Positions 1-64,000 of a DNA stretch of 64,000 nt are shown piece by piece. The stretch spans positions 1,836 to 65,835 of the forward strand of contig JBIOKD010000001.1 in assembly GCA_044451485.1 (NCBI GenBank), in the 5' to 3' direction. The notes below the pieces were generated by a model. It was not told where the DNA came from, did no database searches, and was given only the letters and a program-made list of their open reading frames with translations. The number at the start of each line of letters is the position of its first letter. Positions within the stretch are counted from its first letter, which is position 1. The position numbers and the translations under genes are program-made. Source of the DNA: Candidatus Eiseniibacteriota bacterium (GTDB lineage Bacteria > Eisenbacteria > RBG-16-71-46).

Positions 1-2
1 GC

Positions 3-332
3 GATTTCGAGTTCGAGTTCCAGATGGCGTTGATGAACCGTCGTCTGTCCCGCAGTCTGGAAGTGGCGTTCCTGATGCCGAGTCAGCAGTACACCTATCT
101 CAATTCGACCCTGGTGCGCGAGATCGCGCGTCTGGGCGGGAGCATCACGGGTCTGGTGCCGGGATTGGTCGAGCGGCAGCTGCGCGCCAAGCTGCGCGCA
201 CGTGCCGCCGCCCCGGCGGCGCCGCGATCCGCCTCCCGACCGGGCGCCGCATCCGTCCCGGCCGTGTCCGCGCCCGCTCCGAGGCGGCGGCGGCGGGGCG
301 GTGCGCCACGGGTCCGCCGAGGTGCCAAGTGA
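3..332 (+). CDS. 3' end of an unidentified protein; the ORF continues upstream of the window
   Basis: The reading frame is open from base 3 ([14 protein letters not shown]...) to TGA at 330-332. It has an Ala/Pro/Arg-rich tail and overlaps the next gene start as GTGA. No family was recognised. Confidence 0.35.
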
Positions 333-1348
333 GTGCCATCCTCGATCGCATCCGCAAACTCGCCAGGACCAGCCCACAGCGTCTGCTGCTGGCCGAGGGC
401 GGCGACGAGCGCGTGTTGCGCGCCGCCGACCGGATCCGGCGCGAAGGCATCGCCGAGGTCACGGTGGTGGGCGCGCCCGCCGAGGTGCGGGACACCTCCC
501 GGCGCGCCGACCTGGCGCCGGGTGCGGTCGCCGTGCTCGACAGCGGCGCCGCCGACACCATCGCCCGCTGCGACGCCGCGCTGCGCGAGACCCGCGGCGA
601 TCGACTGCCGCCGGTCGACCGCGAGCGGTACGCGCGCGACCCGGTGTTCCAGGCCGCCGGGATGATCCGTCGCGGTGAAGCCGACGTGCTGGTGGCGGGC
701 GCGACCCGGACCACGGCCGATGTGCTGCGGGCCGCGTTGTGGCTGGTGGGCACCGCCCCCGGGGTCAAGACGGTGTCGTCGTTCTTCGTGATGGAGATCC
801 CGGCGATGGGCGCGGAGACCGAGCGGGTGCTGTTCTTCGCCGACTGCGCGGTGATGCCGGATCCGGATCCCGAGCAGCTCGCGGACATCGCGATCAGCAC
901 CGCCGACAGCTACGAGCGTCTGACCCGCGAGGTGCCACACGTGGCCTTCCTTTCCTTCTCGACCCGCGGCAGCGCCGAGCACGCCCGCGTCGACAAGGTG
1001 CGCGCGGCGCTCGCGATCGCGCGTCAGAAACGCCCCGATCGCCACTTCGACGGCGAGATGCAGGCCGACACCGCGCTGGTGCCCTCCGTGGGGCAGCGCA
1101 AGGCGCCCGGCAGCGTGGTCGCGGGACACGCCAACGTGCTGGTGTTCCCCGACCTCGATGCCGGTAACATCGGCTACAAGCTGGTGCAGCGGCTGGCGGG
1201 CGCCGGCGCCTATGGCCCCATCATCCAGGGCCTGGCGCGACCGGTGAACGACCTGTCGCGTGGCTGCAGCGCCGACGACATCGTGCAGGTGGCGACGCTG
1301 GCGTGCGCGTTGCGTGCGGGCGCCGCCGCCGCCACCACCGGCGCGTGA
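329..1348 (+). CDS. phosphate acetyl/butyryl-transferase family protein (short Pta-like)
   Basis: 339 aa with a GTG start. Pta/Ptb-like motifs are present, including the ...[22 protein letters not shown]... core and the C-terminal IVQVATLA segment. Confidence 0.8.
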
Positions 1349-1385
1349 GGCATCGGACCCCCGTCCACGACCAGGAACCCGACCC

Positions 1386-1670
1386 ATGCCAACCTACGCA
1401 TACCGCTGCACCAAGTGTGGTCATCGCTTCGAGCTCTTCCACGGCATCAAGGACGAGACCCGAAGGCGTTGTCCCAAGTGTCGCGGCAAGGCGGAGCGGG
1501 TGCCCGCCGGGGGAGCCGGTTTGCTGTTCAAGGGTTCGGGCTTCTACACCACCGACTACCGCAGCAAGTCGTACCGTGAGGGCAAGAAGAAGGAGGGCGG
1601 CGGATCGGGAGGATCGGGCGGATCGGGCGGTTCCGGTGGATCGGGCGGTTCCGGTGGCTCCACCGGCTGA
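1386..1670 (+). CDS. FmdB-family zinc-ribbon putative regulatory protein with a C-terminal (GGS)n tail
   Basis: MPTYAYRCTKCGHRFE...CPKCRG is the CxxC...CxxC FmdB signature. ATG at 1386 is preferred over the longer ORF from 1260. The tail reads GGGSGGSGGSGGSGGSGGSGGSTG. Confidence 0.8.
   Translation: MPTYAYRCTKCGHRFELFHGIKDETRRRCPKCRGKAERVPAGGAGLLFKGSGFYTTDYRSKSYREGKKKEGGGSGGSGGSGGSGGSGGSGGSTG
1597..1661. repeat. seven tandem 9-bp GGCGGATCG-like units encoding a (Gly-Gly-Ser)7 linker
   Basis: The run ggcggatcg gga gga tcg ggc gga tcg ggc ggt tcc ggt gga tcg ggc ggt tcc ggt ggc tcc was read directly from the sequence. It lies in frame inside the FmdB-like CDS. Confidence 0.85.
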
Positions 1671-1690
1671 CGGAGCCTAGCGAACCCGCG

Positions 1691-3601
1691 ATGGCGCTCA
1701 ATCTCACCCGCACCCTGCTTGCCACCCATCTCGCCCCCGGCGAGCGCCGGGCCGGTCTGCCGTCGGCCGGCGGCGAGATCGACCTGGTCATCGACCACGT
1801 GGTGCTCGAGGAGGAGGACGCGTTGCTGGCGCTGCTGGCGTTGCGCGCCGCGGGACGCGCCCCGGCGGGGGTCGAGACGCTCCTCGCCTTCGAGCGCAAC
1901 GGACTCGCCGCCGGGCCCGAGGTGATCGAGGAGCAGCGGGCACTCGAGCACCTGGCGCGCGTTGCCGGGATGGCGCGCAGCCGCTTTGGCAATGGCGTGC
2001 TCGCGGGCGTGTACCTGGCCCGGGTCGCCGCCCCCGGACGCAGCGTGCTGGGGCCACGCGGAAGACGCGCGCCGTTCGGGGCCATGGCGATGCTGGCCGG
2101 ATCGGCCGGCGCGACCGAGCTGGCCGCGGTGCTGGCGGGAGAGCCCTATCCTACGCGCGTGCCCGAGGTGGTCGGGGTGTGGCTGCGTGGATCGCTGCCC
2201 GACTGGGCGAGCGGCATCGACATTGCCCTGGCGTTGGCCCGGCGCGCATCGGCGCGCGGCCCGCTCCTGCGCATGTACGAGTTCACCGGTCCGGGCACCG
2301 CGGCGGTCGGCATCGACGACCGGCTCGCGGCCGCCCGTGGCACCGCCCGCTGGTGTGGTGGGCGGGCCCTGTTCCCGTCCGACCTGGTGACCCGGGCCTT
2401 CCTCGCGGCCCAGGGGCGTGACAGCGATTGGCGCTCGCTCGCTCCACACGGCGAGGCCGAGTACGACCGCGAACTGGAGCTCGACCTGTCGGCGCTCGAA
2501 TCACAGGTCTGGTCGCACACTCGTGGCGCGGTGCTGCCGGTCGGGGCGCTGGCCGGGGAGGTGGTCGAGGGCGTGATCCTCGGCGCCGATTGTGGCGTGG
2601 AGGATCTCGAGCGTCTGGCCAGCCGACTCGGCGAGAGCCGTGTCGCCGACCGCATCCGTCTGGTGGTGACGCCGGGCACCCGACAGGTGCGCGACACGCT
2701 CGAGACGCGTGGCTCGCTCGCCCGGCTCATGGCGTCCGGCGCCGAGCTCGTCGAGCCCTCGGAATCGGCGGCCGTGCTTCGTCTCGCCGAGGGTGCGCGC
2801 TGGCTGGGCTGTGGCGTGCCCGGTGGTGCCGCCGCGCGCGAAACCCCACCACTCGCCTTCGTGGCCGGGCCCGACGTGTGCGCCGCGACCGCCGTGGCGG
2901 GGTCCATCCGCGATCCGCGCGAGCGATCGATCGCCGTGCCACGCACCGCGGTCGCGCGTTACGAGTCGGACGACACGCGGATCGCACGTGAGGGCACCGG
3001 CGACGAGGTGACACCGGAGCTGCCGGTGCCGCCCCGGCTCGCCCCGGCGCTCGAGACCGCGCTGCGTGGCGTCACCCTGCTGGCCCTGCCCGAGGGCACG
3101 CCGCCCGGCGCGGTGCTGCCGTGGGGCGCCCGCACGCGCCCGCTGCGCGCGCGCGCCGCCGAGCTGGCGAGTCACGCCTTCGCGGTGGTGGATCCGGGAT
3201 TCGCGGCGCGTGCCCGCGCCGCACAGGGAGGCATGGTGGTCTGGCGCGGCACCTACGACAGTGACGGACGCGGCGACGAGGCCGCGCGGGTGCTGGCCGA
3301 GCTGGGGGTGCGCGCGGTGATCGCGCATGCCTTCGAGCCGGCCGACCGCCGGGCGCTGGTGCTCGACGGGGTGTTGCCGCTCTCGGTGGCGCAGCCCTCC
3401 GACGCCGACCGGCTCGGGCAGGGCGACGAGCTCGAGCTGCCCGATCTGCCGGACGCGCTCGAGCCGCGCAAGCCGGTCGTGCTGCGCGATCTCACCCGTG
3501 GCACCCAGGTGCTGCTGCGTCACGACCTCACCGCCCGCGAGATCGCGCATCTGCGCTCGGGTGGTCTGCTGGGTGTGCGGGGCGCGGGGGGGACGGTCTG
3601 A
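1691..3601 (+). CDS. aconitase-family protein that appears catalytically degenerate
   Basis: 636 aa. Segments ...VPEVVGVWLRGSLP...GIDIALALA...LRMYEFTGPG... align to the aconitase/IPM dehydratase domain 3. The DSHT active-site motif and the SCTN/CxxC Fe-S ligand motifs are absent. A swivel-like C-terminal region is present. The stop overlaps the obg start as TGATG. Confidence 0.55.
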   Translation: MALNLTRTLLATHLAPGERRAGLPSAGGEIDLVIDHVVLEEEDALLALLALRAAGRAPAGVETLLAFERNGLAAGPEVIEEQRALEHLARVAGMARSRFGNGVLAGVYLARVAAPGRSVLGPRGRRAPFGAMAMLAGSAGATELAAVLAGEPYPTRVPEVVGVWLRGSLPDWASGIDIALALARRASARGPLLRMYEFTGPGTAAVGIDDRLAAARGTARWCGGRALFPSDLVTRAFLAAQGRDSDWRSLAPHGEAEYDRELELDLSALESQVWSHTRGAVLPVGALAGEVVEGVILGADCGVEDLERLASRLGESRVADRIRLVVTPGTRQVRDTLETRGSLARLMASGAELVEPSESAAVLRLAEGARWLGCGVPGGAAARETPPLAFVAGPDVCAATAVAGSIRDPRERSIAVPRTAVARYESDDTRIAREGTGDEVTPELPVPPRLAPALETALRGVTLLALPEGTPPGAVLPWGARTRPLRARAAELASHAFAVVDPGFAARARAAQGGMVVWRGTYDSDGRGDEAARVLAELGVRAVIAHAFEPADRRALVLDGVLPLSVAQPSDADRLGQGDELELPDLPDALEPRKPVVLRDLTRGTQVLLRHDLTAREIAHLRSGGLLGVRGAGGTV

Positions 3602-4626
3602 TGCTCGTCGATCTCGCCCGCATCCAGGTGGTGGCGGGACGCGGCGGCAACGGCTGTGTGAGCTTCCGACGCGAGAAGTACGTGCCCAAGGGGGGCCCCG
3701 ATGGTGGCGACGGCGGACACGGGGGCAGCGTCATGCTGGAGGTCGACCCGCACGTGCGCACGCTGCTCGATTGCCGCGAGCGGCCGCGGGTCGAGGCCGG
3801 CAGCGGCCGCCCCGGCTCGGGCAACAACCGCACCGGCCGCGACGGCGAGGACCTGGTGGTGCGGATCCCGCCCGGCACCGTGGTGCGCGACGCCGAGACC
3901 CGCGAGGTGCTCGCCGACCTGGTGACGCCCGGCGATCGCTGGGTGGCCGCGCGTGGCGGCCGGGGCGGACGCGGCAACGCGCGTTTCGCGACCGCCACGC
4001 ACCAGGCGCCGCGCCGCGCCGACCCCGGTGGCCCGGCCGAGGAGCGTCTCATCGAGCTGGAGCTCAAGCTGATCGCCGATGTCGGGCTGGTGGGCCCGCC
4101 GAACGCGGGCAAGTCCACGCTGCTCGCCCGCATCTCGCGCGCGCGGCCCCGCATCGCCGACTACCCGTTCACCACCCTCGAGCCGCATCTCGGGATCGCG
4201 GCCCTCGACGAGGTGCGGCGGTTCGTGGTCGCCGATCTGCCCGGGCTCATCGAGGACGCCCATCGTGGCAAGGGACTGGGGCTGGAGTTCCTGCGACACG
4301 TGGAGCGCACCCGTGTCCTGTTGTTCGTGATCCCGCTCGACGCTCCCGAACCGCATGTCGCGCTGGCGACGATCGAACGCGAGCTGGCGGCGTACAGCCC
4401 GGAGCTTCCGGAAAAGCCCGCCATGGTGATCCTGACCAAGGCTGATATCCTAGCCGCCGACCAGCGGGCCAAGGCGGCGGCCCGCGCCGGTCTCCCGGAC
4501 GCGCTGGTGGTGAGCGCGCACAGTGGAGCCGGTATCGACACGCTGCTCGAGCGGCTGTGGGACATGGTGTCGGCGGCCATCGCCGCCGAGCCGGCGGCCG
4601 CACCCGACCCGGACGAGGCGACATGA
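3601..4626 (+). CDS. obg: GTPase Obg/CgtA
   Basis: MLVDLARIQVVAGRGGNGCVSFRREKYVPKGGPDGGDGGHGGSV is the Obg fold glycine-rich N-terminal domain. It is followed by G1-G4 GTPase motifs (GLVGPPNAGKST, DLPG, TKAD). Confidence 0.95.
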   Translation: MLVDLARIQVVAGRGGNGCVSFRREKYVPKGGPDGGDGGHGGSVMLEVDPHVRTLLDCRERPRVEAGSGRPGSGNNRTGRDGEDLVVRIPPGTVVRDAETREVLADLVTPGDRWVAARGGRGGRGNARFATATHQAPRRADPGGPAEERLIELELKLIADVGLVGPPNAGKSTLLARISRARPRIADYPFTTLEPHLGIAALDEVRRFVVADLPGLIEDAHRGKGLGLEFLRHVERTRVLLFVIPLDAPEPHVALATIERELAAYSPELPEKPAMVILTKADILAADQRAKAAARAGLPDALVVSAHSGAGIDTLLERLWDMVSAAIAAEPAAAPDPDEAT

Positions 4627-5297
4627 GCGAGGACAAGTTCACCCAGGGCCGCACGCTCGACGCCCTCAACGCGCGCGGGCTGGCCGGCAAGCGCGAATAC
4701 GTGCGCGGCCTGGAACAGCGCAGCGACGCCGAGGCGCTGTCGCTACTGGTCGAGTGTCTGTGTGACGAGTCGTGGTACCTGCGCGAGCTGGCCGAGGACT
4801 CGCTCATGCGGATCGGGGAGCGCTCGGCGCCGGTGATGCTGCCGCTGCTCGAGCAGGGTCTGTGGTACACGCGCTCGAGCGCGGCCCGCGTGCTCGGACG
4901 GTTCGGGCGACGCGACGCGATCCCCGGTCTGCTGCGTCTGACCGACGACGCCAACGACAGCGTCGCCGAGGCGGCGCGCGAGGCGCTGATCCTGATCGGA
5001 CGCCGTGGTGGCGCGGCCAGCCTGGCGCGCGCCCTGTACGGGCTGCCCCCGGATCTGCGCCGTCATCGCACCGACGAGCTGGCGGAGCGCGACCGGCCGC
5101 TGGCCGAGCGCATCGATCGTCTGATGCGCAACGAGGAGCTGATGGGCGCCGAGGGTGGCGAGACCATGCCGGACGACAACCCGCTGGTGCGTGCCGCCGA
5201 AGAAGGACTCGAATGGGAAGTGCTCACCGGCCCCGCACGGACCGCCCCCCGGCGCGAAGGGCCGGACGATGGGCGCTCCGAAACCCAGCACGCTTGA
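4623..5297 (+). CDS. HEAT-repeat (PBS-lyase-like) protein
   Basis: Repeated LL..L.D..W.VR..AA..LG motifs are present. ATG at 4623 overlaps the obg stop as ATGA. The longer ORF from 4557 was rejected. Confidence 0.65.
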   Translation: MSEDKFTQGRTLDALNARGLAGKREYVRGLEQRSDAEALSLLVECLCDESWYLRELAEDSLMRIGERSAPVMLPLLEQGLWYTRSSAARVLGRFGRRDAIPGLLRLTDDANDSVAEAAREALILIGRRGGAASLARALYGLPPDLRRHRTDELAERDRPLAERIDRLMRNEELMGAEGGETMPDDNPLVRAAEEGLEWEVLTGPARTAPRREGPDDGRSETQHA

Positions 5298-6264
5298 GGA
5301 ATTGATCCTGGTCGCCCTGGCGCACGCGCCTGCAGCAGCGGGAGCGCCGGGGGCACTCGCGCGTTCGCTGGCGCGGCTCGGCGTCGACGCGCTCGCCCGC
5401 GAGGACGCGGGTTATCCGGCAGGGTGGCGCGATCTGCCCGACGCTCCACCCGTCGTGTTCCGCCGCGGTGGCGATCTGCCGGCGGTCGCGGAGGCGGTGG
5501 CGATCGTGGGCTCGCGCGCCGCGTCGGACTACGGGTTGCGCATGGCGCGTCGTCTGGCCGCGGATCTCGCGACCGCCGGTCAGGTGGTGGTGAGCGGGCT
5601 GGCGCGGGGCATCGACGCGGCCGCGCATGAAGGAGCGCTGTCGGCCGGCGGGCGCACCGTGGCGGTGGTGCCGTCGGGGCTCGACGCCATCACCCCCGTC
5701 CACCATCACCCGTTGGCGGCGCGAATCGCCGAGCGCGGCGCGCTGGTGAGTGAGCTCGCCAGCGGCCCGCCCCGCTTCCGTGGCGTGTTCGTGGCGCGCA
5801 ACCGGTTGATCGCCGCGATGGCCGGGACGACGGTGGTGGTGGAGGCGTCACACCGCGGTGGGGCGCTCCACACCGCGCGTGCGGCACGGCGTCTGGGTCG
5901 GCGCGTGCTGGCGGTGCCCGGTGACGCGGATCGCGACACCGCGATGGGCTGTATCGAGCTCCTGCGCGAGGGTGCCGAGCCGTGTGTCTCGGCGGCCGAT
6001 GTGCTGGCGTGGTCCGGGCCGGCGCGGGCGCCGCGACCGTCACCACCACCCCGCCGCGCGGGTGGCCCGACACGCGCGGAGACGCCCGGCACACCGGCGC
6101 AGCGCGTGCGCGCCGCGCTCGAGGAGGTGGCGCGGCCGGTGGACGCGATCGCGCGCCACGCGGGGCTCACGGTGAGCGAGACCCTGGCGCATCTGCTGGC
6201 GCTCGAGTGGGCGGGTCTGGCGCTCAGGGTCCCGGGGGGACGCTGGCGCGGGGGCCGCGCGTGA
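5269..6264 (+). CDS. dprA: DNA processing protein DprA (Smf)
   Basis: The DprA Rossmann domain is present (IVGSRAASDYG...VVSGLARGIDAAAHEGAL...LIAAMAGTTVVVEASHRGGALHTA), with a C-terminal winged helix. Confidence 0.85.
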   Translation: MGAPKPSTLEELILVALAHAPAAAGAPGALARSLARLGVDALAREDAGYPAGWRDLPDAPPVVFRRGGDLPAVAEAVAIVGSRAASDYGLRMARRLAADLATAGQVVVSGLARGIDAAAHEGALSAGGRTVAVVPSGLDAITPVHHHPLAARIAERGALVSELASGPPRFRGVFVARNRLIAAMAGTTVVVEASHRGGALHTARAARRLGRRVLAVPGDADRDTAMGCIELLREGAEPCVSAADVLAWSGPARAPRPSPPPRRAGGPTRAETPGTPAQRVRAALEEVARPVDAIARHAGLTVSETLAHLLALEWAGLALRVPGGRWRGGRA

Positions 6265-6277
6265 TCGCGGACGGCGT

Positions 6278-7159
6278 GTGAGTGCCGGTCACGCGTTCGA
6301 GTACGCGCTGGTGCGTGGCATCGAGACCTCGGTGCGGGCGCTCCCGGAGGGCGCGGCGCTGGTGCTCGGGGCGGGTCTCGGCGACGCGGCACGCCGGCTC
6401 GGTTTGCGCCGCCGTGTGGCCGCCGACAATCTCGCGCTTGCGTTCCCGGAGTGGGACGAGGCGATGCGTGAGCGTGTCCTCGGCGACTGCTATCGCGAGC
6501 TGGGACGGGTGAGTGTCGAGTATCCGCGTCTGCCGGAGCTGGCGCGGCGTCGCGACGCCTTCCGGGTGAGCGGTGAGGAGCACCTCCACGAGGCCGCCGG
6601 GCTCGGGCGCGGCGTGGTCATGCTCACCGGGCATTACGGGAACTTCGAGCTGGGCGGAGCCTGGTTGTCGGGAGTGCGTCCGGTGGACTTCGTGGTGAAG
6701 CCGATGTCGAATCCGCGGGTGGACGCCTGGATCACCGGTCTCCGGGAGCGCGCCGGTGTGGGACGGATCCCTCTCGGTGCCGGCATCCGCGCCGTGTACG
6801 CCGCGCTCGACGCGGGACGCTGGATCGCGATCCTCGCCGACCAGGACGCGCACGGCTCGGGTGTGTTCGTGCCGTTCTTCGGCCGGCCGGCGAGCACCCC
6901 GCGTGGCCCGGCGGAGATCGCGGTACGGCGTGGTGTGCCGATCCTGATGGGTTTCTGCGAGCGGCTCGCCGACGGCACACGCCAGTTGAGTGTTCAGCCG
7001 TTGTTGTGGCCGCGCGCCGACGTCGAAGATCCGGTTGCCGAGCTGACCGCGCGGCACGTCGCCGCGCTCGAAGCGCGGATCCGGGTGCACCCGGATCATT
7101 GGTTCTGGCTGCACCGCCGATGGAAGACCCCGCCACCCGGCGGGACGGGGAGGACCTGA
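6278..7159 (+). CDS. lipid A biosynthesis acyltransferase (LpxL/HtrB-family lysophospholipid acyltransferase)
   Basis: Shows LPLAT-family features: the MLTGHYGNFELGG HX4E motif and ...ILADQD... The GTG start comes right after the dprA stop. Confidence 0.7.
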   Translation: MSAGHAFEYALVRGIETSVRALPEGAALVLGAGLGDAARRLGLRRRVAADNLALAFPEWDEAMRERVLGDCYRELGRVSVEYPRLPELARRRDAFRVSGEEHLHEAAGLGRGVVMLTGHYGNFELGGAWLSGVRPVDFVVKPMSNPRVDAWITGLRERAGVGRIPLGAGIRAVYAALDAGRWIAILADQDAHGSGVFVPFFGRPASTPRGPAEIAVRRGVPILMGFCERLADGTRQLSVQPLLWPRADVEDPVAELTARHVAALEARIRVHPDHWFWLHRRWKTPPPGGTGRT

Positions 7160-7563
7160 TGCATCGATTCAGCCTGCGGGTGCGCTACGGCGACACCGAC
7201 CAGATGGGGTTCGCCTACTACGCGAACTACCTCCGCTGGTTCGAGATCGGACGCGCCGAGATGATGCGTGACCTGGGGATGAGCTACCAGCGCGTCGAGG
7301 ACGAGCTGGGGGTGACGCTGCCGGTGGTCGAGGCGGCCTGTCGCTACCGCCGCCCGGCCCGCTACGACGACACGGTGGTGATCGAGACCGCGGTGGCGGA
7401 TCTCAAGCGAGCCTCGGTGCGATTCGCGTACCGGGTGGTGCGTGAGGACGGTGAGCTGCTCGCCGAGGGACACACCGAGCACTGCTTCCTGACCCGCGAG
7501 GGGCGACCGACCCGGATGCCGCGCGAGCTCGAGACACTGATCGAGCGCGCGCCACGCGAGTGA
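7159..7563 (+). CDS. acyl-CoA thioesterase, YbgC/4HBT hotdog family
   Basis: MHRFSLRVRYGDTDQMGFAYYANYLRWFEIGR is the hotdog thioesterase signature. ATGA overlap with the upstream gene. Confidence 0.85.
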   Translation: MHRFSLRVRYGDTDQMGFAYYANYLRWFEIGRAEMMRDLGMSYQRVEDELGVTLPVVEAACRYRRPARYDDTVVIETAVADLKRASVRFAYRVVREDGELLAEGHTEHCFLTREGRPTRMPRELETLIERAPRE

Positions 7564-7588
7564 GCGGAGACGTGGAAGCGACGGAGGT

Positions 7589-7890
7589 CTACGAGCTCTT
7601 GAAGCCCAGCTCGCGCTTCTCCTCGCCCGGCACCTTGATCGGGCCGTGCTGGGTCTCGAAGCTCTTCAGGTTCTGATCGAGCGCCTGGAGGAGCGACTTG
7701 GCGTGCTGCGGCGTCATGATGATCCGGGCGTACACGCGTGCCTTGGGCAGCCCCGGCAGCGCGCGCGCGAAGTCCAGGATCACCTCCGACGGCGAATGGG
7801 CGATGAACACCAGGTTGGAATAGGTGCCCTCGGCGGCGGCGGGTCCGAGCTCGATCTCGATCGGGGTTTGGTCATTCGGCACAGTGGGAC
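7589..7890 (-). CDS. DUF3467 domain protein
   Basis: ...NDQTPIEIELGPAAAEGTYSNLVFIAHSPSEVILDF... matches DUF3467. A GTG start at 7890 with a GGAG upstream is preferred over the longer ORF to 7921. Confidence 0.65.
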
Positions 7891-8111
7891 TCCTGTTCGC
7901 ACCCAATCCGCGTCCACACACGCGTCCGGGCGGGCGCGGTGGGGGAACGCGGGAACCCGGGAACGTTAGGCAGAGCAGACGCTAGGGTCAAGTCACGCCG
8001 CGGCTTACCAGAGTGGCCTGAAGCGGGTCGTGAAGACCGACGGTGACCACTCACGCGGCACGCCGGTTGCGTTTCCCAAACCCCGTCGCGCGCCCCCGAG
8101 CGGGACCGCGC

Positions 8112-10001
8112 ATGGCATCTCGCACGACTTCCGGATTCCGCCCGATGGCTCATCCCCCTTCCGATCCCCGCACCGAAAGCGGCGCCGGCACACCGGCGTC
8201 GTGGATGCCGATGTTCGATCCGGCCGCGGACGGCAACGCCCTCGACCGGATGATGCTGGCCCTCGCGACCCACCCCGAGGGCGCCGGCTTCGAGCGGGCG
8301 ATGCTGCTGGTGTGGTCGGCGGGGATCGAACGCTTCGAGGGTTGGCTGGCGTGGCACGCACCGGTGGCACCCACGCCGCTCTCGGACTGGCTCGACGCCG
8401 CCGCGCGTCAGGCCAGCACCGCGACCGACGTCGAACGTCTGCGTCTCCTGCGCGAGCGTCTGTTCGCCGAGTCCGATCTGCCGGAGCCCGCGCGCCGGGC
8501 GTGGGAGACCGCCACGCACGGGTGCGGGACCGCTCCCGACGACGGTGGGCCGTGGCGCGCCGGCGCGGCGCTCGGCGCGGTGGCCCTGACCGGCGAGCGT
8601 CGCTACGCGGTGCTGCTCGGCGAATGGGCGCGACCCGAGGAGAGCGACGAGCGGCGTCTGGCGACACTGCGCCGGGTCGCCGACCAGGCGCTGCGCGTGC
8701 ACGGTCGCGCCCAGAGCGGGGCGCGGCTGGCGCGGCAGCTGGCCTCCGCGCGCGCGCTGGTCCACGCCACCGGTGGCTCGGGCAACGTCGCGGAGGTGGC
8801 GCAGACCCTGGCCGAGGCGGCGATGGAGATGACCGGTGCGCGGGGCGCGCTGTTGTGGCGACTCGGCGCCAACGGCGAGCCGCTGCTGGCCGGCTCGGCC
8901 GGACCGCTCGGCGCGCGCGAGCGTGCGGTGCGCGCGCTGACGCCGCTCGCCCGGATGGTGTTGAGCGAGGGGCGCGCCCGGCGTCACGCCGCCGCCGCGC
9001 CCGATCCGCGCGTGCCGGTCGACCTGGCCGCGTCGATCGGCGTGACACGGGTGGTGCCGTGCAGCGCCGACGGGCGGGTGAGCGGCGCGCTGGCGGTCCA
9101 CGGGCGCGAGGTGACGCACCCATCGGAAACGCCGGACTTCGGGGCCGAGGCGTTGTCGGCGCTGGCGATGATGGCCGACCAGGCGGCGCGTCTGTTCGAT
9201 CGGGTCGCCGCCGACGACGAACGTCGTCTGCTCGAGCGCCGGGTGCGCGAGCTGCAGACCCGTGCCGAACGTGCCGAGCGCGGCGCGCGCGCCGGTGAGC
9301 TGGCGGCACACGCCGCGCACGAGGCGCGCAACCCGGCGGCGGCGATCGCCGCGTTTGCCCGCCGTGTGCACCGCAGTCTGCCGGAGGACGACGTCAACCG
9401 CGAATACCTCGAGGTGGTGCTGCGCGAGACCGAGCGTCTGGAGCACACCCTGCTCGACCCCGCGCCGCTGGTCGACACGGAGCCGGCGGCATACGCGCTC
9501 GCCGATTTGAACACACTCGTGGGCGAGGCGCTGCAACGACACGCCGAGCCGCTGGTGCGGCGACGGGTGCGTCTGCTCAAGCGTCTGTCGCCGGACCTGC
9601 CGCGTCTGCTGCTCGACACCGAACGCGTCCGCCGGGTGCTGCACAACCTGCTCCAGCACGCGCTCGACGCGGTCTCGGCGGGCGGTCGTCTGCGGATCGA
9701 GACCCGGCGCGCGCAGGGTCACGTGGTGGTGGAGCTGGCGCACGACGGGCCACGCGCCAGTGGTGAGATGCTCGAGCAGCTGTTCGTGCCCTTCCAGCTC
9801 GCCCGTCCGGGATCCGGCCCGGTGGCGCTGGCGGTGGCGCAACGCATCGTGCAGGAGCACGGCGGCGAGATCCGGGTGCGCAGCGAGGGGGAGTGGGGCG
9901 CGATCTTCACCCTCACCCTTCCGGTGCGTGGCAACGCCGACCGCCGGGTCCCCGGCGGCGACCGCCGGCGGCGACGCGAGGATCGACGCAGCCGCGTTTG
10001 A
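8112..10001 (+). CDS. sensor histidine kinase with GAF domains, orphan (no adjacent response regulator)
   Basis: Has a HisKA H-box (AHAAHEARNPAAAIAAF) and HATPase_c motifs (...HNLLQHALDA...GSGPVALAVAQRIVQEHGGEIRV). Two GAF-like regions lie upstream. Start choice is uncertain; candidates are 8043, 8112 and 8203. Confidence 0.8.
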   Translation: MASRTTSGFRPMAHPPSDPRTESGAGTPASWMPMFDPAADGNALDRMMLALATHPEGAGFERAMLLVWSAGIERFEGWLAWHAPVAPTPLSDWLDAAARQASTATDVERLRLLRERLFAESDLPEPARRAWETATHGCGTAPDDGGPWRAGAALGAVALTGERRYAVLLGEWARPEESDERRLATLRRVADQALRVHGRAQSGARLARQLASARALVHATGGSGNVAEVAQTLAEAAMEMTGARGALLWRLGANGEPLLAGSAGPLGARERAVRALTPLARMVLSEGRARRHAAAAPDPRVPVDLAASIGVTRVVPCSADGRVSGALAVHGREVTHPSETPDFGAEALSALAMMADQAARLFDRVAADDERRLLERRVRELQTRAERAERGARAGELAAHAAHEARNPAAAIAAFARRVHRSLPEDDVNREYLEVVLRETERLEHTLLDPAPLVDTEPAAYALADLNTLVGEALQRHAEPLVRRRVRLLKRLSPDLPRLLLDTERVRRVLHNLLQHALDAVSAGGRLRIETRRAQGHVVVELAHDGPRASGEMLEQLFVPFQLARPGSGPVALAVAQRIVQEHGGEIRVRSEGEWGAIFTLTLPVRGNADRRVPGGDRRRRREDRRSRV

Positions 10002-10075
10002 CGCTCGCGCGGCGCGCGTGTTAGAAACTTCGACGTCGTGTCGCCGGCTCACCCGGCGCCTCCCCGCCCTTCGGT

Positions 10076-10151
10076 GCGACCCTAGCTCAGTTGGTAGAGC
10101 ACGTGACTGAAAATCACGGTGTCCCCAGTTCGATTCTGGGGGGTCGCACCA
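10076..10151 (+). tRNA. tRNA-Phe (anticodon GAA)
   Basis: Cloverleaf read by eye: acceptor GCGACCC/GGGTCGC, anticodon loop CTGAAAA, T-loop TTCGATT, CCA encoded. Confidence 0.9.
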
Positions 10152-10162
10152 TTTTCCTGGGA

Positions 10163-10238
10163 GCTGGTGTAGCTCAGCTGGTAGAGCACTTCACTCGTAA
10201 TGAAGGGGTCACCGGTTCGATTCCGGTCACCAGCTCCA
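10163..10238 (+). tRNA. tRNA-Thr (anticodon CGT)
   Basis: Acceptor GCTGGTG/CACCAGC, anticodon loop CTCGTAA, T-loop TTCGATT, CCA encoded. Confidence 0.9.
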
Positions 10239-10343
10239 GTTTGCACCCGCCGGGGTGGCCGGGCCCCGGGACGAGCGGATCGGTGCGGGACGCGTCGCGA
10301 CACGCGCATCGCCGGGGCGGGTGACGACGGCCGGGGAGGGATC

Positions 10344-11699
10344 GTGGCTGCGGATGCGCCGCTGATGATCAGCGTCGCGGGGGTGCGCGGGATCGTCGGC
10401 GAGTCGCTCACGCCCCCGGTGCTCGCCCGTTTCGCCGCGGCGTTCGCGCGCGAGCTGGGTCCCGGCCCGGTGGTGGTGGGTCGCGACGCGCGAATCTCCG
10501 GTCCGATGGTGTACCGCGCCGTCTCCGGTGGTCTTCTCGCCGCCGGACGCGAGGTCGTGGACCTCGGTCTCGCCACCACACCCACCACCCAGGTCGCGGT
10601 CGAGGACCTGCGCGCGGCGGGTGGGGTGATCCTCACCGCCAGTCACAACCCGGCGCCGTGGAACGCGCTCAAGTTCCTGTCTTCGCGTGGCGAGTTCCTC
10701 GATCCATCGGCGGGTGCCGCGGTGCGGGCCCGCTACGAGAGCGGACGCGACCTGTGGGAGCCGTTCGACCGTCTCGGTCGCGAGCGGTCGGACGAGACCG
10801 CGCTCGAGCGTCACCTGGCTCGGGTGCTGGCACTCGACGTGATCGACGTCCCGGCGATCCGCGCCCGCGCGCTCCACGTGGTGGTGGACGGGTGCTCGAG
10901 CGTGGGCGGGATCGCGGTGCCGAGTCTGCTGCGCGAGCTGGGGGCCCGGGTCACCGAGCTCGACTGCGTCCCGAACGGCGTGTTCACCCGCGAGCTCGAG
11001 CCGTTGCCCGAGCACCTCGGAGCACTCGGGGAGCGGGTGCGCGCCACCGGCGCCGATCTCGGCGTGGCCCTGGATCCCGACGGGGACCGGGCGGCCTTCG
11101 TGGACGCCGCCGGCCAGCCGCTGGGGGAGGAGTACACGGTGGCGCTCGGCACCCGCGTGGTGCTGGCGAAGCACCGGGGGCCGGTGGTGACGAACCTGTC
11201 CACCTCCCGTATGATGGAGGACGTCTGCGCACGCGCCGGGGTGCCGCTCACCCGGACCCCGGTCGGCGAGGCGTACGTCGTGGGCGCCATGCGCGCGCTC
11301 GGGGCGGTCGCGGGCGGGGAGGGCAACGGCGGCATGATCCTGCCGGCGTGTCACCACGGCCGCGACGGACTGGTGGCGGTGGCGCTCGTCGGCCAGGCGA
11401 TGGCGGCGGGCGCGCGCACGCTGCGCCAGCTGGCCGACGAGCTGCCGCGATACCGCATGATCAAGGACAAGGCGCCGCGGTCGGGGGAGCCGTGGGAGGC
11501 CGTGCTGGAGCGGCTCCGTCGGGCCTTCCCGGACGACGACGCCGACCTGGCCGACGGGCTGCGTCTGAGCCGCGGCGAGGCGTGGGTGCACATCCGGCCG
11601 TCCGGAACGGAACCCATCGTGCGGGTGATCGCGGAGTCGCCGAGCGACGACGAGACCCGCGCACGGATCGAACGCGCGCGCGCGGCACTCGCGGGCTGA
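10344..11699 (+). CDS. glmM: phosphoglucosamine mutase / phosphomannomutase family (likely GlmM)
   Basis: Carries the TASHNPAPWNALKF active-site Ser motif of the alpha-D-phosphohexomutase family. Sits directly upstream of glmS. A GTG start at 10344 with a GGGGAGGG RBS is preferred over the ORF start inside tRNA-Thr. Confidence 0.8.
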   Translation: MAADAPLMISVAGVRGIVGESLTPPVLARFAAAFARELGPGPVVVGRDARISGPMVYRAVSGGLLAAGREVVDLGLATTPTTQVAVEDLRAAGGVILTASHNPAPWNALKFLSSRGEFLDPSAGAAVRARYESGRDLWEPFDRLGRERSDETALERHLARVLALDVIDVPAIRARALHVVVDGCSSVGGIAVPSLLRELGARVTELDCVPNGVFTRELEPLPEHLGALGERVRATGADLGVALDPDGDRAAFVDAAGQPLGEEYTVALGTRVVLAKHRGPVVTNLSTSRMMEDVCARAGVPLTRTPVGEAYVVGAMRALGAVAGGEGNGGMILPACHHGRDGLVAVALVGQAMAAGARTLRQLADELPRYRMIKDKAPRSGEPWEAVLERLRRAFPDDDADLADGLRLSRGEAWVHIRPSGTEPIVRVIAESPSDDETRARIERARAALAG

Positions 11700-11733
11700 G
11701 CCCGCGCCGGCGCGGGCAGGAGGAGTCCACGGC

Positions 11734-13566
<1,833 letters not shown>

Positions 13567-13570
13567 TCCG

Positions 13571-13975
13571 ATGACCCTGCACAAGCCCATCCAGGTCCCC
13601 GATGCCCCACGCGCGATCGGCCCCTACAGCCAGGCGTCGGCGGTCGATCTGGCCGAGCATCGTCTGGTGTGGACCGCCGGTCAGATCGGTCTCGATCCGG
13701 TGAGCGGCGAGCTGGTGACCGGCGGCGTGAGCGCGCAGACCGAGCGCGCGCTGCGCAACCTGGTGGCGGTGCTCGCCGGCGCCGGGCTCAGTCTCGGACA
13801 CGTGGTCAAGACCACGGTGTTCCTCGCCGACATGGCGGACTTCGCGGCCATGAACGAGGTGTACGGACGACACTTCACGGTCGCGCCGCCGGCGCGTTCC
13901 ACGGTCGCCGCCGCCGGTCTTCCCAAGGGCGCGCGGGTCGAGATCGAGGTGGTCGCCGTCGGCCCCCGCGGGTGA
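13571..13975 (+). CDS. RidA/YjgF family reactive intermediate deaminase
   Basis: ...APRAIGPYSQA...VKTTVFLADMADFAAMNEVY... is the RidA signature. ATG at 13571. Confidence 0.85.
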   Translation: MTLHKPIQVPDAPRAIGPYSQASAVDLAEHRLVWTAGQIGLDPVSGELVTGGVSAQTERALRNLVAVLAGAGLSLGHVVKTTVFLADMADFAAMNEVYGRHFTVAPPARSTVAAAGLPKGARVEIEVVAVGPRG

Positions 13976-14012
13976 TCCGCGTCACCGCGCCCGCCGACGG
14001 AGATCGAACCCG

Positions 14013-15071
14013 ATGACACGCAAGATCCGACTCGACGTGCGGCTGACCGCCAGCGTCACCGGCGCGGGCTGCGCCGCCAAGCTCGGACCCGGCGACCTTC
14101 GGGTGGCGCTCCAGAGCCTGCCTCCCGGCTACCGCGATCGTCGCGTGCTCGTGGACCAGAGCACGCTCGACGACGCCGGTGTCTTCCTCTACCGCGGTCA
14201 CGAGGCGCTGGTGCAGACCGTCGACTTCTTCACCCCGATCGTCGACGATCCGTACGACTACGGCCGGGTCGCGGCCACCAACGCGCTCTCCGACGTGTAC
14301 GCGATGGGCGGGAAGCCAATCACCGCGCTGGCGATCCTGTGCTTTCCGGACGGAGCACTCGGACCCGAGGTGCTGCGCGAGGTGCTGCGTGGTGGACAGG
14401 ACGCGATGCGTCACGCCCGGGTCAGCATTCTGGGCGGACACAGCGTGCGCGATCCCGAGCTCAAGTTCGGATACGCCGTGACCGGGGTGGTGGATCGCCG
14501 GCGCATGCTCACCAACGCCGCCGCGCGGGTCGGGGACCGGTTGCTGCTGACCAAGCCGCTCGGCACCGGGGTGCTCGCCACGGCGCTCAAGCACGACCGG
14601 CTCGAGCCGGCCCTGGTCCGCCGTCTCACCACCCAGATGACCACCCTCAATCGCAGCGCCTCCGAGCTGGCGGTCCGTCACGGGGTGCGGGCGGCGACCG
14701 ACGTGACTGGTTTCAGCCTGCTCGGTCACGCCTCGCAGATGGCGCGCGCGAGCGGCGTATCGTTCGTGATCGCGCCTCGCCCCGACTGGCTGCTGCCACG
14801 GGTGCTCGAGCTGGCCGATGCCGGCGAGCTCGCCGGCGGGGTGCGGCGCAACCGCCATTTCTACGGGCCGGACGTGGACGTGACGGCGGTGCCCGAGACC
14901 ATGGCGATGGCTCTGTTCGATCCGCAGACGTCCGGTGGGCTGCTGCTGGCCGCGCCGCGCCGGGTCGCGCCCGACCTGACCCGCGCGCTCCGGTCGGCGC
15001 GGGTGTGGGTGCGGGAGCTGGGCGAGGTGGTGCCACGTGCGGCCAAGGCCGTGGTCTGTGTGGAGTCGTGA
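14013..15071 (+). CDS. selD: selenide, water dikinase (selenophosphate synthetase), Cys-type
   Basis: Matches E. coli SelD: GAGCAAK (Cys/Lys active-site loop), DFFTPIVDDPYDYGRVAATNALSDVYAMGGKPI, DVTGFSLLGH, DPQTSGGLLLA. Confidence 0.9.
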   Translation: MTRKIRLDVRLTASVTGAGCAAKLGPGDLRVALQSLPPGYRDRRVLVDQSTLDDAGVFLYRGHEALVQTVDFFTPIVDDPYDYGRVAATNALSDVYAMGGKPITALAILCFPDGALGPEVLREVLRGGQDAMRHARVSILGGHSVRDPELKFGYAVTGVVDRRRMLTNAAARVGDRLLLTKPLGTGVLATALKHDRLEPALVRRLTTQMTTLNRSASELAVRHGVRAATDVTGFSLLGHASQMARASGVSFVIAPRPDWLLPRVLELADAGELAGGVRRNRHFYGPDVDVTAVPETMAMALFDPQTSGGLLLAAPRRVAPDLTRALRSARVWVRELGEVVPRAAKAVVCVES

Positions 15072-15072
15072 A

Positions 15073-15172
15073 GCGGGAACGAATGGGATCTGGTGGTCCC
15101 CGGGGACTTCAAATCCCGCGGTCGGATGCTGACCGTGTCCGAGGTGGGTTCGATTCCCACGCGTTCCCGCCA
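15073..15172 (+). tRNA. selC: tRNA-Sec (selC), anticodon UCA
   Basis: Starts 1-2 nt after the selD stop. It has an 8-9 bp acceptor stem (GCGGGAACG/CGTTCCCGC), a 6-bp D-stem with a 4-nt loop, and anticodon loop CTTCAAA (UCA). A long variable arm (GGATGC-TGACC-GTGTCC) and T-arm GTGGGTTCGATTCCCAC are also present. The anticodon stem has a G.G mismatch or bulge. Confidence 0.8.
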
Positions 15173-15202
15173 ACCTTTTCAGTCGTCGTCGCCGCGGCTC
15201 TG

Positions 15203-15877
15203 GTGCTGGCCGCGAGCCTGGCCGCGACCGCCGCGACCGCTGCGACCGCCGCGGCGCCACCGCCGGCCGTCTCGCCAGCGGTCCCCGACACCGGTTTCGT
15301 CCGGACCGCGGCCGTCGATACCACCACGACCGACACGCTGGCCGCCGGCGTGCAGCGGCGGGCCGCCGATGATACGTTAGCGACGACCGTGCCCGGTCAC
15401 CCCGGGACCCGCGCCGCCGATTCCACGGCGGCCCGGCGACGCGGGGGCGATCACTATGCCTCCACGTTCGACCAGCCGCGGTACGTGATGATGCGCTCAC
15501 TGCTGTTCCCCGGCTGGGGGCAGTACCACAACCGAGCCTATTGGAAGGCGGTGCTGGTGGCCGGGGTGGAGGGATACCTCATCGTCCGGGCGGTCTCGGA
15601 CGATCAGCGCCTGAGACAACTCCAGGACGATGCCAACCGGGCGCAGGCCGGCGGGGACACGGAGGCCTACGCGGAGGCGGTCGCCGCGTACAACAGCCTG
15701 TTGAACGCGTCCGTCAGCCGGCTGTGGCTGCTCGGAGGGGTGGTCGCGTACGCGATGATGGACGCGTACGTGGACGCGCATTTCGTCGATTTCGACATCC
15801 AGTTCAAGGAGGACCCGGCCCTCAAGGGTCGTCACCCGGAGTCCGTCCTTCGACTGGGGGTGAGGTGGCGTTTTTGA
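15203..15877 (+). CDS. DUF5683-like small membrane protein with a low-complexity Ala/Thr/Pro-rich N-terminal region
   Basis: C-terminal ...[29 protein letters not shown]... matches the DUF5683 signature. The start is uncertain: the first canonical start after tRNA-Sec is GTG at 15203. The upstream ORF extension overlaps selD and selC and was rejected. Confidence 0.5.
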
Positions 15878-17682
15878 GCGATCCGCGTCTCGCACGTATC
15901 CGGAATTTCTGCATCGTGGCACACATCGACCACGGCAAGAGCACGCTGGCCGACCGGCTGCTCGAGCTCACGCACACCCTGACGCCCCAGCAGATGAAGG
16001 CGCAGGTGCTCGACGACATGGATCTCGAGCGCGAGAAGGGGATCACCATCAAGTCGCACGCGATCGCCATGGAGTACCCGGCGCGGGACGGCGTCACCTA
16101 CGAGCTCAACCTGATCGACACGCCCGGTCACGTCGACTTCACCTACGAGGTGTCGCGCAGTCTGGCCGCCTGCGAGGGCGCGATCCTGGTCGTGGACGCG
16201 TCCCAGGGGATCGAGGCCCAGACCTTGTCCAACTTCTTCCTGGCCAAGGAGCAGCACCTCGCGATCGTGGGCGCGATCAACAAGGTCGATCTTGCGGCTG
16301 CGCGTCCCGACGACGTGGCGCTGGAGATCGAGCACGTCACCGGCGTTCCGGCGGAGCGGGTGTGCCGTATCAGCGCCAAGACCGGTCTCGGCGTGCCCGA
16401 GCTGCTCGAGCGTGTGATCGCCGACGTGCCGCCGCCCTCCGGTCGGCCCGACGCGCCGTTCCGGGCCCTGATCTTCGACTCCAAGTTCGACCAGTACCGG
16501 GGGGTGGTGTGTCTGGTCCGGGTGGTCGACGGCCGGATCGCCGCCGGCGAGCACATCCGATTCCTCTCCAACGGACGCGAATACGAGGTCACCGAGGTCG
16601 GTCACCTGCGGCTCAAGCTCGAGGCCACCACCGAGCTGCACGCGGGCCAGGTGGGTTACATCGTGGCCGGGATCAAGACGGTGGCCGACGCGCGTGTCGG
16701 CGACACCATCGCGACCGCGGCGGGCGAGGGTCTCCAACCGCTCGCCGGCTTCCGCGAGACCCAGTCGATGGTGTTCTCGGGTCTCTATCCGATCGACGCC
16801 GAGCAGTACGAGAACCTCAAGGAGGCGCTCTCCAAGCTGCGTCTGAACGACGCCTCGCTGGTGTACGAGCCCGAGACCTCGGTGGCGCTGGGCTTCGGCT
16901 TCCGTTGCGGGTTCCTGGGTCTGCTGCACCTCGAGATCATCCAGGAGCGGCTCCGGCGGGAGTTCCAGATCGACCTCATCGCGAGCACCCCGAGCGTGGT
17001 CTACCACGTGCTCCTCACCGACGGCGAGCTGCTCACGGTGGACAATCCCAGCCAGATGCCACCGGCGCAGAACCTCGTCGCGATCGAGGAGCCGGTGGTG
17101 CTCGCCCACGTGGTGACCCCCACCGACTATCTCGGCAACATCATGAAGTTGTGCCAGGACCGGCGCGGCGAGTTCGTCGAGATGCTGCCGCTCGAGGAAA
17201 AGCGGATGCGCGTGGCCTATCGGCTGCCGCTGGCCGAGATCGTGCTCGACTTCTATGACCGGCTGAAGTCGGTGTCGCGTGGCTACGCGTCGCTCGATTA
17301 CGAGTTCACCGGCTACCAGGAGTCCGACGTGGTGAAGCTGGACATCCTGCTCAACGGTGAGATCGTGGACGCCCTGTCGGCGATCGTGCACCGCGACAAG
17401 GCCTACGCCTACGGCGCGGGTCTGTGTGAGAAGCTCAAGGAGCTGATCCCGCGTCAGATGTTCGCCGTCGCGATCCAGGCCGCGATCGGTGGCAAGATCA
17501 TCGCCCGTGAGACACTCGGCGCCCAGCGCAAGAACGTGCTCGCCAAGTGCTACGGCGGCGACATCACCCGCAAGCGGAAGCTGCTCGAAAAGCAGAAGGA
17601 GGGCAAGCGTCGCATGAAACAGATCGGCACGGTCGAGGTGCCCCAGGAGGCGTTCCTGGCGGTGCTCCGAGTGGAACGCTGA
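15865..17682 (+). CDS. lepA: elongation factor 4 (LepA)
   Basis: [23 protein letters not shown]1 motif plus LepA-specific C-terminal domain; 605 aa from GTG at 15865. Confidence 0.9.
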
Positions 17683-17695
17683 AACCGGGGAACCC

Positions 17696-18361
17696 ATGCC
17701 ATCATCCAGCAGGTCATCGGGAGGTCGGATCGGGACGTCATCCGCGGGTGGGACCGGAAGACGTTCGACCGTCCGGGAGTACGTCGAAGCCATCCTGTGG
17801 GCCCTGGTGCTCACCACGTTCCTGCGCACGTTCGTCATCCAGGCGTTCCGCATCCCGTCGGAGTCGATGGTGAAGACGCTGCTCGTCGGGGATTTCCTGT
17901 TCGTGAACAAGTTCGAGTACGGAGCCAAGATTCCGTTCACACACGTGCGTCTGCCGGGTGTGCGCAAGCCGCAGCGTGGCGACATCATCGTGTTCCAGTT
18001 CCCACAGGATCCCAGCAAGGACTTCATCAAGCGCTGCGTCGCGGTCGGTGGGGAGACCCTTCAGATCCGCGACAAGGTCGTCTACGTGAACGGCCGGCCG
18101 CTCGACGAGCCGTACGTCGTGCACAGCGACACCACGGTGCGACCGGCCGGCTTCGACTATCGTGACAATTTCGGCCCGTATCTGGTACCCAAGGGCGACC
18201 TGTTCATGATGGGGGACAACCGCGACAACTCGAACGACAGCCGCTACTGGGGACCGCTCGACATGGATCTGGTGAAGGGCCGGGCGATGTTCCTCTACTG
18301 GTCCTGGGATGGGCCGCACTTCAGCCCGCGCTGGGACCGTCTGTTCCGGGTCATTCATTGA
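17696..18361 (+). CDS. lepB: signal peptidase I (copy 1)
   Basis: Shows S26 motifs: SESMVKTLLVGDFLFV (catalytic Ser), ...GDNRDNSNDSRYWGP... (box D/E) and the KRCVAVGGET Lys box. Confidence 0.9.
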   Translation: MPSSSRSSGGRIGTSSAGGTGRRSTVREYVEAILWALVLTTFLRTFVIQAFRIPSESMVKTLLVGDFLFVNKFEYGAKIPFTHVRLPGVRKPQRGDIIVFQFPQDPSKDFIKRCVAVGGETLQIRDKVVYVNGRPLDEPYVVHSDTTVRPAGFDYRDNFGPYLVPKGDLFMMGDNRDNSNDSRYWGPLDMDLVKGRAMFLYWSWDGPHFSPRWDRLFRVIH

Positions 18362-19066
18362 AGGTGGTGACGGCCGTGCCCGGGCCCCGGCCGCGACCGT
18401 GGAGCCGCCGCGGGCGGCGCCCGAGGCGGTTCGCCAGACCAGGGTGAGATCATGTCGCGATCCCGACGATCGGCAGGCCGCGAGTACGTCGAAGCCATCC
18501 TGTGGGCGCTGGTGCTCACCACGTTCCTGCGCGCCTTCGTCATCCAGGCGTTCCGCATCCCGTCCGAGTCGATGATGAAGACGCTGCTCGTCGGGGACTT
18601 CCTGTTCGTCAACAAGTTCGAGTACGGGGCCAAGATCCCGTTCACACACGTGCGTCTACCGGGTCTGCGCGAGCCGCACCGCGGCGACGTCATCGTGTTC
18701 CGGTCCCCGCGTGATCCGGGCAAGGACCTGGTCAAGCGGTGCATCGCGGTGGGCGGTGAGACCGTCGAGATCAAGGACAAGGCGGTGTACGTGGATGGCC
18801 GCCGGCTCGACGAGCCATACGTGATCCACATCGACCCCGTCATCCGGCCGGGCGCGCTCGACCCCCGTGACAACTTCGGGCCCTTCACCGTCCCGGCCGG
18901 TGACTTCTTCATGATGGGCGACAACCGGGACAACTCGGAAGACAGCCGCTATCTGGGGCCGGTCGACATGGATCTCCTGAAGGGCCGAGCGATGTTCTTC
19001 TACTGGTCCTGGGACGGACAGCGCCTGATGCCGCGATGGGGACGGCTGTTTCGGGTGATCCACTGA
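17750..19066. repeat. tandem direct duplication of a roughly 600-bp lepB unit
   Basis: The block starting cg(g/c)gagtacgtcgaagccatcctgtgggc...ctggtgctcaccacgttcctgcgc... is repeated at about 17765 and about 18479, with high identity through the first roughly 230 nt. Confidence 0.85.
18452..19066 (+). CDS. lepB: signal peptidase I (copy 2, tandem paralog)
   Basis: Same S26 motifs as copy 1; roughly 80% amino-acid identity. The 5' 230 nt are over 90% identical at the nucleotide level. Confidence 0.9.
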   Translation: MSRSRRSAGREYVEAILWALVLTTFLRAFVIQAFRIPSESMMKTLLVGDFLFVNKFEYGAKIPFTHVRLPGLREPHRGDVIVFRSPRDPGKDLVKRCIAVGGETVEIKDKAVYVDGRRLDEPYVIHIDPVIRPGALDPRDNFGPFTVPAGDFFMMGDNRDNSEDSRYLGPVDMDLLKGRAMFFYWSWDGQRLMPRWGRLFRVIH

Positions 19067-20277
19067 GCGCGGAGACGGCCGGGTCGGTCCACACGGCCGC
19101 GCCGGCGCCCGAGGTGCGCGATGCGGCGCGTGACGGGCTCTACGTGCACGTGCCGTTCTGCGCGGTGCGTTGCGCCTACTGCGATTTTGCGACCGGTCCG
19201 CTGTCGGCGGCTCGGGTCGAGCGCTACCTGGTGGCGATCGAGCGCGAGACCGTGGCCCGCTCGCGGGCCGCGTCCGGAACCCGCTTCCGCACCGTGTTCT
19301 TCGGCGGCGGTACGCCATCGGCGCTCTCCAGCCGACACTTCCGCCGTCTGTGGCACACGCTGACGACGCACCTCGAGATCGATCCGGACGCCGAGATCAC
19401 GCTCGAGGCCAATCCCGAGACGGTGCACGAGAGCCTGCTCGAGACCTGGCGCGCGGCCGGGGTGAACCGGCTCTCGATGGGGGCACAGAGCTTCGTGCCG
19501 GGTGAGCTCGAGCGTCTGGGCCGGGTGCACGGGCCGGAGCGCCCGTTCACCGCGGTGACCCGGGCACGCGCCGCCGGATTCGAGCGTCTGTCGGTCGACC
19601 TCATGTTCGGCTTTCCCGGTCACGACGCGGCGGCCTGGCGGCACACGCTGACCCGCACCCTCGAGCTCCAGGTCGAGCACGTTTCGGCCTATTGCTTCAT
19701 CCCCGAGGACGAGACCCCGTTGGGAGGGGCGCTGCTGCGCGGCGAGGCGACGCTGCCCACGCCCGAAGAGCAGGCCGATCGTTACGACGAGCTCACCGAG
19801 ACGCTCGGGGCGGTGGGTTATCGCGGCTACGAGACCTCGAACTTCGCCCGTCCCGGAGGCGAGGCGCGTCACAACCTGGTCTACTGGCTGCGACGCCGCT
19901 GGCTCGGGCTCGGACCCTCGGCGCACGGGTTGTGGAACGGCATGCGTTACGGCAACCATCGCGGGTTCGAACGCTGGGCGGCGGCGATCGAGAGCGACGC
20001 TCCGTGCGACACCCGCGAGCCCGAGAGCGCGGACTCGGTGGCCGACGAGATCGTCATGCTGGCGTTGCGGCTCGGCTCGGGTTTACAAGAGGCGGACCAT
20101 GCTCCGGTGGACTGGCGCCGGGTGCGAAAGCGCTACGGGGAGGCCCTGGAAGCGGCCACCAACGAGGGGCGTCTCGAGCGCTGCGGCACCGGGTGGCGGG
20201 TGCCGCCGCGCTTCCGCTTCGTGGCGGACGACGTCGTCGCCTGGCTGATGGCGCGCGCCGTGCCGCACGCCGGTTGA
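19036..20277 (+). CDS. hemW: radical SAM heme chaperone HemW (coproporphyrinogen III oxidase-like)
   Basis: LYVHVPFCAVRCAYCDF is the CxxxCxxC radical SAM motif, followed by a HemN C-terminal domain. An alternative GTG start at 19114 avoids overlap with lepB. Confidence 0.8.
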   Translation: MGTAVSGDPLSAETAGSVHTAAPAPEVRDAARDGLYVHVPFCAVRCAYCDFATGPLSAARVERYLVAIERETVARSRAASGTRFRTVFFGGGTPSALSSRHFRRLWHTLTTHLEIDPDAEITLEANPETVHESLLETWRAAGVNRLSMGAQSFVPGELERLGRVHGPERPFTAVTRARAAGFERLSVDLMFGFPGHDAAAWRHTLTRTLELQVEHVSAYCFIPEDETPLGGALLRGEATLPTPEEQADRYDELTETLGAVGYRGYETSNFARPGGEARHNLVYWLRRRWLGLGPSAHGLWNGMRYGNHRGFERWAAAIESDAPCDTREPESADSVADEIVMLALRLGSGLQEADHAPVDWRRVRKRYGEALEAATNEGRLERCGTGWRVPPRFRFVADDVVAWLMARAVPHAG

Positions 20278-20302
20278 CACGTTCCTCGCCGCGTCTCTAA
20301 TT
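20274..20302 (+). promoter_or_regulatory. sigma-70-like promoter for hrcA: TTGACA, 16-nt spacer, TCTAAT; near-leaderless
   Basis: TTGACA lies at 20274-20279 and TCTAAT at 20296-20301. The hrcA ATG at 20312 is only about 5-10 nt past the predicted transcription start. Confidence 0.4.
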
Positions 20303-20311
20303 TCAAGGGCC

Positions 20312-21352
20312 ATGTCCCGTCCCCTGGTCCCCGGCAATCCCGATCGGCAGGATCCCGAGTTGTCCACGCGCCAGCGCCAGGTGCTGGACGCCCTGGTGGC
20401 CCTGCACGCCGCCAGCGCCCGGCCGGTCAGCTCCGACGCCCTGACCCACCTGGGTGGGGTCCGCGGCTCGGCCGCCGGGATCCGGCTGGTGCTCGCGGAG
20501 CTCGAGGAGATGGGGATGCTGACCCGCGGTCACACCTCGGCCGGCCGGGTGCCGACCGGCGACGGCTACGCCTGGCACATCCGCAACCAGCTCGAGCCGG
20601 TGGCCCTGCCGGACGAGGTGCTGCGCGAGATGGACGAGCGTCTGCGCCGCTCCGCCCACGACATCGAGCAGCTGCTGCACGAAGCGTCGCGTCTGTTGTC
20701 GGCGCTCACGCTGCAGCTCGGGCTGGCGGTGGCGACCACGCTCGATCACGAGCGTCTGCTGGGGCTCGAGCTGGCGGCGTTCGAGCCGAGGCGCGCGCTG
20801 CTGGTGCTCACCCTCGAGGGCGGCACGGTCCGCACCCTCAAGCTCGAGCTGGCCCACGAGCTGGACCCGTCGGAGCTGGCCGAGGTCGAGCCGGTGTTGC
20901 GGGAGCGGCTGGCCGGGCGCACGCTCGCCGAGGTGCGTGGACGTCTGGCCGCCGATCCCGAGCTGGTGCGCGACAGCGCGGTGCGGCTGGTGGCCCGTGC
21001 CGCGATGGCGAGCTGGGCCGCGCCCGGGTCGAGCGCGCTTTACAGCAGCGGCGCGGCGCGCATCGCCGCCCAGCCGGAGTTCCGCGACGGTCCGCTGCTC
21101 GGATCACTGTTGCAGGTCATCGAGAACGGCCCCCCGTTGGATCGTCTGATGGTGCGCGGCATCGAAGGTCATCCGGCGGTGCGGGTGGCGCTCGACGAGG
21201 CGGACGTCCTCGCCCGCTGCAGTCTGGTGAGTTACCCGCTCGGCGCCGGTTCACGCGTGGCGGTGGGGGTGCTGGGACCGCTGCGCATGGATTACGCGCG
21301 CGCGCTCGCCGTGGTCGAGGCGGTCGGCGCGCGGGTCGCGAGCTACCTCTAG
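20312..21352 (+). CDS. hrcA: heat-inducible transcription repressor HrcA
   Basis: N-terminal winged helix (LSTRQRQVLDALV...) and HrcA C-terminal domain. Sits directly upstream of grpE-dnaJ. Confidence 0.9.
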   Translation: MSRPLVPGNPDRQDPELSTRQRQVLDALVALHAASARPVSSDALTHLGGVRGSAAGIRLVLAELEEMGMLTRGHTSAGRVPTGDGYAWHIRNQLEPVALPDEVLREMDERLRRSAHDIEQLLHEASRLLSALTLQLGLAVATTLDHERLLGLELAAFEPRRALLVLTLEGGTVRTLKLELAHELDPSELAEVEPVLRERLAGRTLAEVRGRLAADPELVRDSAVRLVARAAMASWAAPGSSALYSSGAARIAAQPEFRDGPLLGSLLQVIENGPPLDRLMVRGIEGHPAVRVALDEADVLARCSLVSYPLGAGSRVAVGVLGPLRMDYARALAVVEAVGARVASYL

Positions 21353-21411
21353 GCTCCGTTTGGGAACGTACGGCGAACGCGCGAGGCCCACGCTTCCAAA
21401 CGGATCCTAGG
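21349..21411. promoter_or_regulatory. long imperfect inverted repeat between hrcA and grpE (arms about 17 nt, loop about 27 nt); this is not CIRCE
   Basis: Left arm is CTAGGCTCCGTTTGGGAA at 21349-21366. Right arm is TTCCAAACGGATCCTAG(G) at 21393-21411, complementary apart from one mismatch and one bulge. The hrcA stop codon TAG lies inside the left arm. Confidence 0.6.
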
Positions 21412-21492
21412 CGCCCACCACGCGTTCATCGTACGTTTTCCGACGCGGCTTGGCCGTCCCGCGGCCGGTCCGCGCTTCCCCGAGGAGCTTCC

Positions 21493-22077
21493 GTGTTCGT
21501 GCATCCCGATAACGGCCCCGTGACCGGGGCCAACGAGTCGTCCCGGGAGCGAGTCGCCGACCCGGTCCCGGCCGAACCCCTGCCACCGGCCGGTGGCGGA
21601 CCCGACCAGGGCACCCCGGAGCCGGCGCGCGCCGAGCCCGAGCCCGATTACAAGGATCGCTGGCTGCGCGCCGAGGCCGAGCTCCAGAATTACCGCAAGC
21701 GGGTCCAGCGCGATCTCGAGCAGCGCCGCCGCGACGCCGAGGAGAGCGTGATCCTCGAGATGCTGTCGGTGCTCGACGATCTCGAGCGCGCGCTCGAGGC
21801 CGCGACCACCGGCGGGGTGGCGGAGGGCTGGACCCAGGGCGTGGCGCTCACCGCGCAACGCATGCGCGACGTGTTGACGCGCTTCGGCGTCGAGGCGGTG
21901 GACCCCACCGGCCGGGCGTTCGACCCGGCGCTCCACGAGGCGGTGCTCGAATCACCGGCTCCCGAAGGGGTGACACCGGGCACCGTGCTGCAGGTGGCGC
22001 ACAAGGGCTACCGCCGCGGCGAGCGCGCGTTGCGCCCGGCCCGCGTCGTGGTGGCCCGCGCGGACGAGAAGCGCTGA
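21493..22077 (+). CDS. grpE: nucleotide exchange factor GrpE
   Basis: ...[22 protein letters not shown]... coiled coil, C-terminal beta domain. GTG start with a GAGGAG RBS. Confidence 0.9.
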
Positions 22078-23222
22078 TGCCACGCGACTTCTACGAGGTG
22101 CTGGGGGTACCACGCGGTGCGGCGGAAGACGAGGTCAAGAAGGCCTACCGCAAGATCGCCTTCGAATCGCACCCCGATCGCAATCCCGGAGACGCGAAGG
22201 CCGAGGCGCGCTTCAAGGAGGCGACCGAGGCGTACGAGGTGCTGCGCGATCCGGACAAGCGGGCGCGTTACGACCAGTTCGGTCACGCGGGCGTGGGGGG
22301 CGCCGCGGGCGGAGTGCCGGGCGGTGGGTTCAGCGGATTCGACCTCGCCGACGCGCTTCGCGCCTTCATGCGCGACTTCGGCGACGTGGGTGGATTCGAG
22401 GACCTGTTTGGCGGCACGGGCGGCGACGGTGGCCGCAGCCCGCGGCGCGGCGACGACCTGCAGGTGCGGCTGAAGCTCACCCTCGAGGAGATCGCGACCG
22501 GGGTCGAGAAGAAGATCCGGGTCAAGCATCTGCGGCGCTGCGACACCTGCTCGGGCAAGGGCGGGTCGGGTGAGACGCGCTGTCCCGAATGCCAGGGTCG
22601 TGGCCAGGTCCGTCGGGTGCAGCAGTCGTTCTTCGGCCAGTTCGTGAGTGTCGGACCGTGCCCGCGCTGTGGCGGCGAGGGGGTCACGCTGCGCGAAACC
22701 TGTTCCCGCTGTGGCGGCGAGGGCCGCGTGCAGGACACCGAGACCTTGTCGGTCAAGGTTCCGGCCGGAGTCGCGAACGGGAATTACATCCCGCTCCGCG
22801 GCATGGGCGACGTGGGCCGGCGCGGCGGCCCGGCCGGAGACCTGATCGTGCTCATCGAGGAGAAGCCCCACGACGTCTTCGAGCGCGACGATTCGGACCT
22901 GCGGCTGGACCTGCCGGTGAGCTTCGTGACCCTGGCGCTCGGTGGACGGGTCGAGGTGCCCACCCTGGCCGGCACGCCGGCGACACTCGACGTCCCGGCC
23001 GGCACCCCGGCGGATCGTGTGCTGCGTGTGCGTGGCAAGGGTCTGCCATCGCTGCGCGGCGGTCATGGCGATCTGCTGGCGCGGCTCCGGGTGGTGGTGC
23101 CGGGCAAGCTCACGGCGAGCGACCGCCGGCTGCTCGAAGAGCTGGGACGAAGCGAGAGTCTGAAGGCACCCAAGCCGTCGAAGACGCTGTTCGGCCGCGT
23201 GAAGGATGCGTTCGCTGGCTGA
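22077..23222 (+). CDS. dnaJ: molecular chaperone DnaJ
   Basis: J-domain (DFYEVLGV...HPDRN), G/F-rich region, four CxxCxGxG zinc-finger repeats. Confidence 0.95.
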
Positions 23223-23949
23223 GGCCGCTCCCGGCTGGGTGTGGGCGCCCGAGTTGGCGGCGCCCGGCGCGACGCTGACGCTCGGCGCCGACGCCACGCA
23301 TCACCTGGTTCGCGTCTGTCGCGCCCGTGTCGGTGCCGCGGTGACGCTGACCGACGGTCGGGGCGGGGTGGCGCACGCCGAACTGGTCGCGACCGGTCGC
23401 GAGGCCGTCGCTCGTGTCCGCGAGCGGGCCGACGTCGCGTCGTCACCGGCGCGTGTCCTGGTGGTCGGCGCCCCGGAGGGCGAGCGGGTGGACTGGCTGG
23501 TCGAGAAGGCGGCCGAGCTGGGGGTGACGGCGCTGTGGCTCACCGACATGGCGAGGGCTCGATGGCGCCGGGCCGGCGCTCGTCTCGAGCGTTGGGAGCG
23601 GCTGGCGCGCGCGGCCCTTGGCCAGACCCGCCGCGCCTGGCTCACCGAGGTGTCGATCGGCGGCAGCCTGGACGAGGTGGTCGCGAGGCTGCCGGCCGGC
23701 TCGCAGACGTGGCTGGCCGATCCGGCGGGGGGCCCGGCGGTGGCGAGCGGTCTGGCAACCGCCCGGAGCCAGGCGGCGGTGATCGGTCCGGCGTCGGGTC
23801 TCGAGAGCGCCGAGCGGGATCGACTCCTCGGTCTCGGCTTTCGACCTATCTGTCTGTCGAGCAGCCGGTTGCGTGCCGAGACCGCGGCCATGGCGGTGGC
23901 CGCGTGGTGGGCCGCCTCGGACACACCCAGACCATCGCGACACTCCTAA
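23206..23949 (+). CDS. rsmE: 16S rRNA (uracil1498-N3)-methyltransferase RsmE
   Basis: Conserved position downstream of dnaJ; the C-terminal SPOUT fold contains GPEGGLSxxE-like [13 protein letters not shown]. Start is uncertain. Confidence 0.7.
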
Positions 23950-23962
23950 ACGGCCGGCTCAC

Positions 23963-23991
23963 TTGACGCTATCGACGTGCGGCCATAAACT
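23963..23991 (+). promoter_or_regulatory. candidate promoter for rpsU: TTGACG, 17-nt spacer, TAAACT
   Basis: Hexamers read by eye about 115 nt upstream of rpsU. Confidence 0.3.
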
Positions 23992-24105
23992 TCCGTTGCC
24001 GCAGTCTGCCTACCGATCCCCGCGGTGACTTCTCGCGACAGCGGCGGACAGAACGATCGGATCGACATCCCTTGCTGACCCTACTCCGGAGGGGGTGGAA
24101 CAGTA

Positions 24106-24300
24106 TTGCCTGGTATCAGGGTGAAGGAAGGCGAGTCCTTCGAGAGCGCCCTGCGTCGTTTCAAGAAGAAGTGTGAGAAGGCCGGTATCCTGTCGGATCT
24201 GCGTCGTCACCAGCACTTCGAGAAGCCGAGTGAACGGCGCAAGCGCAAGATGAACGCGGCGAAACGCAAGAACATGGCGCGTCGCCAGCAGGAGATCTAG
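24106..24300 (+). CDS. rpsU: 30S ribosomal protein S21
   Basis: [29 protein letters not shown] matches the S21 signature. TTG start with a GGAGGGGGTGG RBS. Confidence 0.9.
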
Positions 24301-24380
24301 CGGACCTGCAGATCGTTTCGGGCTTCACCTGGATCGACTGGACGCTGGTCGTCATCGTCCTCCTGTTTGCCGTCCGTGGC

Positions 24381-24893
24381 GTGCTGCGTGGCGCGGTCTC
24401 GCAGCTCGCCTTTCTCATCGGGATGGTGGTCGGGCTATGGGCGGCCGGCTGGGTCTCACAGTGGGTCGGAGAGCACTGGCTGGGTGCCCGACCCGCTGTG
24501 GTGTTTTGGGTCTTGCGCTGGCTGGTGGCGCTGCTTGCGGGGCTTTCGGCGCTGGCGCTCGCCCAGTGGTCGGGCGAGCGTGTGGGCCAATGGCTGCGCG
24601 ACGGTCCGTTCGGGTGGCTCGATCGTCTCCTCGGGGTGGCCGCCGGCGCCGCGCTGGGGGTGGTCCTCGCGACCTTGCTGGTGCTCGCCTCGGTGCGTCT
24701 GGTGCCGGGCGGCCATCTGGCCGCGTCACTGGCCGCGTCGCGCTGCTCGCTCGTGTTGATCGAGCGTGGCGAGCAGGTTTGCGGGGCGGCGGCGCGGCAG
24801 CTCCCGGCGAGCGGCTGGCTGCGTCACGAGTTCGGGCTCGCCGAACGCCGCATGCACGGGATCCGCTCCAGCGGACCCACCTCTCGTTCCTAG
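24381..24893 (+). CDS. cvpA: CvpA family membrane protein (colicin V production protein); true N-terminus probably lies upstream of the first canonical start
   Basis: CvpA-like TM helices. The in-frame region 24306-24380 encodes ...DLQIVSGFTWIDWTLVVIVLLFAVRG, which matches the conserved CvpA N-terminus. No ATG/GTG/TTG occurs in-frame before 24381. Confidence 0.7.
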   Translation: MLRGAVSQLAFLIGMVVGLWAAGWVSQWVGEHWLGARPAVVFWVLRWLVALLAGLSALALAQWSGERVGQWLRDGPFGWLDRLLGVAAGAALGVVLATLLVLASVRLVPGGHLAASLAASRCSLVLIERGEQVCGAAARQLPASGWLRHEFGLAERRMHGIRSSGPTSRS

Positions 24894-24958
24894 TCTCCGC
24901 GCCCGGCGCGGAGACGACACGAGGCCGGGTCACCGGCCGACGAAGGCTCCGAGACATC

Positions 24959-27316
24959 GTGGATCAGCGCACCCTCAGACTCCTCGAGTTCGACCGGGTC
25001 GCGACGGCGATCGCGGCGCACGCCGAGAGCGCCACCGCGGCGGAGCGTCTGCGTGTCTGGGCCCCGCTCGCCGATGCCGCCGAGCGGAGCCGCGAGAACG
25101 AGCGTCTGGCGGCGGCGATCGCGCGTGTGACCGAGCCCGGGGAGTGGTGTTTCGTGGCGCCCGGCTCGCTCGCCGGGCCCCTGTCGGGCGGCGAGCGCGC
25201 GGTGCTCGACGGACCGGCGCTGGTGGCGGTGGGTCTCTGGCTCGAAGCCGCCGAGCGCACGGTCGACGCGTGGCGCGACGACGAGCAGCGGGTACGGTTC
25301 GCGCCGCTCGTGGAGGTGGTCGACGCCCTCGCGCCCCCGCCTAGTCTCGCGGCGCGTCTGGCGGCCTCGCTGGAGCCCGACGGACGGGTGCGTGACGGTG
25401 CTTCGCCGACTCTGGCGCGCTTGCGTCGTGAGCTGGGTGCCGCGGAGCGTCGTCTCGAGCAACGTCTCGAGGTCTGGGCGCGCGGGTTTGGCCCCGACAG
25501 CTACGTGACCCGTCATGGCGACCGGTTCGTGGCGCTGGTCCCGGCTGCCGGCTTCCCACGCCGTCGCGCGATCGTGCACGACGTCTCGGGCAGCGGCGCG
25601 TCCCTGTTCGTCGAGCCCTTCGAGATGTGTGAGGACAACAACCGGTTGATGGAGATGCGTGGCGCGGCGGCCGACGAGGAGCGCCGGGTGCTGCAGGAGC
25701 TGCGTGGGGTGGTGCTGGCGTCGCGGGACGCGTTGCTCATGACCGAGGACGCCCTGGTGCGGCTGGACGCGCTGCGCGCGCGCGCGCGTTGGGCGCGTCG
25801 GGTCGGGGCCCGGGCGATCGCACCGGGCGGCGACCGACTCACACTCGAACACGCGCGTCACCCGCTGCTCGCCGAGCGGGCCGCGGTGGATCCGTCGTTC
25901 GAGGTGGTGCCCCTCACGCTGGTGCTCGGGGGCGCGGGTGGCGCCCGGGTGCTGCTCGTGAGCGGTCCCAACATGGGTGGCAAGACGGTGCTGCTCAAGA
26001 CCGTGGGTCTGGCGGCGCTCGCCGCCCACTCCGGCTTCCCGGTGGTGGCGGGTGAGGGCAGCGCCCTGCCCGAGCTGGAGCAGGTGCACGTGGATCTCGG
26101 CGACGAGCAGTCGCTCGACCAGGGGCTGTCCACCTTCGCCGCCCATCTCGAGGTGCTGGCGCGGATGGCGGCCGCGGCCGGTCCACGCACGCTGTTGCTG
26201 TGTGACGAGCTCGGAGCCGGCACCGACCCCGACGAAGGTGGCGCTCTGGCGCGGGCGCTGCTCGAGCACGTCACTGCCCGGGGCGCATGGGCGGTGACCA
26301 CCACCCATCTCGGCAGTCTGAAACGGGTGGCGGGTGAAGTCGGTGGGATCGCCAACGGCTCGCTCGAGTTCGATCCCGACACGCTCCAGTCGCGGTACCG
26401 CTTCGTGATGGGAGTGCCGGGGGCGAGTCACGCGCTCTCGGTGGCCGAGCGGCTCGGCTTCCCGGCGGAGCTGCTGGCTCGCGCGCGTCATCTGACTCCG
26501 GAGTCGGCGCGCACCCTCGAGCGGCTCACCACCGAGCTGGCGGAGGCCACCCGAACCGCGCGCGAGAACGCCGAGGCGCTGGAGCGTGCCCGGGCCGAGG
26601 CCGACGCCGCGGCGACCGAGCACCGCGCGGCCACCGAGCACGCGCGTCGCGAGCTGGCCGAGCGACGCCGTGCGCTCACCCGCGAGACCGACGCATTGCT
26701 GGCGCGTGCCCGTGAGCTGTGGCAGACGGTGCAGCGCGAAGCGCGCCGGTCGGAGAAGACCCGGGTGGACGCCGAGCAGCTGCGTGTCTCGATCCGCAAG
26801 CTCGAGTCCGACGCCGAGCGTGTCGCCGGCGCACACGAGCCGGGGGAGGAGCCGGTGACGCTGCCACGCGAGGCGGTGGTTCCGGGACGCCGGGTCCGGG
26901 TGGCGGACCTGGGTGTCGAGGCGGTGGTGGTCGCGGGTCCGGATCCCGAGGGCCGGGTCCAGCTCCGACGCGGCAGCTGGAACATCCAAAGCCACGTGAG
27001 CAAGCTGGCCGAGGCCGCCCCGGGCGAGCGGGTGCAGGCGGTCGCCGGCACCTGGACCGCGTCCGAAGAGGCCCCCGCGGCCGAGGTCGACCTGCGTGGC
27101 ATGGACGCCGATGAGGCGCTACGAACGCTGGACGAGGGGCTCGATCGCGCGGTCGTGGCGGGACTCGGCGAGCTGCGGGTGATCCACGGGATCGGACGCG
27201 GGGTATTGCGCGCGGCGGTGGATCGTCATCTGCGGGCGCACCCGCAGGTGGCCGGCCGGGCGGTGGCCGATCAGAACCAGGGAGGCCGTGGGGTGACCGT
27301 GGTGCGTCTGCGATGA
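24959..27316 (+). CDS. mutS2: endonuclease MutS2 (MutS domains plus C-terminal Smr)
   Basis: Walker A GPNMGGKTVLLKTVG; a C-terminal Smr domain (...DLRGMDADEA...LRVIHGIGRGVLR...). A GTG start at 24959 (M-DQRTLRLLEF) is preferred over the ORF start at 24437, which overlaps cvpA. Confidence 0.9.
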   Translation: MDQRTLRLLEFDRVATAIAAHAESATAAERLRVWAPLADAAERSRENERLAAAIARVTEPGEWCFVAPGSLAGPLSGGERAVLDGPALVAVGLWLEAAERTVDAWRDDEQRVRFAPLVEVVDALAPPPSLAARLAASLEPDGRVRDGASPTLARLRRELGAAERRLEQRLEVWARGFGPDSYVTRHGDRFVALVPAAGFPRRRAIVHDVSGSGASLFVEPFEMCEDNNRLMEMRGAAADEERRVLQELRGVVLASRDALLMTEDALVRLDALRARARWARRVGARAIAPGGDRLTLEHARHPLLAERAAVDPSFEVVPLTLVLGGAGGARVLLVSGPNMGGKTVLLKTVGLAALAAHSGFPVVAGEGSALPELEQVHVDLGDEQSLDQGLSTFAAHLEVLARMAAAAGPRTLLLCDELGAGTDPDEGGALARALLEHVTARGAWAVTTTHLGSLKRVAGEVGGIANGSLEFDPDTLQSRYRFVMGVPGASHALSVAERLGFPAELLARARHLTPESARTLERLTTELAEATRTARENAEALERARAEADAAATEHRAATEHARRELAERRRALTRETDALLARARELWQTVQREARRSEKTRVDAEQLRVSIRKLESDAERVAGAHEPGEEPVTLPREAVVPGRRVRVADLGVEAVVVAGPDPEGRVQLRRGSWNIQSHVSKLAEAAPGERVQAVAGTWTASEEAPAAEVDLRGMDADEALRTLDEGLDRAVVAGLGELRVIHGIGRGVLRAAVDRHLRAHPQVAGRAVADQNQGGRGVTVVRLR

Positions 27317-29040
27317 GCCGGAAGAGCGGTGGCGACGACTGGGTGGAGCGCGTCCGCGCGGCGAGCGACATCGTCGAGGTGATCGGCGAGAGCGTGGCCC
27401 TGCGCCGGGCCGGACGCAATTGGACCGGACTGTGTCCGTTCCACAAGGAGAAGACCCCGTCGTTCAGCGTCAACGCCGAGCGTCAGTTCTTCCACTGCTT
27501 CGGCTGCAAGGTTGGTGGTGACGTGTTCAAGTTCGTGGAGGAGAGCGAGAAGGTGGGTTTCGTGGAGGCGGTGGAGCTGCTCAGCCGGCGGGCCGGCATC
27601 CCGATCCCGGAGCGGGGCATGGGGGAGCGCGGGCAGCGTGGCGCGCTGCTCGACGCGCTCGAGCGCGCCGCGGCGGCGTACGAGCAGTGGCTGGCCGACC
27701 CGGTGACCGGCGCGACGGCACGCGCCGTCCTCGAGCGCCGCGGCGTGGATCGCGACACCCGTCTCCGCTTCCGGCTCGGGGTCGCGCCATCGGGATGGGA
27801 GAACCTGGTCGAGCGTCTGCGCTCGCGGGTCCCCGAGGATGTGCTGCTGACCGCGGGGCTCGTGCGTCGCCGCGACAACGGACGTGGCGTGTACGACACC
27901 TTCCGGGACCGGCTCATGGTGCCGCTCATCGCCAACGGCGGCGCGGTGGTGGGTTTCGGCGCGCGCGCGCTCGGCGACGAGCCACCCAAGTACCTCAACT
28001 CGCCCGAGACCCCCGTGTACCACAAGGGGGCGTTCCTGTTCGCGCTCGACATCGCCCGCAGGCACGCCGGTGGCGACACCGAGCTCGTGCTGGTCGAAGG
28101 CTACTTCGACGCGATCACGTTGCACCGGGCCGGTCTGCCGAACACGGTGGCGACCTCAGGCACCGCGCTGACACCCGAGCAGGCGCGTCTCCTCCGCCGC
28201 GTGACCGAGCGCGTCGCGCTGGTGTACGACGGCGACGACGCCGGTCGCGAGGCGACGCTGCGCTCGCTCCCGGTGCTGCTCGCCGAGGGGCTCGAGGTGG
28301 CGGTGGTGGATCTGCCCGACGGCGACGATCCCGATACGCTGGTGCGCCGCGGCGGTCTCGAGGCATGGCGCGAGCGCCGCGACACCGCGCTCGATCCGGC
28401 GGCGTTCGTGCGCGAGCACGCTCGCCGCACCGCTGGCGTCGCGGATCCGCGTGAGCGCGGTCTGCAACACCTGGTGCGCATCGCCGCGGCGATCCCCGAT
28501 CCGATCCGGGCGCGTCTGCTGGTCGAGCGCGCCGCGGTCGTGTTCGGGGTCCCGGTCTCGGTGGTGTCGCGTGCGGTCGAGCGCCGTTCGACCGGCGCCC
28601 CGGCGCGACCGGTGACGGCACCGGTGGCACGCACCGGCGCCCACGACCCGGGACGGGCGGTGGAGCGCACCCTGCTGGCGGCGCAGATCATGGCGCCCGG
28701 CACACGGGACATGACGCGTGAGCGGGTGTCCCCCGAGGACTTCATCGACCCGCTCTACCGGCGTCTGGCTGCGTGGCTGTGGGAGAGCGACGAGGAGTGG
28801 CCGGACGATCCCGAGCTCGCGGCGCTGACCCGCGAGCTGGGGGCCTCCGGTGGCGAGCAGACCGATTGGGCGGCGGAAGCCGAGGGCGCCATCCGGCAAT
28901 TGCTGGTGCGGCGCCTGCGTCGCGACCTGCAGGACCGGCGCAACCGGCTGAGTCACGCCCGTGACGACGACGAGACGCATCGCATTCAGACGGAGATCAT
29001 GGAACTCTCGCGCTCGCTGCACGAGCTGAGTGTTCGTTAG
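27313..29040 (+). CDS. dnaG: DNA primase
   Basis: Zinc-binding domain CPFHKEKTPSFSV...FHCFGCKVGGDVFKF; TOPRIM domain. Confidence 0.95.
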   Translation: MSRKSGGDDWVERVRAASDIVEVIGESVALRRAGRNWTGLCPFHKEKTPSFSVNAERQFFHCFGCKVGGDVFKFVEESEKVGFVEAVELLSRRAGIPIPERGMGERGQRGALLDALERAAAAYEQWLADPVTGATARAVLERRGVDRDTRLRFRLGVAPSGWENLVERLRSRVPEDVLLTAGLVRRRDNGRGVYDTFRDRLMVPLIANGGAVVGFGARALGDEPPKYLNSPETPVYHKGAFLFALDIARRHAGGDTELVLVEGYFDAITLHRAGLPNTVATSGTALTPEQARLLRRVTERVALVYDGDDAGREATLRSLPVLLAEGLEVAVVDLPDGDDPDTLVRRGGLEAWRERRDTALDPAAFVREHARRTAGVADPRERGLQHLVRIAAAIPDPIRARLLVERAAVVFGVPVSVVSRAVERRSTGAPARPVTAPVARTGAHDPGRAVERTLLAAQIMAPGTRDMTRERVSPEDFIDPLYRRLAAWLWESDEEWPDDPELAALTRELGASGGEQTDWAAEAEGAIRQLLVRRLRRDLQDRRNRLSHARDDDETHRIQTEIMELSRSLHELSVR

Positions 29041-29058
29041 ACAGGGGGAGATGAGCCG

Positions 29059-30879
29059 ATGGTGACCGCCACCCGTGAGAAGAAGATCACTCACAGCCGG
29101 GAGAGCCGGCAGAAGGCCAAGGCCGAGAATCGCAAGCGTCTCGACGAGATCAAGTCGGTGGCGCTGCGCCAGGGCTACATCACCGAGGACCAGATCGTGT
29201 GGCAGCTCGGGGACGATCTCGAACCCGAGGTGCAGGTCGAGCAGATGGAGGAGATCCACTCCATGCTCAACCAGATGCACATCGAGGTGTTCGCCTCCGA
29301 GGAGGACGCGCACGACCACCTCAAGAAGCTGCGCAAGATCGAGGACAAGAAGCCGTCGGCGGCGGCCAAGAGCGCCCCACAGCAACCGGTGCGTTACGAC
29401 GACCCGGTGCGTATGTACCTGCGCGAGATGGGTCGTGTGCCCCTGCTCACCCGCGAGGGCGAGGTCGAGATCGCGCGTCGTATCGAGGCCGGCGAACGCC
29501 AGGTGTTGTCGGCGCTGTTCCGGGCCGAGCCCTCGCTCAAGGAGATCCGCGCGCTCGGCAAGCGGCTCAAGGACGGCCAGCTCAAGATCGAGGACTTCAT
29601 CAAGGTGGACGAGAACGCCGCCACCGAGCAGGCGCTCAAGAAGGAGCGTCTGCGCGCGGTGAAGATCCTGGAGCGCATCTTCGTGCTGCAGAAGCGCTAC
29701 AACGACCTGCTCGAGCGCCAGAGCGCCCGCATGACCGACCGGCAGCGGTCGAGTCTGCAGGCGAACTGGGCCAAGGTCGAGGCCGAGCTCACCCAGGAGA
29801 TGCACAAGCTGTCGATGAACCCGAAGATGGTGGCCGAGCTGGCCGAGCCGGTGAAGGGGCTGGCGCAGCGCGCCGTGGAGTTCGACGATCTGCTCTCGGA
29901 CCTCGAGAAGCGCTACGGGCACAGCGTCGAGGAGATGAACGAGTTCGCGCGGCGTCTCAAGAAGGGTCCGAAGGAGCTGCGCTCGGTGCGCCGCGACTCG
30001 GGGCTCCAGCCCGCGCAGGTGGCCGAATTCCAGAACGACCTCAAGAATCTCCGCAAGCAGATCAAGTCGCTCGAGGACGAGACCCGGATGTCACGCGACC
30101 ATCTGCTCGAGCTGCATCGCCAGATCCGTGACGGCGAGCGGGCCACCGCGCAGGCCAAGAAGGAGATGATCGAGGCCAACGTGCGTCTGGTCATCTCGAT
30201 CGCCAAGCGCTACACGAACCGTGGTCTCGAGTTCCTCGACCTCATTCAGGAGGGCAACTCGGGTCTGATGCGGGCGGTCGACAAGTTCGACTACACCAAG
30301 GGCTACAAGTTCTCCACCTACGCCACCTGGTGGATCCGCCAGGCCATCACCCGCGCGATCGCGGACCAGGCCCGCACCATCCGCGTGCCGGTGCACATGA
30401 TCGAGCACATCAACCGCGTGGTGCGGGTGTCGCGGCGGCTGGTGCAGGAGCTGGGGCGCGAGCCCACGCCGGAGGAGATCGCCGAGCGGCTCGAGCTCCC
30501 GGTGGACAAGGTGAAGAGCATCATCAAGGCCGCCCAGGAGCCGATTTCGCTCGACCGCCCGATCGGCGAGGACGACGACTCGAATCTCGGGGACTTCATC
30601 GAGGACACCAGCGTCGTGAGCCCGGCGCACTCGGCCGCCTCGGCGATGTTGCGCGACGAGGTCAACGAGGTGCTCAAGACCCTCACCCCGCGTGAGGCCA
30701 AGGTGATCCGTCTGCGCTTCGGTCTCACCGACGACGGCGCCCAGCGCACGCTGGAGGAGGTCGGGGCGTTCTTCAACGTCACCCGCGAGCGCATCCGGCA
30801 GATCGAGGCCAAGGCGTTGCGCAAGCTCCGTCATCCGACCCGTAGCCGCCGTCTGAAGGCCTACACCGAATTGCTGTGA
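29059..30879 (+). CDS. rpoD: RNA polymerase sigma factor RpoD (sigma-70)
   Basis: Regions 1.2-4.2, including [42 protein letters not shown] and [15 protein letters not shown]. Confidence 0.95.
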
Positions 30880-30895
30880 GGTGCCGCGTGGCGGG

Positions 30896-31519
30896 TCAGG
30901 GGCGCGGAGGACAGAGCACGGTGTCACGGGTGGAGGAAACGGTGAGCGTCACGTCGGGCACCGTCACCGTGTCGCCGGCCGCGGCGACCGTGACGGTCAC
31001 CGTGGTGTCGCGATAGCAGTCGCGTGAGAAGGCCAGCCGCCACGCGCCGGGGGCGAGACCGGGGAGCGTCCATCCGCCGTCCGCCGCGGTGATCGTCGCG
31101 GCCTCGGGTGCCCCGGTCCGGACCGCGATCGAGCCGCCCGGGCCGAGACCCTCGAGCGTCGCCCGCCCCCGCGCCACCGCGGCGGGGTGGAGTGGGATCC
31201 ACGCCGCGCCCGTGGGCACGGTGACCGTCTCGATCGCGGCCGCGCGTGGTCCGTGGTCGGTCACCACCCGCCAGTCGCCGGCGGTCAGACCGTCGAAGCG
31301 GAACCGTCCGGCGGCATCGGTGATCGACTCCAGCGGGGTGGTCTGGTCCTCGGGGATCGCCAGCGGCCGCACCCACACCACCGCGCCGTGCGCGACGCTG
31401 CCATCCGGTTCGAGCACGGTGCCGATCATCGTGCCGTGGGGGGCGGTGGTCGGGTTCGTGGCGCATCCGACGAACCCGCCCGCCGCCAGACCGGCGGCCA
31501 CCAGCCACCGGGCGCGCAT
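30896..31519 (-). CDS. lipoprotein with carboxypeptidase-regulatory-like (CarboxypepD_reg) domains
   Basis: Lipoprotein signal MRARWLVAAGLAAGGFVGC (lipobox FVGC); TDAAGRFRFDGL motif. The N-terminal extension out to 31636 was rejected. Confidence 0.6.
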   Translation of the reverse strand: MRARWLVAAGLAAGGFVGCATNPTTAPHGTMIGTVLEPDGSVAHGAVVWVRPLAIPEDQTTPLESITDAAGRFRFDGLTAGDWRVVTDHGPRAAAIETVTVPTGAAWIPLHPAAVARGRATLEGLGPGGSIAVRTGAPEAATITAADGGWTLPGLAPGAWRLAFSRDCYRDTTVTVTVAAAGDTVTVPDVTLTVSSTRDTVLCPPRP

Positions 31520-31526
31520 CACGTCG

Positions 31527-32189
31527 TCAGCGCCGCCGCGCGGCGGCCACGGCGCGCCAATACGCGAGACGCGCCCGCCACGCCGGGGTGGGGGTGTCGG
31601 CGTGCAGACGCAGGGTATCGAGCCGGATCGTGTCACCCGGGAGGGCGGTGACGAAGACTCCCGCCGAGGTCCCGGCGAGCAGGTCGATGGCGACCACCTC
31701 GCGCGGGCCGGGTGCCACCCCGCGCAGATCGAAGAACCCCAGCGTGTCGGTGAAGGTGAACGCGGTCGGCAGGTCGGTCGTCACCAGCACCCCGGACTTG
31801 TCGGTGGTGTCCGGTCTCAGCGCCACGCCACGAAACACGGTGCCCGGACGCAGCCGCAGGTCGAGACCGCTCGACGGTGCCTGGACGGTGTCGGCCACCG
31901 CCAGACTGTCGTCCTCGACCACGCTCACCGTGTAGCCGGTGTTGCGCAGACCGGAGAACCCGAATCTCCCCGCCGTGTCCGACTCGACGGTGGTGATCTC
32001 GAGCTGTCCATCGAACGGCATCAGGGTCTGGGCATCGACCAGCGCGTGCGCATAGAGAGAGCCGTCCAGGTGATGCACGATGCCGGTGATGGTGACGTCC
32101 GGCGCCGGGGCGGTGCTCTTCTTGGAGCAGCCCGCGAGCGTGACGACGGCGGCGGATGTGGTGGCGACGACGATCCAGCGAAGACGCAT
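31527..32189 (-). CDS. lipoprotein with CarboxypepD_reg domain (paralog of the downstream gene)
   Basis: Signal MRLRWIVVATTSAAVVTLAGC (lipobox LAGC); SDTAGRFGFSGL motif. There is a 7-nt gap to the next gene. Confidence 0.6.
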   Translation of the reverse strand: MRLRWIVVATTSAAVVTLAGCSKKSTAPAPDVTITGIVHHLDGSLYAHALVDAQTLMPFDGQLEITTVESDTAGRFGFSGLRNTGYTVSVVEDDSLAVADTVQAPSSGLDLRLRPGTVFRGVALRPDTTDKSGVLVTTDLPTAFTFTDTLGFFDLRGVAPGPREVVAIDLLAGTSAGVFVTALPGDTIRLDTLRLHADTPTPAWRARLAYWRAVAAARRR

Positions 32190-32345
32190 CGGGTTCCCCC
32201 GGGGGAAGGGTCGTGAAGCCCTTTGATTGTCCACCCCCCGCCGGGTCGTCGCAAGCGCGCACCGATGCGTGGACACGCTTGACACCCCGTGGGGCGGGTG
32301 CTAAGAACGCACGGCTTTCGTCGCCGCGGTCCGTTGTCCGTCGCT

Positions 32346-32419
32346 GGGCCCATAGCTCAGCGGTCCAGAGCGGCCGGCTCATAACCGGTAAGACCCTGGT
32401 TCGAATCCAGGTGGGCCCA
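32346..32419 (+). tRNA. tRNA-Met (anticodon CAT); elongator type, could be tRNA-Ile2
   Basis: Acceptor GGGCCCA/TGGGCCC (G1-C72 paired, so not initiator); anticodon loop CTCATAA; T-loop TTCGAAT; no encoded CCA. Confidence 0.85.
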
Positions 32420-32472
32420 CATCACCGGTGACGAGCCCGACCACGCGACGCTCGGCGGTCACGCGGGAGCAC

Positions 32473-32548
32473 GGGCGCATAGCTCAGCTGGCAGAGCACC
32501 TGGATCACAACCAGGGGGTCAGAGGTTCAAGTCCTCTTGCGCCCACCA
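32473..32548 (+). tRNA. tRNA-Val (anticodon CAC)
   Basis: Acceptor GGGCGCA/TGCGCCC; anticodon loop ATCACAA; T-loop TTCAAGT; CCA encoded. Confidence 0.9.
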
Positions 32549-32581
32549 TCCTCCGTCCGCGAGGGACCACCGGCCCGCCTG

Positions 32582-33295
32582 ATGACGCCCGAGCTCGCCA
32601 CACTGTGGACGCTCCACGAACTCGACGAGCGCCTCATCGCCGTCCGTGAAGGGCTGGCGCGGATTCCCGCCGAGCGCCGCGCGCTGGACGCGCGACGGGT
32701 GGCCGAGCGGGGGCGTCTCGAGCGGCACCAGAAGCAGCTCACCGAGCTGCGGCTGCGTCGCAGCCAGCGCGAGAAGGACGCCGCCGCGCTGCAGATCGAG
32801 GAGAGGCGCTTCGCCCAGCAACAGGGCCTGGTCAAGACGAACGCCGAGTTCCAGGCCCTCACCCACGAGATCGAGGGGGCCCGCGCGCGGCGCTCGGACG
32901 TCGAGACCGAGGTGCTGCTCCTGATGGACGAGGAGCAGGGTCTGGAGCGGGCGCGTCCGGGACTCGACCGCGAGCTGGCCGAGGTGGAATCCGAAGTCGC
33001 CGCGAAGCTCGCCACCCTCGACGACGAGGAGCGCGCCGCCCGCGCCGAGGAGACGGAACTCGAAGCCCGTCGCGCCGCGGAGCTGCCGGCGCTGCCGCCC
33101 GCGACACGCGCACGCTACGAGCGGGTGCGGGAGTCCAAGGGCGGACGAGCGGTGGTGGCGATCGCCAAGGGTGCCTGCGGCGGCTGCTTCCGCGGGCTGG
33201 CGCCCCAGGCCCTGCAGGAGTCGCGCAAGCGCGACCGGGTGCTCCATTGCGACGGGTGTGGTCGCATGATGATGCTGCCACCCGACGCCGAGTGA
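32582..33295 (+). CDS. DUF164/COG1579 zinc-ribbon coiled-coil protein
   Basis: Long coiled coil followed by a C-terminal C4 zinc ribbon (CGGCFRGL...HCDGCGRMMM). ATG at 32582. Confidence 0.75.
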   Translation: MTPELATLWTLHELDERLIAVREGLARIPAERRALDARRVAERGRLERHQKQLTELRLRRSQREKDAAALQIEERRFAQQQGLVKTNAEFQALTHEIEGARARRSDVETEVLLLMDEEQGLERARPGLDRELAEVESEVAAKLATLDDEERAARAEETELEARRAAELPALPPATRARYERVRESKGGRAVVAIAKGACGGCFRGLAPQALQESRKRDRVLHCDGCGRMMMLPPDAE

Positions 33296-33332
33296 TCTTG
33301 TGAGCGGGTCCGTCGTCCGGTAGTGTGCAGGG

Positions 33333-33770
33333 ATGCCCGAGACGGCCGGGGGTGCGTGGATCCTGCGTTGTGACGGGGGCTCGCGCGGCAATCCGGGTCC
33401 GGGCGCGGCGGCGTACGTGCTGACCGGGCCGTCCGGCGCCGAGCTCGAGGCGCGGGGGTTGTATCTGGGCCACGTGACCAACAACGTGGCCGAATACCGG
33501 GCCCTGATCGCCGGTCTGGAGGCGGCCGCCCGGCACCACGTCGCCCGTCTCCGGGTGCGGATGGACTCCGAGCTGGTGGTGAGGCAGATGACCGGGGTCT
33601 ACCGGGTGAAGAACGCCGGGCTCAAGACGCTGCACCATGAGGCGCGTGAAGCCGCAGCGCGCATCGCGCATCTCGATTGGGAGGCGGTCCCACGCGACGA
33701 CAACGCGCGTGCCGACCGTCTGGTGAACGACACGTTGGACGACGCCATGGGTTCCGAGTCTCCCAGGTGA
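33333..33770 (+). CDS. rnhA: ribonuclease HI
   Basis: CDGGSRGNPGPGAAAYVL...TNNVAEYRALIAGLE...DDNARADRLVN carries the RNase H fold catalytic D/E/D residues. Confidence 0.8.
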   Translation: MPETAGGAWILRCDGGSRGNPGPGAAAYVLTGPSGAELEARGLYLGHVTNNVAEYRALIAGLEAAARHHVARLRVRMDSELVVRQMTGVYRVKNAGLKTLHHEAREAAARIAHLDWEAVPRDDNARADRLVNDTLDDAMGSESPR

Positions 33771-33772
33771 TC

Positions 33773-34173
<401 letters not shown>

Positions 34174-34237
34174 GTGACCCGGCGGGACACGTCCCGTCGG
34201 GCGCCGGCTCGTTCTCGTCGCGCGTGGAGGGGGGATC

Positions 34238-35950
34238 ATGACGGTGCAGACGGCCGGTCCGGAGTGGGTGCTCCACCCCCGGTACGCGCCGGCGGTGGCG
34301 CTCCCGCTCGCCGAGCAGCTCGGCGCGCCGCCGGCGATCGGTCACGCGCTGGTGCATCGTGGGCTCGTGGACGGCGTGTCGGCGGCGCGCTTCCTGTCAC
34401 CCTCGCTCGACGACCTGCACGAACCGTCCGGTCTGCTCGACGTCGACCGCGCGGTCGCCCGCATCCGCCACGCGCTCGCGAACCACGAGCGGGTGTTCGT
34501 CCAGGGCGACTACGACGTGGACGGCATCACCTCCACGTTCCTGATGGTCTCGGTGCTGCGCGAGCTGGGAGCGGAGGTCGTGCACCGCATTCCGCACCGC
34601 ACACGCGATGGCTATGGTCTGTCGGTGGCGGCGGTGGAGGAGGCGCGGGAGCGCTCGTGCACGCTGATCGTGACCGTGGACTGCGGGATCACCGCGGTCG
34701 AGCCGGTGGCGGCGGCACGCGCCGCGGGGATCGACACCGTGATCACCGATCACCACGAACCCGGACCCCGCATGCCCGATGCGGTGGCGGTGGTGAATCC
34801 GCACCGGTCCGGCGATCGGTACGCGTTCAAGGCCCTGGCCGGGGTCGGAGTCACGTTCAAGGTGGCGCAGGCGTTGTGGCAGGGACGCGGCGGGATCGAA
34901 CGGGTGCTGTCGTATCTCGACGTGGTGGCGCTCGGCACCATCGCCGACGTGGTGCCGCTGGTGGGCGAGAATCGCGTCCTGGCGCATGAAGGGCTGAAGC
35001 ATCTGCAGACCGCCTGTCGCCCGGGTCTGGCGGCGTTGATCGAGAGCGCCGGGCTCACCGGGCGGCGCATCACCGACGGCCACGTGGCGTTCGTGCTGGC
35101 GCCACGCATCAACGCCGCCGGGCGGATGGGTCACGCCGACCAGGCGTTGCGTCTGTTGTTCGCACGCGATCGCGAGGAGGGGGCCAGCCTCGCCGAGAGT
35201 CTCGAGGAGGAGAACACCCGCCGTCGCACCTTCGACGAGGCGGCGGCACGCGAGGCGAGCGAGCGGGTGGTGCACGAGCTCCACTGGCCGGAGTGCGCCG
35301 CGATCGTGCTGTGGTCGGAGCACTGGCATCCCGGGGTGCTCGGGATCGTCGCCTCGCGTCTGGTGGAGCGCTTCCAGCGTCCCACCGTGCTGCTGTCGGT
35401 GGATGGTGACACCGTGCGCGGCTCGGGTCGCAGCGCCGGCGGACTCGATCTGATTCGGGTCCTCGAGGCATGTGACGACCTGCTGGCGTCGCACGGCGGT
35501 CATGCCTTCGCGGCCGGTCTCACCACCACCCGCGACCGGCTGCCGGAGCTGCGCGAGCGGATCGAGCGGCTGGTGCGGGAGCGCTTCGCCCACGCGGCCG
35601 CCGGCCCCCGGCTGGTGCTGGACGGCGACGTGCGTCTGGCGGAGTGCGATCTCGCTCTGGCCGACTGGGTGCAGCGACTGGCGCCGTTCGGTCTCGACAA
35701 CGGCGAGCCGGTCTACCGCGCCCGGGACCTGTGGGTGGATTCGGCGACCCGGGTCGGCGAGGGACGGCATCTGCGGATCGCGGTGCGTGACGCCGGCGGG
35801 TCGGCCGAGGCGATTGGCTTCGGCATGGGGGAGCGGGTCGCCGAGCTGCAGCGCGGACGCCGCGTCGAGCTGGCCTTTGTCCCGACCCGCAACGAGTGGA
35901 TGGGTCAGAGCCGCCTGCAGCTGCGTCTCAAGGGGATGCGGGTGGGGTGA
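34238..35950 (+). CDS. recJ: single-stranded-DNA-specific exonuclease RecJ
   Basis: DHH motifs (VQGDYDVDGITST, ...VTVDCGI..., ITDHHEPG) and DHHA1 domain. Confidence 0.9.
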   Translation: MTVQTAGPEWVLHPRYAPAVALPLAEQLGAPPAIGHALVHRGLVDGVSAARFLSPSLDDLHEPSGLLDVDRAVARIRHALANHERVFVQGDYDVDGITSTFLMVSVLRELGAEVVHRIPHRTRDGYGLSVAAVEEARERSCTLIVTVDCGITAVEPVAAARAAGIDTVITDHHEPGPRMPDAVAVVNPHRSGDRYAFKALAGVGVTFKVAQALWQGRGGIERVLSYLDVVALGTIADVVPLVGENRVLAHEGLKHLQTACRPGLAALIESAGLTGRRITDGHVAFVLAPRINAAGRMGHADQALRLLFARDREEGASLAESLEEENTRRRTFDEAAAREASERVVHELHWPECAAIVLWSEHWHPGVLGIVASRLVERFQRPTVLLSVDGDTVRGSGRSAGGLDLIRVLEACDDLLASHGGHAFAAGLTTTRDRLPELRERIERLVRERFAHAAAGPRLVLDGDVRLAECDLALADWVQRLAPFGLDNGEPVYRARDLWVDSATRVGEGRHLRIAVRDAGGSAEAIGFGMGERVAELQRGRRVELAFVPTRNEWMGQSRLQLRLKGMRVG

Positions 35951-38148
35951 GCGTCCCGATATCGCATCCGGATCTGCGCGCGGCGCTGCTCACCGAGCTC
36001 GAGGAACGCGCGCCGCGCGTCGACCGCGGCCGCGTGGCGGCGGCATTCGATTTCGCCGATGCCGCGCACGCCGGCCAGCGTCGCATGTCGGGCGAGCCGT
36101 TCATCACCCACACCGTCGAGGTGTGCCGGATCCTCGCACAGCTCCTCGAGTCCCGGCTCGACACCACGCTGGCGTGCTCGGCGCTGCTGCACGACGTGGT
36201 GGAGGACACTCCGGTCACCCCCGAGGACGTCGAGAAGCGCTTCGGTCGCGAAGTGTCCGGGCTGGTGGAGGGGGTCACCAAGCTCGCCGGTCTGCACTTC
36301 GACAGCCGGGAGTCGGCCCAGGCCGAGAACTTCCGCAAGATGCTGCTGTCGATGTCGCGGGACCTGCGGGTCATCTTCATCAAGCTCGCCGACCGGCTCC
36401 ACAACATGCGCACCCTCCAGTTCCTGCGCCCGGACAAGGGCCGGCGCATCGCCGAGGAGACCCGCGACATCTACGCGCCGCTCGCCCACCGGCTCGGCAT
36501 CGCGAGCATCAAGCGCGAGCTGGAGGACCTGGCGCTCAAGACCCTCGATCCCGAGGCCTACGCCGAGATCGCGCAGCGGGTCGCCACCCGCCGCGTCGAG
36601 CGCGAGGCGATCCTGGCCCGGGTGCGGGAGCGTCTGATCGAGGCCCTCAAGGCGGCCGGGATCAAGGCCGAGGTCACCGGCCGACCCAAGCACTTCTATT
36701 CGATCTACATGAAGCTGCGCGCCGGACGCGGGTTCGACGACATCTACGACCTGTTCGGATTGCGGATCATCACCCACACCCGCAACGACTGCTACCGCGC
36801 CCTGGGTGTGGCGCACGACGCGTTCCGTCCACTCGCCGAGCGCTTCAAGGACTACATCGCCACCCCGAAGAGCAACATGTACCAGTCCCTCCACACCACC
36901 GTGCTCACCGATTCGGACGAGATGGTGGAGGTACAGATCCGCACCCGCGACATGCACCACACCGCCGAGACCGGGATCGCCGCCCATTACGTCTACAAGC
37001 AGGGCGGCAAGGTGGACGCCGAGCTGGACGCCAAGCTCGGGGGCTTCGTGGCCGCCACCGCGGACTGGCAGGACAACGCCAACGACGACGAGTACATGGA
37101 CTTCCTCCGCACCGCGCTCTACCAGGAGGAGGTGTTCGTGTACACGCCGCGTCGCGAGCTCAAGCGTCTGCCCAAGGGGGCGACCGCGCTCGACTTCGCG
37201 TTCATGATCCATACGGAGGTCGGCCAACGCACGGTCGGGACCCGGGTCAATGGCGAGCTGGTCCCGTTGCGTCACGAGCTCAAGAACGGCGACACCGTGG
37301 AGATCATCACCTCGCCACACGCCCGGCCACGCGAGGACTGGCTGCAGCTGCTGCGCACCGCCGGCGCGCGTGGCAAGGTGCGGCACTGGCTGAGGCAGCA
37401 TCGGCACGCGGACAGCGTGACGCTGGGACGTGAGATGCTGGATCGCGAGCTGCGCCGTCTGCGTCTCGCGTCGGACGCCGGGCAGCTCGAGACCGTGGCC
37501 AAGGCGCTCGGCGTGCCCGACATCGACGAGATGTGCGCGCGTCTCGCGGAGGGACAGCTGTCGCTCACCCAGGTGGTGCGCCGGCTGGAGCCCCCGAAGG
37601 AGACCTTCGCCGAGCGCTTCAGCAAGGGGCCGCTCGAGGCGCTGGGGATCGGCAAGAAGCCGCCGGCCGCCGGCGGGATCCGCATCCAGGGTCTCGACAA
37701 CATCATGGTGAACCTGGCGCGCTGCTGTCAGCCGGTCCCCGGGGATCGTGTCATCGGCGTGGTCACCCAGGGGCGTGGCGTCTCGGTGCACCGGGTCGAC
37801 TGCCCGAACACCTTCGGCAAGCGGGTCGCGGAGGAGCGCAAGGTGGCGGTGGAGTGGGACGCCCGCGGCGGAGAGACCTTCCCGGTCCGGCTGGTGGTGT
37901 ACGGCCAGGATCGCCACGCGCTGCTGGCGGACATCGCCAAGGCGATCTCCACCGCGCAGGTGAACGTGCGCACCGCGGGGATGGCCGCCGAGGACAAGAC
38001 CGCCAAGGGCATGTTCGTGGTCGAGGTGCCGCATCTCGCCAAGCTCGAGGAGGTCATCCAGGCGATCCGGCGCGTCAAAGGCGTCGCGCGTGTCGAGCGC
38101 CGGCACCGGCGGCTGCGCTCCCCGGACGGCGGAGGTCCGACACCGTGA
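35947..38148 (+). CDS. bifunctional (p)ppGpp synthetase/hydrolase RelA/SpoT family
   Basis: HD domain (FITHTVEVCRILAQL...HDVVEDT); synthetase domain; TGS and ACT domains. GTG at 35947 overlaps the recJ stop as GTGA. An alternative ATG lies at 35896. Confidence 0.9.
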   Translation: MSVPISHPDLRAALLTELEERAPRVDRGRVAAAFDFADAAHAGQRRMSGEPFITHTVEVCRILAQLLESRLDTTLACSALLHDVVEDTPVTPEDVEKRFGREVSGLVEGVTKLAGLHFDSRESAQAENFRKMLLSMSRDLRVIFIKLADRLHNMRTLQFLRPDKGRRIAEETRDIYAPLAHRLGIASIKRELEDLALKTLDPEAYAEIAQRVATRRVEREAILARVRERLIEALKAAGIKAEVTGRPKHFYSIYMKLRAGRGFDDIYDLFGLRIITHTRNDCYRALGVAHDAFRPLAERFKDYIATPKSNMYQSLHTTVLTDSDEMVEVQIRTRDMHHTAETGIAAHYVYKQGGKVDAELDAKLGGFVAATADWQDNANDDEYMDFLRTALYQEEVFVYTPRRELKRLPKGATALDFAFMIHTEVGQRTVGTRVNGELVPLRHELKNGDTVEIITSPHARPREDWLQLLRTAGARGKVRHWLRQHRHADSVTLGREMLDRELRRLRLASDAGQLETVAKALGVPDIDEMCARLAEGQLSLTQVVRRLEPPKETFAERFSKGPLEALGIGKKPPAAGGIRIQGLDNIMVNLARCCQPVPGDRVIGVVTQGRGVSVHRVDCPNTFGKRVAEERKVAVEWDARGGETFPVRLVVYGQDRHALLADIAKAISTAQVNVRTAGMAAEDKTAKGMFVVEVPHLAKLEEVIQAIRRVKGVARVERRHRRLRSPDGGGPTP

Positions 38149-38606
38149 GGGCGCTGGTGCAGCGGGTGGAGGAGGCGCGGGTCTCGGTCGACGGCCGGGA
38201 GACCGGTGCGATCGGCGCCGGTCTCCTGGCGCTCGTGGGGGCCACCCACGACGACCGGGTCGAGGACGCCGACTGGCTCGCGCGCAAGATCGCCGGTCTT
38301 CGCGTGTTCGCCGACGCCGAGGGGCACATGAACCGGGACGTGCGTGAGACCGGTGGCGCGGTGCTGGTGGTGCCGCAATTCACGCTGTACGCCGACGCGC
38401 GTCGCGGCCGGCGGCCGGATTTCACCGCCGCGGCCCGGCCCGAGCAGGCCGAGCCCCTGGTGGAGCGGTTGTGCATGACCCTGGCGGCCGACGGGGTGCG
38501 GGTCGAGCGGGGCGTGTTCCGCGCCCACATGCGGGTGACGCTGGTGAACGACGGTCCGGTGACGCTGATGGTGGAGAGCCCGCCACGAACCGGGGAGGAA
38601 TCGTGA
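38145..38606 (+). CDS. dtd: D-aminoacyl-tRNA deacylase
   Basis: Aligns along its length to E. coli Dtd (ALVQRV...GAIGAGLLALVG...SGPMFVDAEG-like...VLVVPQFTLYAD...VNDGPVT). GTGA overlap with relA. Confidence 0.9.
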   Translation: MRALVQRVEEARVSVDGRETGAIGAGLLALVGATHDDRVEDADWLARKIAGLRVFADAEGHMNRDVRETGGAVLVVPQFTLYADARRGRRPDFTAAARPEQAEPLVERLCMTLAADGVRVERGVFRAHMRVTLVNDGPVTLMVESPPRTGEES

Positions 38607-39196
38607 GCCGCGGACACGTGATGCGCTTCTGGTGTGGTGGGACACCGCTGGTGCTGGCATCGGCGTCACCGCGTCGCGTGGCATTGCTGCGTCAGGCCGG
38701 AGCCGTGTTCACGGTCGTGGACCCGGGCCCCGATCGTGTCTGGCCGGGGAGCGCCGAGCCGCGTCACGGGGTGCGCGCGCTGGCGCTGGACAAGGCCCGC
38801 CGGGTGGCGGCGCGACGCCCCGATGCGACCGTGATCGGCGCGGACACCGTGGTGGTGCTGCGCGGGGAGCGGCTCGGCAAGCCCGCCGGCGCCGATGAGG
38901 CTATGGCCATGCTCCGCCGCCTGCACGGCCGGCGTCACGAGGTGTGGACCGGTATCGCGGTGATCCATGCCGGTGAGACCCGCACCGCCTCCGAGGGGGT
39001 CACCGTCCACGTGGCGCGGATGAGCGAGGAAGACCTGGCCGGGTACGTCGCCACCGGTGAGTCGCTGGACAAGGCGGGCGCCTACGGCATCCAGGGCCGC
39101 TTCGGCGTCTTCGTGCGCCGGATCGAGGGTGACTACACGGCCGTGGTGGGTCTGCCGCTGGCGCGGCTCCGGACGTTGCTCTCCGAGTTCGTCTGA
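38603..39196 (+). CDS. maf: Maf-like nucleoside triphosphate pyrophosphatase
   Basis: LVLASASPRRVALL...IGADTVVV...YVATGESLDKAGAYGIQG matches the Maf family. GTGA overlap with dtd. Confidence 0.85.
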   Translation: MSRGHVMRFWCGGTPLVLASASPRRVALLRQAGAVFTVVDPGPDRVWPGSAEPRHGVRALALDKARRVAARRPDATVIGADTVVVLRGERLGKPAGADEAMAMLRRLHGRRHEVWTGIAVIHAGETRTASEGVTVHVARMSEEDLAGYVATGESLDKAGAYGIQGRFGVFVRRIEGDYTAVVGLPLARLRTLLSEFV

Positions 39197-39257
39197 TCGG
39201 TCGCGGGCCGTCCGTCACCGGCCGCGGCCCCGGACCGCCAGCCGCGTAGCGCGCGTC

Positions 39258-39287
39258 TTGACAGTCTTTTCCGGCGCGTGCTAGCTT
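39258..39287 (+). promoter_or_regulatory. candidate rplM-rpsI promoter: TTGACA, 17/18-nt spacer, (C)TAGCTT
   Basis: Perfect -35 TTGACA at 39258-39263. The -10 TAGCTT at 39282-39287 fits a high-GC TAGnnT type. About 100-nt leader before rplM. Confidence 0.4.
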
Positions 39288-39393
39288 CCGTGGCTTCTTA
39301 CGCCTCGACCACAAAGGAGCGGAGTCGTCCCGCCACCCGGCCAAGGGATCCGGACGTCCGCCATGGACGGGTACGACCATTCGGAGGATGAGG

Positions 39394-39828
39394 ATGAAGA
39401 CGTTTTCGGCTCGCGAGGTGGACGTCCAGCGCCAGTGGCTGGTGGTCGACGCCTCCGGCAAGACCCTCGGCCGCCTCGCCAGCCAGGTCGCGACGGCGCT
39501 CAGGGGCAAGCACAAGCCCATCTACACACCGCATCTCGACACCGGGGACCACGTGGTGGTGATCAACGCCTCCCGTGTCGCGATGACCGGCGCCAAGCCG
39601 CAGGACAAGAAGTATTTCCGTCACACCATGTATCCCGGCGGTGCCTACTGGGTGACGGTCCGTGATCTCATGGACAAGCATCCGGACCGGGTGATCTCAC
39701 AGGCCGTCCGCGGCATGCTCCCGAAGACCAAACTGGGGCGTGCGATGATCAAGAAGCTGAAGGTCTACGCCGGTCCCGACCATCCGCACACCGCCCAGAA
39801 GCCGGTGATGTGGGACCCGAAGTACTGA
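39394..39828 (+). CDS. rplM: 50S ribosomal protein L13
   Basis: [30 protein letters not shown] matches the L13 signature. GGAGG RBS 6 nt upstream. Confidence 0.95.
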
Positions 39829-39841
39829 GCCCGGGGGAAGC

Positions 39842-40240
39842 ATGTCGATCCAGACGCTGACGCGTCCGAACACCGGACGTCGCAAGGAAAGCATCGCCCG
39901 CGTGCGGCTGGTGGCCGGCACCGGCCGTCACCTGGTGAACGACCGCGCGCCGCTCGACTATCTCAAGCGCGAGTCGCTGGTCGGTCACGCCCTCCACGCG
40001 CTGGTGGTGACCAACACCGCCGGCAAGTTCGACGTGGTCGCGCGGGTCCATGGCGGGGGCTTGAGCGGCCAGGCGGGGGCGATCCGCATGGCGGTCGCTC
40101 GCGCGCTGTTGCGCGAGGACGAGACCCTCCGCGGTCAGCTCGGACGCGAGGGGCTGCTCACCCGCGACCCGCGCATGAAGGAACGCAAGAAGTACGGACA
40201 GCCGGGGGCGCGCAAGCGCTTCCAGTTCAGCAAGCGCTAG
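39842..40240 (+). CDS. rpsI: 30S ribosomal protein S9
   Basis: ...GGGLSGQAGAIRMAVARAL...KKYGQPGARKRFQFSKR matches the S9 signature. Confidence 0.95.
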   Translation: MSIQTLTRPNTGRRKESIARVRLVAGTGRHLVNDRAPLDYLKRESLVGHALHALVVTNTAGKFDVVARVHGGGLSGQAGAIRMAVARALLREDETLRGQLGREGLLTRDPRMKERKKYGQPGARKRFQFSKR

Positions 40241-40378
40241 CCGTCGCGCAAGCGGCGCGCGGGCGATCGTCATCACCATCACACACGTCCGGTCGAGGCG
40301 CCGGGGTCCGCGGTCACGAGCCGCGGTGGGCGCCCGAAGCACGTATCGGGCGGAGGCTTGAACCCCGCAGGAGGCAGT

Positions 40379-41146
40379 GTGCCGTCGATCACCATGAAGG
40401 ACCTGCTCGAAGCCGGAGTCCACTTCGGGCACCAGACGCGACGCTGGAACCCGCAGATGAAGCGCTTCATCTTCATGGAGCGCAACGGGATCTACATCAT
40501 CGACCTCCAGAAGACGCTGAAGTCGATCGAGGAGGCGAGGGCGGCGATCCAGCGCGCGGTGCGTGGCGGCGGTCACGTGTTGTTCGTGGCCACCAAGAAG
40601 CAGGCCAAGCAGATCCTCGCCGAGGACGCGGCGCGCTGCGGCCAGTTCTCGGTGACCGAGCGCTGGCTGGGCGGCATGCTCACCAACTTCAAGACCATCC
40701 GCGGCAGCATCAAGCGGTTGAAGGAGCTCGACAAGATGGCGGCCGACGGGACCTTCGAGAAGCTGTCGAAGAAGGAGGTCGCCCGTCTGCAGCGTGAGCG
40801 CGACAAGCTGGAGTTCGCGTTCTCCGGTATCAAGGAGATGCCCGGTCTCCCGTCGCTGGTGTTCGTCATCGACACCAAGAAGGAGAAGATCGCGGTGCAG
40901 GAGGCGAATCGTCTCGGCATCCCGATCGTGGGCATCGTCGACACCAACTGCGACCCCAACGTCATCGACTACCCGGTGCCCGGCAACGACGACGCGATCC
41001 GTGCCATCAAACTGTTCACGTCGCTGGTCGCCGACACCGTCACCGAGGCACGCGCCACCGCGCTCGAGGGGGTCGACCAGCAGACGGTGTCGTTCGGCGG
41101 CGAGGGCGCGCCGGGCGAGGAGGCGGCACCCAGCGTCGCGCGCTGA
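40379..41146 (+). CDS. rpsB: 30S ribosomal protein S2
   Basis: [27 protein letters not shown] matches the S2 signature. GTG at 40379 sits 5 nt after a perfect AGGAGG. Confidence 0.9.
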
Positions 41147-41230
41147 CGTCGCCCGCCATCCGAGGAGTGTCACGACGACGCCCGCCCGTGCCGAGACCGC
41201 GGGCGGGCGTTTCACCGAAGAGGAATCCAC

Positions 41231-41827
<597 letters not shown>

Positions 41828-41831
41828 CCGC

Positions 41832-42557
41832 GTGGCGGCGCGCTGGCAGCGGGTGCTGCTGAAGCTGAGCGGCGAGATCCTGGCCGGCGAGGACGGTGGC
41901 CACGGCATCCAGGAATCCGTCATCGCATCGCTCGCGGACGAGATCCGCGACGTGCACGCGCTCGGAGTCCAGGTGGCGATCGTGCTCGGCGGGGGCAACA
42001 TCTTCCGTGGTCTCGCGGCCAGCGCGCGGGGCATGGACCGGGTCGGCGCCGACTACATGGGGATGCTCGCCACCGTGATCAACAGTCTCGCGCTCCAGCA
42101 CTTCCTGGAGAAGCGTGGCTGCTACACGCGGGTCATGTCGGCCATCGAGATGGCGCGGGTGTGCGAGCCGTTCATCCGCCGGCGCGCGGTGCGTCATCTG
42201 GAGAAGAACCGCATCGTGATCCTGGCCGCGGGCACCGGGAACCCCTACTTCACCACCGACACCGCGGCGGCGTTGCGGGCGATCGAGACCGGCTCCGATG
42301 TGATCCTCAAGGGGACCAAGGTGGACGGGGTGTACAGCAGCGATCCCCTCCAGGACCCCACGGCCGAGTTCTTCCCTCACATCGGTTACATGGATATCCT
42401 GAGCCGCGGTCTCAAGGTGATGGATTCGACCGCGATCTCGCTGTGCATGGACAATCGCATTCCGCTGGTGGTGTTCGACATCCGGAGGAAGGGCAACCTG
42501 CTTCGGGTCGCGCAGGGCGAGCCCGTGGGAACCTGGGTGGGAGATCAACCGCGATGA
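41832..42557 (+). CDS. pyrH: UMP kinase
   Basis: [10 protein letters not shown]...[13 protein letters not shown] matches the UMP kinase signature. Confidence 0.95.
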
Positions 42558-43111
42558 CGCAGAAGATCCTGGCGGACGCAGAGGACCGCATGAAGAAGTC
42601 GGTCGAATTCGTGCGTCAAGAGCTGTCGGGTGTCCGTACGGGCAAGGCCACTCCGGCCCTGCTCGACACGGTCCGTGTCGAGGCGTACGGCTCGCTGGTG
42701 TCGATCAAGGAGGTCGGGCAGGTGACGGCGCCCGAACCGCGGATGCTCACCGTGCAACCGTGGGACAAGTCGCTGGTCAAGGTGATCAGCCGGGCGATCC
42801 AGGCGTCGGATCTGGGTCTCAACCCCACCGACGACGGCATCCTCATCCGCATCCCGCTGCCCGTCCTGACCGAGGACCGGCGCAAGGACCTGGCGAAGCT
42901 GGTCGCGAAGTTCGCGGAGGAGGGCCGGGTGCACGTGCGACAGGTCCGGCACGACATCAACAAGGACCTGCAGCACCAGCGCAAGGACGGCTCGTTGTCG
43001 GAGGACGACGAGAAGCGTCTGCACGGCGAGGTGCAGAAGCTCACCGATCGCTACATCGCGCAGATCGACGACCTCATGAAGAAGAAGCAGGCCGAGGTCA
43101 TGGAAGTCTGA
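42554..43111 (+). CDS. frr: ribosome recycling factor
   Basis: RRF fold (...[21 protein letters not shown]...). ATGA overlap with pyrH. Confidence 0.95.
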
Positions 43112-43116
43112 CCCGC

Positions 43117-43905
43117 GTGGCGCCGGTGGTCGACCCGGCGCGCGCCCCGCCCGAGGTCCCCGTGTCCAGCCGCACTCCGACGCCGGCCGAGCTGATCGCG
43201 CGTGGCAACGTGCCGCGTCACGTCGCCATCATCATGGACGGCAACGGGCGATGGGCGAAGGCGCGTGGTGTGCCGCGTCTGATGGGGCACCGCGCCGGTC
43301 GTGAATCGGTGCGCGACGTGGTGCGAGGTTGTGTCGAGCTCGGGGTCGAGGTGCTGACGCTGTACACCTTCTCGACCGAGAACTGGAACCGGCCGCCGGG
43401 AGAGGTGCGGGCGCTGATGGCGATCCTGCGTCAGACCCTGCGTCAGGAGCGGCGCGAGCTGCGCGATCGCAACGTGCGTCTCCAGGTGATCGGCCGGCGC
43501 GACGACCTGCCCCGCGAGGTGATCCGGGCGATCGAGGAGACCCAGGACTACCTTTCCACCTCCACCGGTCTGTTGCTCACCCTCGCCCTGTCGTACAGCG
43601 GTCGCACCGAGATCGTCGACGCGATGCGCCGGATGCTGGCCGATCAGCGCCGGGACGGGTTCGATCCGGGCTCGGTCGACGAAGCCCTGGTGTCGTCCTA
43701 TCTGTACACGGCCGGGCTGCCCGATCCCGATCTTCTCATCCGCACCAGCGGCGAGATGCGGGTGTCGAACTTCCTGCTCTGGCAGCTCGCCTACACCGAG
43801 TTCTGGATGACCGACACGCTGTGGCCGGATTTCCGCAGACGGCACCTGTTCCAGGCGGTCGCGGACTTCCAGGCCCGCGAGCGCCGGTTCGGACGGACGG
43901 ATTGA
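43117..43905 (+). CDS. uppS: isoprenyl transferase (undecaprenyl diphosphate synthase)
   Basis: PRHVAIIMDGNGRWA...LTLYTFSTENWNRP...RTSGEMRVSNFLLWQ matches the UppS signature. A GTG start at 43117 or 43162 is preferred over the ORF start at 42760. Confidence 0.9.
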   Translation: MAPVVDPARAPPEVPVSSRTPTPAELIARGNVPRHVAIIMDGNGRWAKARGVPRLMGHRAGRESVRDVVRGCVELGVEVLTLYTFSTENWNRPPGEVRALMAILRQTLRQERRELRDRNVRLQVIGRRDDLPREVIRAIEETQDYLSTSTGLLLTLALSYSGRTEIVDAMRRMLADQRRDGFDPGSVDEALVSSYLYTAGLPDPDLLIRTSGEMRVSNFLLWQLAYTEFWMTDTLWPDFRRRHLFQAVADFQARERRFGRTD

Positions 43906-43906
43906 G

Positions 43907-44818
43907 GTGAGCGGCGTCGTGGCTCCCGCCGGCGGCGCGCCCGACGGGCCGGCTCCGGTGTCCGACACCGGACCCAAGCGCTCGTCGTGGTCCCTGGCGC
44001 TCAGGGTGGCGAGCGGGGTGGTGTTCGTGCCCCTGCTGGTGCTGCTCGCGTTGGTGGGCGGCCTGCCGTTCTGGACGTTCGTGGCCATGGAAGTGACCGC
44101 CGGCCTGGTCGAGTTCTACCGCATGATGCGGAGCCGCGGTCTGCGACCCTACCGGCGGCTCGGCATCGCCTCGGCGGTGGCGTTGTTGTGGGTGTGCTAC
44201 CGGCCCCAGACCCCACACGTCGCCCTGCTGCTGACCGGCACCCTGCTCCTGGTGCTGGGTCTCGAGCTCAGACGGCCGGAGGCGACGCGACGCGTCGAGG
44301 ACATCGCGGTGACCTGCTTCGGTGTCTTGTACGTCGGCTGGCTCAGCGCCCACCTGGTGCTGCTGCGCGAGCTGCCGTGGCGGGCGGGGACCACGTACGC
44401 CGACGGCTCGCGTTACGTGCTGCTGGCGTTCTGGCTCACCTGGTGCTGCGACACCGGTGCCTACACGATCGGTCGGGTGATGGGTCGCAACCGGCCGTGG
44501 GCTCGGATCTCGCCACGCAAGTCGGTCGAGGGCTCGATCGGCGGCTTCGCGGCGGCGATCCTCGCGGGTCTGGTCGCACGCACCTGGTTCGCGCCCTTCC
44601 TCGCGGTGCGCGACGCGCTGGTGCTGGGAGCCATGGTCGGGTTGTTCGCGCAAGTGGGCGACCTGGTCGAATCGCTGCTCAAACGCGACGCCGGTCACGG
44701 CGACTCGTCGGAGCTGATCCCGGGTCACGGTGGCATCCTGGACCGCTTCGACAGTCTCCTGTTCGGGGCCCCCGCGGTCTACTACTACCTGCTGCTGGTC
44801 GTGTTCCGGGTGCCGTGA
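43907..44818 (+). CDS. cdsA: phosphatidate cytidylyltransferase
   Basis: C-terminal CTP_transf_1 signature ...SVEGSIGGFAAAIL...DSSELIPGHGGILDRFDSLLF. Multiple TM helices. Confidence 0.85.
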   Translation: MSGVVAPAGGAPDGPAPVSDTGPKRSSWSLALRVASGVVFVPLLVLLALVGGLPFWTFVAMEVTAGLVEFYRMMRSRGLRPYRRLGIASAVALLWVCYRPQTPHVALLLTGTLLLVLGLELRRPEATRRVEDIAVTCFGVLYVGWLSAHLVLLRELPWRAGTTYADGSRYVLLAFWLTWCCDTGAYTIGRVMGRNRPWARISPRKSVEGSIGGFAAAILAGLVARTWFAPFLAVRDALVLGAMVGLFAQVGDLVESLLKRDAGHGDSSELIPGHGGILDRFDSLLFGAPAVYYYLLLVVFRVP

Positions 44819-45966
44819 TCCGTCTCGCGGTGCTCGGGGCGACCGGCTCGATCGGCCGCCAGACGCTCGAGGTCGCGGCCCGCGAGCGGGAGCGTCTCCA
44901 GGTGGTGGCGCTCGCCGCGGGCCGGGATCGGGACGGACTCGCCGCGGCAGCCCGGACCTGGCGTCCGCGCGCCCTGGCGCTCGAGCACGCCGCCGATCCG
45001 GCGGCGGCGCGCGGGGCACTCCTCGACGCGTGTCCGGGTGCCGAGGTGTGGATCGGGCCGGACAGCGCCGCACGTCTGGTCGAAGCCACCGCGTGCGACA
45101 CGGTGGTGAACGGCATCGTCGGCGCCGCCGGTCTGGCGGCATCGCTCGCGTGTCTCGCACGCGGCGCGCGTCTGGCGCTGGCCAACAAGGAGACGCTGGT
45201 GGTGGGTGGGCCGCTGGTGCGCGCGGCCCTCGCGCGTGGCGGGACCCTGGTCCCGGTCGACAGCGAGCACAGCGCGGCGCTGCTGTGTCTCGGCGGGCGG
45301 CCGAGTGACGAGGTCGCGTGTCTCACCCTGACCGCCTCGGGTGGACCGCTGCGCGGTCATCCCGACTGGCGGCGGGCCACGCGCTCCGAGGTGCTGGCGC
45401 ATCCGGTGTGGGCCATGGGGCCACGCATCACCACCGATTCGGCGCTGCTCGTCAACAAGGCGCTCGAGCTCATCGAGGCATGCGCCCTGTTCGGGCTCGG
45501 TTGGGACCAGGTGGACGCGGTGATCCATCCCCAGGCGCGGGTCCACGCCATGGCGTCGTTCACCGACGGGGCGATGGTGGTGCAGGCGGCGCCGGCCGAC
45601 ATGCGGTTGCCGATCCAGCTCGCGCTCAGCTGGCCGGAGCACTGGGGCGCGGCCACCACGCCGCTCGCCCCCGCGGCCCTGGCCGGTCTCACCTTCGAGC
45701 CCATCCCATCCGGTGTCCATCCGGCCTACGATCTGGGCATCGCCGCCGGTCGCGCCGGAGGGACGGCACCATGTGTCTTCAATGCCGCCGACGAGATCGC
45801 GGTGGCGCGCTTCCTCGACGGCGTGATACCGCTCGGCGCGGTGCCGGAGATGATCGCGGCGGTGCTGGAGCGTCACGATCCGCGCCCGGTCGAGTCGTTC
45901 GAGCAGCTCCGGGTGGTGGACGCGTGGGCGCGTGCCGAGACCGAGCGACGGGTGGCGGCGCGATGA
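44815..45966 (+). CDS. dxr: 1-deoxy-D-xylulose 5-phosphate reductoisomerase
   Basis: LGATGSIGRQTL NADPH-binding motif; ...LANKETLVVGG...VDSEHSA... GTGA overlap with cdsA. Confidence 0.9.
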   Translation: MIRLAVLGATGSIGRQTLEVAARERERLQVVALAAGRDRDGLAAAARTWRPRALALEHAADPAAARGALLDACPGAEVWIGPDSAARLVEATACDTVVNGIVGAAGLAASLACLARGARLALANKETLVVGGPLVRAALARGGTLVPVDSEHSAALLCLGGRPSDEVACLTLTASGGPLRGHPDWRRATRSEVLAHPVWAMGPRITTDSALLVNKALELIEACALFGLGWDQVDAVIHPQARVHAMASFTDGAMVVQAAPADMRLPIQLALSWPEHWGAATTPLAPAALAGLTFEPIPSGVHPAYDLGIAAGRAGGTAPCVFNAADEIAVARFLDGVIPLGAVPEMIAAVLERHDPRPVESFEQLRVVDAWARAETERRVAAR

Positions 45967-46982
45967 GCGCGCCGGTGCTGGCGGTGCGTCTGCGCGCGCT
46001 CGGTGACGTGGTGCTCGCCACCCCGGCGCTGCGCGCGTTGCGACGCGGACATCCCGACGCACCCCTCGACGTGGTCACCGACCCGCGCTACGCACCGCTC
46101 CTCGCCGGTCTGCCCTACGTGCGCCGGGTGCACGCACTCGGTCGTGGCGACGCCGACGCGTGGCTCCTCGCGCGCCGGTTGCGTCGCGAGCGCTACGCCT
46201 GGGCGGTGGACCTGTTCGGCAATCCACGCAGCGCGCTGCTGGTGGCGCTGGCCGGCGCCACCCGCACCGCCGGATACGACCTGCGTGGACGCCGGCACGC
46301 GTACGCGGTCCGTGTCCCGGTCGAGCCGGCGCGGGCGGACGGACGGCGCGAGTACGCCGCCGCGGTGCACGTGCGTTTGGCGGAGGCCGCCGGTGGCGTG
46401 CCGGACGGTCTGCACACCGACGTGGCGCTCGACGACGCGGCGCGGGCCGCGGGGCTCACGCTGCTCGAGCGTGCCGGGGTGCGCGAGCCTCGACGCGCGG
46501 TGGCGGTGGTCGCCGCGGGCACTTGGCCCACCAAGACCTGGCCGGTGTCGGAATCCGCACGGCTCGCGCGTCGTCTGATCGGCGCCGGTTGGGAGGCGCT
46601 GCTGGTCTCGGCGCCGGGTGAGGAGGCGGTGCGCGATACCCTGCGCGCGCTCGTGCCGCGGATCGCGGTGCTGCCGGACTGCGACGTGCGTGGCATGGCC
46701 GCCAGTCTGGCGCCGCTCGCCGGGCTGGTCGGCACCGACAGTGGACCACGACACGTCGCGGCCGCGCTCGGTCTGCCCACGTTCGCCTGGTTCGGACCCA
46801 CCCACCCCGACACCTGGCAGCCGCCGGGTGAACGTCACGGGTTCTGGCAGGCGCCGCTGCCGTGCGCGGGTTGCGATCGCACCCGCTGCCCGCACTGGAA
46901 CTGTCTGCCGGGTCTGGACGGGGAGCGCGCCGCCGATCTGGTGCTCGCGCACCTGGCGCGTCATGCCGACGGCCGCGGGTGA
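45963..46982 (+). CDS. glycosyltransferase family 9 (ADP-heptose:LPS heptosyltransferase-like)
   Basis: LRALGDVVLATPALRAL (GT9 N-terminus)...GTDSGPRHVAAALGLPTFAWFGPT (C-terminus). ATGA overlap with dxr. It is inserted within the otherwise conserved dxr-rseP cluster. Confidence 0.75.
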   Translation: MSAPVLAVRLRALGDVVLATPALRALRRGHPDAPLDVVTDPRYAPLLAGLPYVRRVHALGRGDADAWLLARRLRRERYAWAVDLFGNPRSALLVALAGATRTAGYDLRGRRHAYAVRVPVEPARADGRREYAAAVHVRLAEAAGGVPDGLHTDVALDDAARAAGLTLLERAGVREPRRAVAVVAAGTWPTKTWPVSESARLARRLIGAGWEALLVSAPGEEAVRDTLRALVPRIAVLPDCDVRGMAASLAPLAGLVGTDSGPRHVAAALGLPTFAWFGPTHPDTWQPPGERHGFWQAPLPCAGCDRTRCPHWNCLPGLDGERAADLVLAHLARHADGRG

Positions 46983-47063
46983 GGCCGATGCGGACGAGGC
47001 TCGGGAGCGGGGGGCGACGTGCCGATAATCCATGGACCACGACCGGCCACCGGTGCCACCGGC

Positions 47064-47092
47064 TTGACGCTCCCCAGGTCGCGGGTTAGCCT
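47064..47092 (+). promoter_or_regulatory. candidate promoter for rseP operon: TTGACG, 17-nt spacer, TAGCCT
   Basis: Hexamers read by eye; same TTGACx-N17-TAGsyT architecture as the rplM candidate. Confidence 0.3.
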
Positions 47093-47123
47093 CCGCAAGC
47101 CCCTTAGCCCATAAGGAGTTGCC

Positions 47124-48494
47124 GTGGTCTGGTCGTACATCGTGCCTGGAGTCGTACTGCTCGGTCTCGTCATATTCGTGCACGAGCTGGGCCACTTCCT
47201 CGCCGCCAAGTGGCGCGGGGTGCGGGTACTCCGTTTCTCGTTGGGATTCGGGCCGGCGATGGTCAAGATCCAGCGCCGGGAGACCGAGTACCGGATCGCG
47301 TGGATCCCGCTCGGTGGCTACGTCCAGATGGCGGGGGACAGCCCCGACGAAGACGGGCACATGCCCGAACGCGAGGACGAGTTCCTCTCGCACCCGCCGC
47401 TGGGACGCATCGTCATCGCCGCGGCGGGTCCGTTCATGAACCTGGTCACGGCGTTCGTGGTGCTGGTGGTGGTCGCGTGGAGCGGGGTGAGCTTCCCGGA
47501 CTACCCGAACCGGCTCGGGGTCACGCCCGACACCAGCGTGGCCTACCGGGCGGGTCTGCGCGAGGGCGACCGCATCACCGCGGTGGCGGGTCAGCCGGTC
47601 ACGAGCTGGGTGCCGATCTTCGTGATCAACGACGACCTGCGTCACGACCGGCCCCTCACGCTCGAGATCCGGCGCGGCGACTCGAGCTTCGCAGTGACGG
47701 TGGGGCCCGAAGGACGCGAGCCGCTGCTCTCGAGTCTGCGACGTCCGTCGGATCCGCCGATCGTGGGCAACGTGGTGACCGGTATGCCCGCGTACAAGGC
47801 CGGCATGAAGGAGGGCGACCGGATCGTGGCGGTCGACGGTGTCCCGGTCTCCAACTGGGACCAGCTGATCCCCGACTTCCACGGCCGGGTCGACCGGCCC
47901 GTTCCGGTGACGGTGGTGCGCGACGGCCAGCGCTTCACCCTGACCGTGACTCCCATCGATCCGAGCGGCGCGCGTGACGGCAAGGAGGGCCGGATCGGCA
48001 TCGAGCCGCCGGTGCACGGTCTGTACGTGGAGCGTCACCCGCTGCTGGAGTCGATCGACATCGGCTGGCGCGCCACCGGCGAGGCCATTCTGAGCGTGTA
48101 CGGTGGCATGTGGCTCACGGTGAGCCGGCCGCTCTACTACCGCGAGTATCTGGGTGGACCCATCTTCATCGCCCAGGCGGCGAGCGAGCAGGCGCGCCGT
48201 GGCATGGATTCGTACCTCCGCTTCCTCGCCATGATCAACATCGCGATCATGGCCTTCAATCTGCTCCCCATCCCGGTGCTCGACGGCGGGCACATCGTGT
48301 GGGCGCTGGTCCAGATCGTGGCGCGCCGGTCGCTGTCCGCGGCCGGCTACATCCGTTACCAGAAGGTCGGTCTGGTGGTGGTGGGAACCCTGCTGCTGCT
48401 CATCCTCGCCAACGATCCGCTGCGTCTGGTGCAGCGGCAACGCGCGCTCGACAAGGCTCCCCAGGGGGGGCATGTTGCTCCGGGTCCGCCCTGA
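47124..48494 (+). CDS. rseP: RIP metalloprotease RseP (site-2 protease)
   Basis: HELGHFLAAK HExxH is present in TM1. PDZ domains and the LDG motif NLLPIPVLDGGH are also present. GTG start with an AAGGAG RBS. Confidence 0.9.
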   Translation: MVWSYIVPGVVLLGLVIFVHELGHFLAAKWRGVRVLRFSLGFGPAMVKIQRRETEYRIAWIPLGGYVQMAGDSPDEDGHMPEREDEFLSHPPLGRIVIAAAGPFMNLVTAFVVLVVVAWSGVSFPDYPNRLGVTPDTSVAYRAGLREGDRITAVAGQPVTSWVPIFVINDDLRHDRPLTLEIRRGDSSFAVTVGPEGREPLLSSLRRPSDPPIVGNVVTGMPAYKAGMKEGDRIVAVDGVPVSNWDQLIPDFHGRVDRPVPVTVVRDGQRFTLTVTPIDPSGARDGKEGRIGIEPPVHGLYVERHPLLESIDIGWRATGEAILSVYGGMWLTVSRPLYYREYLGGPIFIAQAASEQARRGMDSYLRFLAMINIAIMAFNLLPIPVLDGGHIVWALVQIVARRSLSAAGYIRYQKVGLVVVGTLLLLILANDPLRLVQRQRALDKAPQGGHVAPGPP

Positions 48495-50427
48495 GGGCGC
48501 ACCCCTCACGCGTGGCATCGTGCTGCTCCTCGGGCTCGCCGTCGCGGCGTCCGCCGCCCGTGCCCAGGAGGAGTTGTTGCAGGAGCTCCGATCGGTGCAC
48601 CACGTCGGCATCGTCGGCAATCGGCACGTCGGCGACCGTGAGCTCCGGGACGTGCTCAAGACCCACTCGCGTGGCCGGTGGCCGTGGTCCGAGCGACCCC
48701 CGCTGCGGATCGACTTCCTGCGCGCCGACACCACGTCGCTGTGCTCCTACTACCGGCACCTCGGGTATCTCGACGCGCACGCCGAGTGGCGCTTCCTCCC
48801 GCGTCGCGATCCCAACGAGGTGGATGTCGAGTTCCAGGTCGACGAGGGGGGGCGCACCGACATCGGCACCGTGACCCTGGTGATGTCGCGCAGCGATCTC
48901 GACCACGAGATCCGCAAGCATCTCTACGCGCGTCCCCGGCGGCCCTTCGATCCGGCCTTCCTGCAGCTCGACACGCTGGTCATCTCGTCGATCTACCAGG
49001 ACCACGGTTATCGTCCGCATGTGTTCGCGTCGTCGCGTCTGGACAGCGCCCGGCGGATCGCGAGTATCCGCTACGACGTGCTCGAGGGCCCGATCTACCA
49101 GGTGGGGGACGTCTACGTCTCCGGTTACAACCGGGTGCCCGAGCGACTCATCACCCGCGAGCTGCTCATCCACCGTGGTGACACCTACAGCCGCGACAAG
49201 ATGAAGCGCTCGCAGGAGCGGCTGTACGACACCGGTCTCTTCGACCAGGTCCAGATCACCACTCTGCCCGACTCCACCCAGACGCTGGTCGAGTACGACC
49301 TGCGGGTGCGCGAGCGCAAGTCGCGCTGGATCGAGGCCGCGGTGGGGAGTGGCACCGACGAGCGCTTCCGGCTGACCGCGAGCTGGGGCCACCGGAACCT
49401 GTTCCAGCGTGGCATGCAGTCGGCGGTCACCGGTCTGGTCTCGCTCTACGGGACCGGCGAGCTGCAACGCGCGCGTCTGGACTACTCGCTGGTGGAGCCG
49501 TGGCTGTTCCGCACCCGCACCCGTGGCCAGATCGCCCCGTTCGCGGAGCTCAAGCACGACCGCTCCGATCCACGCTGGGTGAACAATCAGCGCTTCGTCG
49601 GGTTCAACGTGGTGGTGCACCGCGACCTGAACCGGTGGACCCAGACGGCGCTCACCTTCCAGAACGTGTGGGCGCAACAGGAGCTCGAGTTCCTGCAGAC
49701 CCTCGATCCGGTCACGCTGGACTCGGTGACCGCCAACACCCTGCCACACTATCGCACCCATCTGCTCCAGCTGTCGTTCGGACGCGACACCCGTGACAGT
49801 CCGATCGTCACCACCCGCGGCTCCGCGATGTACGTGCTGGGCGAGCTCGCCGGCGGGCCGCTCGGCGGCAACACCAACTACACCAAAGCCGAGTTGGTCC
49901 CGGCGTGGTACACGCCGACCCGGAGATTCATCGTCGCCACCCGGGTGCGGGCCGGCGTCATGGCGCCGTTCAAGGAGACCACCGCGATCAGCCCCGGCGA
50001 GGATCCGCGGGTGGCCGCGATTCCGCTCGAGAACCGCTTCCGGGTCGGTGGCGTGAACTCGGTGCGTGGCTACGCCGAGAACACCATCCCGCCGACCGGT
50101 GGTCTGTCGGTGCTGCTCGGAACGGTCGAGCTGCGCGCGCCGCTGGCCCAGATCAGCAAGCTCGGCTCGATCGGAGTGGAGCTGTTCGTGGACGCCGGCA
50201 ACGTCTGGACCCGACCCGGCGCGATGCGGATCGGAAACCTCGCCCCGACGGTGAGCCGAACCCCGCTGGGGGGGGACGACGTCCGATGGGTGTTCGGGGT
50301 CGGTCCCCGGCTGGAGACCCCGATCGGGCCGCTGCGCTTCGACTGGTCCTGGAATTTCCGTCCGGTGACCGATGTCCGTGGCTACCTGGTACCGGTCTTG
50401 CAATTCGCCATCGGACCCTCATTCTGA
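48472..50427 (+). CDS. Omp85-family outer membrane protein assembly factor (BamA positional ortholog with reduced POTRA count, TamA-like size)
   Basis: 651 aa. Signal peptide, about three POTRA repeats, C-terminal 16-strand barrel motifs (...VNSVRGY...LRAPL...ELFVDAGNVW...), terminal Phe. Located after rseP as bamA is in many genomes. Confidence 0.85.
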   Translation: MLLRVRPEGAPLTRGIVLLLGLAVAASAARAQEELLQELRSVHHVGIVGNRHVGDRELRDVLKTHSRGRWPWSERPPLRIDFLRADTTSLCSYYRHLGYLDAHAEWRFLPRRDPNEVDVEFQVDEGGRTDIGTVTLVMSRSDLDHEIRKHLYARPRRPFDPAFLQLDTLVISSIYQDHGYRPHVFASSRLDSARRIASIRYDVLEGPIYQVGDVYVSGYNRVPERLITRELLIHRGDTYSRDKMKRSQERLYDTGLFDQVQITTLPDSTQTLVEYDLRVRERKSRWIEAAVGSGTDERFRLTASWGHRNLFQRGMQSAVTGLVSLYGTGELQRARLDYSLVEPWLFRTRTRGQIAPFAELKHDRSDPRWVNNQRFVGFNVVVHRDLNRWTQTALTFQNVWAQQELEFLQTLDPVTLDSVTANTLPHYRTHLLQLSFGRDTRDSPIVTTRGSAMYVLGELAGGPLGGNTNYTKAELVPAWYTPTRRFIVATRVRAGVMAPFKETTAISPGEDPRVAAIPLENRFRVGGVNSVRGYAENTIPPTGGLSVLLGTVELRAPLAQISKLGSIGVELFVDAGNVWTRPGAMRIGNLAPTVSRTPLGGDDVRWVFGVGPRLETPIGPLRFDWSWNFRPVTDVRGYLVPVLQFAIGPSF

Positions 50428-50438
50428 TTCACGATCCC

Positions 50439-53400
50439 ATGACCGAGCCCCGCGAACCCGATCCCGACCGCCCCGACGACGCGGAGCCAGGCCTCGTGCG
50501 CCGTCTCGGCGAGCGGGTCGAGGGCGCGGTGGAGCGCGCCGAGGAGCGGGTGACGCGCGCCGAGCACGCGCTCGAGGAGGCGGTCGACGAGGCGATCGGG
50601 GGCGTGGTCGAGCACGTCCCCGAGGCGGCGCGCAAGCCGCTTCGCTGGACGGTCCGGAAGATCGTGTTGCTGGTGGTGATCGGCGCGTTCGTGCTGGCCG
50701 TGCTGGGGACCGCGGGCACCGCGTACTACCTGTGGAATCACACGAGCTACGCGGCGCACGAGCTGACCGGCCGGATCAACGCGGTGCTGAGGGAGCGAAG
50801 CGACGTCGAGCTGACGCTCGACGGGTTGCGTGGCAACCCGCTCGGGACGGTCACCGTGGTCCATCCCCAGGTGCGCTTCCGCGACCGCGTCGGACCATCC
50901 TTCCTCGAGGCGGATGCGATGCGGCTGCGCTGGTCCACCTGGGACCTTTTGTGGTCGCGTCGTGGGGCGCTGGTGATCGAGATGGATCATCCGGTGCTCC
51001 GTCTCGAGAACGGACCCGACGGCCGGCTCCGGGTGCCGTCGTGGGAGGCCGGTCCGCCGACTCACGGTGTGGGGCGTGCCTGGAGCTTCGAGCTCCGCCT
51101 GCGTGACGGCGAGCTCCAGACCCCCGACACCGCGCTCGCGACACGCGGGCTCGACGTGGATCTGCGCTACGTCACCGATCCGGCGCGTCTCGATCTGCGC
51201 TCGTTGTCGTGGCGTCAGGGCCCCTGGGGCAGCCGGCTCGACCGGCTGAGCGGTGATGTGGCCGTGGGGGACAGCGTGGTGGTTCGGGTCACGCGTCTCG
51301 AGAGCCCCGACCTCGCCCTCACCGCGCGCGCGACATGGCCGCGCGCGGGCGGGCCCCGGCAGGTGCACGCCGACGTGCAACGGGTGCGCTGGGCCTGGCT
51401 GGCGCGGGTGTTCGTCAACGACGTCCTGGACGTGCCGGGTTCGGCCCGCTTCTCGGCCGACTTGACCGGCGAGCGGAGCTGGAGCGGCCGCGCACACGCC
51501 GTGCTCGACTGGGACGCCACTCCGATCACGACCGACGGACGCTTCACCTTCGACCACGGTCGTCTGGTGGTGTCACCGCTCAGTGGCGATTCGCCGATCG
51601 GGCGGCTCGACGACGGCCGGGTGACGTGGAGCAGTGCCGGCTGGTCGGTGGAGGGTCGTGGCACCGGCGCCAATCCGGCCGAGTGGGGGGTGCTCGGGGT
51701 CGAGGGCTGGCCGGCCGGCAAGCTCGATGGCCACTTCCGCTACCTGGCGGAGACCGGCCGGGTGCGACGCGGACACTTGAGCGCCGATCTCGCCACGTGC
51801 GAGTGGACCGGGTGGCACGCCGACAGCGGACACGTCGAGGTGGAGTTCCCGGCCAACGGTCCGGTGTCCTTCGGCGTGCGCGCCAGCCGCCGGCACGGGA
51901 CTTTGACGCTGGATGGGCAGACCGCGGACGACGGCTGGTCGGGCGACTACACCGTGCACGAGTTCCCGCTCGACGAATGGCCCGACGGCCGCGCCTCCGG
52001 GATCCGCGGTTGGCTCGCCGACGGCAGCGGCTCGGTGCACGGCGTCGGAGGTGGTCTCGACGTGCGGGGGACACTCGAGGGCCACGCCACCGACTGGTTC
52101 GGCGCCACGATGAACCGCTGGCGGCTGTCCCGAGTCGAGGGGCGTCTGCTCCCCACGCCCGATCTGACCGCCGACGCCCGGCTCGAGAACCTCATGTTCC
52201 TGGGTCTCCACTGGGACAGCGCGACCACCACGATCCACCTCGGTGACCGGCGTCTCCACTTCGACGGACTGCGGGTGGTGGCGGGGGACACGCTGGTGAG
52301 CATGGACGGCGATACCGACTGGGACGAGAGCGGATGGCGTCTGGATGCCGGTCGCGCGCGCATGACCAGCCGTCACTTCGACTGGACCGCCGAGCCACCG
52401 CTCCGTCTCGCCGGTGATCGCGACGGGGTCCAGTTCACGCACGTCACCGCCGACGACGGCAACGCCTCGTTCACCGCCGAGGGGCGCTGGGGCTCGCCAC
52501 CACACGGGCGCTACGCGTGGCGCGGACACGCGCATCAGCTCGATCTGGCGCGACTGGGGCTGCCCGACGACTGGGGGCTCGGCGGCATCGCCGACGCCGA
52601 GATCACCGTGGACGGGGTGTCGGGCGATCCGCACTGGACCTTCACCGGGAGCGCGCGCCACGCGGCATTCGGCGGACACGCCGCCGATTCGGTGGCGCTG
52701 TCGCTGGGCGGCGCACCGCATCTGCTCGAGGTGCGGCAGGCGACGCTGGTGGTCGGCTCGGGCGCGGCACGGGGCTCCGGACGGGTGAGCGGCACCGCGC
52801 GGGCATGGCCCGATTCACTCACCTTCACCGGGATCACGCGCTGGCTGGCCGACGCCGCGTCGTGGGAGGGACGCGCGGTGGTGTCGCGGATCGCGATCGA
52901 TCGCTGCGGTGCGGTGTGGCCCGCCGCGTTGGACTGGTCGGGGACGCTCAACGGGCGGGCGACCTTCGGTGGCCGGCCGTCGGCGCCGGAATTCCACGCC
53001 GAGGCGGACGCCGCGCCACTCGTGTGGCGTGGTTTCTCGCTCGGGAGCGCCACCCTCGAGGCGGACTACCAGCAGGGGACGCTGTCGCTCAAGACGCTCA
53101 AGATGTCGCGCGAGGGATTGCGCTTCGACGCCAAGGGGACGCTGCCGCTCGATCTCGCCCTCGGGACGACGCCACAGGTTCCCGAGCGGCCGATGGCCTT
53201 CCAAGTGAGTCTGCCGGACGGCGATCTCGGCATCGCGCCGCAATTGGTGCCACAGATCGGCTATGCCGCCGGGCGTTTCGTGGTCGAGGCGCAAGTGGCC
53301 GGGACCGCGAAACACCCCGAGCTGAGCGGCCGGGTCGCGGTGCGCGACGGCCGGGTGCGGCTCGCCGGCCGCGAGGAGGTGCTCGAGCAGGTGCGGGCCG

Positions 53401-54602
53401 ACGCCCACCTGTCGGCCGACGCGATCACCATCGACAGTCTGTCGGCGGTCCAGCCCACCCATGTCCGGGGGCAGCGCGGCACCATCACCGGGAGCGGCTG
53501 GGCCAAGCTCGGCGCGTCGGGACCGGGGGACTACCGGTTCGATCTCGCGATGCGGGACTTCACCGCCATCGAGCCGGGCTGGTACGTCGCCGAGTTCGAT
53601 GGCGACGTGGTGGTGAGCAACGGCCCCAAGGTGCACGGCACCGTGGTGCCGAGGGTCACCTCCGACGACGTGCGGGTGAGACGCGCGGTGGTGCTCTACG
53701 ACTTCACGCGGCAGACCGAGACCCAGGCGGTCGCGGCCAGCACCCAGCCGTTGTTCTGGGTGTACCGCCTGCATCTGACCGCGAACGACAACGTGCAGTG
53801 GAAGCCGGCCGACGCGGACATCGAGTTCAGCGCCGACCTGGTGGCCGAGCAGACCCCGGATTCGCTGCTGCTCTACGGCGACCTGACCGCGCTGCGTGGC
53901 ACGTACTACTTCCTGGCCAACAAGTTCACGGTCGACCGCGCGAACCTGAGCTTCGACAACGTCGGTGGCGTCGATCCGACCCTCGACATCCAGGCCACCA
54001 CCCAGATCTCGACCACCGCGAACGACCCGCCGCTGCCCGGCGAGCAGTCCGTGAAATACGACATCGTGGTCGGCATCACCGGGCGCTCGCGGGAGCCGGC
54101 GATCACCTTCAACAGCAACCCGACCGGGCTCGACGAGGCGCGCATCCTGCGCGAGCTCACCCTGGGTGGCCCGACCCGTGGCTTCGGCAGCGTGGTCGGG
54201 GATCCGCTCGACAGCTACCTCACCCGTCAGATCAACCGCCAGCTCTCGAGCGAGCTCTCGCACGCCTTCAACGGCTGGGTGAACGAATGGGAACTATCCC
54301 GTGAGTCGGGAGGTCTGTTCACCGGCAGCGGCGACGTGGTGGTGGGGGTCGGCAGTCAGATCAACCGCAACCTGGCGGTGCGCTATCGCCAGCGCGTGCC
54401 CGGCACCACCCGGCTCGAGACCCTGCCCAACACCGCCGGCCAGGACCTGTTCGAGCGGGACATGGAGGCCGAATATCGCCTCAATCGGTTCTTCTCGGTG
54501 ACCAGTGAGGTGGCACAGCGCCGCTCGCTCAACGGCGCCGGCGCCAGTGTCACCGCGGCACCGACTTTCAACGTCAACCTTCGCGCCCGGTGGGAGTATT
54601 GA
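50439..54602 (+). CDS. tamB: translocation and assembly module subunit TamB (AsmA-like, DUF490)
   Basis: 1388 aa. Single N-terminal TM anchor (IVLLVVIGAFVLAVLGTAG), a long beta-rich repeat region, and a C-terminal DUF490-like segment (...LSFDNVGGVDPTLDIQATTQIS...). Confidence 0.8.
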   Translation: MTEPREPDPDRPDDAEPGLVRRLGERVEGAVERAEERVTRAEHALEEAVDEAIGGVVEHVPEAARKPLRWTVRKIVLLVVIGAFVLAVLGTAGTAYYLWNHTSYAAHELTGRINAVLRERSDVELTLDGLRGNPLGTVTVVHPQVRFRDRVGPSFLEADAMRLRWSTWDLLWSRRGALVIEMDHPVLRLENGPDGRLRVPSWEAGPPTHGVGRAWSFELRLRDGELQTPDTALATRGLDVDLRYVTDPARLDLRSLSWRQGPWGSRLDRLSGDVAVGDSVVVRVTRLESPDLALTARATWPRAGGPRQVHADVQRVRWAWLARVFVNDVLDVPGSARFSADLTGERSWSGRAHAVLDWDATPITTDGRFTFDHGRLVVSPLSGDSPIGRLDDGRVTWSSAGWSVEGRGTGANPAEWGVLGVEGWPAGKLDGHFRYLAETGRVRRGHLSADLATCEWTGWHADSGHVEVEFPANGPVSFGVRASRRHGTLTLDGQTADDGWSGDYTVHEFPLDEWPDGRASGIRGWLADGSGSVHGVGGGLDVRGTLEGHATDWFGATMNRWRLSRVEGRLLPTPDLTADARLENLMFLGLHWDSATTTIHLGDRRLHFDGLRVVAGDTLVSMDGDTDWDESGWRLDAGRARMTSRHFDWTAEPPLRLAGDRDGVQFTHVTADDGNASFTAEGRWGSPPHGRYAWRGHAHQLDLARLGLPDDWGLGGIADAEITVDGVSGDPHWTFTGSARHAAFGGHAADSVALSLGGAPHLLEVRQATLVVGSGAARGSGRVSGTARAWPDSLTFTGITRWLADAASWEGRAVVSRIAIDRCGAVWPAALDWSGTLNGRATFGGRPSAPEFHAEADAAPLVWRGFSLGSATLEADYQQGTLSLKTLKMSREGLRFDAKGTLPLDLALGTTPQVPERPMAFQVSLPDGDLGIAPQLVPQIGYAAGRFVVEAQVAGTAKHPELSGRVAVRDGRVRLAGREEVLEQVRADAHLSADAITIDSLSAVQPTHVRGQRGTITGSGWAKLGASGPGDYRFDLAMRDFTAIEPGWYVAEFDGDVVVSNGPKVHGTVVPRVTSDDVRVRRAVVLYDFTRQTETQAVAASTQPLFWVYRLHLTANDNVQWKPADADIEFSADLVAEQTPDSLLLYGDLTALRGTYYFLANKFTVDRANLSFDNVGGVDPTLDIQATTQISTTANDPPLPGEQSVKYDIVVGITGRSREPAITFNSNPTGLDEARILRELTLGGPTRGFGSVVGDPLDSYLTRQINRQLSSELSHAFNGWVNEWELSRESGGLFTGSGDVVVGVGSQINRNLAVRYRQRVPGTTRLETLPNTAGQDLFERDMEAEYRLNRFFSVTSEVAQRRSLNGAGASVTAAPTFNVNLRARWEY

Positions 54603-54707
54603 CCGGGTCTTGACGAACGGACCGGCCCGCCGGATCCATTTCGTTCGAAACCGTTGGGGGGAGTTGTGGTATCAAAGGGGAGCGTACCGGGTGACCCAGG
54701 GAGAGCA

Positions 54708-57700
54708 ATGACGGCGGATCGAGATCGCGGCGACCAGTTGGGAAGACGTGGGCGTGCCGCTGGCCTGGTGGCGGTGGCGCTGATGGCGGCGGGGATCGCG
54801 CTGGCGACGGTCCCGGCACGGGCCCAGGACTTGTTCGGACAGAACAAGGTGCAGTACCGCGTGTTCGACTGGCGGTACCTGTCCTCCGACCACTTCGACG
54901 TCTACTACTACGGCGACCTCGACAGCCTGGCCCTGCGGGTCCTCGACCTCGCCGAGAAAGCCAACGGCTACCTATCGGTCCGGATGGGGCACCAGCTCTC
55001 CAACAAGGTGCCGATCATCCTGTACGGCTCGCACAACGAGTTCTCGCAGACCAATGTGACCCAGGAGCTGCTCACGGGGAGCACCGGCGGTTTCACCGAG
55101 GTGTATCGCAACCGGGTGGTGCTGCCGTTTACCGGGTCCTACGAGGATCTGCGGCACGTGGTGGTGCACGAGCTCACCCACGCGTTCATGTTCGACATGC
55201 TGTACAACGGCGCGGCCAGCTCGATGATCGCGCGGCAGGCGTTCTTCGCCCCGCCGCTGTGGTTCGCCGAGGGCATGGCCGAGTACTACTCGCTCGGTCT
55301 CGACGATCCGAACATGCGCGTCTACGTGCGCGACGGGGCGTTGAACGACCAGCTTCCGCCACTCGAATACGCCGGCGGCTACGTCGGGGTCTACAAGCAG
55401 GGTCAGGCCGTCCTGGGCTACCTGGTGGACCGCTTCGGCGAGGACCGGCTGCGCGAGATGTACCGGCGGATGCGCTCGTCACGGGACTTCGACGCGGCGT
55501 TCCAGCGCGTCTACGGTACCTCGGTCCAGAAGTTCGACGAGGACTGGCGGAACGAGCTCAAGACACGCTACTGGCCACTGATCGCCGACAAGTACGAGCC
55601 GGACCGCTACGGCCGGCGTCTCACCGATCACCGGCGCGACGAGAGCAACTTCAACACCGCCCCGGCGATCTCCCCACAGGGCGACCGGATCGTCTACTAC
55701 TCCGATCGGCGGCAGTACACCGACGTGTACCTGATGTCGGCGTTCGACGGCCGGGTGATCCGGCGTCTGATCCGCGGCGAGCAGGACGTCAAGTTCGAGT
55801 CGGTGCCCTCGTTCCGCAGCTCGCTCACCTGGTCGCCGGAGGGTGGCCGCGTGGCGATGACCGCCAAGAGCGGCGGGCGCGATCTCCTCTACGTGGTGTC
55901 CGTCGACGAGGCGAAGCTGATCCGCTCCTACGATCTCGGCTGCGAGGCGCTGGCCTATCCGTCGTGGTCGCCGGTCGCGGACTCGGTGGTCGTGGTCGGA
56001 TTGAAGGGCGGCCGGTCCGACCTGTACATGGTCGCGCTCCGAACCGGCGACGTCACCCGTCTCACCAACGACACCTGGGACGAGCGCCAGCCGAGCTGGA
56101 CCCCGGACGGCCGCGCGCTGGCCTTCTCCTCGGACCGTGTCGCGTCGGTGGTGCTACAGCCCCAGCGCACCCGCGACGGCTACGGTTACTACGGGCTCTA
56201 CAGTCTCGACCTGGCGAGCCGCGAGGTGCGGCCGATCCTGCACACCGCCGGTGACGACCAGTGGCCGGCCTGGTCGAACGATGGACGCAAACTGGCCTTC
56301 ATCTCGGACGCGCGTGGCACCCCGGACGTGTATCTCTACGACACCCAGGACAGCACCGTGCTCCACGCCACCCAGGTGATGGGCGGCGTCCAGAGCCTCT
56401 CGTGGTCACGCGAGAACGACCGGATCGTGTTCTCGGTCTACGACCACGGCGGGTTCGACGTGTTCACCGTGCGCGAGCCGCTGTCGCTCGAGACGCGTCT
56501 GGCGCGGCTGCGTCGCGACCGGCCCCAGGACGTGCTCACCCTGGCCCAGCTCCAGCACGCGGTGAGCGACACGCTGCCGCCGCGGATCGATCAGGGCGCG
56601 CTGGCGGGGGCGTGGCCCGACACGCTGACCATGGCCGCCGACACCCTTTCCGGCAAGGTCGCGTCACGCGCCCCCCCGGAGACGGCGTCACGCGACACCA
56701 CACACGCGATGCCGCGGCTCGATCCCATGAACCCGACGTGGGCGGGGATGCAGCCGCCGCCGAGCGACTTCTCCACGCGGCCGGACACCCTGGCCCCGCT
56801 CGCCACCCGATTCCCGCTCCACGAGCGCGGCGGCCCGTTCGCGATCTCGGACACACTGCTGGCCCAGAAGCCGTCGCGGTATCGGGTGCGCTACAGCGCC
56901 GACTACGCGGGAGGCTCCCTCTACGCCACCAATGTCGGCGCGCTGGGAGCCACCCAGGTGGCGCTCAGCGACTTCCTCGGCGACCGCCGCATCGATCTGG
57001 CCCTCGGCCTGTACAGCAACTCGCTCTCCGATGCCAACGTCTACGTGGCCTACAATTACCTTCCGCGACGTACGGACGTGACCATCGCGGCGTTCCACTA
57101 CAAGGAGTACTTCGAATCCCGTTACACGTCGCTGGGCGAGCAGTTCTCGAGCGACCAGCTCTATTCGGACCGCAACTTCGGCGGCGCGCTGTTGCTGAGC
57201 TACCCGTTCAACCAGTTCCGCCGTGTCGAGCTGGGACTCACCCAACGCTGGGTGGACCGCACTTTCTTCGTCGTGGACGATTTCGGCAACCTGCTCTCGA
57301 CCAGCCACGTGCTGCGCTCGGTGACCTCACCCTCGATCGGCTTGATCTTCGACAACGCGTTGTACGGCTACTACGGACCGGTGAACGGCACGCGTTACAA
57401 CATCACCTACAGCCCGGCCCTCCCGCTCGGGGGCTCGGCACTGTCGTATCAGACCGCCACCCTCGACTGGCGGCGGTACATCGATCTCACACACGGCTAC
57501 CAGTTCGCGCGGCGTTTCCTGGTCGGATACAGCGACGGTCCCAGTCCGCAGTACTTCCGCATCGGCGGCTTCTCGACCCTGCGTGGCTACTCGACGTATT
57601 CGGTGGTGGGCAGCCGCATTGGGGTCGCCAATGTCGAGCTCCGCTTCCCGTTCATCCAACAGCTCGGGCTCGTCGGTCCGCTGCCGATCGGGATCTTCAA

Positions 57701-57938
57701 CATGAAGGGGGCGCTGTTCAGCGACGTCGGCACCGCCTTCAACGGCGGCTACAAGCCCCGTGGCACCACGATCGACGAGAATGGCAATCGCCGGCTGCAG
57801 GACATCCTCCTCGACTACGGCGTCGGGATCCGCACCTCGTTCCTCTACACCCTGGTCAAGCTGGACGTGGCGTGGCGGACCGACCTCCAGTCCACCAGCC
57901 GGCCGGTGTGGCAGTTCAGCATCGGCCCCGAGTTGTGA
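54708..57938 (+). CDS. three-part secreted protein: N-terminal peptidase-MA-like (HExxH) domain, PD40/TolB beta-propeller, C-terminal Omp85-type beta-barrel
   Basis: Signal peptide AAGLVAVALMAAGIALATVPARA. HELTHAF HExxH with a downstream E (EGMAEYY). PD40-like repeats (...ISPQGDRIVYYSDR..., ...TWSPEGGRVAMTAK..., ...PSWSPVADSVVV..., ...PSWTPDGRALAFSSDR..., ...PAWSNDGRKLAFISDAR...). C-terminal barrel motifs (RIGGFSTLRGY, ANVELRFPF, GALFSDVGTAF, GVGIRTSFLYTLVKLDVAW, WQFSIGPEL). Confidence 0.7.
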   Translation: MTADRDRGDQLGRRGRAAGLVAVALMAAGIALATVPARAQDLFGQNKVQYRVFDWRYLSSDHFDVYYYGDLDSLALRVLDLAEKANGYLSVRMGHQLSNKVPIILYGSHNEFSQTNVTQELLTGSTGGFTEVYRNRVVLPFTGSYEDLRHVVVHELTHAFMFDMLYNGAASSMIARQAFFAPPLWFAEGMAEYYSLGLDDPNMRVYVRDGALNDQLPPLEYAGGYVGVYKQGQAVLGYLVDRFGEDRLREMYRRMRSSRDFDAAFQRVYGTSVQKFDEDWRNELKTRYWPLIADKYEPDRYGRRLTDHRRDESNFNTAPAISPQGDRIVYYSDRRQYTDVYLMSAFDGRVIRRLIRGEQDVKFESVPSFRSSLTWSPEGGRVAMTAKSGGRDLLYVVSVDEAKLIRSYDLGCEALAYPSWSPVADSVVVVGLKGGRSDLYMVALRTGDVTRLTNDTWDERQPSWTPDGRALAFSSDRVASVVLQPQRTRDGYGYYGLYSLDLASREVRPILHTAGDDQWPAWSNDGRKLAFISDARGTPDVYLYDTQDSTVLHATQVMGGVQSLSWSRENDRIVFSVYDHGGFDVFTVREPLSLETRLARLRRDRPQDVLTLAQLQHAVSDTLPPRIDQGALAGAWPDTLTMAADTLSGKVASRAPPETASRDTTHAMPRLDPMNPTWAGMQPPPSDFSTRPDTLAPLATRFPLHERGGPFAISDTLLAQKPSRYRVRYSADYAGGSLYATNVGALGATQVALSDFLGDRRIDLALGLYSNSLSDANVYVAYNYLPRRTDVTIAAFHYKEYFESRYTSLGEQFSSDQLYSDRNFGGALLLSYPFNQFRRVELGLTQRWVDRTFFVVDDFGNLLSTSHVLRSVTSPSIGLIFDNALYGYYGPVNGTRYNITYSPALPLGGSALSYQTATLDWRRYIDLTHGYQFARRFLVGYSDGPSPQYFRIGGFSTLRGYSTYSVVGSRIGVANVELRFPFIQQLGLVGPLPIGIFNMKGALFSDVGTAFNGGYKPRGTTIDENGNRRLQDILLDYGVGIRTSFLYTLVKLDVAWRTDLQSTSRPVWQFSIGPEL

Positions 57939-58031
57939 TCCGCCGGGTTCGCCGGTCGCTCTCGAACGGAGCCTAGGACCGCACCCGCGTGCCGCCACCG
58001 GGGCGAGCGCCGTGATCGGCTCGACCGGTGG

Positions 58032-58061
58032 TTGCCGGCATCCGCTCGCACCGGTTAGGCT
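58032..58061 (+). promoter_or_regulatory. candidate uvrD promoter: TTGCCG, 17-nt spacer, TTAGGCT
   Basis: Read by eye; has a high-GC-type -10 TAGGCT. About 95-nt leader. Confidence 0.25.
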
Positions 58062-58156
58062 CCGGCCGGGCTCCGTACCCAGACGCGGCCCAGGCTGTCG
58101 AGCGCTCCGTGTGGCCGCGTCGGCGGCGCCGGCCCCCACCACGACCCCGGAGACGC

Positions 58157-60451
58157 ATGCACGCCTTCCCGGACCTCAATCCCGAGCAGCGCGCGGCGGT
58201 CGAGCACCGCGGCGGACCGCTGCTGGTCGTCGCCGGCGCCGGCAGCGGCAAGACCCGCGTGCTCACCGCGCGTGTCGCCAGCCTTCTCGACGAGGGTGTC
58301 CCGGCCGAGCGGATCCTGGCGTTCACGTTCACCAACCGTGCGGCGCGTGAGATGCGGGAGCGTATCGCGCGCGCGGTGAGGGCGGGCGCCGAGCGGGTCT
58401 GGGTGGGCACGTTCCACGCGACCGGAGTGCGGATGCTGCGTCGCGAGACGCGCGCGCTCGCGGCGCGCTGGCCCGGGTTCCCGGCGGACTTCAGCATCTT
58501 CGACCGCGAGGACCAGGAGACGCTGCTGCGTGAGGTGATGAAGCGGCTCGAGCTGCCCGAGGGCGCGTATCGTCTGGGCGAGGTCCTCGGCCGCATCTCC
58601 GACGCCAAGAACGCGCTGGTGACCCCCACCGAGGCCGAGCGCGCCGCGGTCACGCCTTACGAGAAGCATGTCGCCGAGTGCTACGCGCTCTACCAGGCAT
58701 CGCTGCGGCGGCAGGGGGCGATGGACTTCGACGACCTGATCGCGGAAGTGGTCCTGCTGCTCCGCGACGATCCGGCGACCGGCGCGCGTTACGCCGGCCG
58801 GTTCGAACACGTGCTGGTGGACGAGTACCAGGACACCAACCACGCGCAGTTCCGTCTGGTGGCGGCCCTCGCGGCCGGGCACGGCAACCTGTTCGTGGTC
58901 GGGGACGACGACCAGTCCATCTACGGGTGGCGCGGCGCCGATCTGGCCAACGTCCTCGACTTCGAAGATGCGTTTCCGGGGGCGCGGGTGATCCGGCTGG
59001 AACGGAACTACCGGTCCACCGCCAACATCCTGCGCGCCGCCAACGCGGTCATCGCGCACAACCGCTCGCGCAAGGGCAAGACGCTCTGGTGCGAGCGCGA
59101 GGACGGCCCGCGGCTCCGCTTCCAGCTGGCCCGCGACGAGGCCGACGAGGCGAGGCGGATCGCCGACCTGATCGTCGAGCGCCGGCGCCGGGGACGGGCG
59201 CTGGCGGACTGCGCGGTGCTGTATCGCACCAACGCCCAGTCACGCGCGCTCGAGACCGAGCTGCGTCATCGTGGTCTGCGCTACGAGATCGTGGGCGGTG
59301 TGTCGTTCTACCAGCGCCGTGAGGTCAAGGACGTCCTCGCCTATCTGCGTCTGGCGGTCAATCCCGGTGACACGACGGCCTTCGCGCGGGCGCTCAACAC
59401 GCCGAGACGGGGTCTGGGCGAAGCGGTGACGGTGCGTGTCGAGCGGCGTCTCGCCGAGGGCGGCACGAACCCGATCGAGGCGCTGCGCTCGCTGGCCGCC
59501 ACGGGCGAGCTCGGCCGCGCCCGCGCCGGGGCCGAGGTCTTCCTGGCGGTGGTGGATCACGCGCGGGCCTGCGCGGGGGAGCCGGTGGACCGCGTGATGA
59601 CCGGTGTGCTCGAGGACAGCGGCTACCTCCGTCTGCTCGACGAGCTACCCCGGTCGGAGGGCGCGGAGCGGCGCGGCAACGTCGAGGAGCTGCGTGCGGC
59701 GGCCGCGGCGTTCGCCGCCGGGAGCCCCGATCCGTCGCTGGGGGCGTTCCTGGCCGAGACCGCGCTGATCACCGACCTCGACCGGGTCGAGGAGGGGGAG
59801 GACCGCGTGCTGCTGCTCACGGCGCACAACGCCAAGGGGCTCGAATTCCCGATCGTGGTGGTGGCCGGTCTGGAGGAGGGTCTGATGCCACACGCCTCGG
59901 CGCTCGACGATCCGAAGGAGCTCGAGGAGGAGCGCCGTCTGTTCTACGTGGCGCTCACCCGCGCCCAGGACGAGGTCCACCTCACCGCGGCCGCCTACCG
60001 GCGCCGTTTCGACGGCGGCACCGGCGGTCAGGTGTCGCGTTTCGTGACCGAGATTCCCGATGAGCTGATCGAGCACGACCAGCCCACGGTCCCGCTCTGG
60101 GGTCGTGGCGCGGCGGGTGCGGAGAGCGTGTTCCCCGACGACGACTGGGGTGCCGGCGGCGCACGCGCGCGTGGCCGTCACGGCGGCGCTCGGGACGGTG
60201 CCGCGTCGGCGCGTCGTGGCCGTGGTGGAGGCGGTGGGAGCGGCGGACCGGTGGCACCGGCCTATCGGACCACGGGTCCGCTGATCCGATTCGTCGGACG
60301 CGAGGTCCGCCACGAGGTCTTTGGACGTGGAGTGGTGATGGCGGCGGAGCAGGAAGCCGGCGACGTGAAGTTCACGGTGCGTTTCGGTGCCCAGGTCAAG
60401 AAGGTGCTGGGCCGCTATCTCGACGGGGGGCACGATGACGATCCGGCGTGA
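58157..60451 (+). CDS. ATP-dependent DNA helicase, UvrD/PcrA/Rep family
   Basis: LNPEQRAAVEH...LLVVAGAGSGKTRVLTARVA (motif I)...VLVDEYQDTN (motif II)...C-terminal helicase domain. A Gly/Arg-rich tail is present. Confidence 0.9.
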   Translation: MHAFPDLNPEQRAAVEHRGGPLLVVAGAGSGKTRVLTARVASLLDEGVPAERILAFTFTNRAAREMRERIARAVRAGAERVWVGTFHATGVRMLRRETRALAARWPGFPADFSIFDREDQETLLREVMKRLELPEGAYRLGEVLGRISDAKNALVTPTEAERAAVTPYEKHVAECYALYQASLRRQGAMDFDDLIAEVVLLLRDDPATGARYAGRFEHVLVDEYQDTNHAQFRLVAALAAGHGNLFVVGDDDQSIYGWRGADLANVLDFEDAFPGARVIRLERNYRSTANILRAANAVIAHNRSRKGKTLWCEREDGPRLRFQLARDEADEARRIADLIVERRRRGRALADCAVLYRTNAQSRALETELRHRGLRYEIVGGVSFYQRREVKDVLAYLRLAVNPGDTTAFARALNTPRRGLGEAVTVRVERRLAEGGTNPIEALRSLAATGELGRARAGAEVFLAVVDHARACAGEPVDRVMTGVLEDSGYLRLLDELPRSEGAERRGNVEELRAAAAAFAAGSPDPSLGAFLAETALITDLDRVEEGEDRVLLLTAHNAKGLEFPIVVVAGLEEGLMPHASALDDPKELEEERRLFYVALTRAQDEVHLTAAAYRRRFDGGTGGQVSRFVTEIPDELIEHDQPTVPLWGRGAAGAESVFPDDDWGAGGARARGRHGGARDGAASARRGRGGGGGSGGPVAPAYRTTGPLIRFVGREVRHEVFGRGVVMAAEQEAGDVKFTVRFGAQVKKVLGRYLDGGHDDDPA

Positions 60452-60734
60452 GGAGGTCGAGCGCATTGCCGAGCTGGCGCGTCTGGAGATCCCCGCGGAC
60501 CGGATCGCGCGTGTCGCCGACGAGTTGTCGCGGGTACTCGAGTTCGTGGCCATGCTCGACCGACTGGACCTCGGCGGGTACGAGCCCAGTGAGTTCGCGC
60601 CGGCCGACGTGCCGCTGCGTGACGACGTGCCGGATGGCGAGTGTCTGGACGCGGCGCGCGCCACCGCGATGGCGCCCGCCGCCGAGGACGGCTACTTCCT
60701 GGTGCCGCCGATCGTCGAGAACGTGAACCCATGA
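60435..60734 (+). CDS. gatC: Asp-tRNA(Asn)/Glu-tRNA(Gln) amidotransferase subunit C
   Basis: MTIRREEVERIAELARLEIPADRIARVADELSRVLEFV matches the GatC signature. Confidence 0.9.
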   Translation: MTIRREEVERIAELARLEIPADRIARVADELSRVLEFVAMLDRLDLGGYEPSEFAPADVPLRDDVPDGECLDAARATAMAPAAEDGYFLVPPIVENVNP

Positions 60735-62209
60735 CCGCGACCGAATGGTGGCGCCGCTCGGCGCTGGCGCTGGCCGATGCGGTCCGGTCCGGCGCGATCG
60801 CGGCACCCGACGCGGTCGAGGCCGGGTGGGCCGGGCCGGCCGCGGCATGGGAGCGCGACGTGCACGCGATCGTGCATGCCGACCCCGAGACCCGTGCCCG
60901 CGCCGCGACCCGATCGACGCGCGACATGCCGCTCGCCGGGGTGCCGGTGGTGGTGAAGGACAACCTGTGCACCACCGACCTGCCCACGACCTGCGGGTCA
61001 CGGATCCTTGCGGGCTACCGGCCACCGTACGACGCGACCGTGATCCGCCGACTCCGCGCCGCCGGCGCGGTGATCACCGCCAAGGGCAACATGGACGAGT
61101 TCGCCATGGGCTCGTCCACCGAGTTCAGCTGCTACGGTCCGACCCGCAATCCGTACGATCTCGAGCGTGTACCCGGTGGCTCGAGCGGCGGGCCGGCGGC
61201 GGCGGTGGCATATGGTCTCGCGCCGCTGGGTCTCGGCTCCGACACCGGTGGCTCGGTGCGTCAACCGGCGGCGTTCTGTGGCGTGTACGGTCTGAAGCCG
61301 ACGTATGGAAGACTGTCGCGCTACGGTCTGGTGGCGTTCGGATCGTCGCTCGACCAGGTGGGTATCTTCGCGCGTCACGCCGGTGACGTGGCCACGGCGT
61401 ACGCGCTGCTGGCGGGCCCGGACCCGCTGGACGCCACCACCCGGCGGACCCCGGTGCCGGACGTCGCCGACTGGGACCGCGGTGTGACCGGGCTCACCTT
61501 CGGGTGGCCCGCCAACCTGTGGGCCGAGGGGGTGGAGCCCGAGGTGGTGGCGGGACTCGAGACCGCCGCCACGGCTCTCGAGCGGGCCGGTGCCAGACGG
61601 GTGCGGTTCGACTTCCTGCCCGGCGAGTACGGTGTGGCGGCCTACTACCTGGTGGCCACCGCCGAGGCCAGCTCGAACCTGGCCCGCTTCGACGGCGTGC
61701 GTTACGGGTTCCGGCATCCGGACAGCCCGGACGTACGCGAGCTCTACGTGCGCACCCGCCGCGACGGGTTCGGACCCGAGGTGCAGCGACGCATCCTGCT
61801 CGGGACCTACGCGCTCTCGGCGGGCTACTACGATGCCTACTACCTCAAGGCGCAGCGGGCCCGCACCCGTATCCGACACGAGTACCACGAGGCGTTCTCA
61901 CGCTGCGACGTGATGATGATGCCGGCGTCGCCGACCCTGCCGTTCCGGCTCGGCGACAAGCTCGACGATCCGCTGGCGATGTATCTCAGCGACGTGTTCA
62001 CCATCGGCGCCAATCTCGCCGGGATCCCGGGGCTCTCGGTGCCGGTCGGGCTCTCGACCGGTGGTCTGCCACGGGCGGTCCAGCTGCTGGGACCCGAGGA
62101 CGCCGAGCCGGTCCTGCTGCGCTGCGCGCGGGCCATCGAAGTCCATGGGGAACACGCGCTCCTCGCGCGCCACCACGAGACGGAGTTCGCATGGCCCACG
62201 AGGCGGTGA
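60731..62209 (+). CDS. gatA: Glu-tRNA(Gln) amidotransferase subunit A
   Basis: Amidase signature ...GGSSGGPAAAVAYGLAPLGLGSDTGGSVRQPAAFCGVYGLKPTYGRLSRYG. Confidence 0.95.
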   Translation: MTATEWWRRSALALADAVRSGAIAAPDAVEAGWAGPAAAWERDVHAIVHADPETRARAATRSTRDMPLAGVPVVVKDNLCTTDLPTTCGSRILAGYRPPYDATVIRRLRAAGAVITAKGNMDEFAMGSSTEFSCYGPTRNPYDLERVPGGSSGGPAAAVAYGLAPLGLGSDTGGSVRQPAAFCGVYGLKPTYGRLSRYGLVAFGSSLDQVGIFARHAGDVATAYALLAGPDPLDATTRRTPVPDVADWDRGVTGLTFGWPANLWAEGVEPEVVAGLETAATALERAGARRVRFDFLPGEYGVAAYYLVATAEASSNLARFDGVRYGFRHPDSPDVRELYVRTRRDGFGPEVQRRILLGTYALSAGYYDAYYLKAQRARTRIRHEYHEAFSRCDVMMMPASPTLPFRLGDKLDDPLAMYLSDVFTIGANLAGIPGLSVPVGLSTGGLPRAVQLLGPEDAEPVLLRCARAIEVHGEHALLARHHETEFAWPTRR

Positions 62210-63630
62210 TCGGTCTCGAGTGCCACATCCAGCTGGCCACGCGCACGAAGATGTTCTGCGCCTGTCCGGCGTCGTTTGGCGCCGAGCCGAACACCCAGGT
62301 CTGCCCGGTGTGTCTGGGTCTGCCGGGGGCCCTGCCGGTGACCAGCCGCGCCGCCATCGACGCGGCGATCCGGCTCGGTCTGACGCTGGGCAGCGAGGTG
62401 CGCGAGCGAAGCGTGTTCTCGCGCAAGAACTACTTCTATCCGGACATGCCCAAGAACTACCAGATCACGCAGTACGATCGTCCGCTGTGTGTGGGGGGCG
62501 CGCTGCCGGTGCGGATCGACGGCGCCGAGCGCCGCTTCGCGCTCACCCGCGTGCACGCCGAGGAGGACACCGGCAAGTCGTTCCATCCCGAGCGCCTCCA
62601 CGATCGCCGGGTGTCCCGTGTCGACTTCAACCGCGCCGGCGTGCCGTTGCTCGAGCTGGTCACCGAGCCGGTGTTCGGCGCGCCCGCCGAGTGCGCCGCC
62701 TTCCTCGGCGCGTTGCGTCGTCTGGTGCGCTGGATCGGGATCTCCGACGGCGACATGGAAAAGGGGCATCTGCGCTGCGACGCGAACGTCTCGATCCGGT
62801 CCATGGGGCAGACCACGCTGGGCACCAAGACCGAGATCAAGAACCTGAACTCGATCAAGGGCGTGGAGAAGGGCATCACCGCCGAGATCGCGCGTCAGAC
62901 CGCGGTGCTCGAGGGCGGGGGCCGGATCGATCAGGCCACGCTGCTCTACGACGCGGATCACGACAAGCTGGCGGTGATGCGCTCGAAGGAGGAGGCGCAC
63001 GACTACCGTTATTTTCCCGAGCCGGATCTTCCGGTGCTGGTCGTGTCCCGGGGCTGGATCGAGGAGGCGCGAACCCGTCTGCCGGAGCCGCCGTGGGTGC
63101 GCGAGGAGCGTCTGGCGACCCAGTACGGACTGCCCATCTACGATGCCCTGGTGCTCACCGAGCAGCGCGAGCTGGCGGACTATTTCGAAGAGGTGGTGCG
63201 GCTTGGAGCCGATCCGAAGAAGGCCAGCAACTGGGTCATGACCGAGGTGCTCCGCCACACCAAGGACCGGCCGCTGGCGGACTGGATCACGCGGGTGCCG
63301 GCGATGCTGCTGGCGCGGACCATCGAACGGGTCGAGAGCGTCGCGGTGACCGCGGGAGCGGCGAAGGAGATCCTGGCCGAGGTGTTCCTGATCGGCGCCG
63401 AACCCGAAGCCCTGTTCGCCGCGCGCGCGGCCCGGAGCTCGAGCGCCGATCTGCTGCCGCTGGTGCGGGCGGTGATCGCGGAACATCCCGGTCCGGTCGA
63501 GCAGTACCGCCGGGGCAAGACCGTGACGCTCGGCTTCCTGGTCGGACAGGTGATGAAGAAGAGCGGCGGACAGGCGGTGGCGACCACCGTGCAGGAGCTG
63601 CTGCGGGCCGAGCTGGGCCGGCACGGGTGA
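62191..63630 (+). CDS. gatB: Asp-tRNA(Asn)/Glu-tRNA(Gln) amidotransferase subunit B
   Basis: IGLECHIQL...FCACPASFGAEPNTQVCPVCLGLPGALPV...RKNYFYPDMPKNYQITQ matches the GatB signature. Confidence 0.95.
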   Translation: MAHEAVIGLECHIQLATRTKMFCACPASFGAEPNTQVCPVCLGLPGALPVTSRAAIDAAIRLGLTLGSEVRERSVFSRKNYFYPDMPKNYQITQYDRPLCVGGALPVRIDGAERRFALTRVHAEEDTGKSFHPERLHDRRVSRVDFNRAGVPLLELVTEPVFGAPAECAAFLGALRRLVRWIGISDGDMEKGHLRCDANVSIRSMGQTTLGTKTEIKNLNSIKGVEKGITAEIARQTAVLEGGGRIDQATLLYDADHDKLAVMRSKEEAHDYRYFPEPDLPVLVVSRGWIEEARTRLPEPPWVREERLATQYGLPIYDALVLTEQRELADYFEEVVRLGADPKKASNWVMTEVLRHTKDRPLADWITRVPAMLLARTIERVESVAVTAGAAKEILAEVFLIGAEPEALFAARAARSSSADLLPLVRAVIAEHPGPVEQYRRGKTVTLGFLVGQVMKKSGGQAVATTVQELLRAELGRHG

Positions 63631-63634
63631 GCGT

Positions 63635-64000
63635 GTGAGTGACCCGGGGGCGATCGCGCGCGCGGCCCGGGAGGCGCTCGCGCATCCGCGCGACCTGCCG
63701 CTCGCCGCGGCGCTGCCGTCCCCGATGCAGCTGGCGATCGTCGTGGGGTCCGACCACGCGCTCGCGGAGGCGTTGTCGCCGCTGCTCGACGCGCTGGACC
63801 GGGCGGGGCGGACACGGTCGCGGGTCGACGTGCTGCTGGCGTCGGGCTTCGACGGGGAGGCACGTCTCGCCACCCGCGAGCGTCTGCGCGAAGCCCTGGC
63901 ACCGGTTCGCGTGCACGCCCACGACGATCGACGCGGCGACACGTTCGTGGCGGCGTGGCTCGACGGCGAGCCGGTGCGGCTCGACGACACGCTGCGCGAG
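63635..64000 (+). CDS. 5'-partial hypothetical protein (possibly LarA/DUF2088-like N-terminal domain); runs off the window
   Basis: GTG start 5 nt after gatB stop. The reading frame is open to the window end. The family assignment rests on weak resemblance only. Confidence 0.3.
   Translation, partial: MSDPGAIARAAREALAHPRDLPLAAALPSPMQLAIVVGSDHALAEALSPLLDALDRAGRTRSRVDVLLASGFDGEARLATRERLREALAPVRVHAHDDRRGDTFVAAWLDGEPVRLDDTLRE

Follow-up and report, generated by a model that had tools for sequence, protein, structure and literature searches.

Gene content and organisation of the locus

The window analysed here is a 64-kb stretch of DNA from a soil MAG that represents an uncultured member of the phylum Candidatus Eisenbacteria. 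The locus of interest consists of four consecutive genes on the plus strand, together with the block that precedes them:

40358-46982, + strand: upstream block rpsB-tsf-pyrH-frr-uppS-cdsA-dxr plus a family-9 glycosyltransferase (Pfam matches, with the E. coli order as reference)
about 46003-46982, + strand: family-9 glycosyltransferase (GT9), heptosyltransferase-like (Pfam)
47124-48494, + strand: rseP, site-2 intramembrane metalloprotease, 456 aa (TIGR00054, PF02163)
48472-50427, + strand: Omp85-family insertase, BamA-like, three-POTRA, 651 aa, the proposed outer membrane partner of TamB (PF01103, PF07244, TIGR03303, AlphaFold2)
50439-54602, + strand: tamB, AsmA-like envelope-spanning protein, 1387 aa (PF04357)
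54708-57938, + strand: second Omp85-barrel protein, 1076 aa, best start ATG 54708 (Pfam, NCBIfam, AlphaFold2)

The full upstream order identified with Pfam is maf-rplM-rpsI-rpsB-tsf-pyrH-frr-uppS-cdsA-dxr-GT9-rseP, and related loci carry the same rpsB to dxr block. By synteny with E. coli the Omp85 gene occupies the bamA slot, as the original prediction had proposed. RseP starts with GTG behind an AAGGAG ribosome-binding site and scores 278 bits against TIGR00054 (cut-off 147.55), with matches to Peptidase_M50 (PF02163) and PDZ. It belongs to the RseP family on this score, on its M50 domain with an HExxH motif (HELGH, residues 20-24) and on its two PDZ domains, and it carries the motif NLLPIPVLDGGH.

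The ATG of the Omp85 gene sits inside the end of rseP, creating a 23-nt overlap. An 11-nt gap separates the Omp85 gene from tamB, and a further 105 nt lie between tamB and the downstream gene. The expectation that tamB directly follows the Omp85 gene was therefore borne out by adjacent, tightly spaced genes encoding an Omp85-TamB partnership, with small corrections to the length of TamB (1387 rather than 1388 residues) and to the gap (11 rather than 12 nt). Reading the junction sequences we saw no terminator-like elements, and the Omp85-tamB pair is presumably co-transcribed with rseP and the downstream gene.

The order rseP-Omp85-tamB-(peptidase/propeller/Omp85)-uvrD is kept in nearly all of the ~75 Eisenbacteria-type genome loci and is repeated on further metagenome contigs. 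Gene content, domain architecture, spacing and synteny across the phylum are thus directly documented. tamB adjoins the Omp85 gene in 72 of 79 related loci, the remaining seven ending early at contig ends, and in 24 of 70 loci the distance from the Omp85 stop codon to the first aligned TamB residue is 30 nt or less. Neither the 64-kb window nor the 79 related loci yielded skp, lpxD, fabZ, lpxA or lpxB in Pfam scans or in tblastn searches with the E. coli proteins, in agreement with the earlier remark that the first four do not follow. The window does contain lpxL-like and heptosyltransferase genes (Pfam), and the genome must therefore include an lpx cluster at some other site.

The Omp85 protein has three POTRA domains

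The Omp85 protein is identical (100%, full length) to the NCBI MAG protein P0001, and its features are as follows:

48472-48564, + strand: Sec-type signal peptide, residues 1-31, ending in AASAARA ahead of QEE (sequence, hydrophobicity, model)
48592-49314, + strand: three POTRA domains (AlphaFold2 secondary structure, phmmer, TIGR03303)
48592-48843, + strand: first POTRA, residues 41-124 (AlphaFold2 model)
48859-49083, + strand: second POTRA, residues 130-204 (AlphaFold2 model)
49099-49314, + strand: third POTRA, residues 210-281 (AlphaFold2 model)
49324-50424, + strand: 16-strand Omp85 barrel, residues 285-651, C-terminus QFAIGPSF (AlphaFold2 strand count, PF01103)

The N-terminus, MLLRVRPEGAPLTRGIVLLLGLAVAASAARAQEE, contains neither a cysteine nor a lipobox; its hydrophobic peak spans residues 9-30, and residues 1-37 are modelled as helical at low confidence. 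The AlphaFold2 model (pLDDT 86.5) reveals three beta-alpha-alpha-beta-beta units, followed by 16 strands at residues 285-647. The count of about three POTRAs in a protein of TamA-like size can thus be sharpened to exactly three, from both the model and the profile alignment. In phmmer and profile coordinates these domains are collinear with POTRA3, 4 and 5 of BamA: residues 177-467 of E. coli BamA align with residues 42-328 of our protein, and residues 178-459 of N. gonorrhoeae BamA align with the POTRA region. PF01103 matches residues 311-651 (137 bits), and PF07244 also matches. Within the barrel the loop-6 motif GGVNSVRGY occupies residues 526-534, of which G526, G527 and R532 do not vary across 44 homologues. 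The modelled fold resembles the structures of both BamA and TamA; P. aeruginosa TamA (8us1) gives a TM-score of 0.80 when normalised to the target.

Family assignment of the Omp85 protein

The best family match of the protein is BamA. Against the BamA profile TIGR03303 it scores 228 bits, under the cut-off of 297.15, and residues 41-650 align with profile positions 151-740 of 741, collinear through POTRA3-5 and the barrel. As controls, 756 bits were obtained for E. coli BamA lacking POTRA1-2 and 134 bits, in fragments, for E. coli TamA. The TamA model NF047950 gives 63 bits against a cut-off of 625 (E. coli TamA, 842 bits), and the TamL model NF052279 gives 65 bits against 400. The protein shares with BamA the 16-stranded barrel and a loop-6 (V/I)RG(F/Y) motif, with three POTRAs in place of five. 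With TamA it shares three POTRAs plus a barrel and a gene directly upstream of tamB, and the lipoprotein cysteine of TamL is absent. As a counterpoint to a TAM-like reading, its POTRAs resemble those of BamA more closely than the POTRAs of E. coli TamA do, and the gene fills the exact bamA slot after rseP.

In two neighbour-joining trees, in which the deep nodes have no resolution, the protein branches apart from the clade that unites the skp-linked canonical BamAs (bootstrap 83% and 58%), whereas P0436, a long BamA described below, belongs to that clade. Heinz et al. argue for BamA-TamB with a single BamA as an ancestral configuration (PMC4494059), and a position outside the canonical clade therefore does not by itself prove paralogy.

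TamB and the downstream peptidase-propeller-barrel protein

Two features were mapped within TamB:

50652-50723, + strand: N-terminal signal-anchor helix, ~residues 72-95 (hydrophobicity)
53469-54521, + strand: C-terminal TamB/DUF490 domain, residues 1011-1361 (PF04357)

PF04357 matches with 121 bits (cut-off 22.4). The sole strong hydrophobic window (Kyte-Doolittle 2.7 at residue 75) marks the anchor helix, which is preceded by an acidic stretch of ~70 residues, and the chain ends in an aromatic residue (RARWEY). The protein therefore has the DUF490 domain of TamB together with the N-terminal anchor and terminal aromatic that Heinz et al. 2015 describe (PMC4494059). The proteobacterial TamB equivalog NF047952 gives 20.5 bits, far under its cut-off of 825, and solved TamB chains showed no sequence match to the TamB of the locus.

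The gene after tamB encodes the second Omp85 anticipated by the original prediction. The Omp85 barrel is present, but the protein is not of the POTRA type and carries a peptidase domain and a propeller instead:

about 54855-55592, + strand: Peptidase_MA_2 domain with HELTH (Pfam)
about 55680-56477, + strand: TolB/PD40-like beta-propeller (Pfam, NCBIfam)
about 56892-57935, + strand: POTRA-less Omp85 barrel (Omp85_fam, AlphaFold2)

A signal peptide lies at the front and a disordered linker between propeller and barrel. In the AlphaFold2 model (pLDDT 72) the propeller spans residues 325-590 and the barrel residues 729-1072, and Omp85_fam matches residues 890-1073 with 43.6 bits. His154, Glu155, His158 and Glu188 are invariant in an alignment of 34 sequences. 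The gene follows tamB in 58 related loci; one locus, L037, keeps Omp85-tamB without it. A TolB-like propeller N-terminal to a POTRA-less barrel is the architecture of the 'WD40-Omp85' subfamily of Heinz & Lithgow 2014 (PMC4104836), although no Peptidase_MA_2 domain is described there for such proteins.

Relatives and a candidate canonical BamA

The nearest relatives of the Omp85 protein outside Eisenbacteria, where their context is known, all lie beside tamB. In Calditrichia a 1339-aa TamB is encoded directly upstream of a three-POTRA Omp85. Long tamB-linked Omp85s score among the highest of the long relatives matched by the Eisenbacterial profile, and four of them (P0410, P0417, P0346 and P0383) are each encoded directly downstream of tamB.

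Neither the 64-kb window nor the 10-kb surroundings of the 79 related loci contained a second BamA or other POTRA-type Omp85. P0436, a protein of 757 aa, is a canonical five-POTRA BamA (TIGR03303, 458 bits, profile positions 3-727), and its gene is followed by skp-lpxD-lpxC/fabZ-lpxA-lpxB-kdtA-lpxK on the JGI contig Ga0418799_066274 (206,716 bp). P0206, an Eisenbacterial homologue of the downstream protein, is also found on a contig of 206,716 bp from the same source, with a single contig on record, and from the matching size and source we infer that both proteins are encoded on one contig. In tetranucleotide composition the P0436 locus correlates with GC-matched Eisenbacteria loci at 0.922, which equals the positive control and is above the Gemmatimonadota control (0.849). 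On this sequence evidence the contig carrying P0436 is very probably Eisenbacterial, and the genome of this very MAG would be expected to encode a second BamA.

Comparison with known systems

The locus resembles the E. coli TAM in its three POTRAs and 16-strand barrel, in a TamB with an N-terminal anchor, DUF490 domain and aromatic C-terminus, and in the Omp85-then-tamB order with a near-zero spacer (a 4-nt overlap in E. coli, an 11-nt gap here). A separate canonical bamA-skp-lpxD cluster coexists with the TAM in E. coli, and very probably also here. The Eisenbacterial protein is however not TamA by sequence (63 versus 625 bits). The POTRAs of our protein line up with BamA POTRA3-5, in contrast to the fragmentary hits that E. 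coli TamA gives against the BamA profile, and the gene lies directly after rseP with a third, peptidase-propeller-Omp85 gene after tamB.

Operons that combine BamA, or a duplicate of it, with TamB are already known (PMC4494059). The BamA duplicates of Acidobacteria and Aquificae, and Gemmatimonadota P0417 and similar proteins, likewise place a BamA-type Omp85, rather than TamA or TamL, beside tamB while a canonical BamA is also present, and Acidobacteria share the BamA-then-TamB order (PMC4494059). Unlike the protein studied here, these duplicates and the P0417-type proteins are about 890-960 aa long. Some of the duplicates are reported to have seven POTRAs (Heinz et al. 2015, PMC4494059), and about seven would also suit the alignment offsets of our long relatives, versus three in the Eisenbacterial protein. 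The sampled long relatives also differ in their tamB-then-omp85 order, and none is linked to rseP.

In Borrelia burgdorferi a BamA-type Omp85 gene also lies beside tamB, and TamB contacts the POTRA domains of BamA (PMC5582053, PMC11361582). That BamA has five POTRAs and is the only one, unlike the situation here, where a separate canonical BamA is very probable. The proposed spirochaete-type BamA-TamB partnership is probably wrong, given the position of the protein outside the canonical clade, its tamB-linked relatives and the separate P0436. The gene order points the same way, matching E. coli tamA-tamB and the Acidobacteria operons, unlike the tamB-then-bamA order of Borrelia (PMC4494059). 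By its own terms that proposal would fall if a five-POTRA bamA with skp-lpxD lay elsewhere and the gene clustered firmly with TamA. P0436 provides the first indirectly; the protein does not cluster firmly with TamA, given its 63 bits on the TamA model and the poor resolution of the deep tree nodes.

TamL of Bacteroidota and Chlorobiota is, like our protein, a three-POTRA Omp85 from the FCB superphylum, and it is a partner of TamB that coexists with BamA (PMC12045153), as is probable for our protein. TamL differs in being a lipoprotein with an essential N-terminal cysteine, where ours carries an ordinary signal peptide, and the tamL and tamB genes of Bacteroidota do not share an operon (PMC12045153). 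The 'BamA-like' subfamily of Heinz & Lithgow 2014 (PMC4104836) has 1-3 POTRAs, clusters apart from BamA and is additional to it. The three POTRAs and the tree position of our protein are consistent with this subfamily, with its coexistence with BamA supported indirectly, although that study describes no rseP or tamB linkage for this or the WD40-Omp85 subfamily.

Discussion

We interpret the locus as a lineage-specific TAM-like module in which a BamA-derived partner of TamB is encoded in addition to a canonical BamA, and give this reading a probability of roughly 0.65. The Omp85 protein is most likely a functional analogue of TamA or TamL rather than the sole BamA, and the general BamA is most probably a separate five-POTRA protein whose gene lies at another genomic site, within a clpC-bamA-skp-lpxD-lpxC/fabZ-lpxA-lpxB cluster. 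The outer membrane component would be an insertase derived from BamA that has kept only the membrane-proximal POTRAs, equivalent to BamA POTRA3-5. TamB, held in the inner membrane by its one N-terminal helix, would cross the periplasm as a long beta-rich groove ending in DUF490 and the terminal aromatic. By analogy with the solved TamAB, in which a TamA-TamB hybrid barrel and a lipid groove are seen (PMC12800296), the C-terminus may dock into or against the Omp85 barrel and POTRAs. Such a complex would bridge the envelope and may help to insert outer membrane proteins, to carry phospholipids to the outer membrane, or to do both.

It is also conceivable, but unlikely, that the protein is the only BamA, cut to three POTRAs and working with TamB as in Borrelia or Deinococcus-Thermus, the skp and lpx genes having moved away. 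Its place after uppS-cdsA-dxr-rseP and its best, collinear match to BamA are what this would predict; a cyanobacterial three-POTRA BamA can be the main BamA (PMC4104836), genomes having just BamA and TamB are common (PMC4494059), and the 10-kb flanks of the 79 loci contain no other POTRA-type Omp85. It is harder to reconcile with a canonical BamA beside skp-lpxD on a contig of very probable Eisenbacterial origin, with the trees that separate that BamA from our protein and with relatives that are tamB-linked wherever their context is known. Bacteroidota, relatives within the FCB superphylum, moreover keep BamA alongside TamL or TamA (PMC12045153).

Less probable still is that the two genes are merely co-regulated and form no complex, with the Omp85 acting, for example, as insertase or translocase for the downstream protein and TamB as a lone lipid bridge. 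Heinz et al. leave open that operon linkage reflects shared regulation only (PMC4494059), and the downstream protein is both linked in 58 loci and better conserved than the Omp85 (55-60% versus about 45% identity). Yet every TamB studied so far has an Omp85 partner, be it TamA, TamL or BamA. The TamB of the locus ends in a beta-signal-like aromatic of the kind that docks into the partner barrel in TamAB (PMC12800296), and in L037 the pair persists without the downstream gene. An artefact, whether a truncated or mis-started bamA or a chimeric contig, can already be regarded as refuted. The sequence does come from a MAG contig and the open frame reaches upstream to 48235. However, the short protein is not a product of assembly, because all 120 listed homologues are 560-688 aa long; these share its N-terminal signal peptide, the gene order recurs in ~75 independent Eisenbacteria-type genome assemblies, and the structure model is complete and confident.

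Within the TAM-like reading we can offer a tentative origin, which we hold as possible though doubtful. The Omp85 gene may be the positional descendant of the ancestral bamA, a duplicate left in the rseP slot that specialised for TamB and lost POTRA1-2, while its sister copy retained all five POTRAs and relocated together with skp and the lpx genes. This would be an independent, convergent TamA-like origin from BamA in Eisenbacteria and sister lineages, with the peptidase-propeller-Omp85 protein as a third component of the module. Heinz et al. postulated such a step from BamA to TamA for the origin of TamA; if the duplication occurred, that step would be preserved here with POTRAs still recognisably of the BamA type.

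The locus is best seen as a variant of the known TAM machinery that is specific to this lineage, and it leaves the current picture of outer-membrane biogenesis unchanged. TamB-type bridges and their Omp85 partners are under current study as lipid and protein routes to the outer membrane, and nearly all data so far come from Proteobacteria, Borrelia and two Bacteroidota. The Eisenbacterial locus adds a clean case, conserved across a phylum, from an uncultured lineage of the FCB superphylum, in which the partner of TamB is neither TamA nor TamL but BamA-derived, with BamA-type POTRA3-5 kept. A further lesson is that finding a gene in the bamA position behind rseP does not guarantee that it encodes the BamA of the cell. 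Comparison with this system may help to establish what TamB requires of the POTRAs and barrel of its partner, and by what route BamA gives rise to TamA-like partners.

Gene order at the rseP-Omp85-tamB locus

The window has a G+C content of about 70%, and gene calling from a codon-position filter combined with family scans revealed a well-defined series of genes on the forward strand.

Genes of the series, identified by family scans
Upstream of rseP, +, maf, rplM, rpsI, rpsB, tsf, pyrH, frr, uppS, cdsA, dxr and a family-9 glycosyltransferase (GT9) gene
47124-48494, +, rseP (TIGR00054, 278 bits)
48472-50427, +, Omp85 protein of 651 aa
50439-54602, +, TamB of 1387 aa
54708-57938, +, peptidase-propeller-Omp85 protein of 1076 aa
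After 57938, +, uvrD, gatA and gatB, in that order

The coordinates and description of the rseP-Omp85-tamB locus in the original prediction hold, with the exception of off-by-one details. rseP and the Omp85 gene overlap by 23 nt, an 11-nt gap separates the Omp85 gene from tamB, and a further 105 nt lie between tamB and the downstream gene. Promoter and terminator scans found nothing at the gene junctions, with match counts close to the shuffled expectation. Neither skp, lpxD, fabZ and lpxA nor a further POTRA-type Omp85 was found anywhere in the window. The window does carry an lpxL-like acyltransferase gene (6176-7159, by family scan) and the heptosyltransferase-like GT9 gene, an indication of LPS synthesis in this organism. 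We also observed that rseP starts 141 nt past the GT9 gene (46983-47123) with no intervening cassette; in many relatives a cassette of 3-5 kb sits at this position (L090, 1142-6495; also loci L004, L011 and L067) and contains LPS or O-antigen genes, namely a GT2 gene, two GT4 genes and a Wzy_C ligase/polymerase-like gene. Elsewhere in the window, lepA is followed by two signal peptidase I (Peptidase_S26) genes in tandem (17618-19066, +).

The 651-aa Omp85 and its relatives

The 651-aa Omp85 is identical to an NCBI protein from a Candidatus Eisenbacteria MAG, encoded on a 67.8-kb contig, and at least 120 homologues among the matches listed are all 560-688 aa long. An AlphaFold2 model built with 44 homologues as input (pLDDT 86.5) shows a signal peptide followed by POTRA domains at residues 41-124, 130-204 and 210-281 and a 16-strand barrel. 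Each POTRA is a beta-alpha-alpha-beta-beta unit, and the earlier count of about three repeats becomes exactly three. The loop-6 motif GGVNSVRGY is conserved in the family, and a lipobox cysteine is absent from the protein.

From POTRA3 to the C-terminus the protein is collinear with BamA, covering positions 151-740 of the TIGR03303 profile, and it also aligns with residues 177-467 of E. coli BamA and 178-459 of N. gonorrhoeae BamA. Its scores fall below the cut-offs of the BamA (228 versus 297 bits), TamA (63 versus 625 bits) and TamL (65 versus 400 bits) models and these scores place it outside the curated membership of all three families. For calibration on the BamA model, E. coli BamA stripped of POTRA1-2 reached 756 bits and E. 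coli TamA gave a fragmented match of 134 bits. Taking the family scores, the POTRA3-5 collinearity and the structural model together, the protein derives from BamA by its sequence and resembles TamA in its architecture.

An exhaustive profile search identified other three-POTRA proteins of about 650 aa as the nearest relatives, followed at similar scores by long Omp85s (about 890-960 aa) and by canonical-length ones (730-790 aa). All long relatives with readable context, P0410, P0417 (Gemmatimonadota), P0346 and P0383, lie directly 3' of tamB, and the canonical-length relatives are located in bamA-skp-lpx clusters. The three-POTRA relatives in Calditrichia come after a gene for a 1339-aa TamB (L076, 6010-11866; L078, 3048-8904); they are collinear with the BamA profile and score 279-296 bits on TIGR03303, narrowly below the cut-off. 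A family of TamB partners with three POTRAs and no lipidation may thus extend more widely through the FCB group. Neighbour-joining trees place the skp-linked BamAs, that of E. coli among them, in one clade (83% with a profile-guided alignment, 58% with MAFFT), and the Eisenbacterial three-POTRA proteins fall outside it. The deeper nodes of these trees are poorly resolved, and the canonical clade alone is supported, moderately.

TamB and the downstream protein

The TamB protein has one strong hydrophobic segment at about residues 72-95, carries a PF04357 domain at its C-terminus (121 bits) and has RARWEY as its last residues; a hydrophobic N-terminal segment, the C-terminal domain and the terminal residues are the features by which Heinz et al. 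2015 defined the family (PMC4494059). A sequence search against solved structures gave no match for TamB. Ahead of the membrane anchor is an acidic, Glu/Arg-rich extension of about 70 residues (residues 1-71, 50439-50651), which is presumably cytoplasmic. Several database proteins of 904-1491 aa (P0434, P0447, P0466 and P0483) combine TamB (PF04357), POTRA and Omp85 domains in a single product, which reflects either genuine fusion of TamB to an Omp85 or gene calling that ran on across overlapping tamB-omp85 genes.

In the 1076-aa downstream protein a signal peptide is followed by a Peptidase_MA_2 domain and a TolB/PD40-like propeller; a disordered linker then leads to an Omp85 barrel that lacks POTRAs. 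The HELTH motif of the peptidase domain is intact and invariant, with a Glu further downstream. The protein matches the 'WD40-Omp85' subfamily of Heinz and Lithgow 2014, whose survey does not describe a peptidase domain on these proteins (PMC4104836). Identity among Eisenbacteria is 55-60%, higher than for either the three-POTRA Omp85 or TamB. Homologues in other lineages, at about 30% identity, have no recognisable tamB adjoining.

Conservation across genomes

Taking one genome per species, the locus scan gave 79 loci, about 75 of Eisenbacteria type and four from Calditrichia. Mapping by tblastn revealed the order uppS-cdsA-dxr-(glycosyltransferases)-rseP-Omp85-tamB-(peptidase/propeller/Omp85)-uvrD in essentially all Eisenbacteria-type loci with enough flank, extending to divergent sister lineages (L068-L070) and lower-GC relatives. 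A complete Eisenbacteria chromosome (L037, OY970178.1) keeps rseP-Omp85-tamB and lacks the downstream gene, with uvrD and gatA directly after tamB. The linkage of Omp85-tamB to rseP is real and old within the lineage. Five loci from SMAG-series MAGs (L001, L019, L031, L051 and L068) show Eisenbacteria-type synteny and sequence under foreign taxon labels (Limnocylindria, Udaeobacter, Saccharimonadaceae, Methylomirabilota or Limnocylindrales); these labels look wrong, or the bins contaminated.

A probable separate canonical BamA

BamA-TamB operons are well known outside Proteobacteria; the TamB-linked protein is the sole BamA, with five POTRAs, in Spirochaetes, and a duplicated BamA in Acidobacteria and Aquificae (PMC4494059). 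Bacteroidota have TamL and TamA-like proteins in addition to BamA (PMC12045153). Because the partner is the only BamA in some phyla and an extra copy in others, the crux is whether Eisenbacteria encode another BamA.

Within the window and the 79 loci, with 10 kb on each side, a family profile HMM run on six-frame ORFs found no second BamA, and tblastn with E. coli Skp, LpxD, FabZ, LpxA and LpxB gave no match. P0271, the best high-GC long match, was rejected as an Eisenbacterial BamA as it belongs to a rare tamB-linked lineage; a homologue search seeded with it turned up P0436, a 757-aa protein that passes the BamA model at full length with 458 bits. P0436 is encoded on JGI contig 3300039157|Ga0418799_066274 (206,716 bp), where its cluster reads lysS-lolCE-lolD-mcsA-mcsB-clpC-bamA-skp-lpxD-lpxC/fabZ-lpxA-...-lpxB-kdtA-lpxK, with bamA-skp-lpxD at 175.8-178.1 kb. 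For P0206, an Eisenbacterial homologue of the downstream gene, only one JGI contig is on record, and its length is likewise exactly 206,716 bp. Given the long contigs in question, we estimate that chance alone would produce this match with a probability well below 1%, and the identical length makes it probable that P0206 and P0436 share one contig. The 22-kb stretch around P0436 (L095, 165778-188051) has a mean tetranucleotide correlation of 0.922 with GC-matched Eisenbacteria loci, the value obtained for non-orthologous window DNA and above the Gemmatimonadota (0.849) and other high-GC (0.873) controls. As this similarity does not correlate with P0206 identity across loci, the signature supports affinity at the phylum level only. 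Combining profile search, context, phylogeny and the P0436 contig, we put the probability that Eisenbacteria have a separate canonical bamA-skp-lpxD cluster at about 80-85%.

Another high-GC canonical cluster, L087 (with P0535), was weighed as an Eisenbacterial candidate and rejected as a member of the same lineage as L095: proteins of the two are 42-62% identical, the BamAs 30%, and its tetranucleotide fit is lower. Canonical bamA-skp-lpx clusters with a fused lpxC/fabZ adjoin mcsA-mcsB-clpC in three mutually divergent lineages (L095, L087/L088 and L091/L092; proteins 42-62% identical). clpC is immediately 5' of bamA in L095 and L087, and in L091 the lpx genes come first, with mcsA-mcsB-clpC after them. 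It is unusual for outer-membrane biogenesis genes to be linked in this way to a quality-control unit of protein-arginine kinase and ClpC.

Interpretation

The locus is most likely a TAM-like module, in which the BamA-derived three-POTRA Omp85 would serve as the outer-membrane partner of TamB; the two genes are ordered and closely spaced as in E. coli tamA-tamB. The TamAB structures show TamB pairing its last strand with the first strand of the barrel; its C-terminal domain is lodged in the barrel interior, and phospholipid is carried by a hydrophobic groove (PMC12800296). The Eisenbacterial proteins would dock in the same way, through the terminal TamB strand on the first barrel strand. The Omp85-TamB complex, the substrates that it would carry and a joint transcript of its genes with rseP are inferred.

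The linkage to rseP is most simply explained as what a duplication left of an ancestral rseP-bamA adjacency; it may instead have come from a TAM operon inserted at that site. The original prediction had proposed a spirochaete-type BamA-TamB pair. Its TamB partnership stands; the 651-aa Omp85 is unlikely to be the only BamA, and the likeness to the spirochaete arrangement falls away. The module belongs with the known BamA-like or TAM-type Omp85 and TamB systems, and its lineage-specific features are the BamA-type POTRAs, the linkage to rseP and the conserved third gene, the peptidase-propeller-Omp85 fusion.
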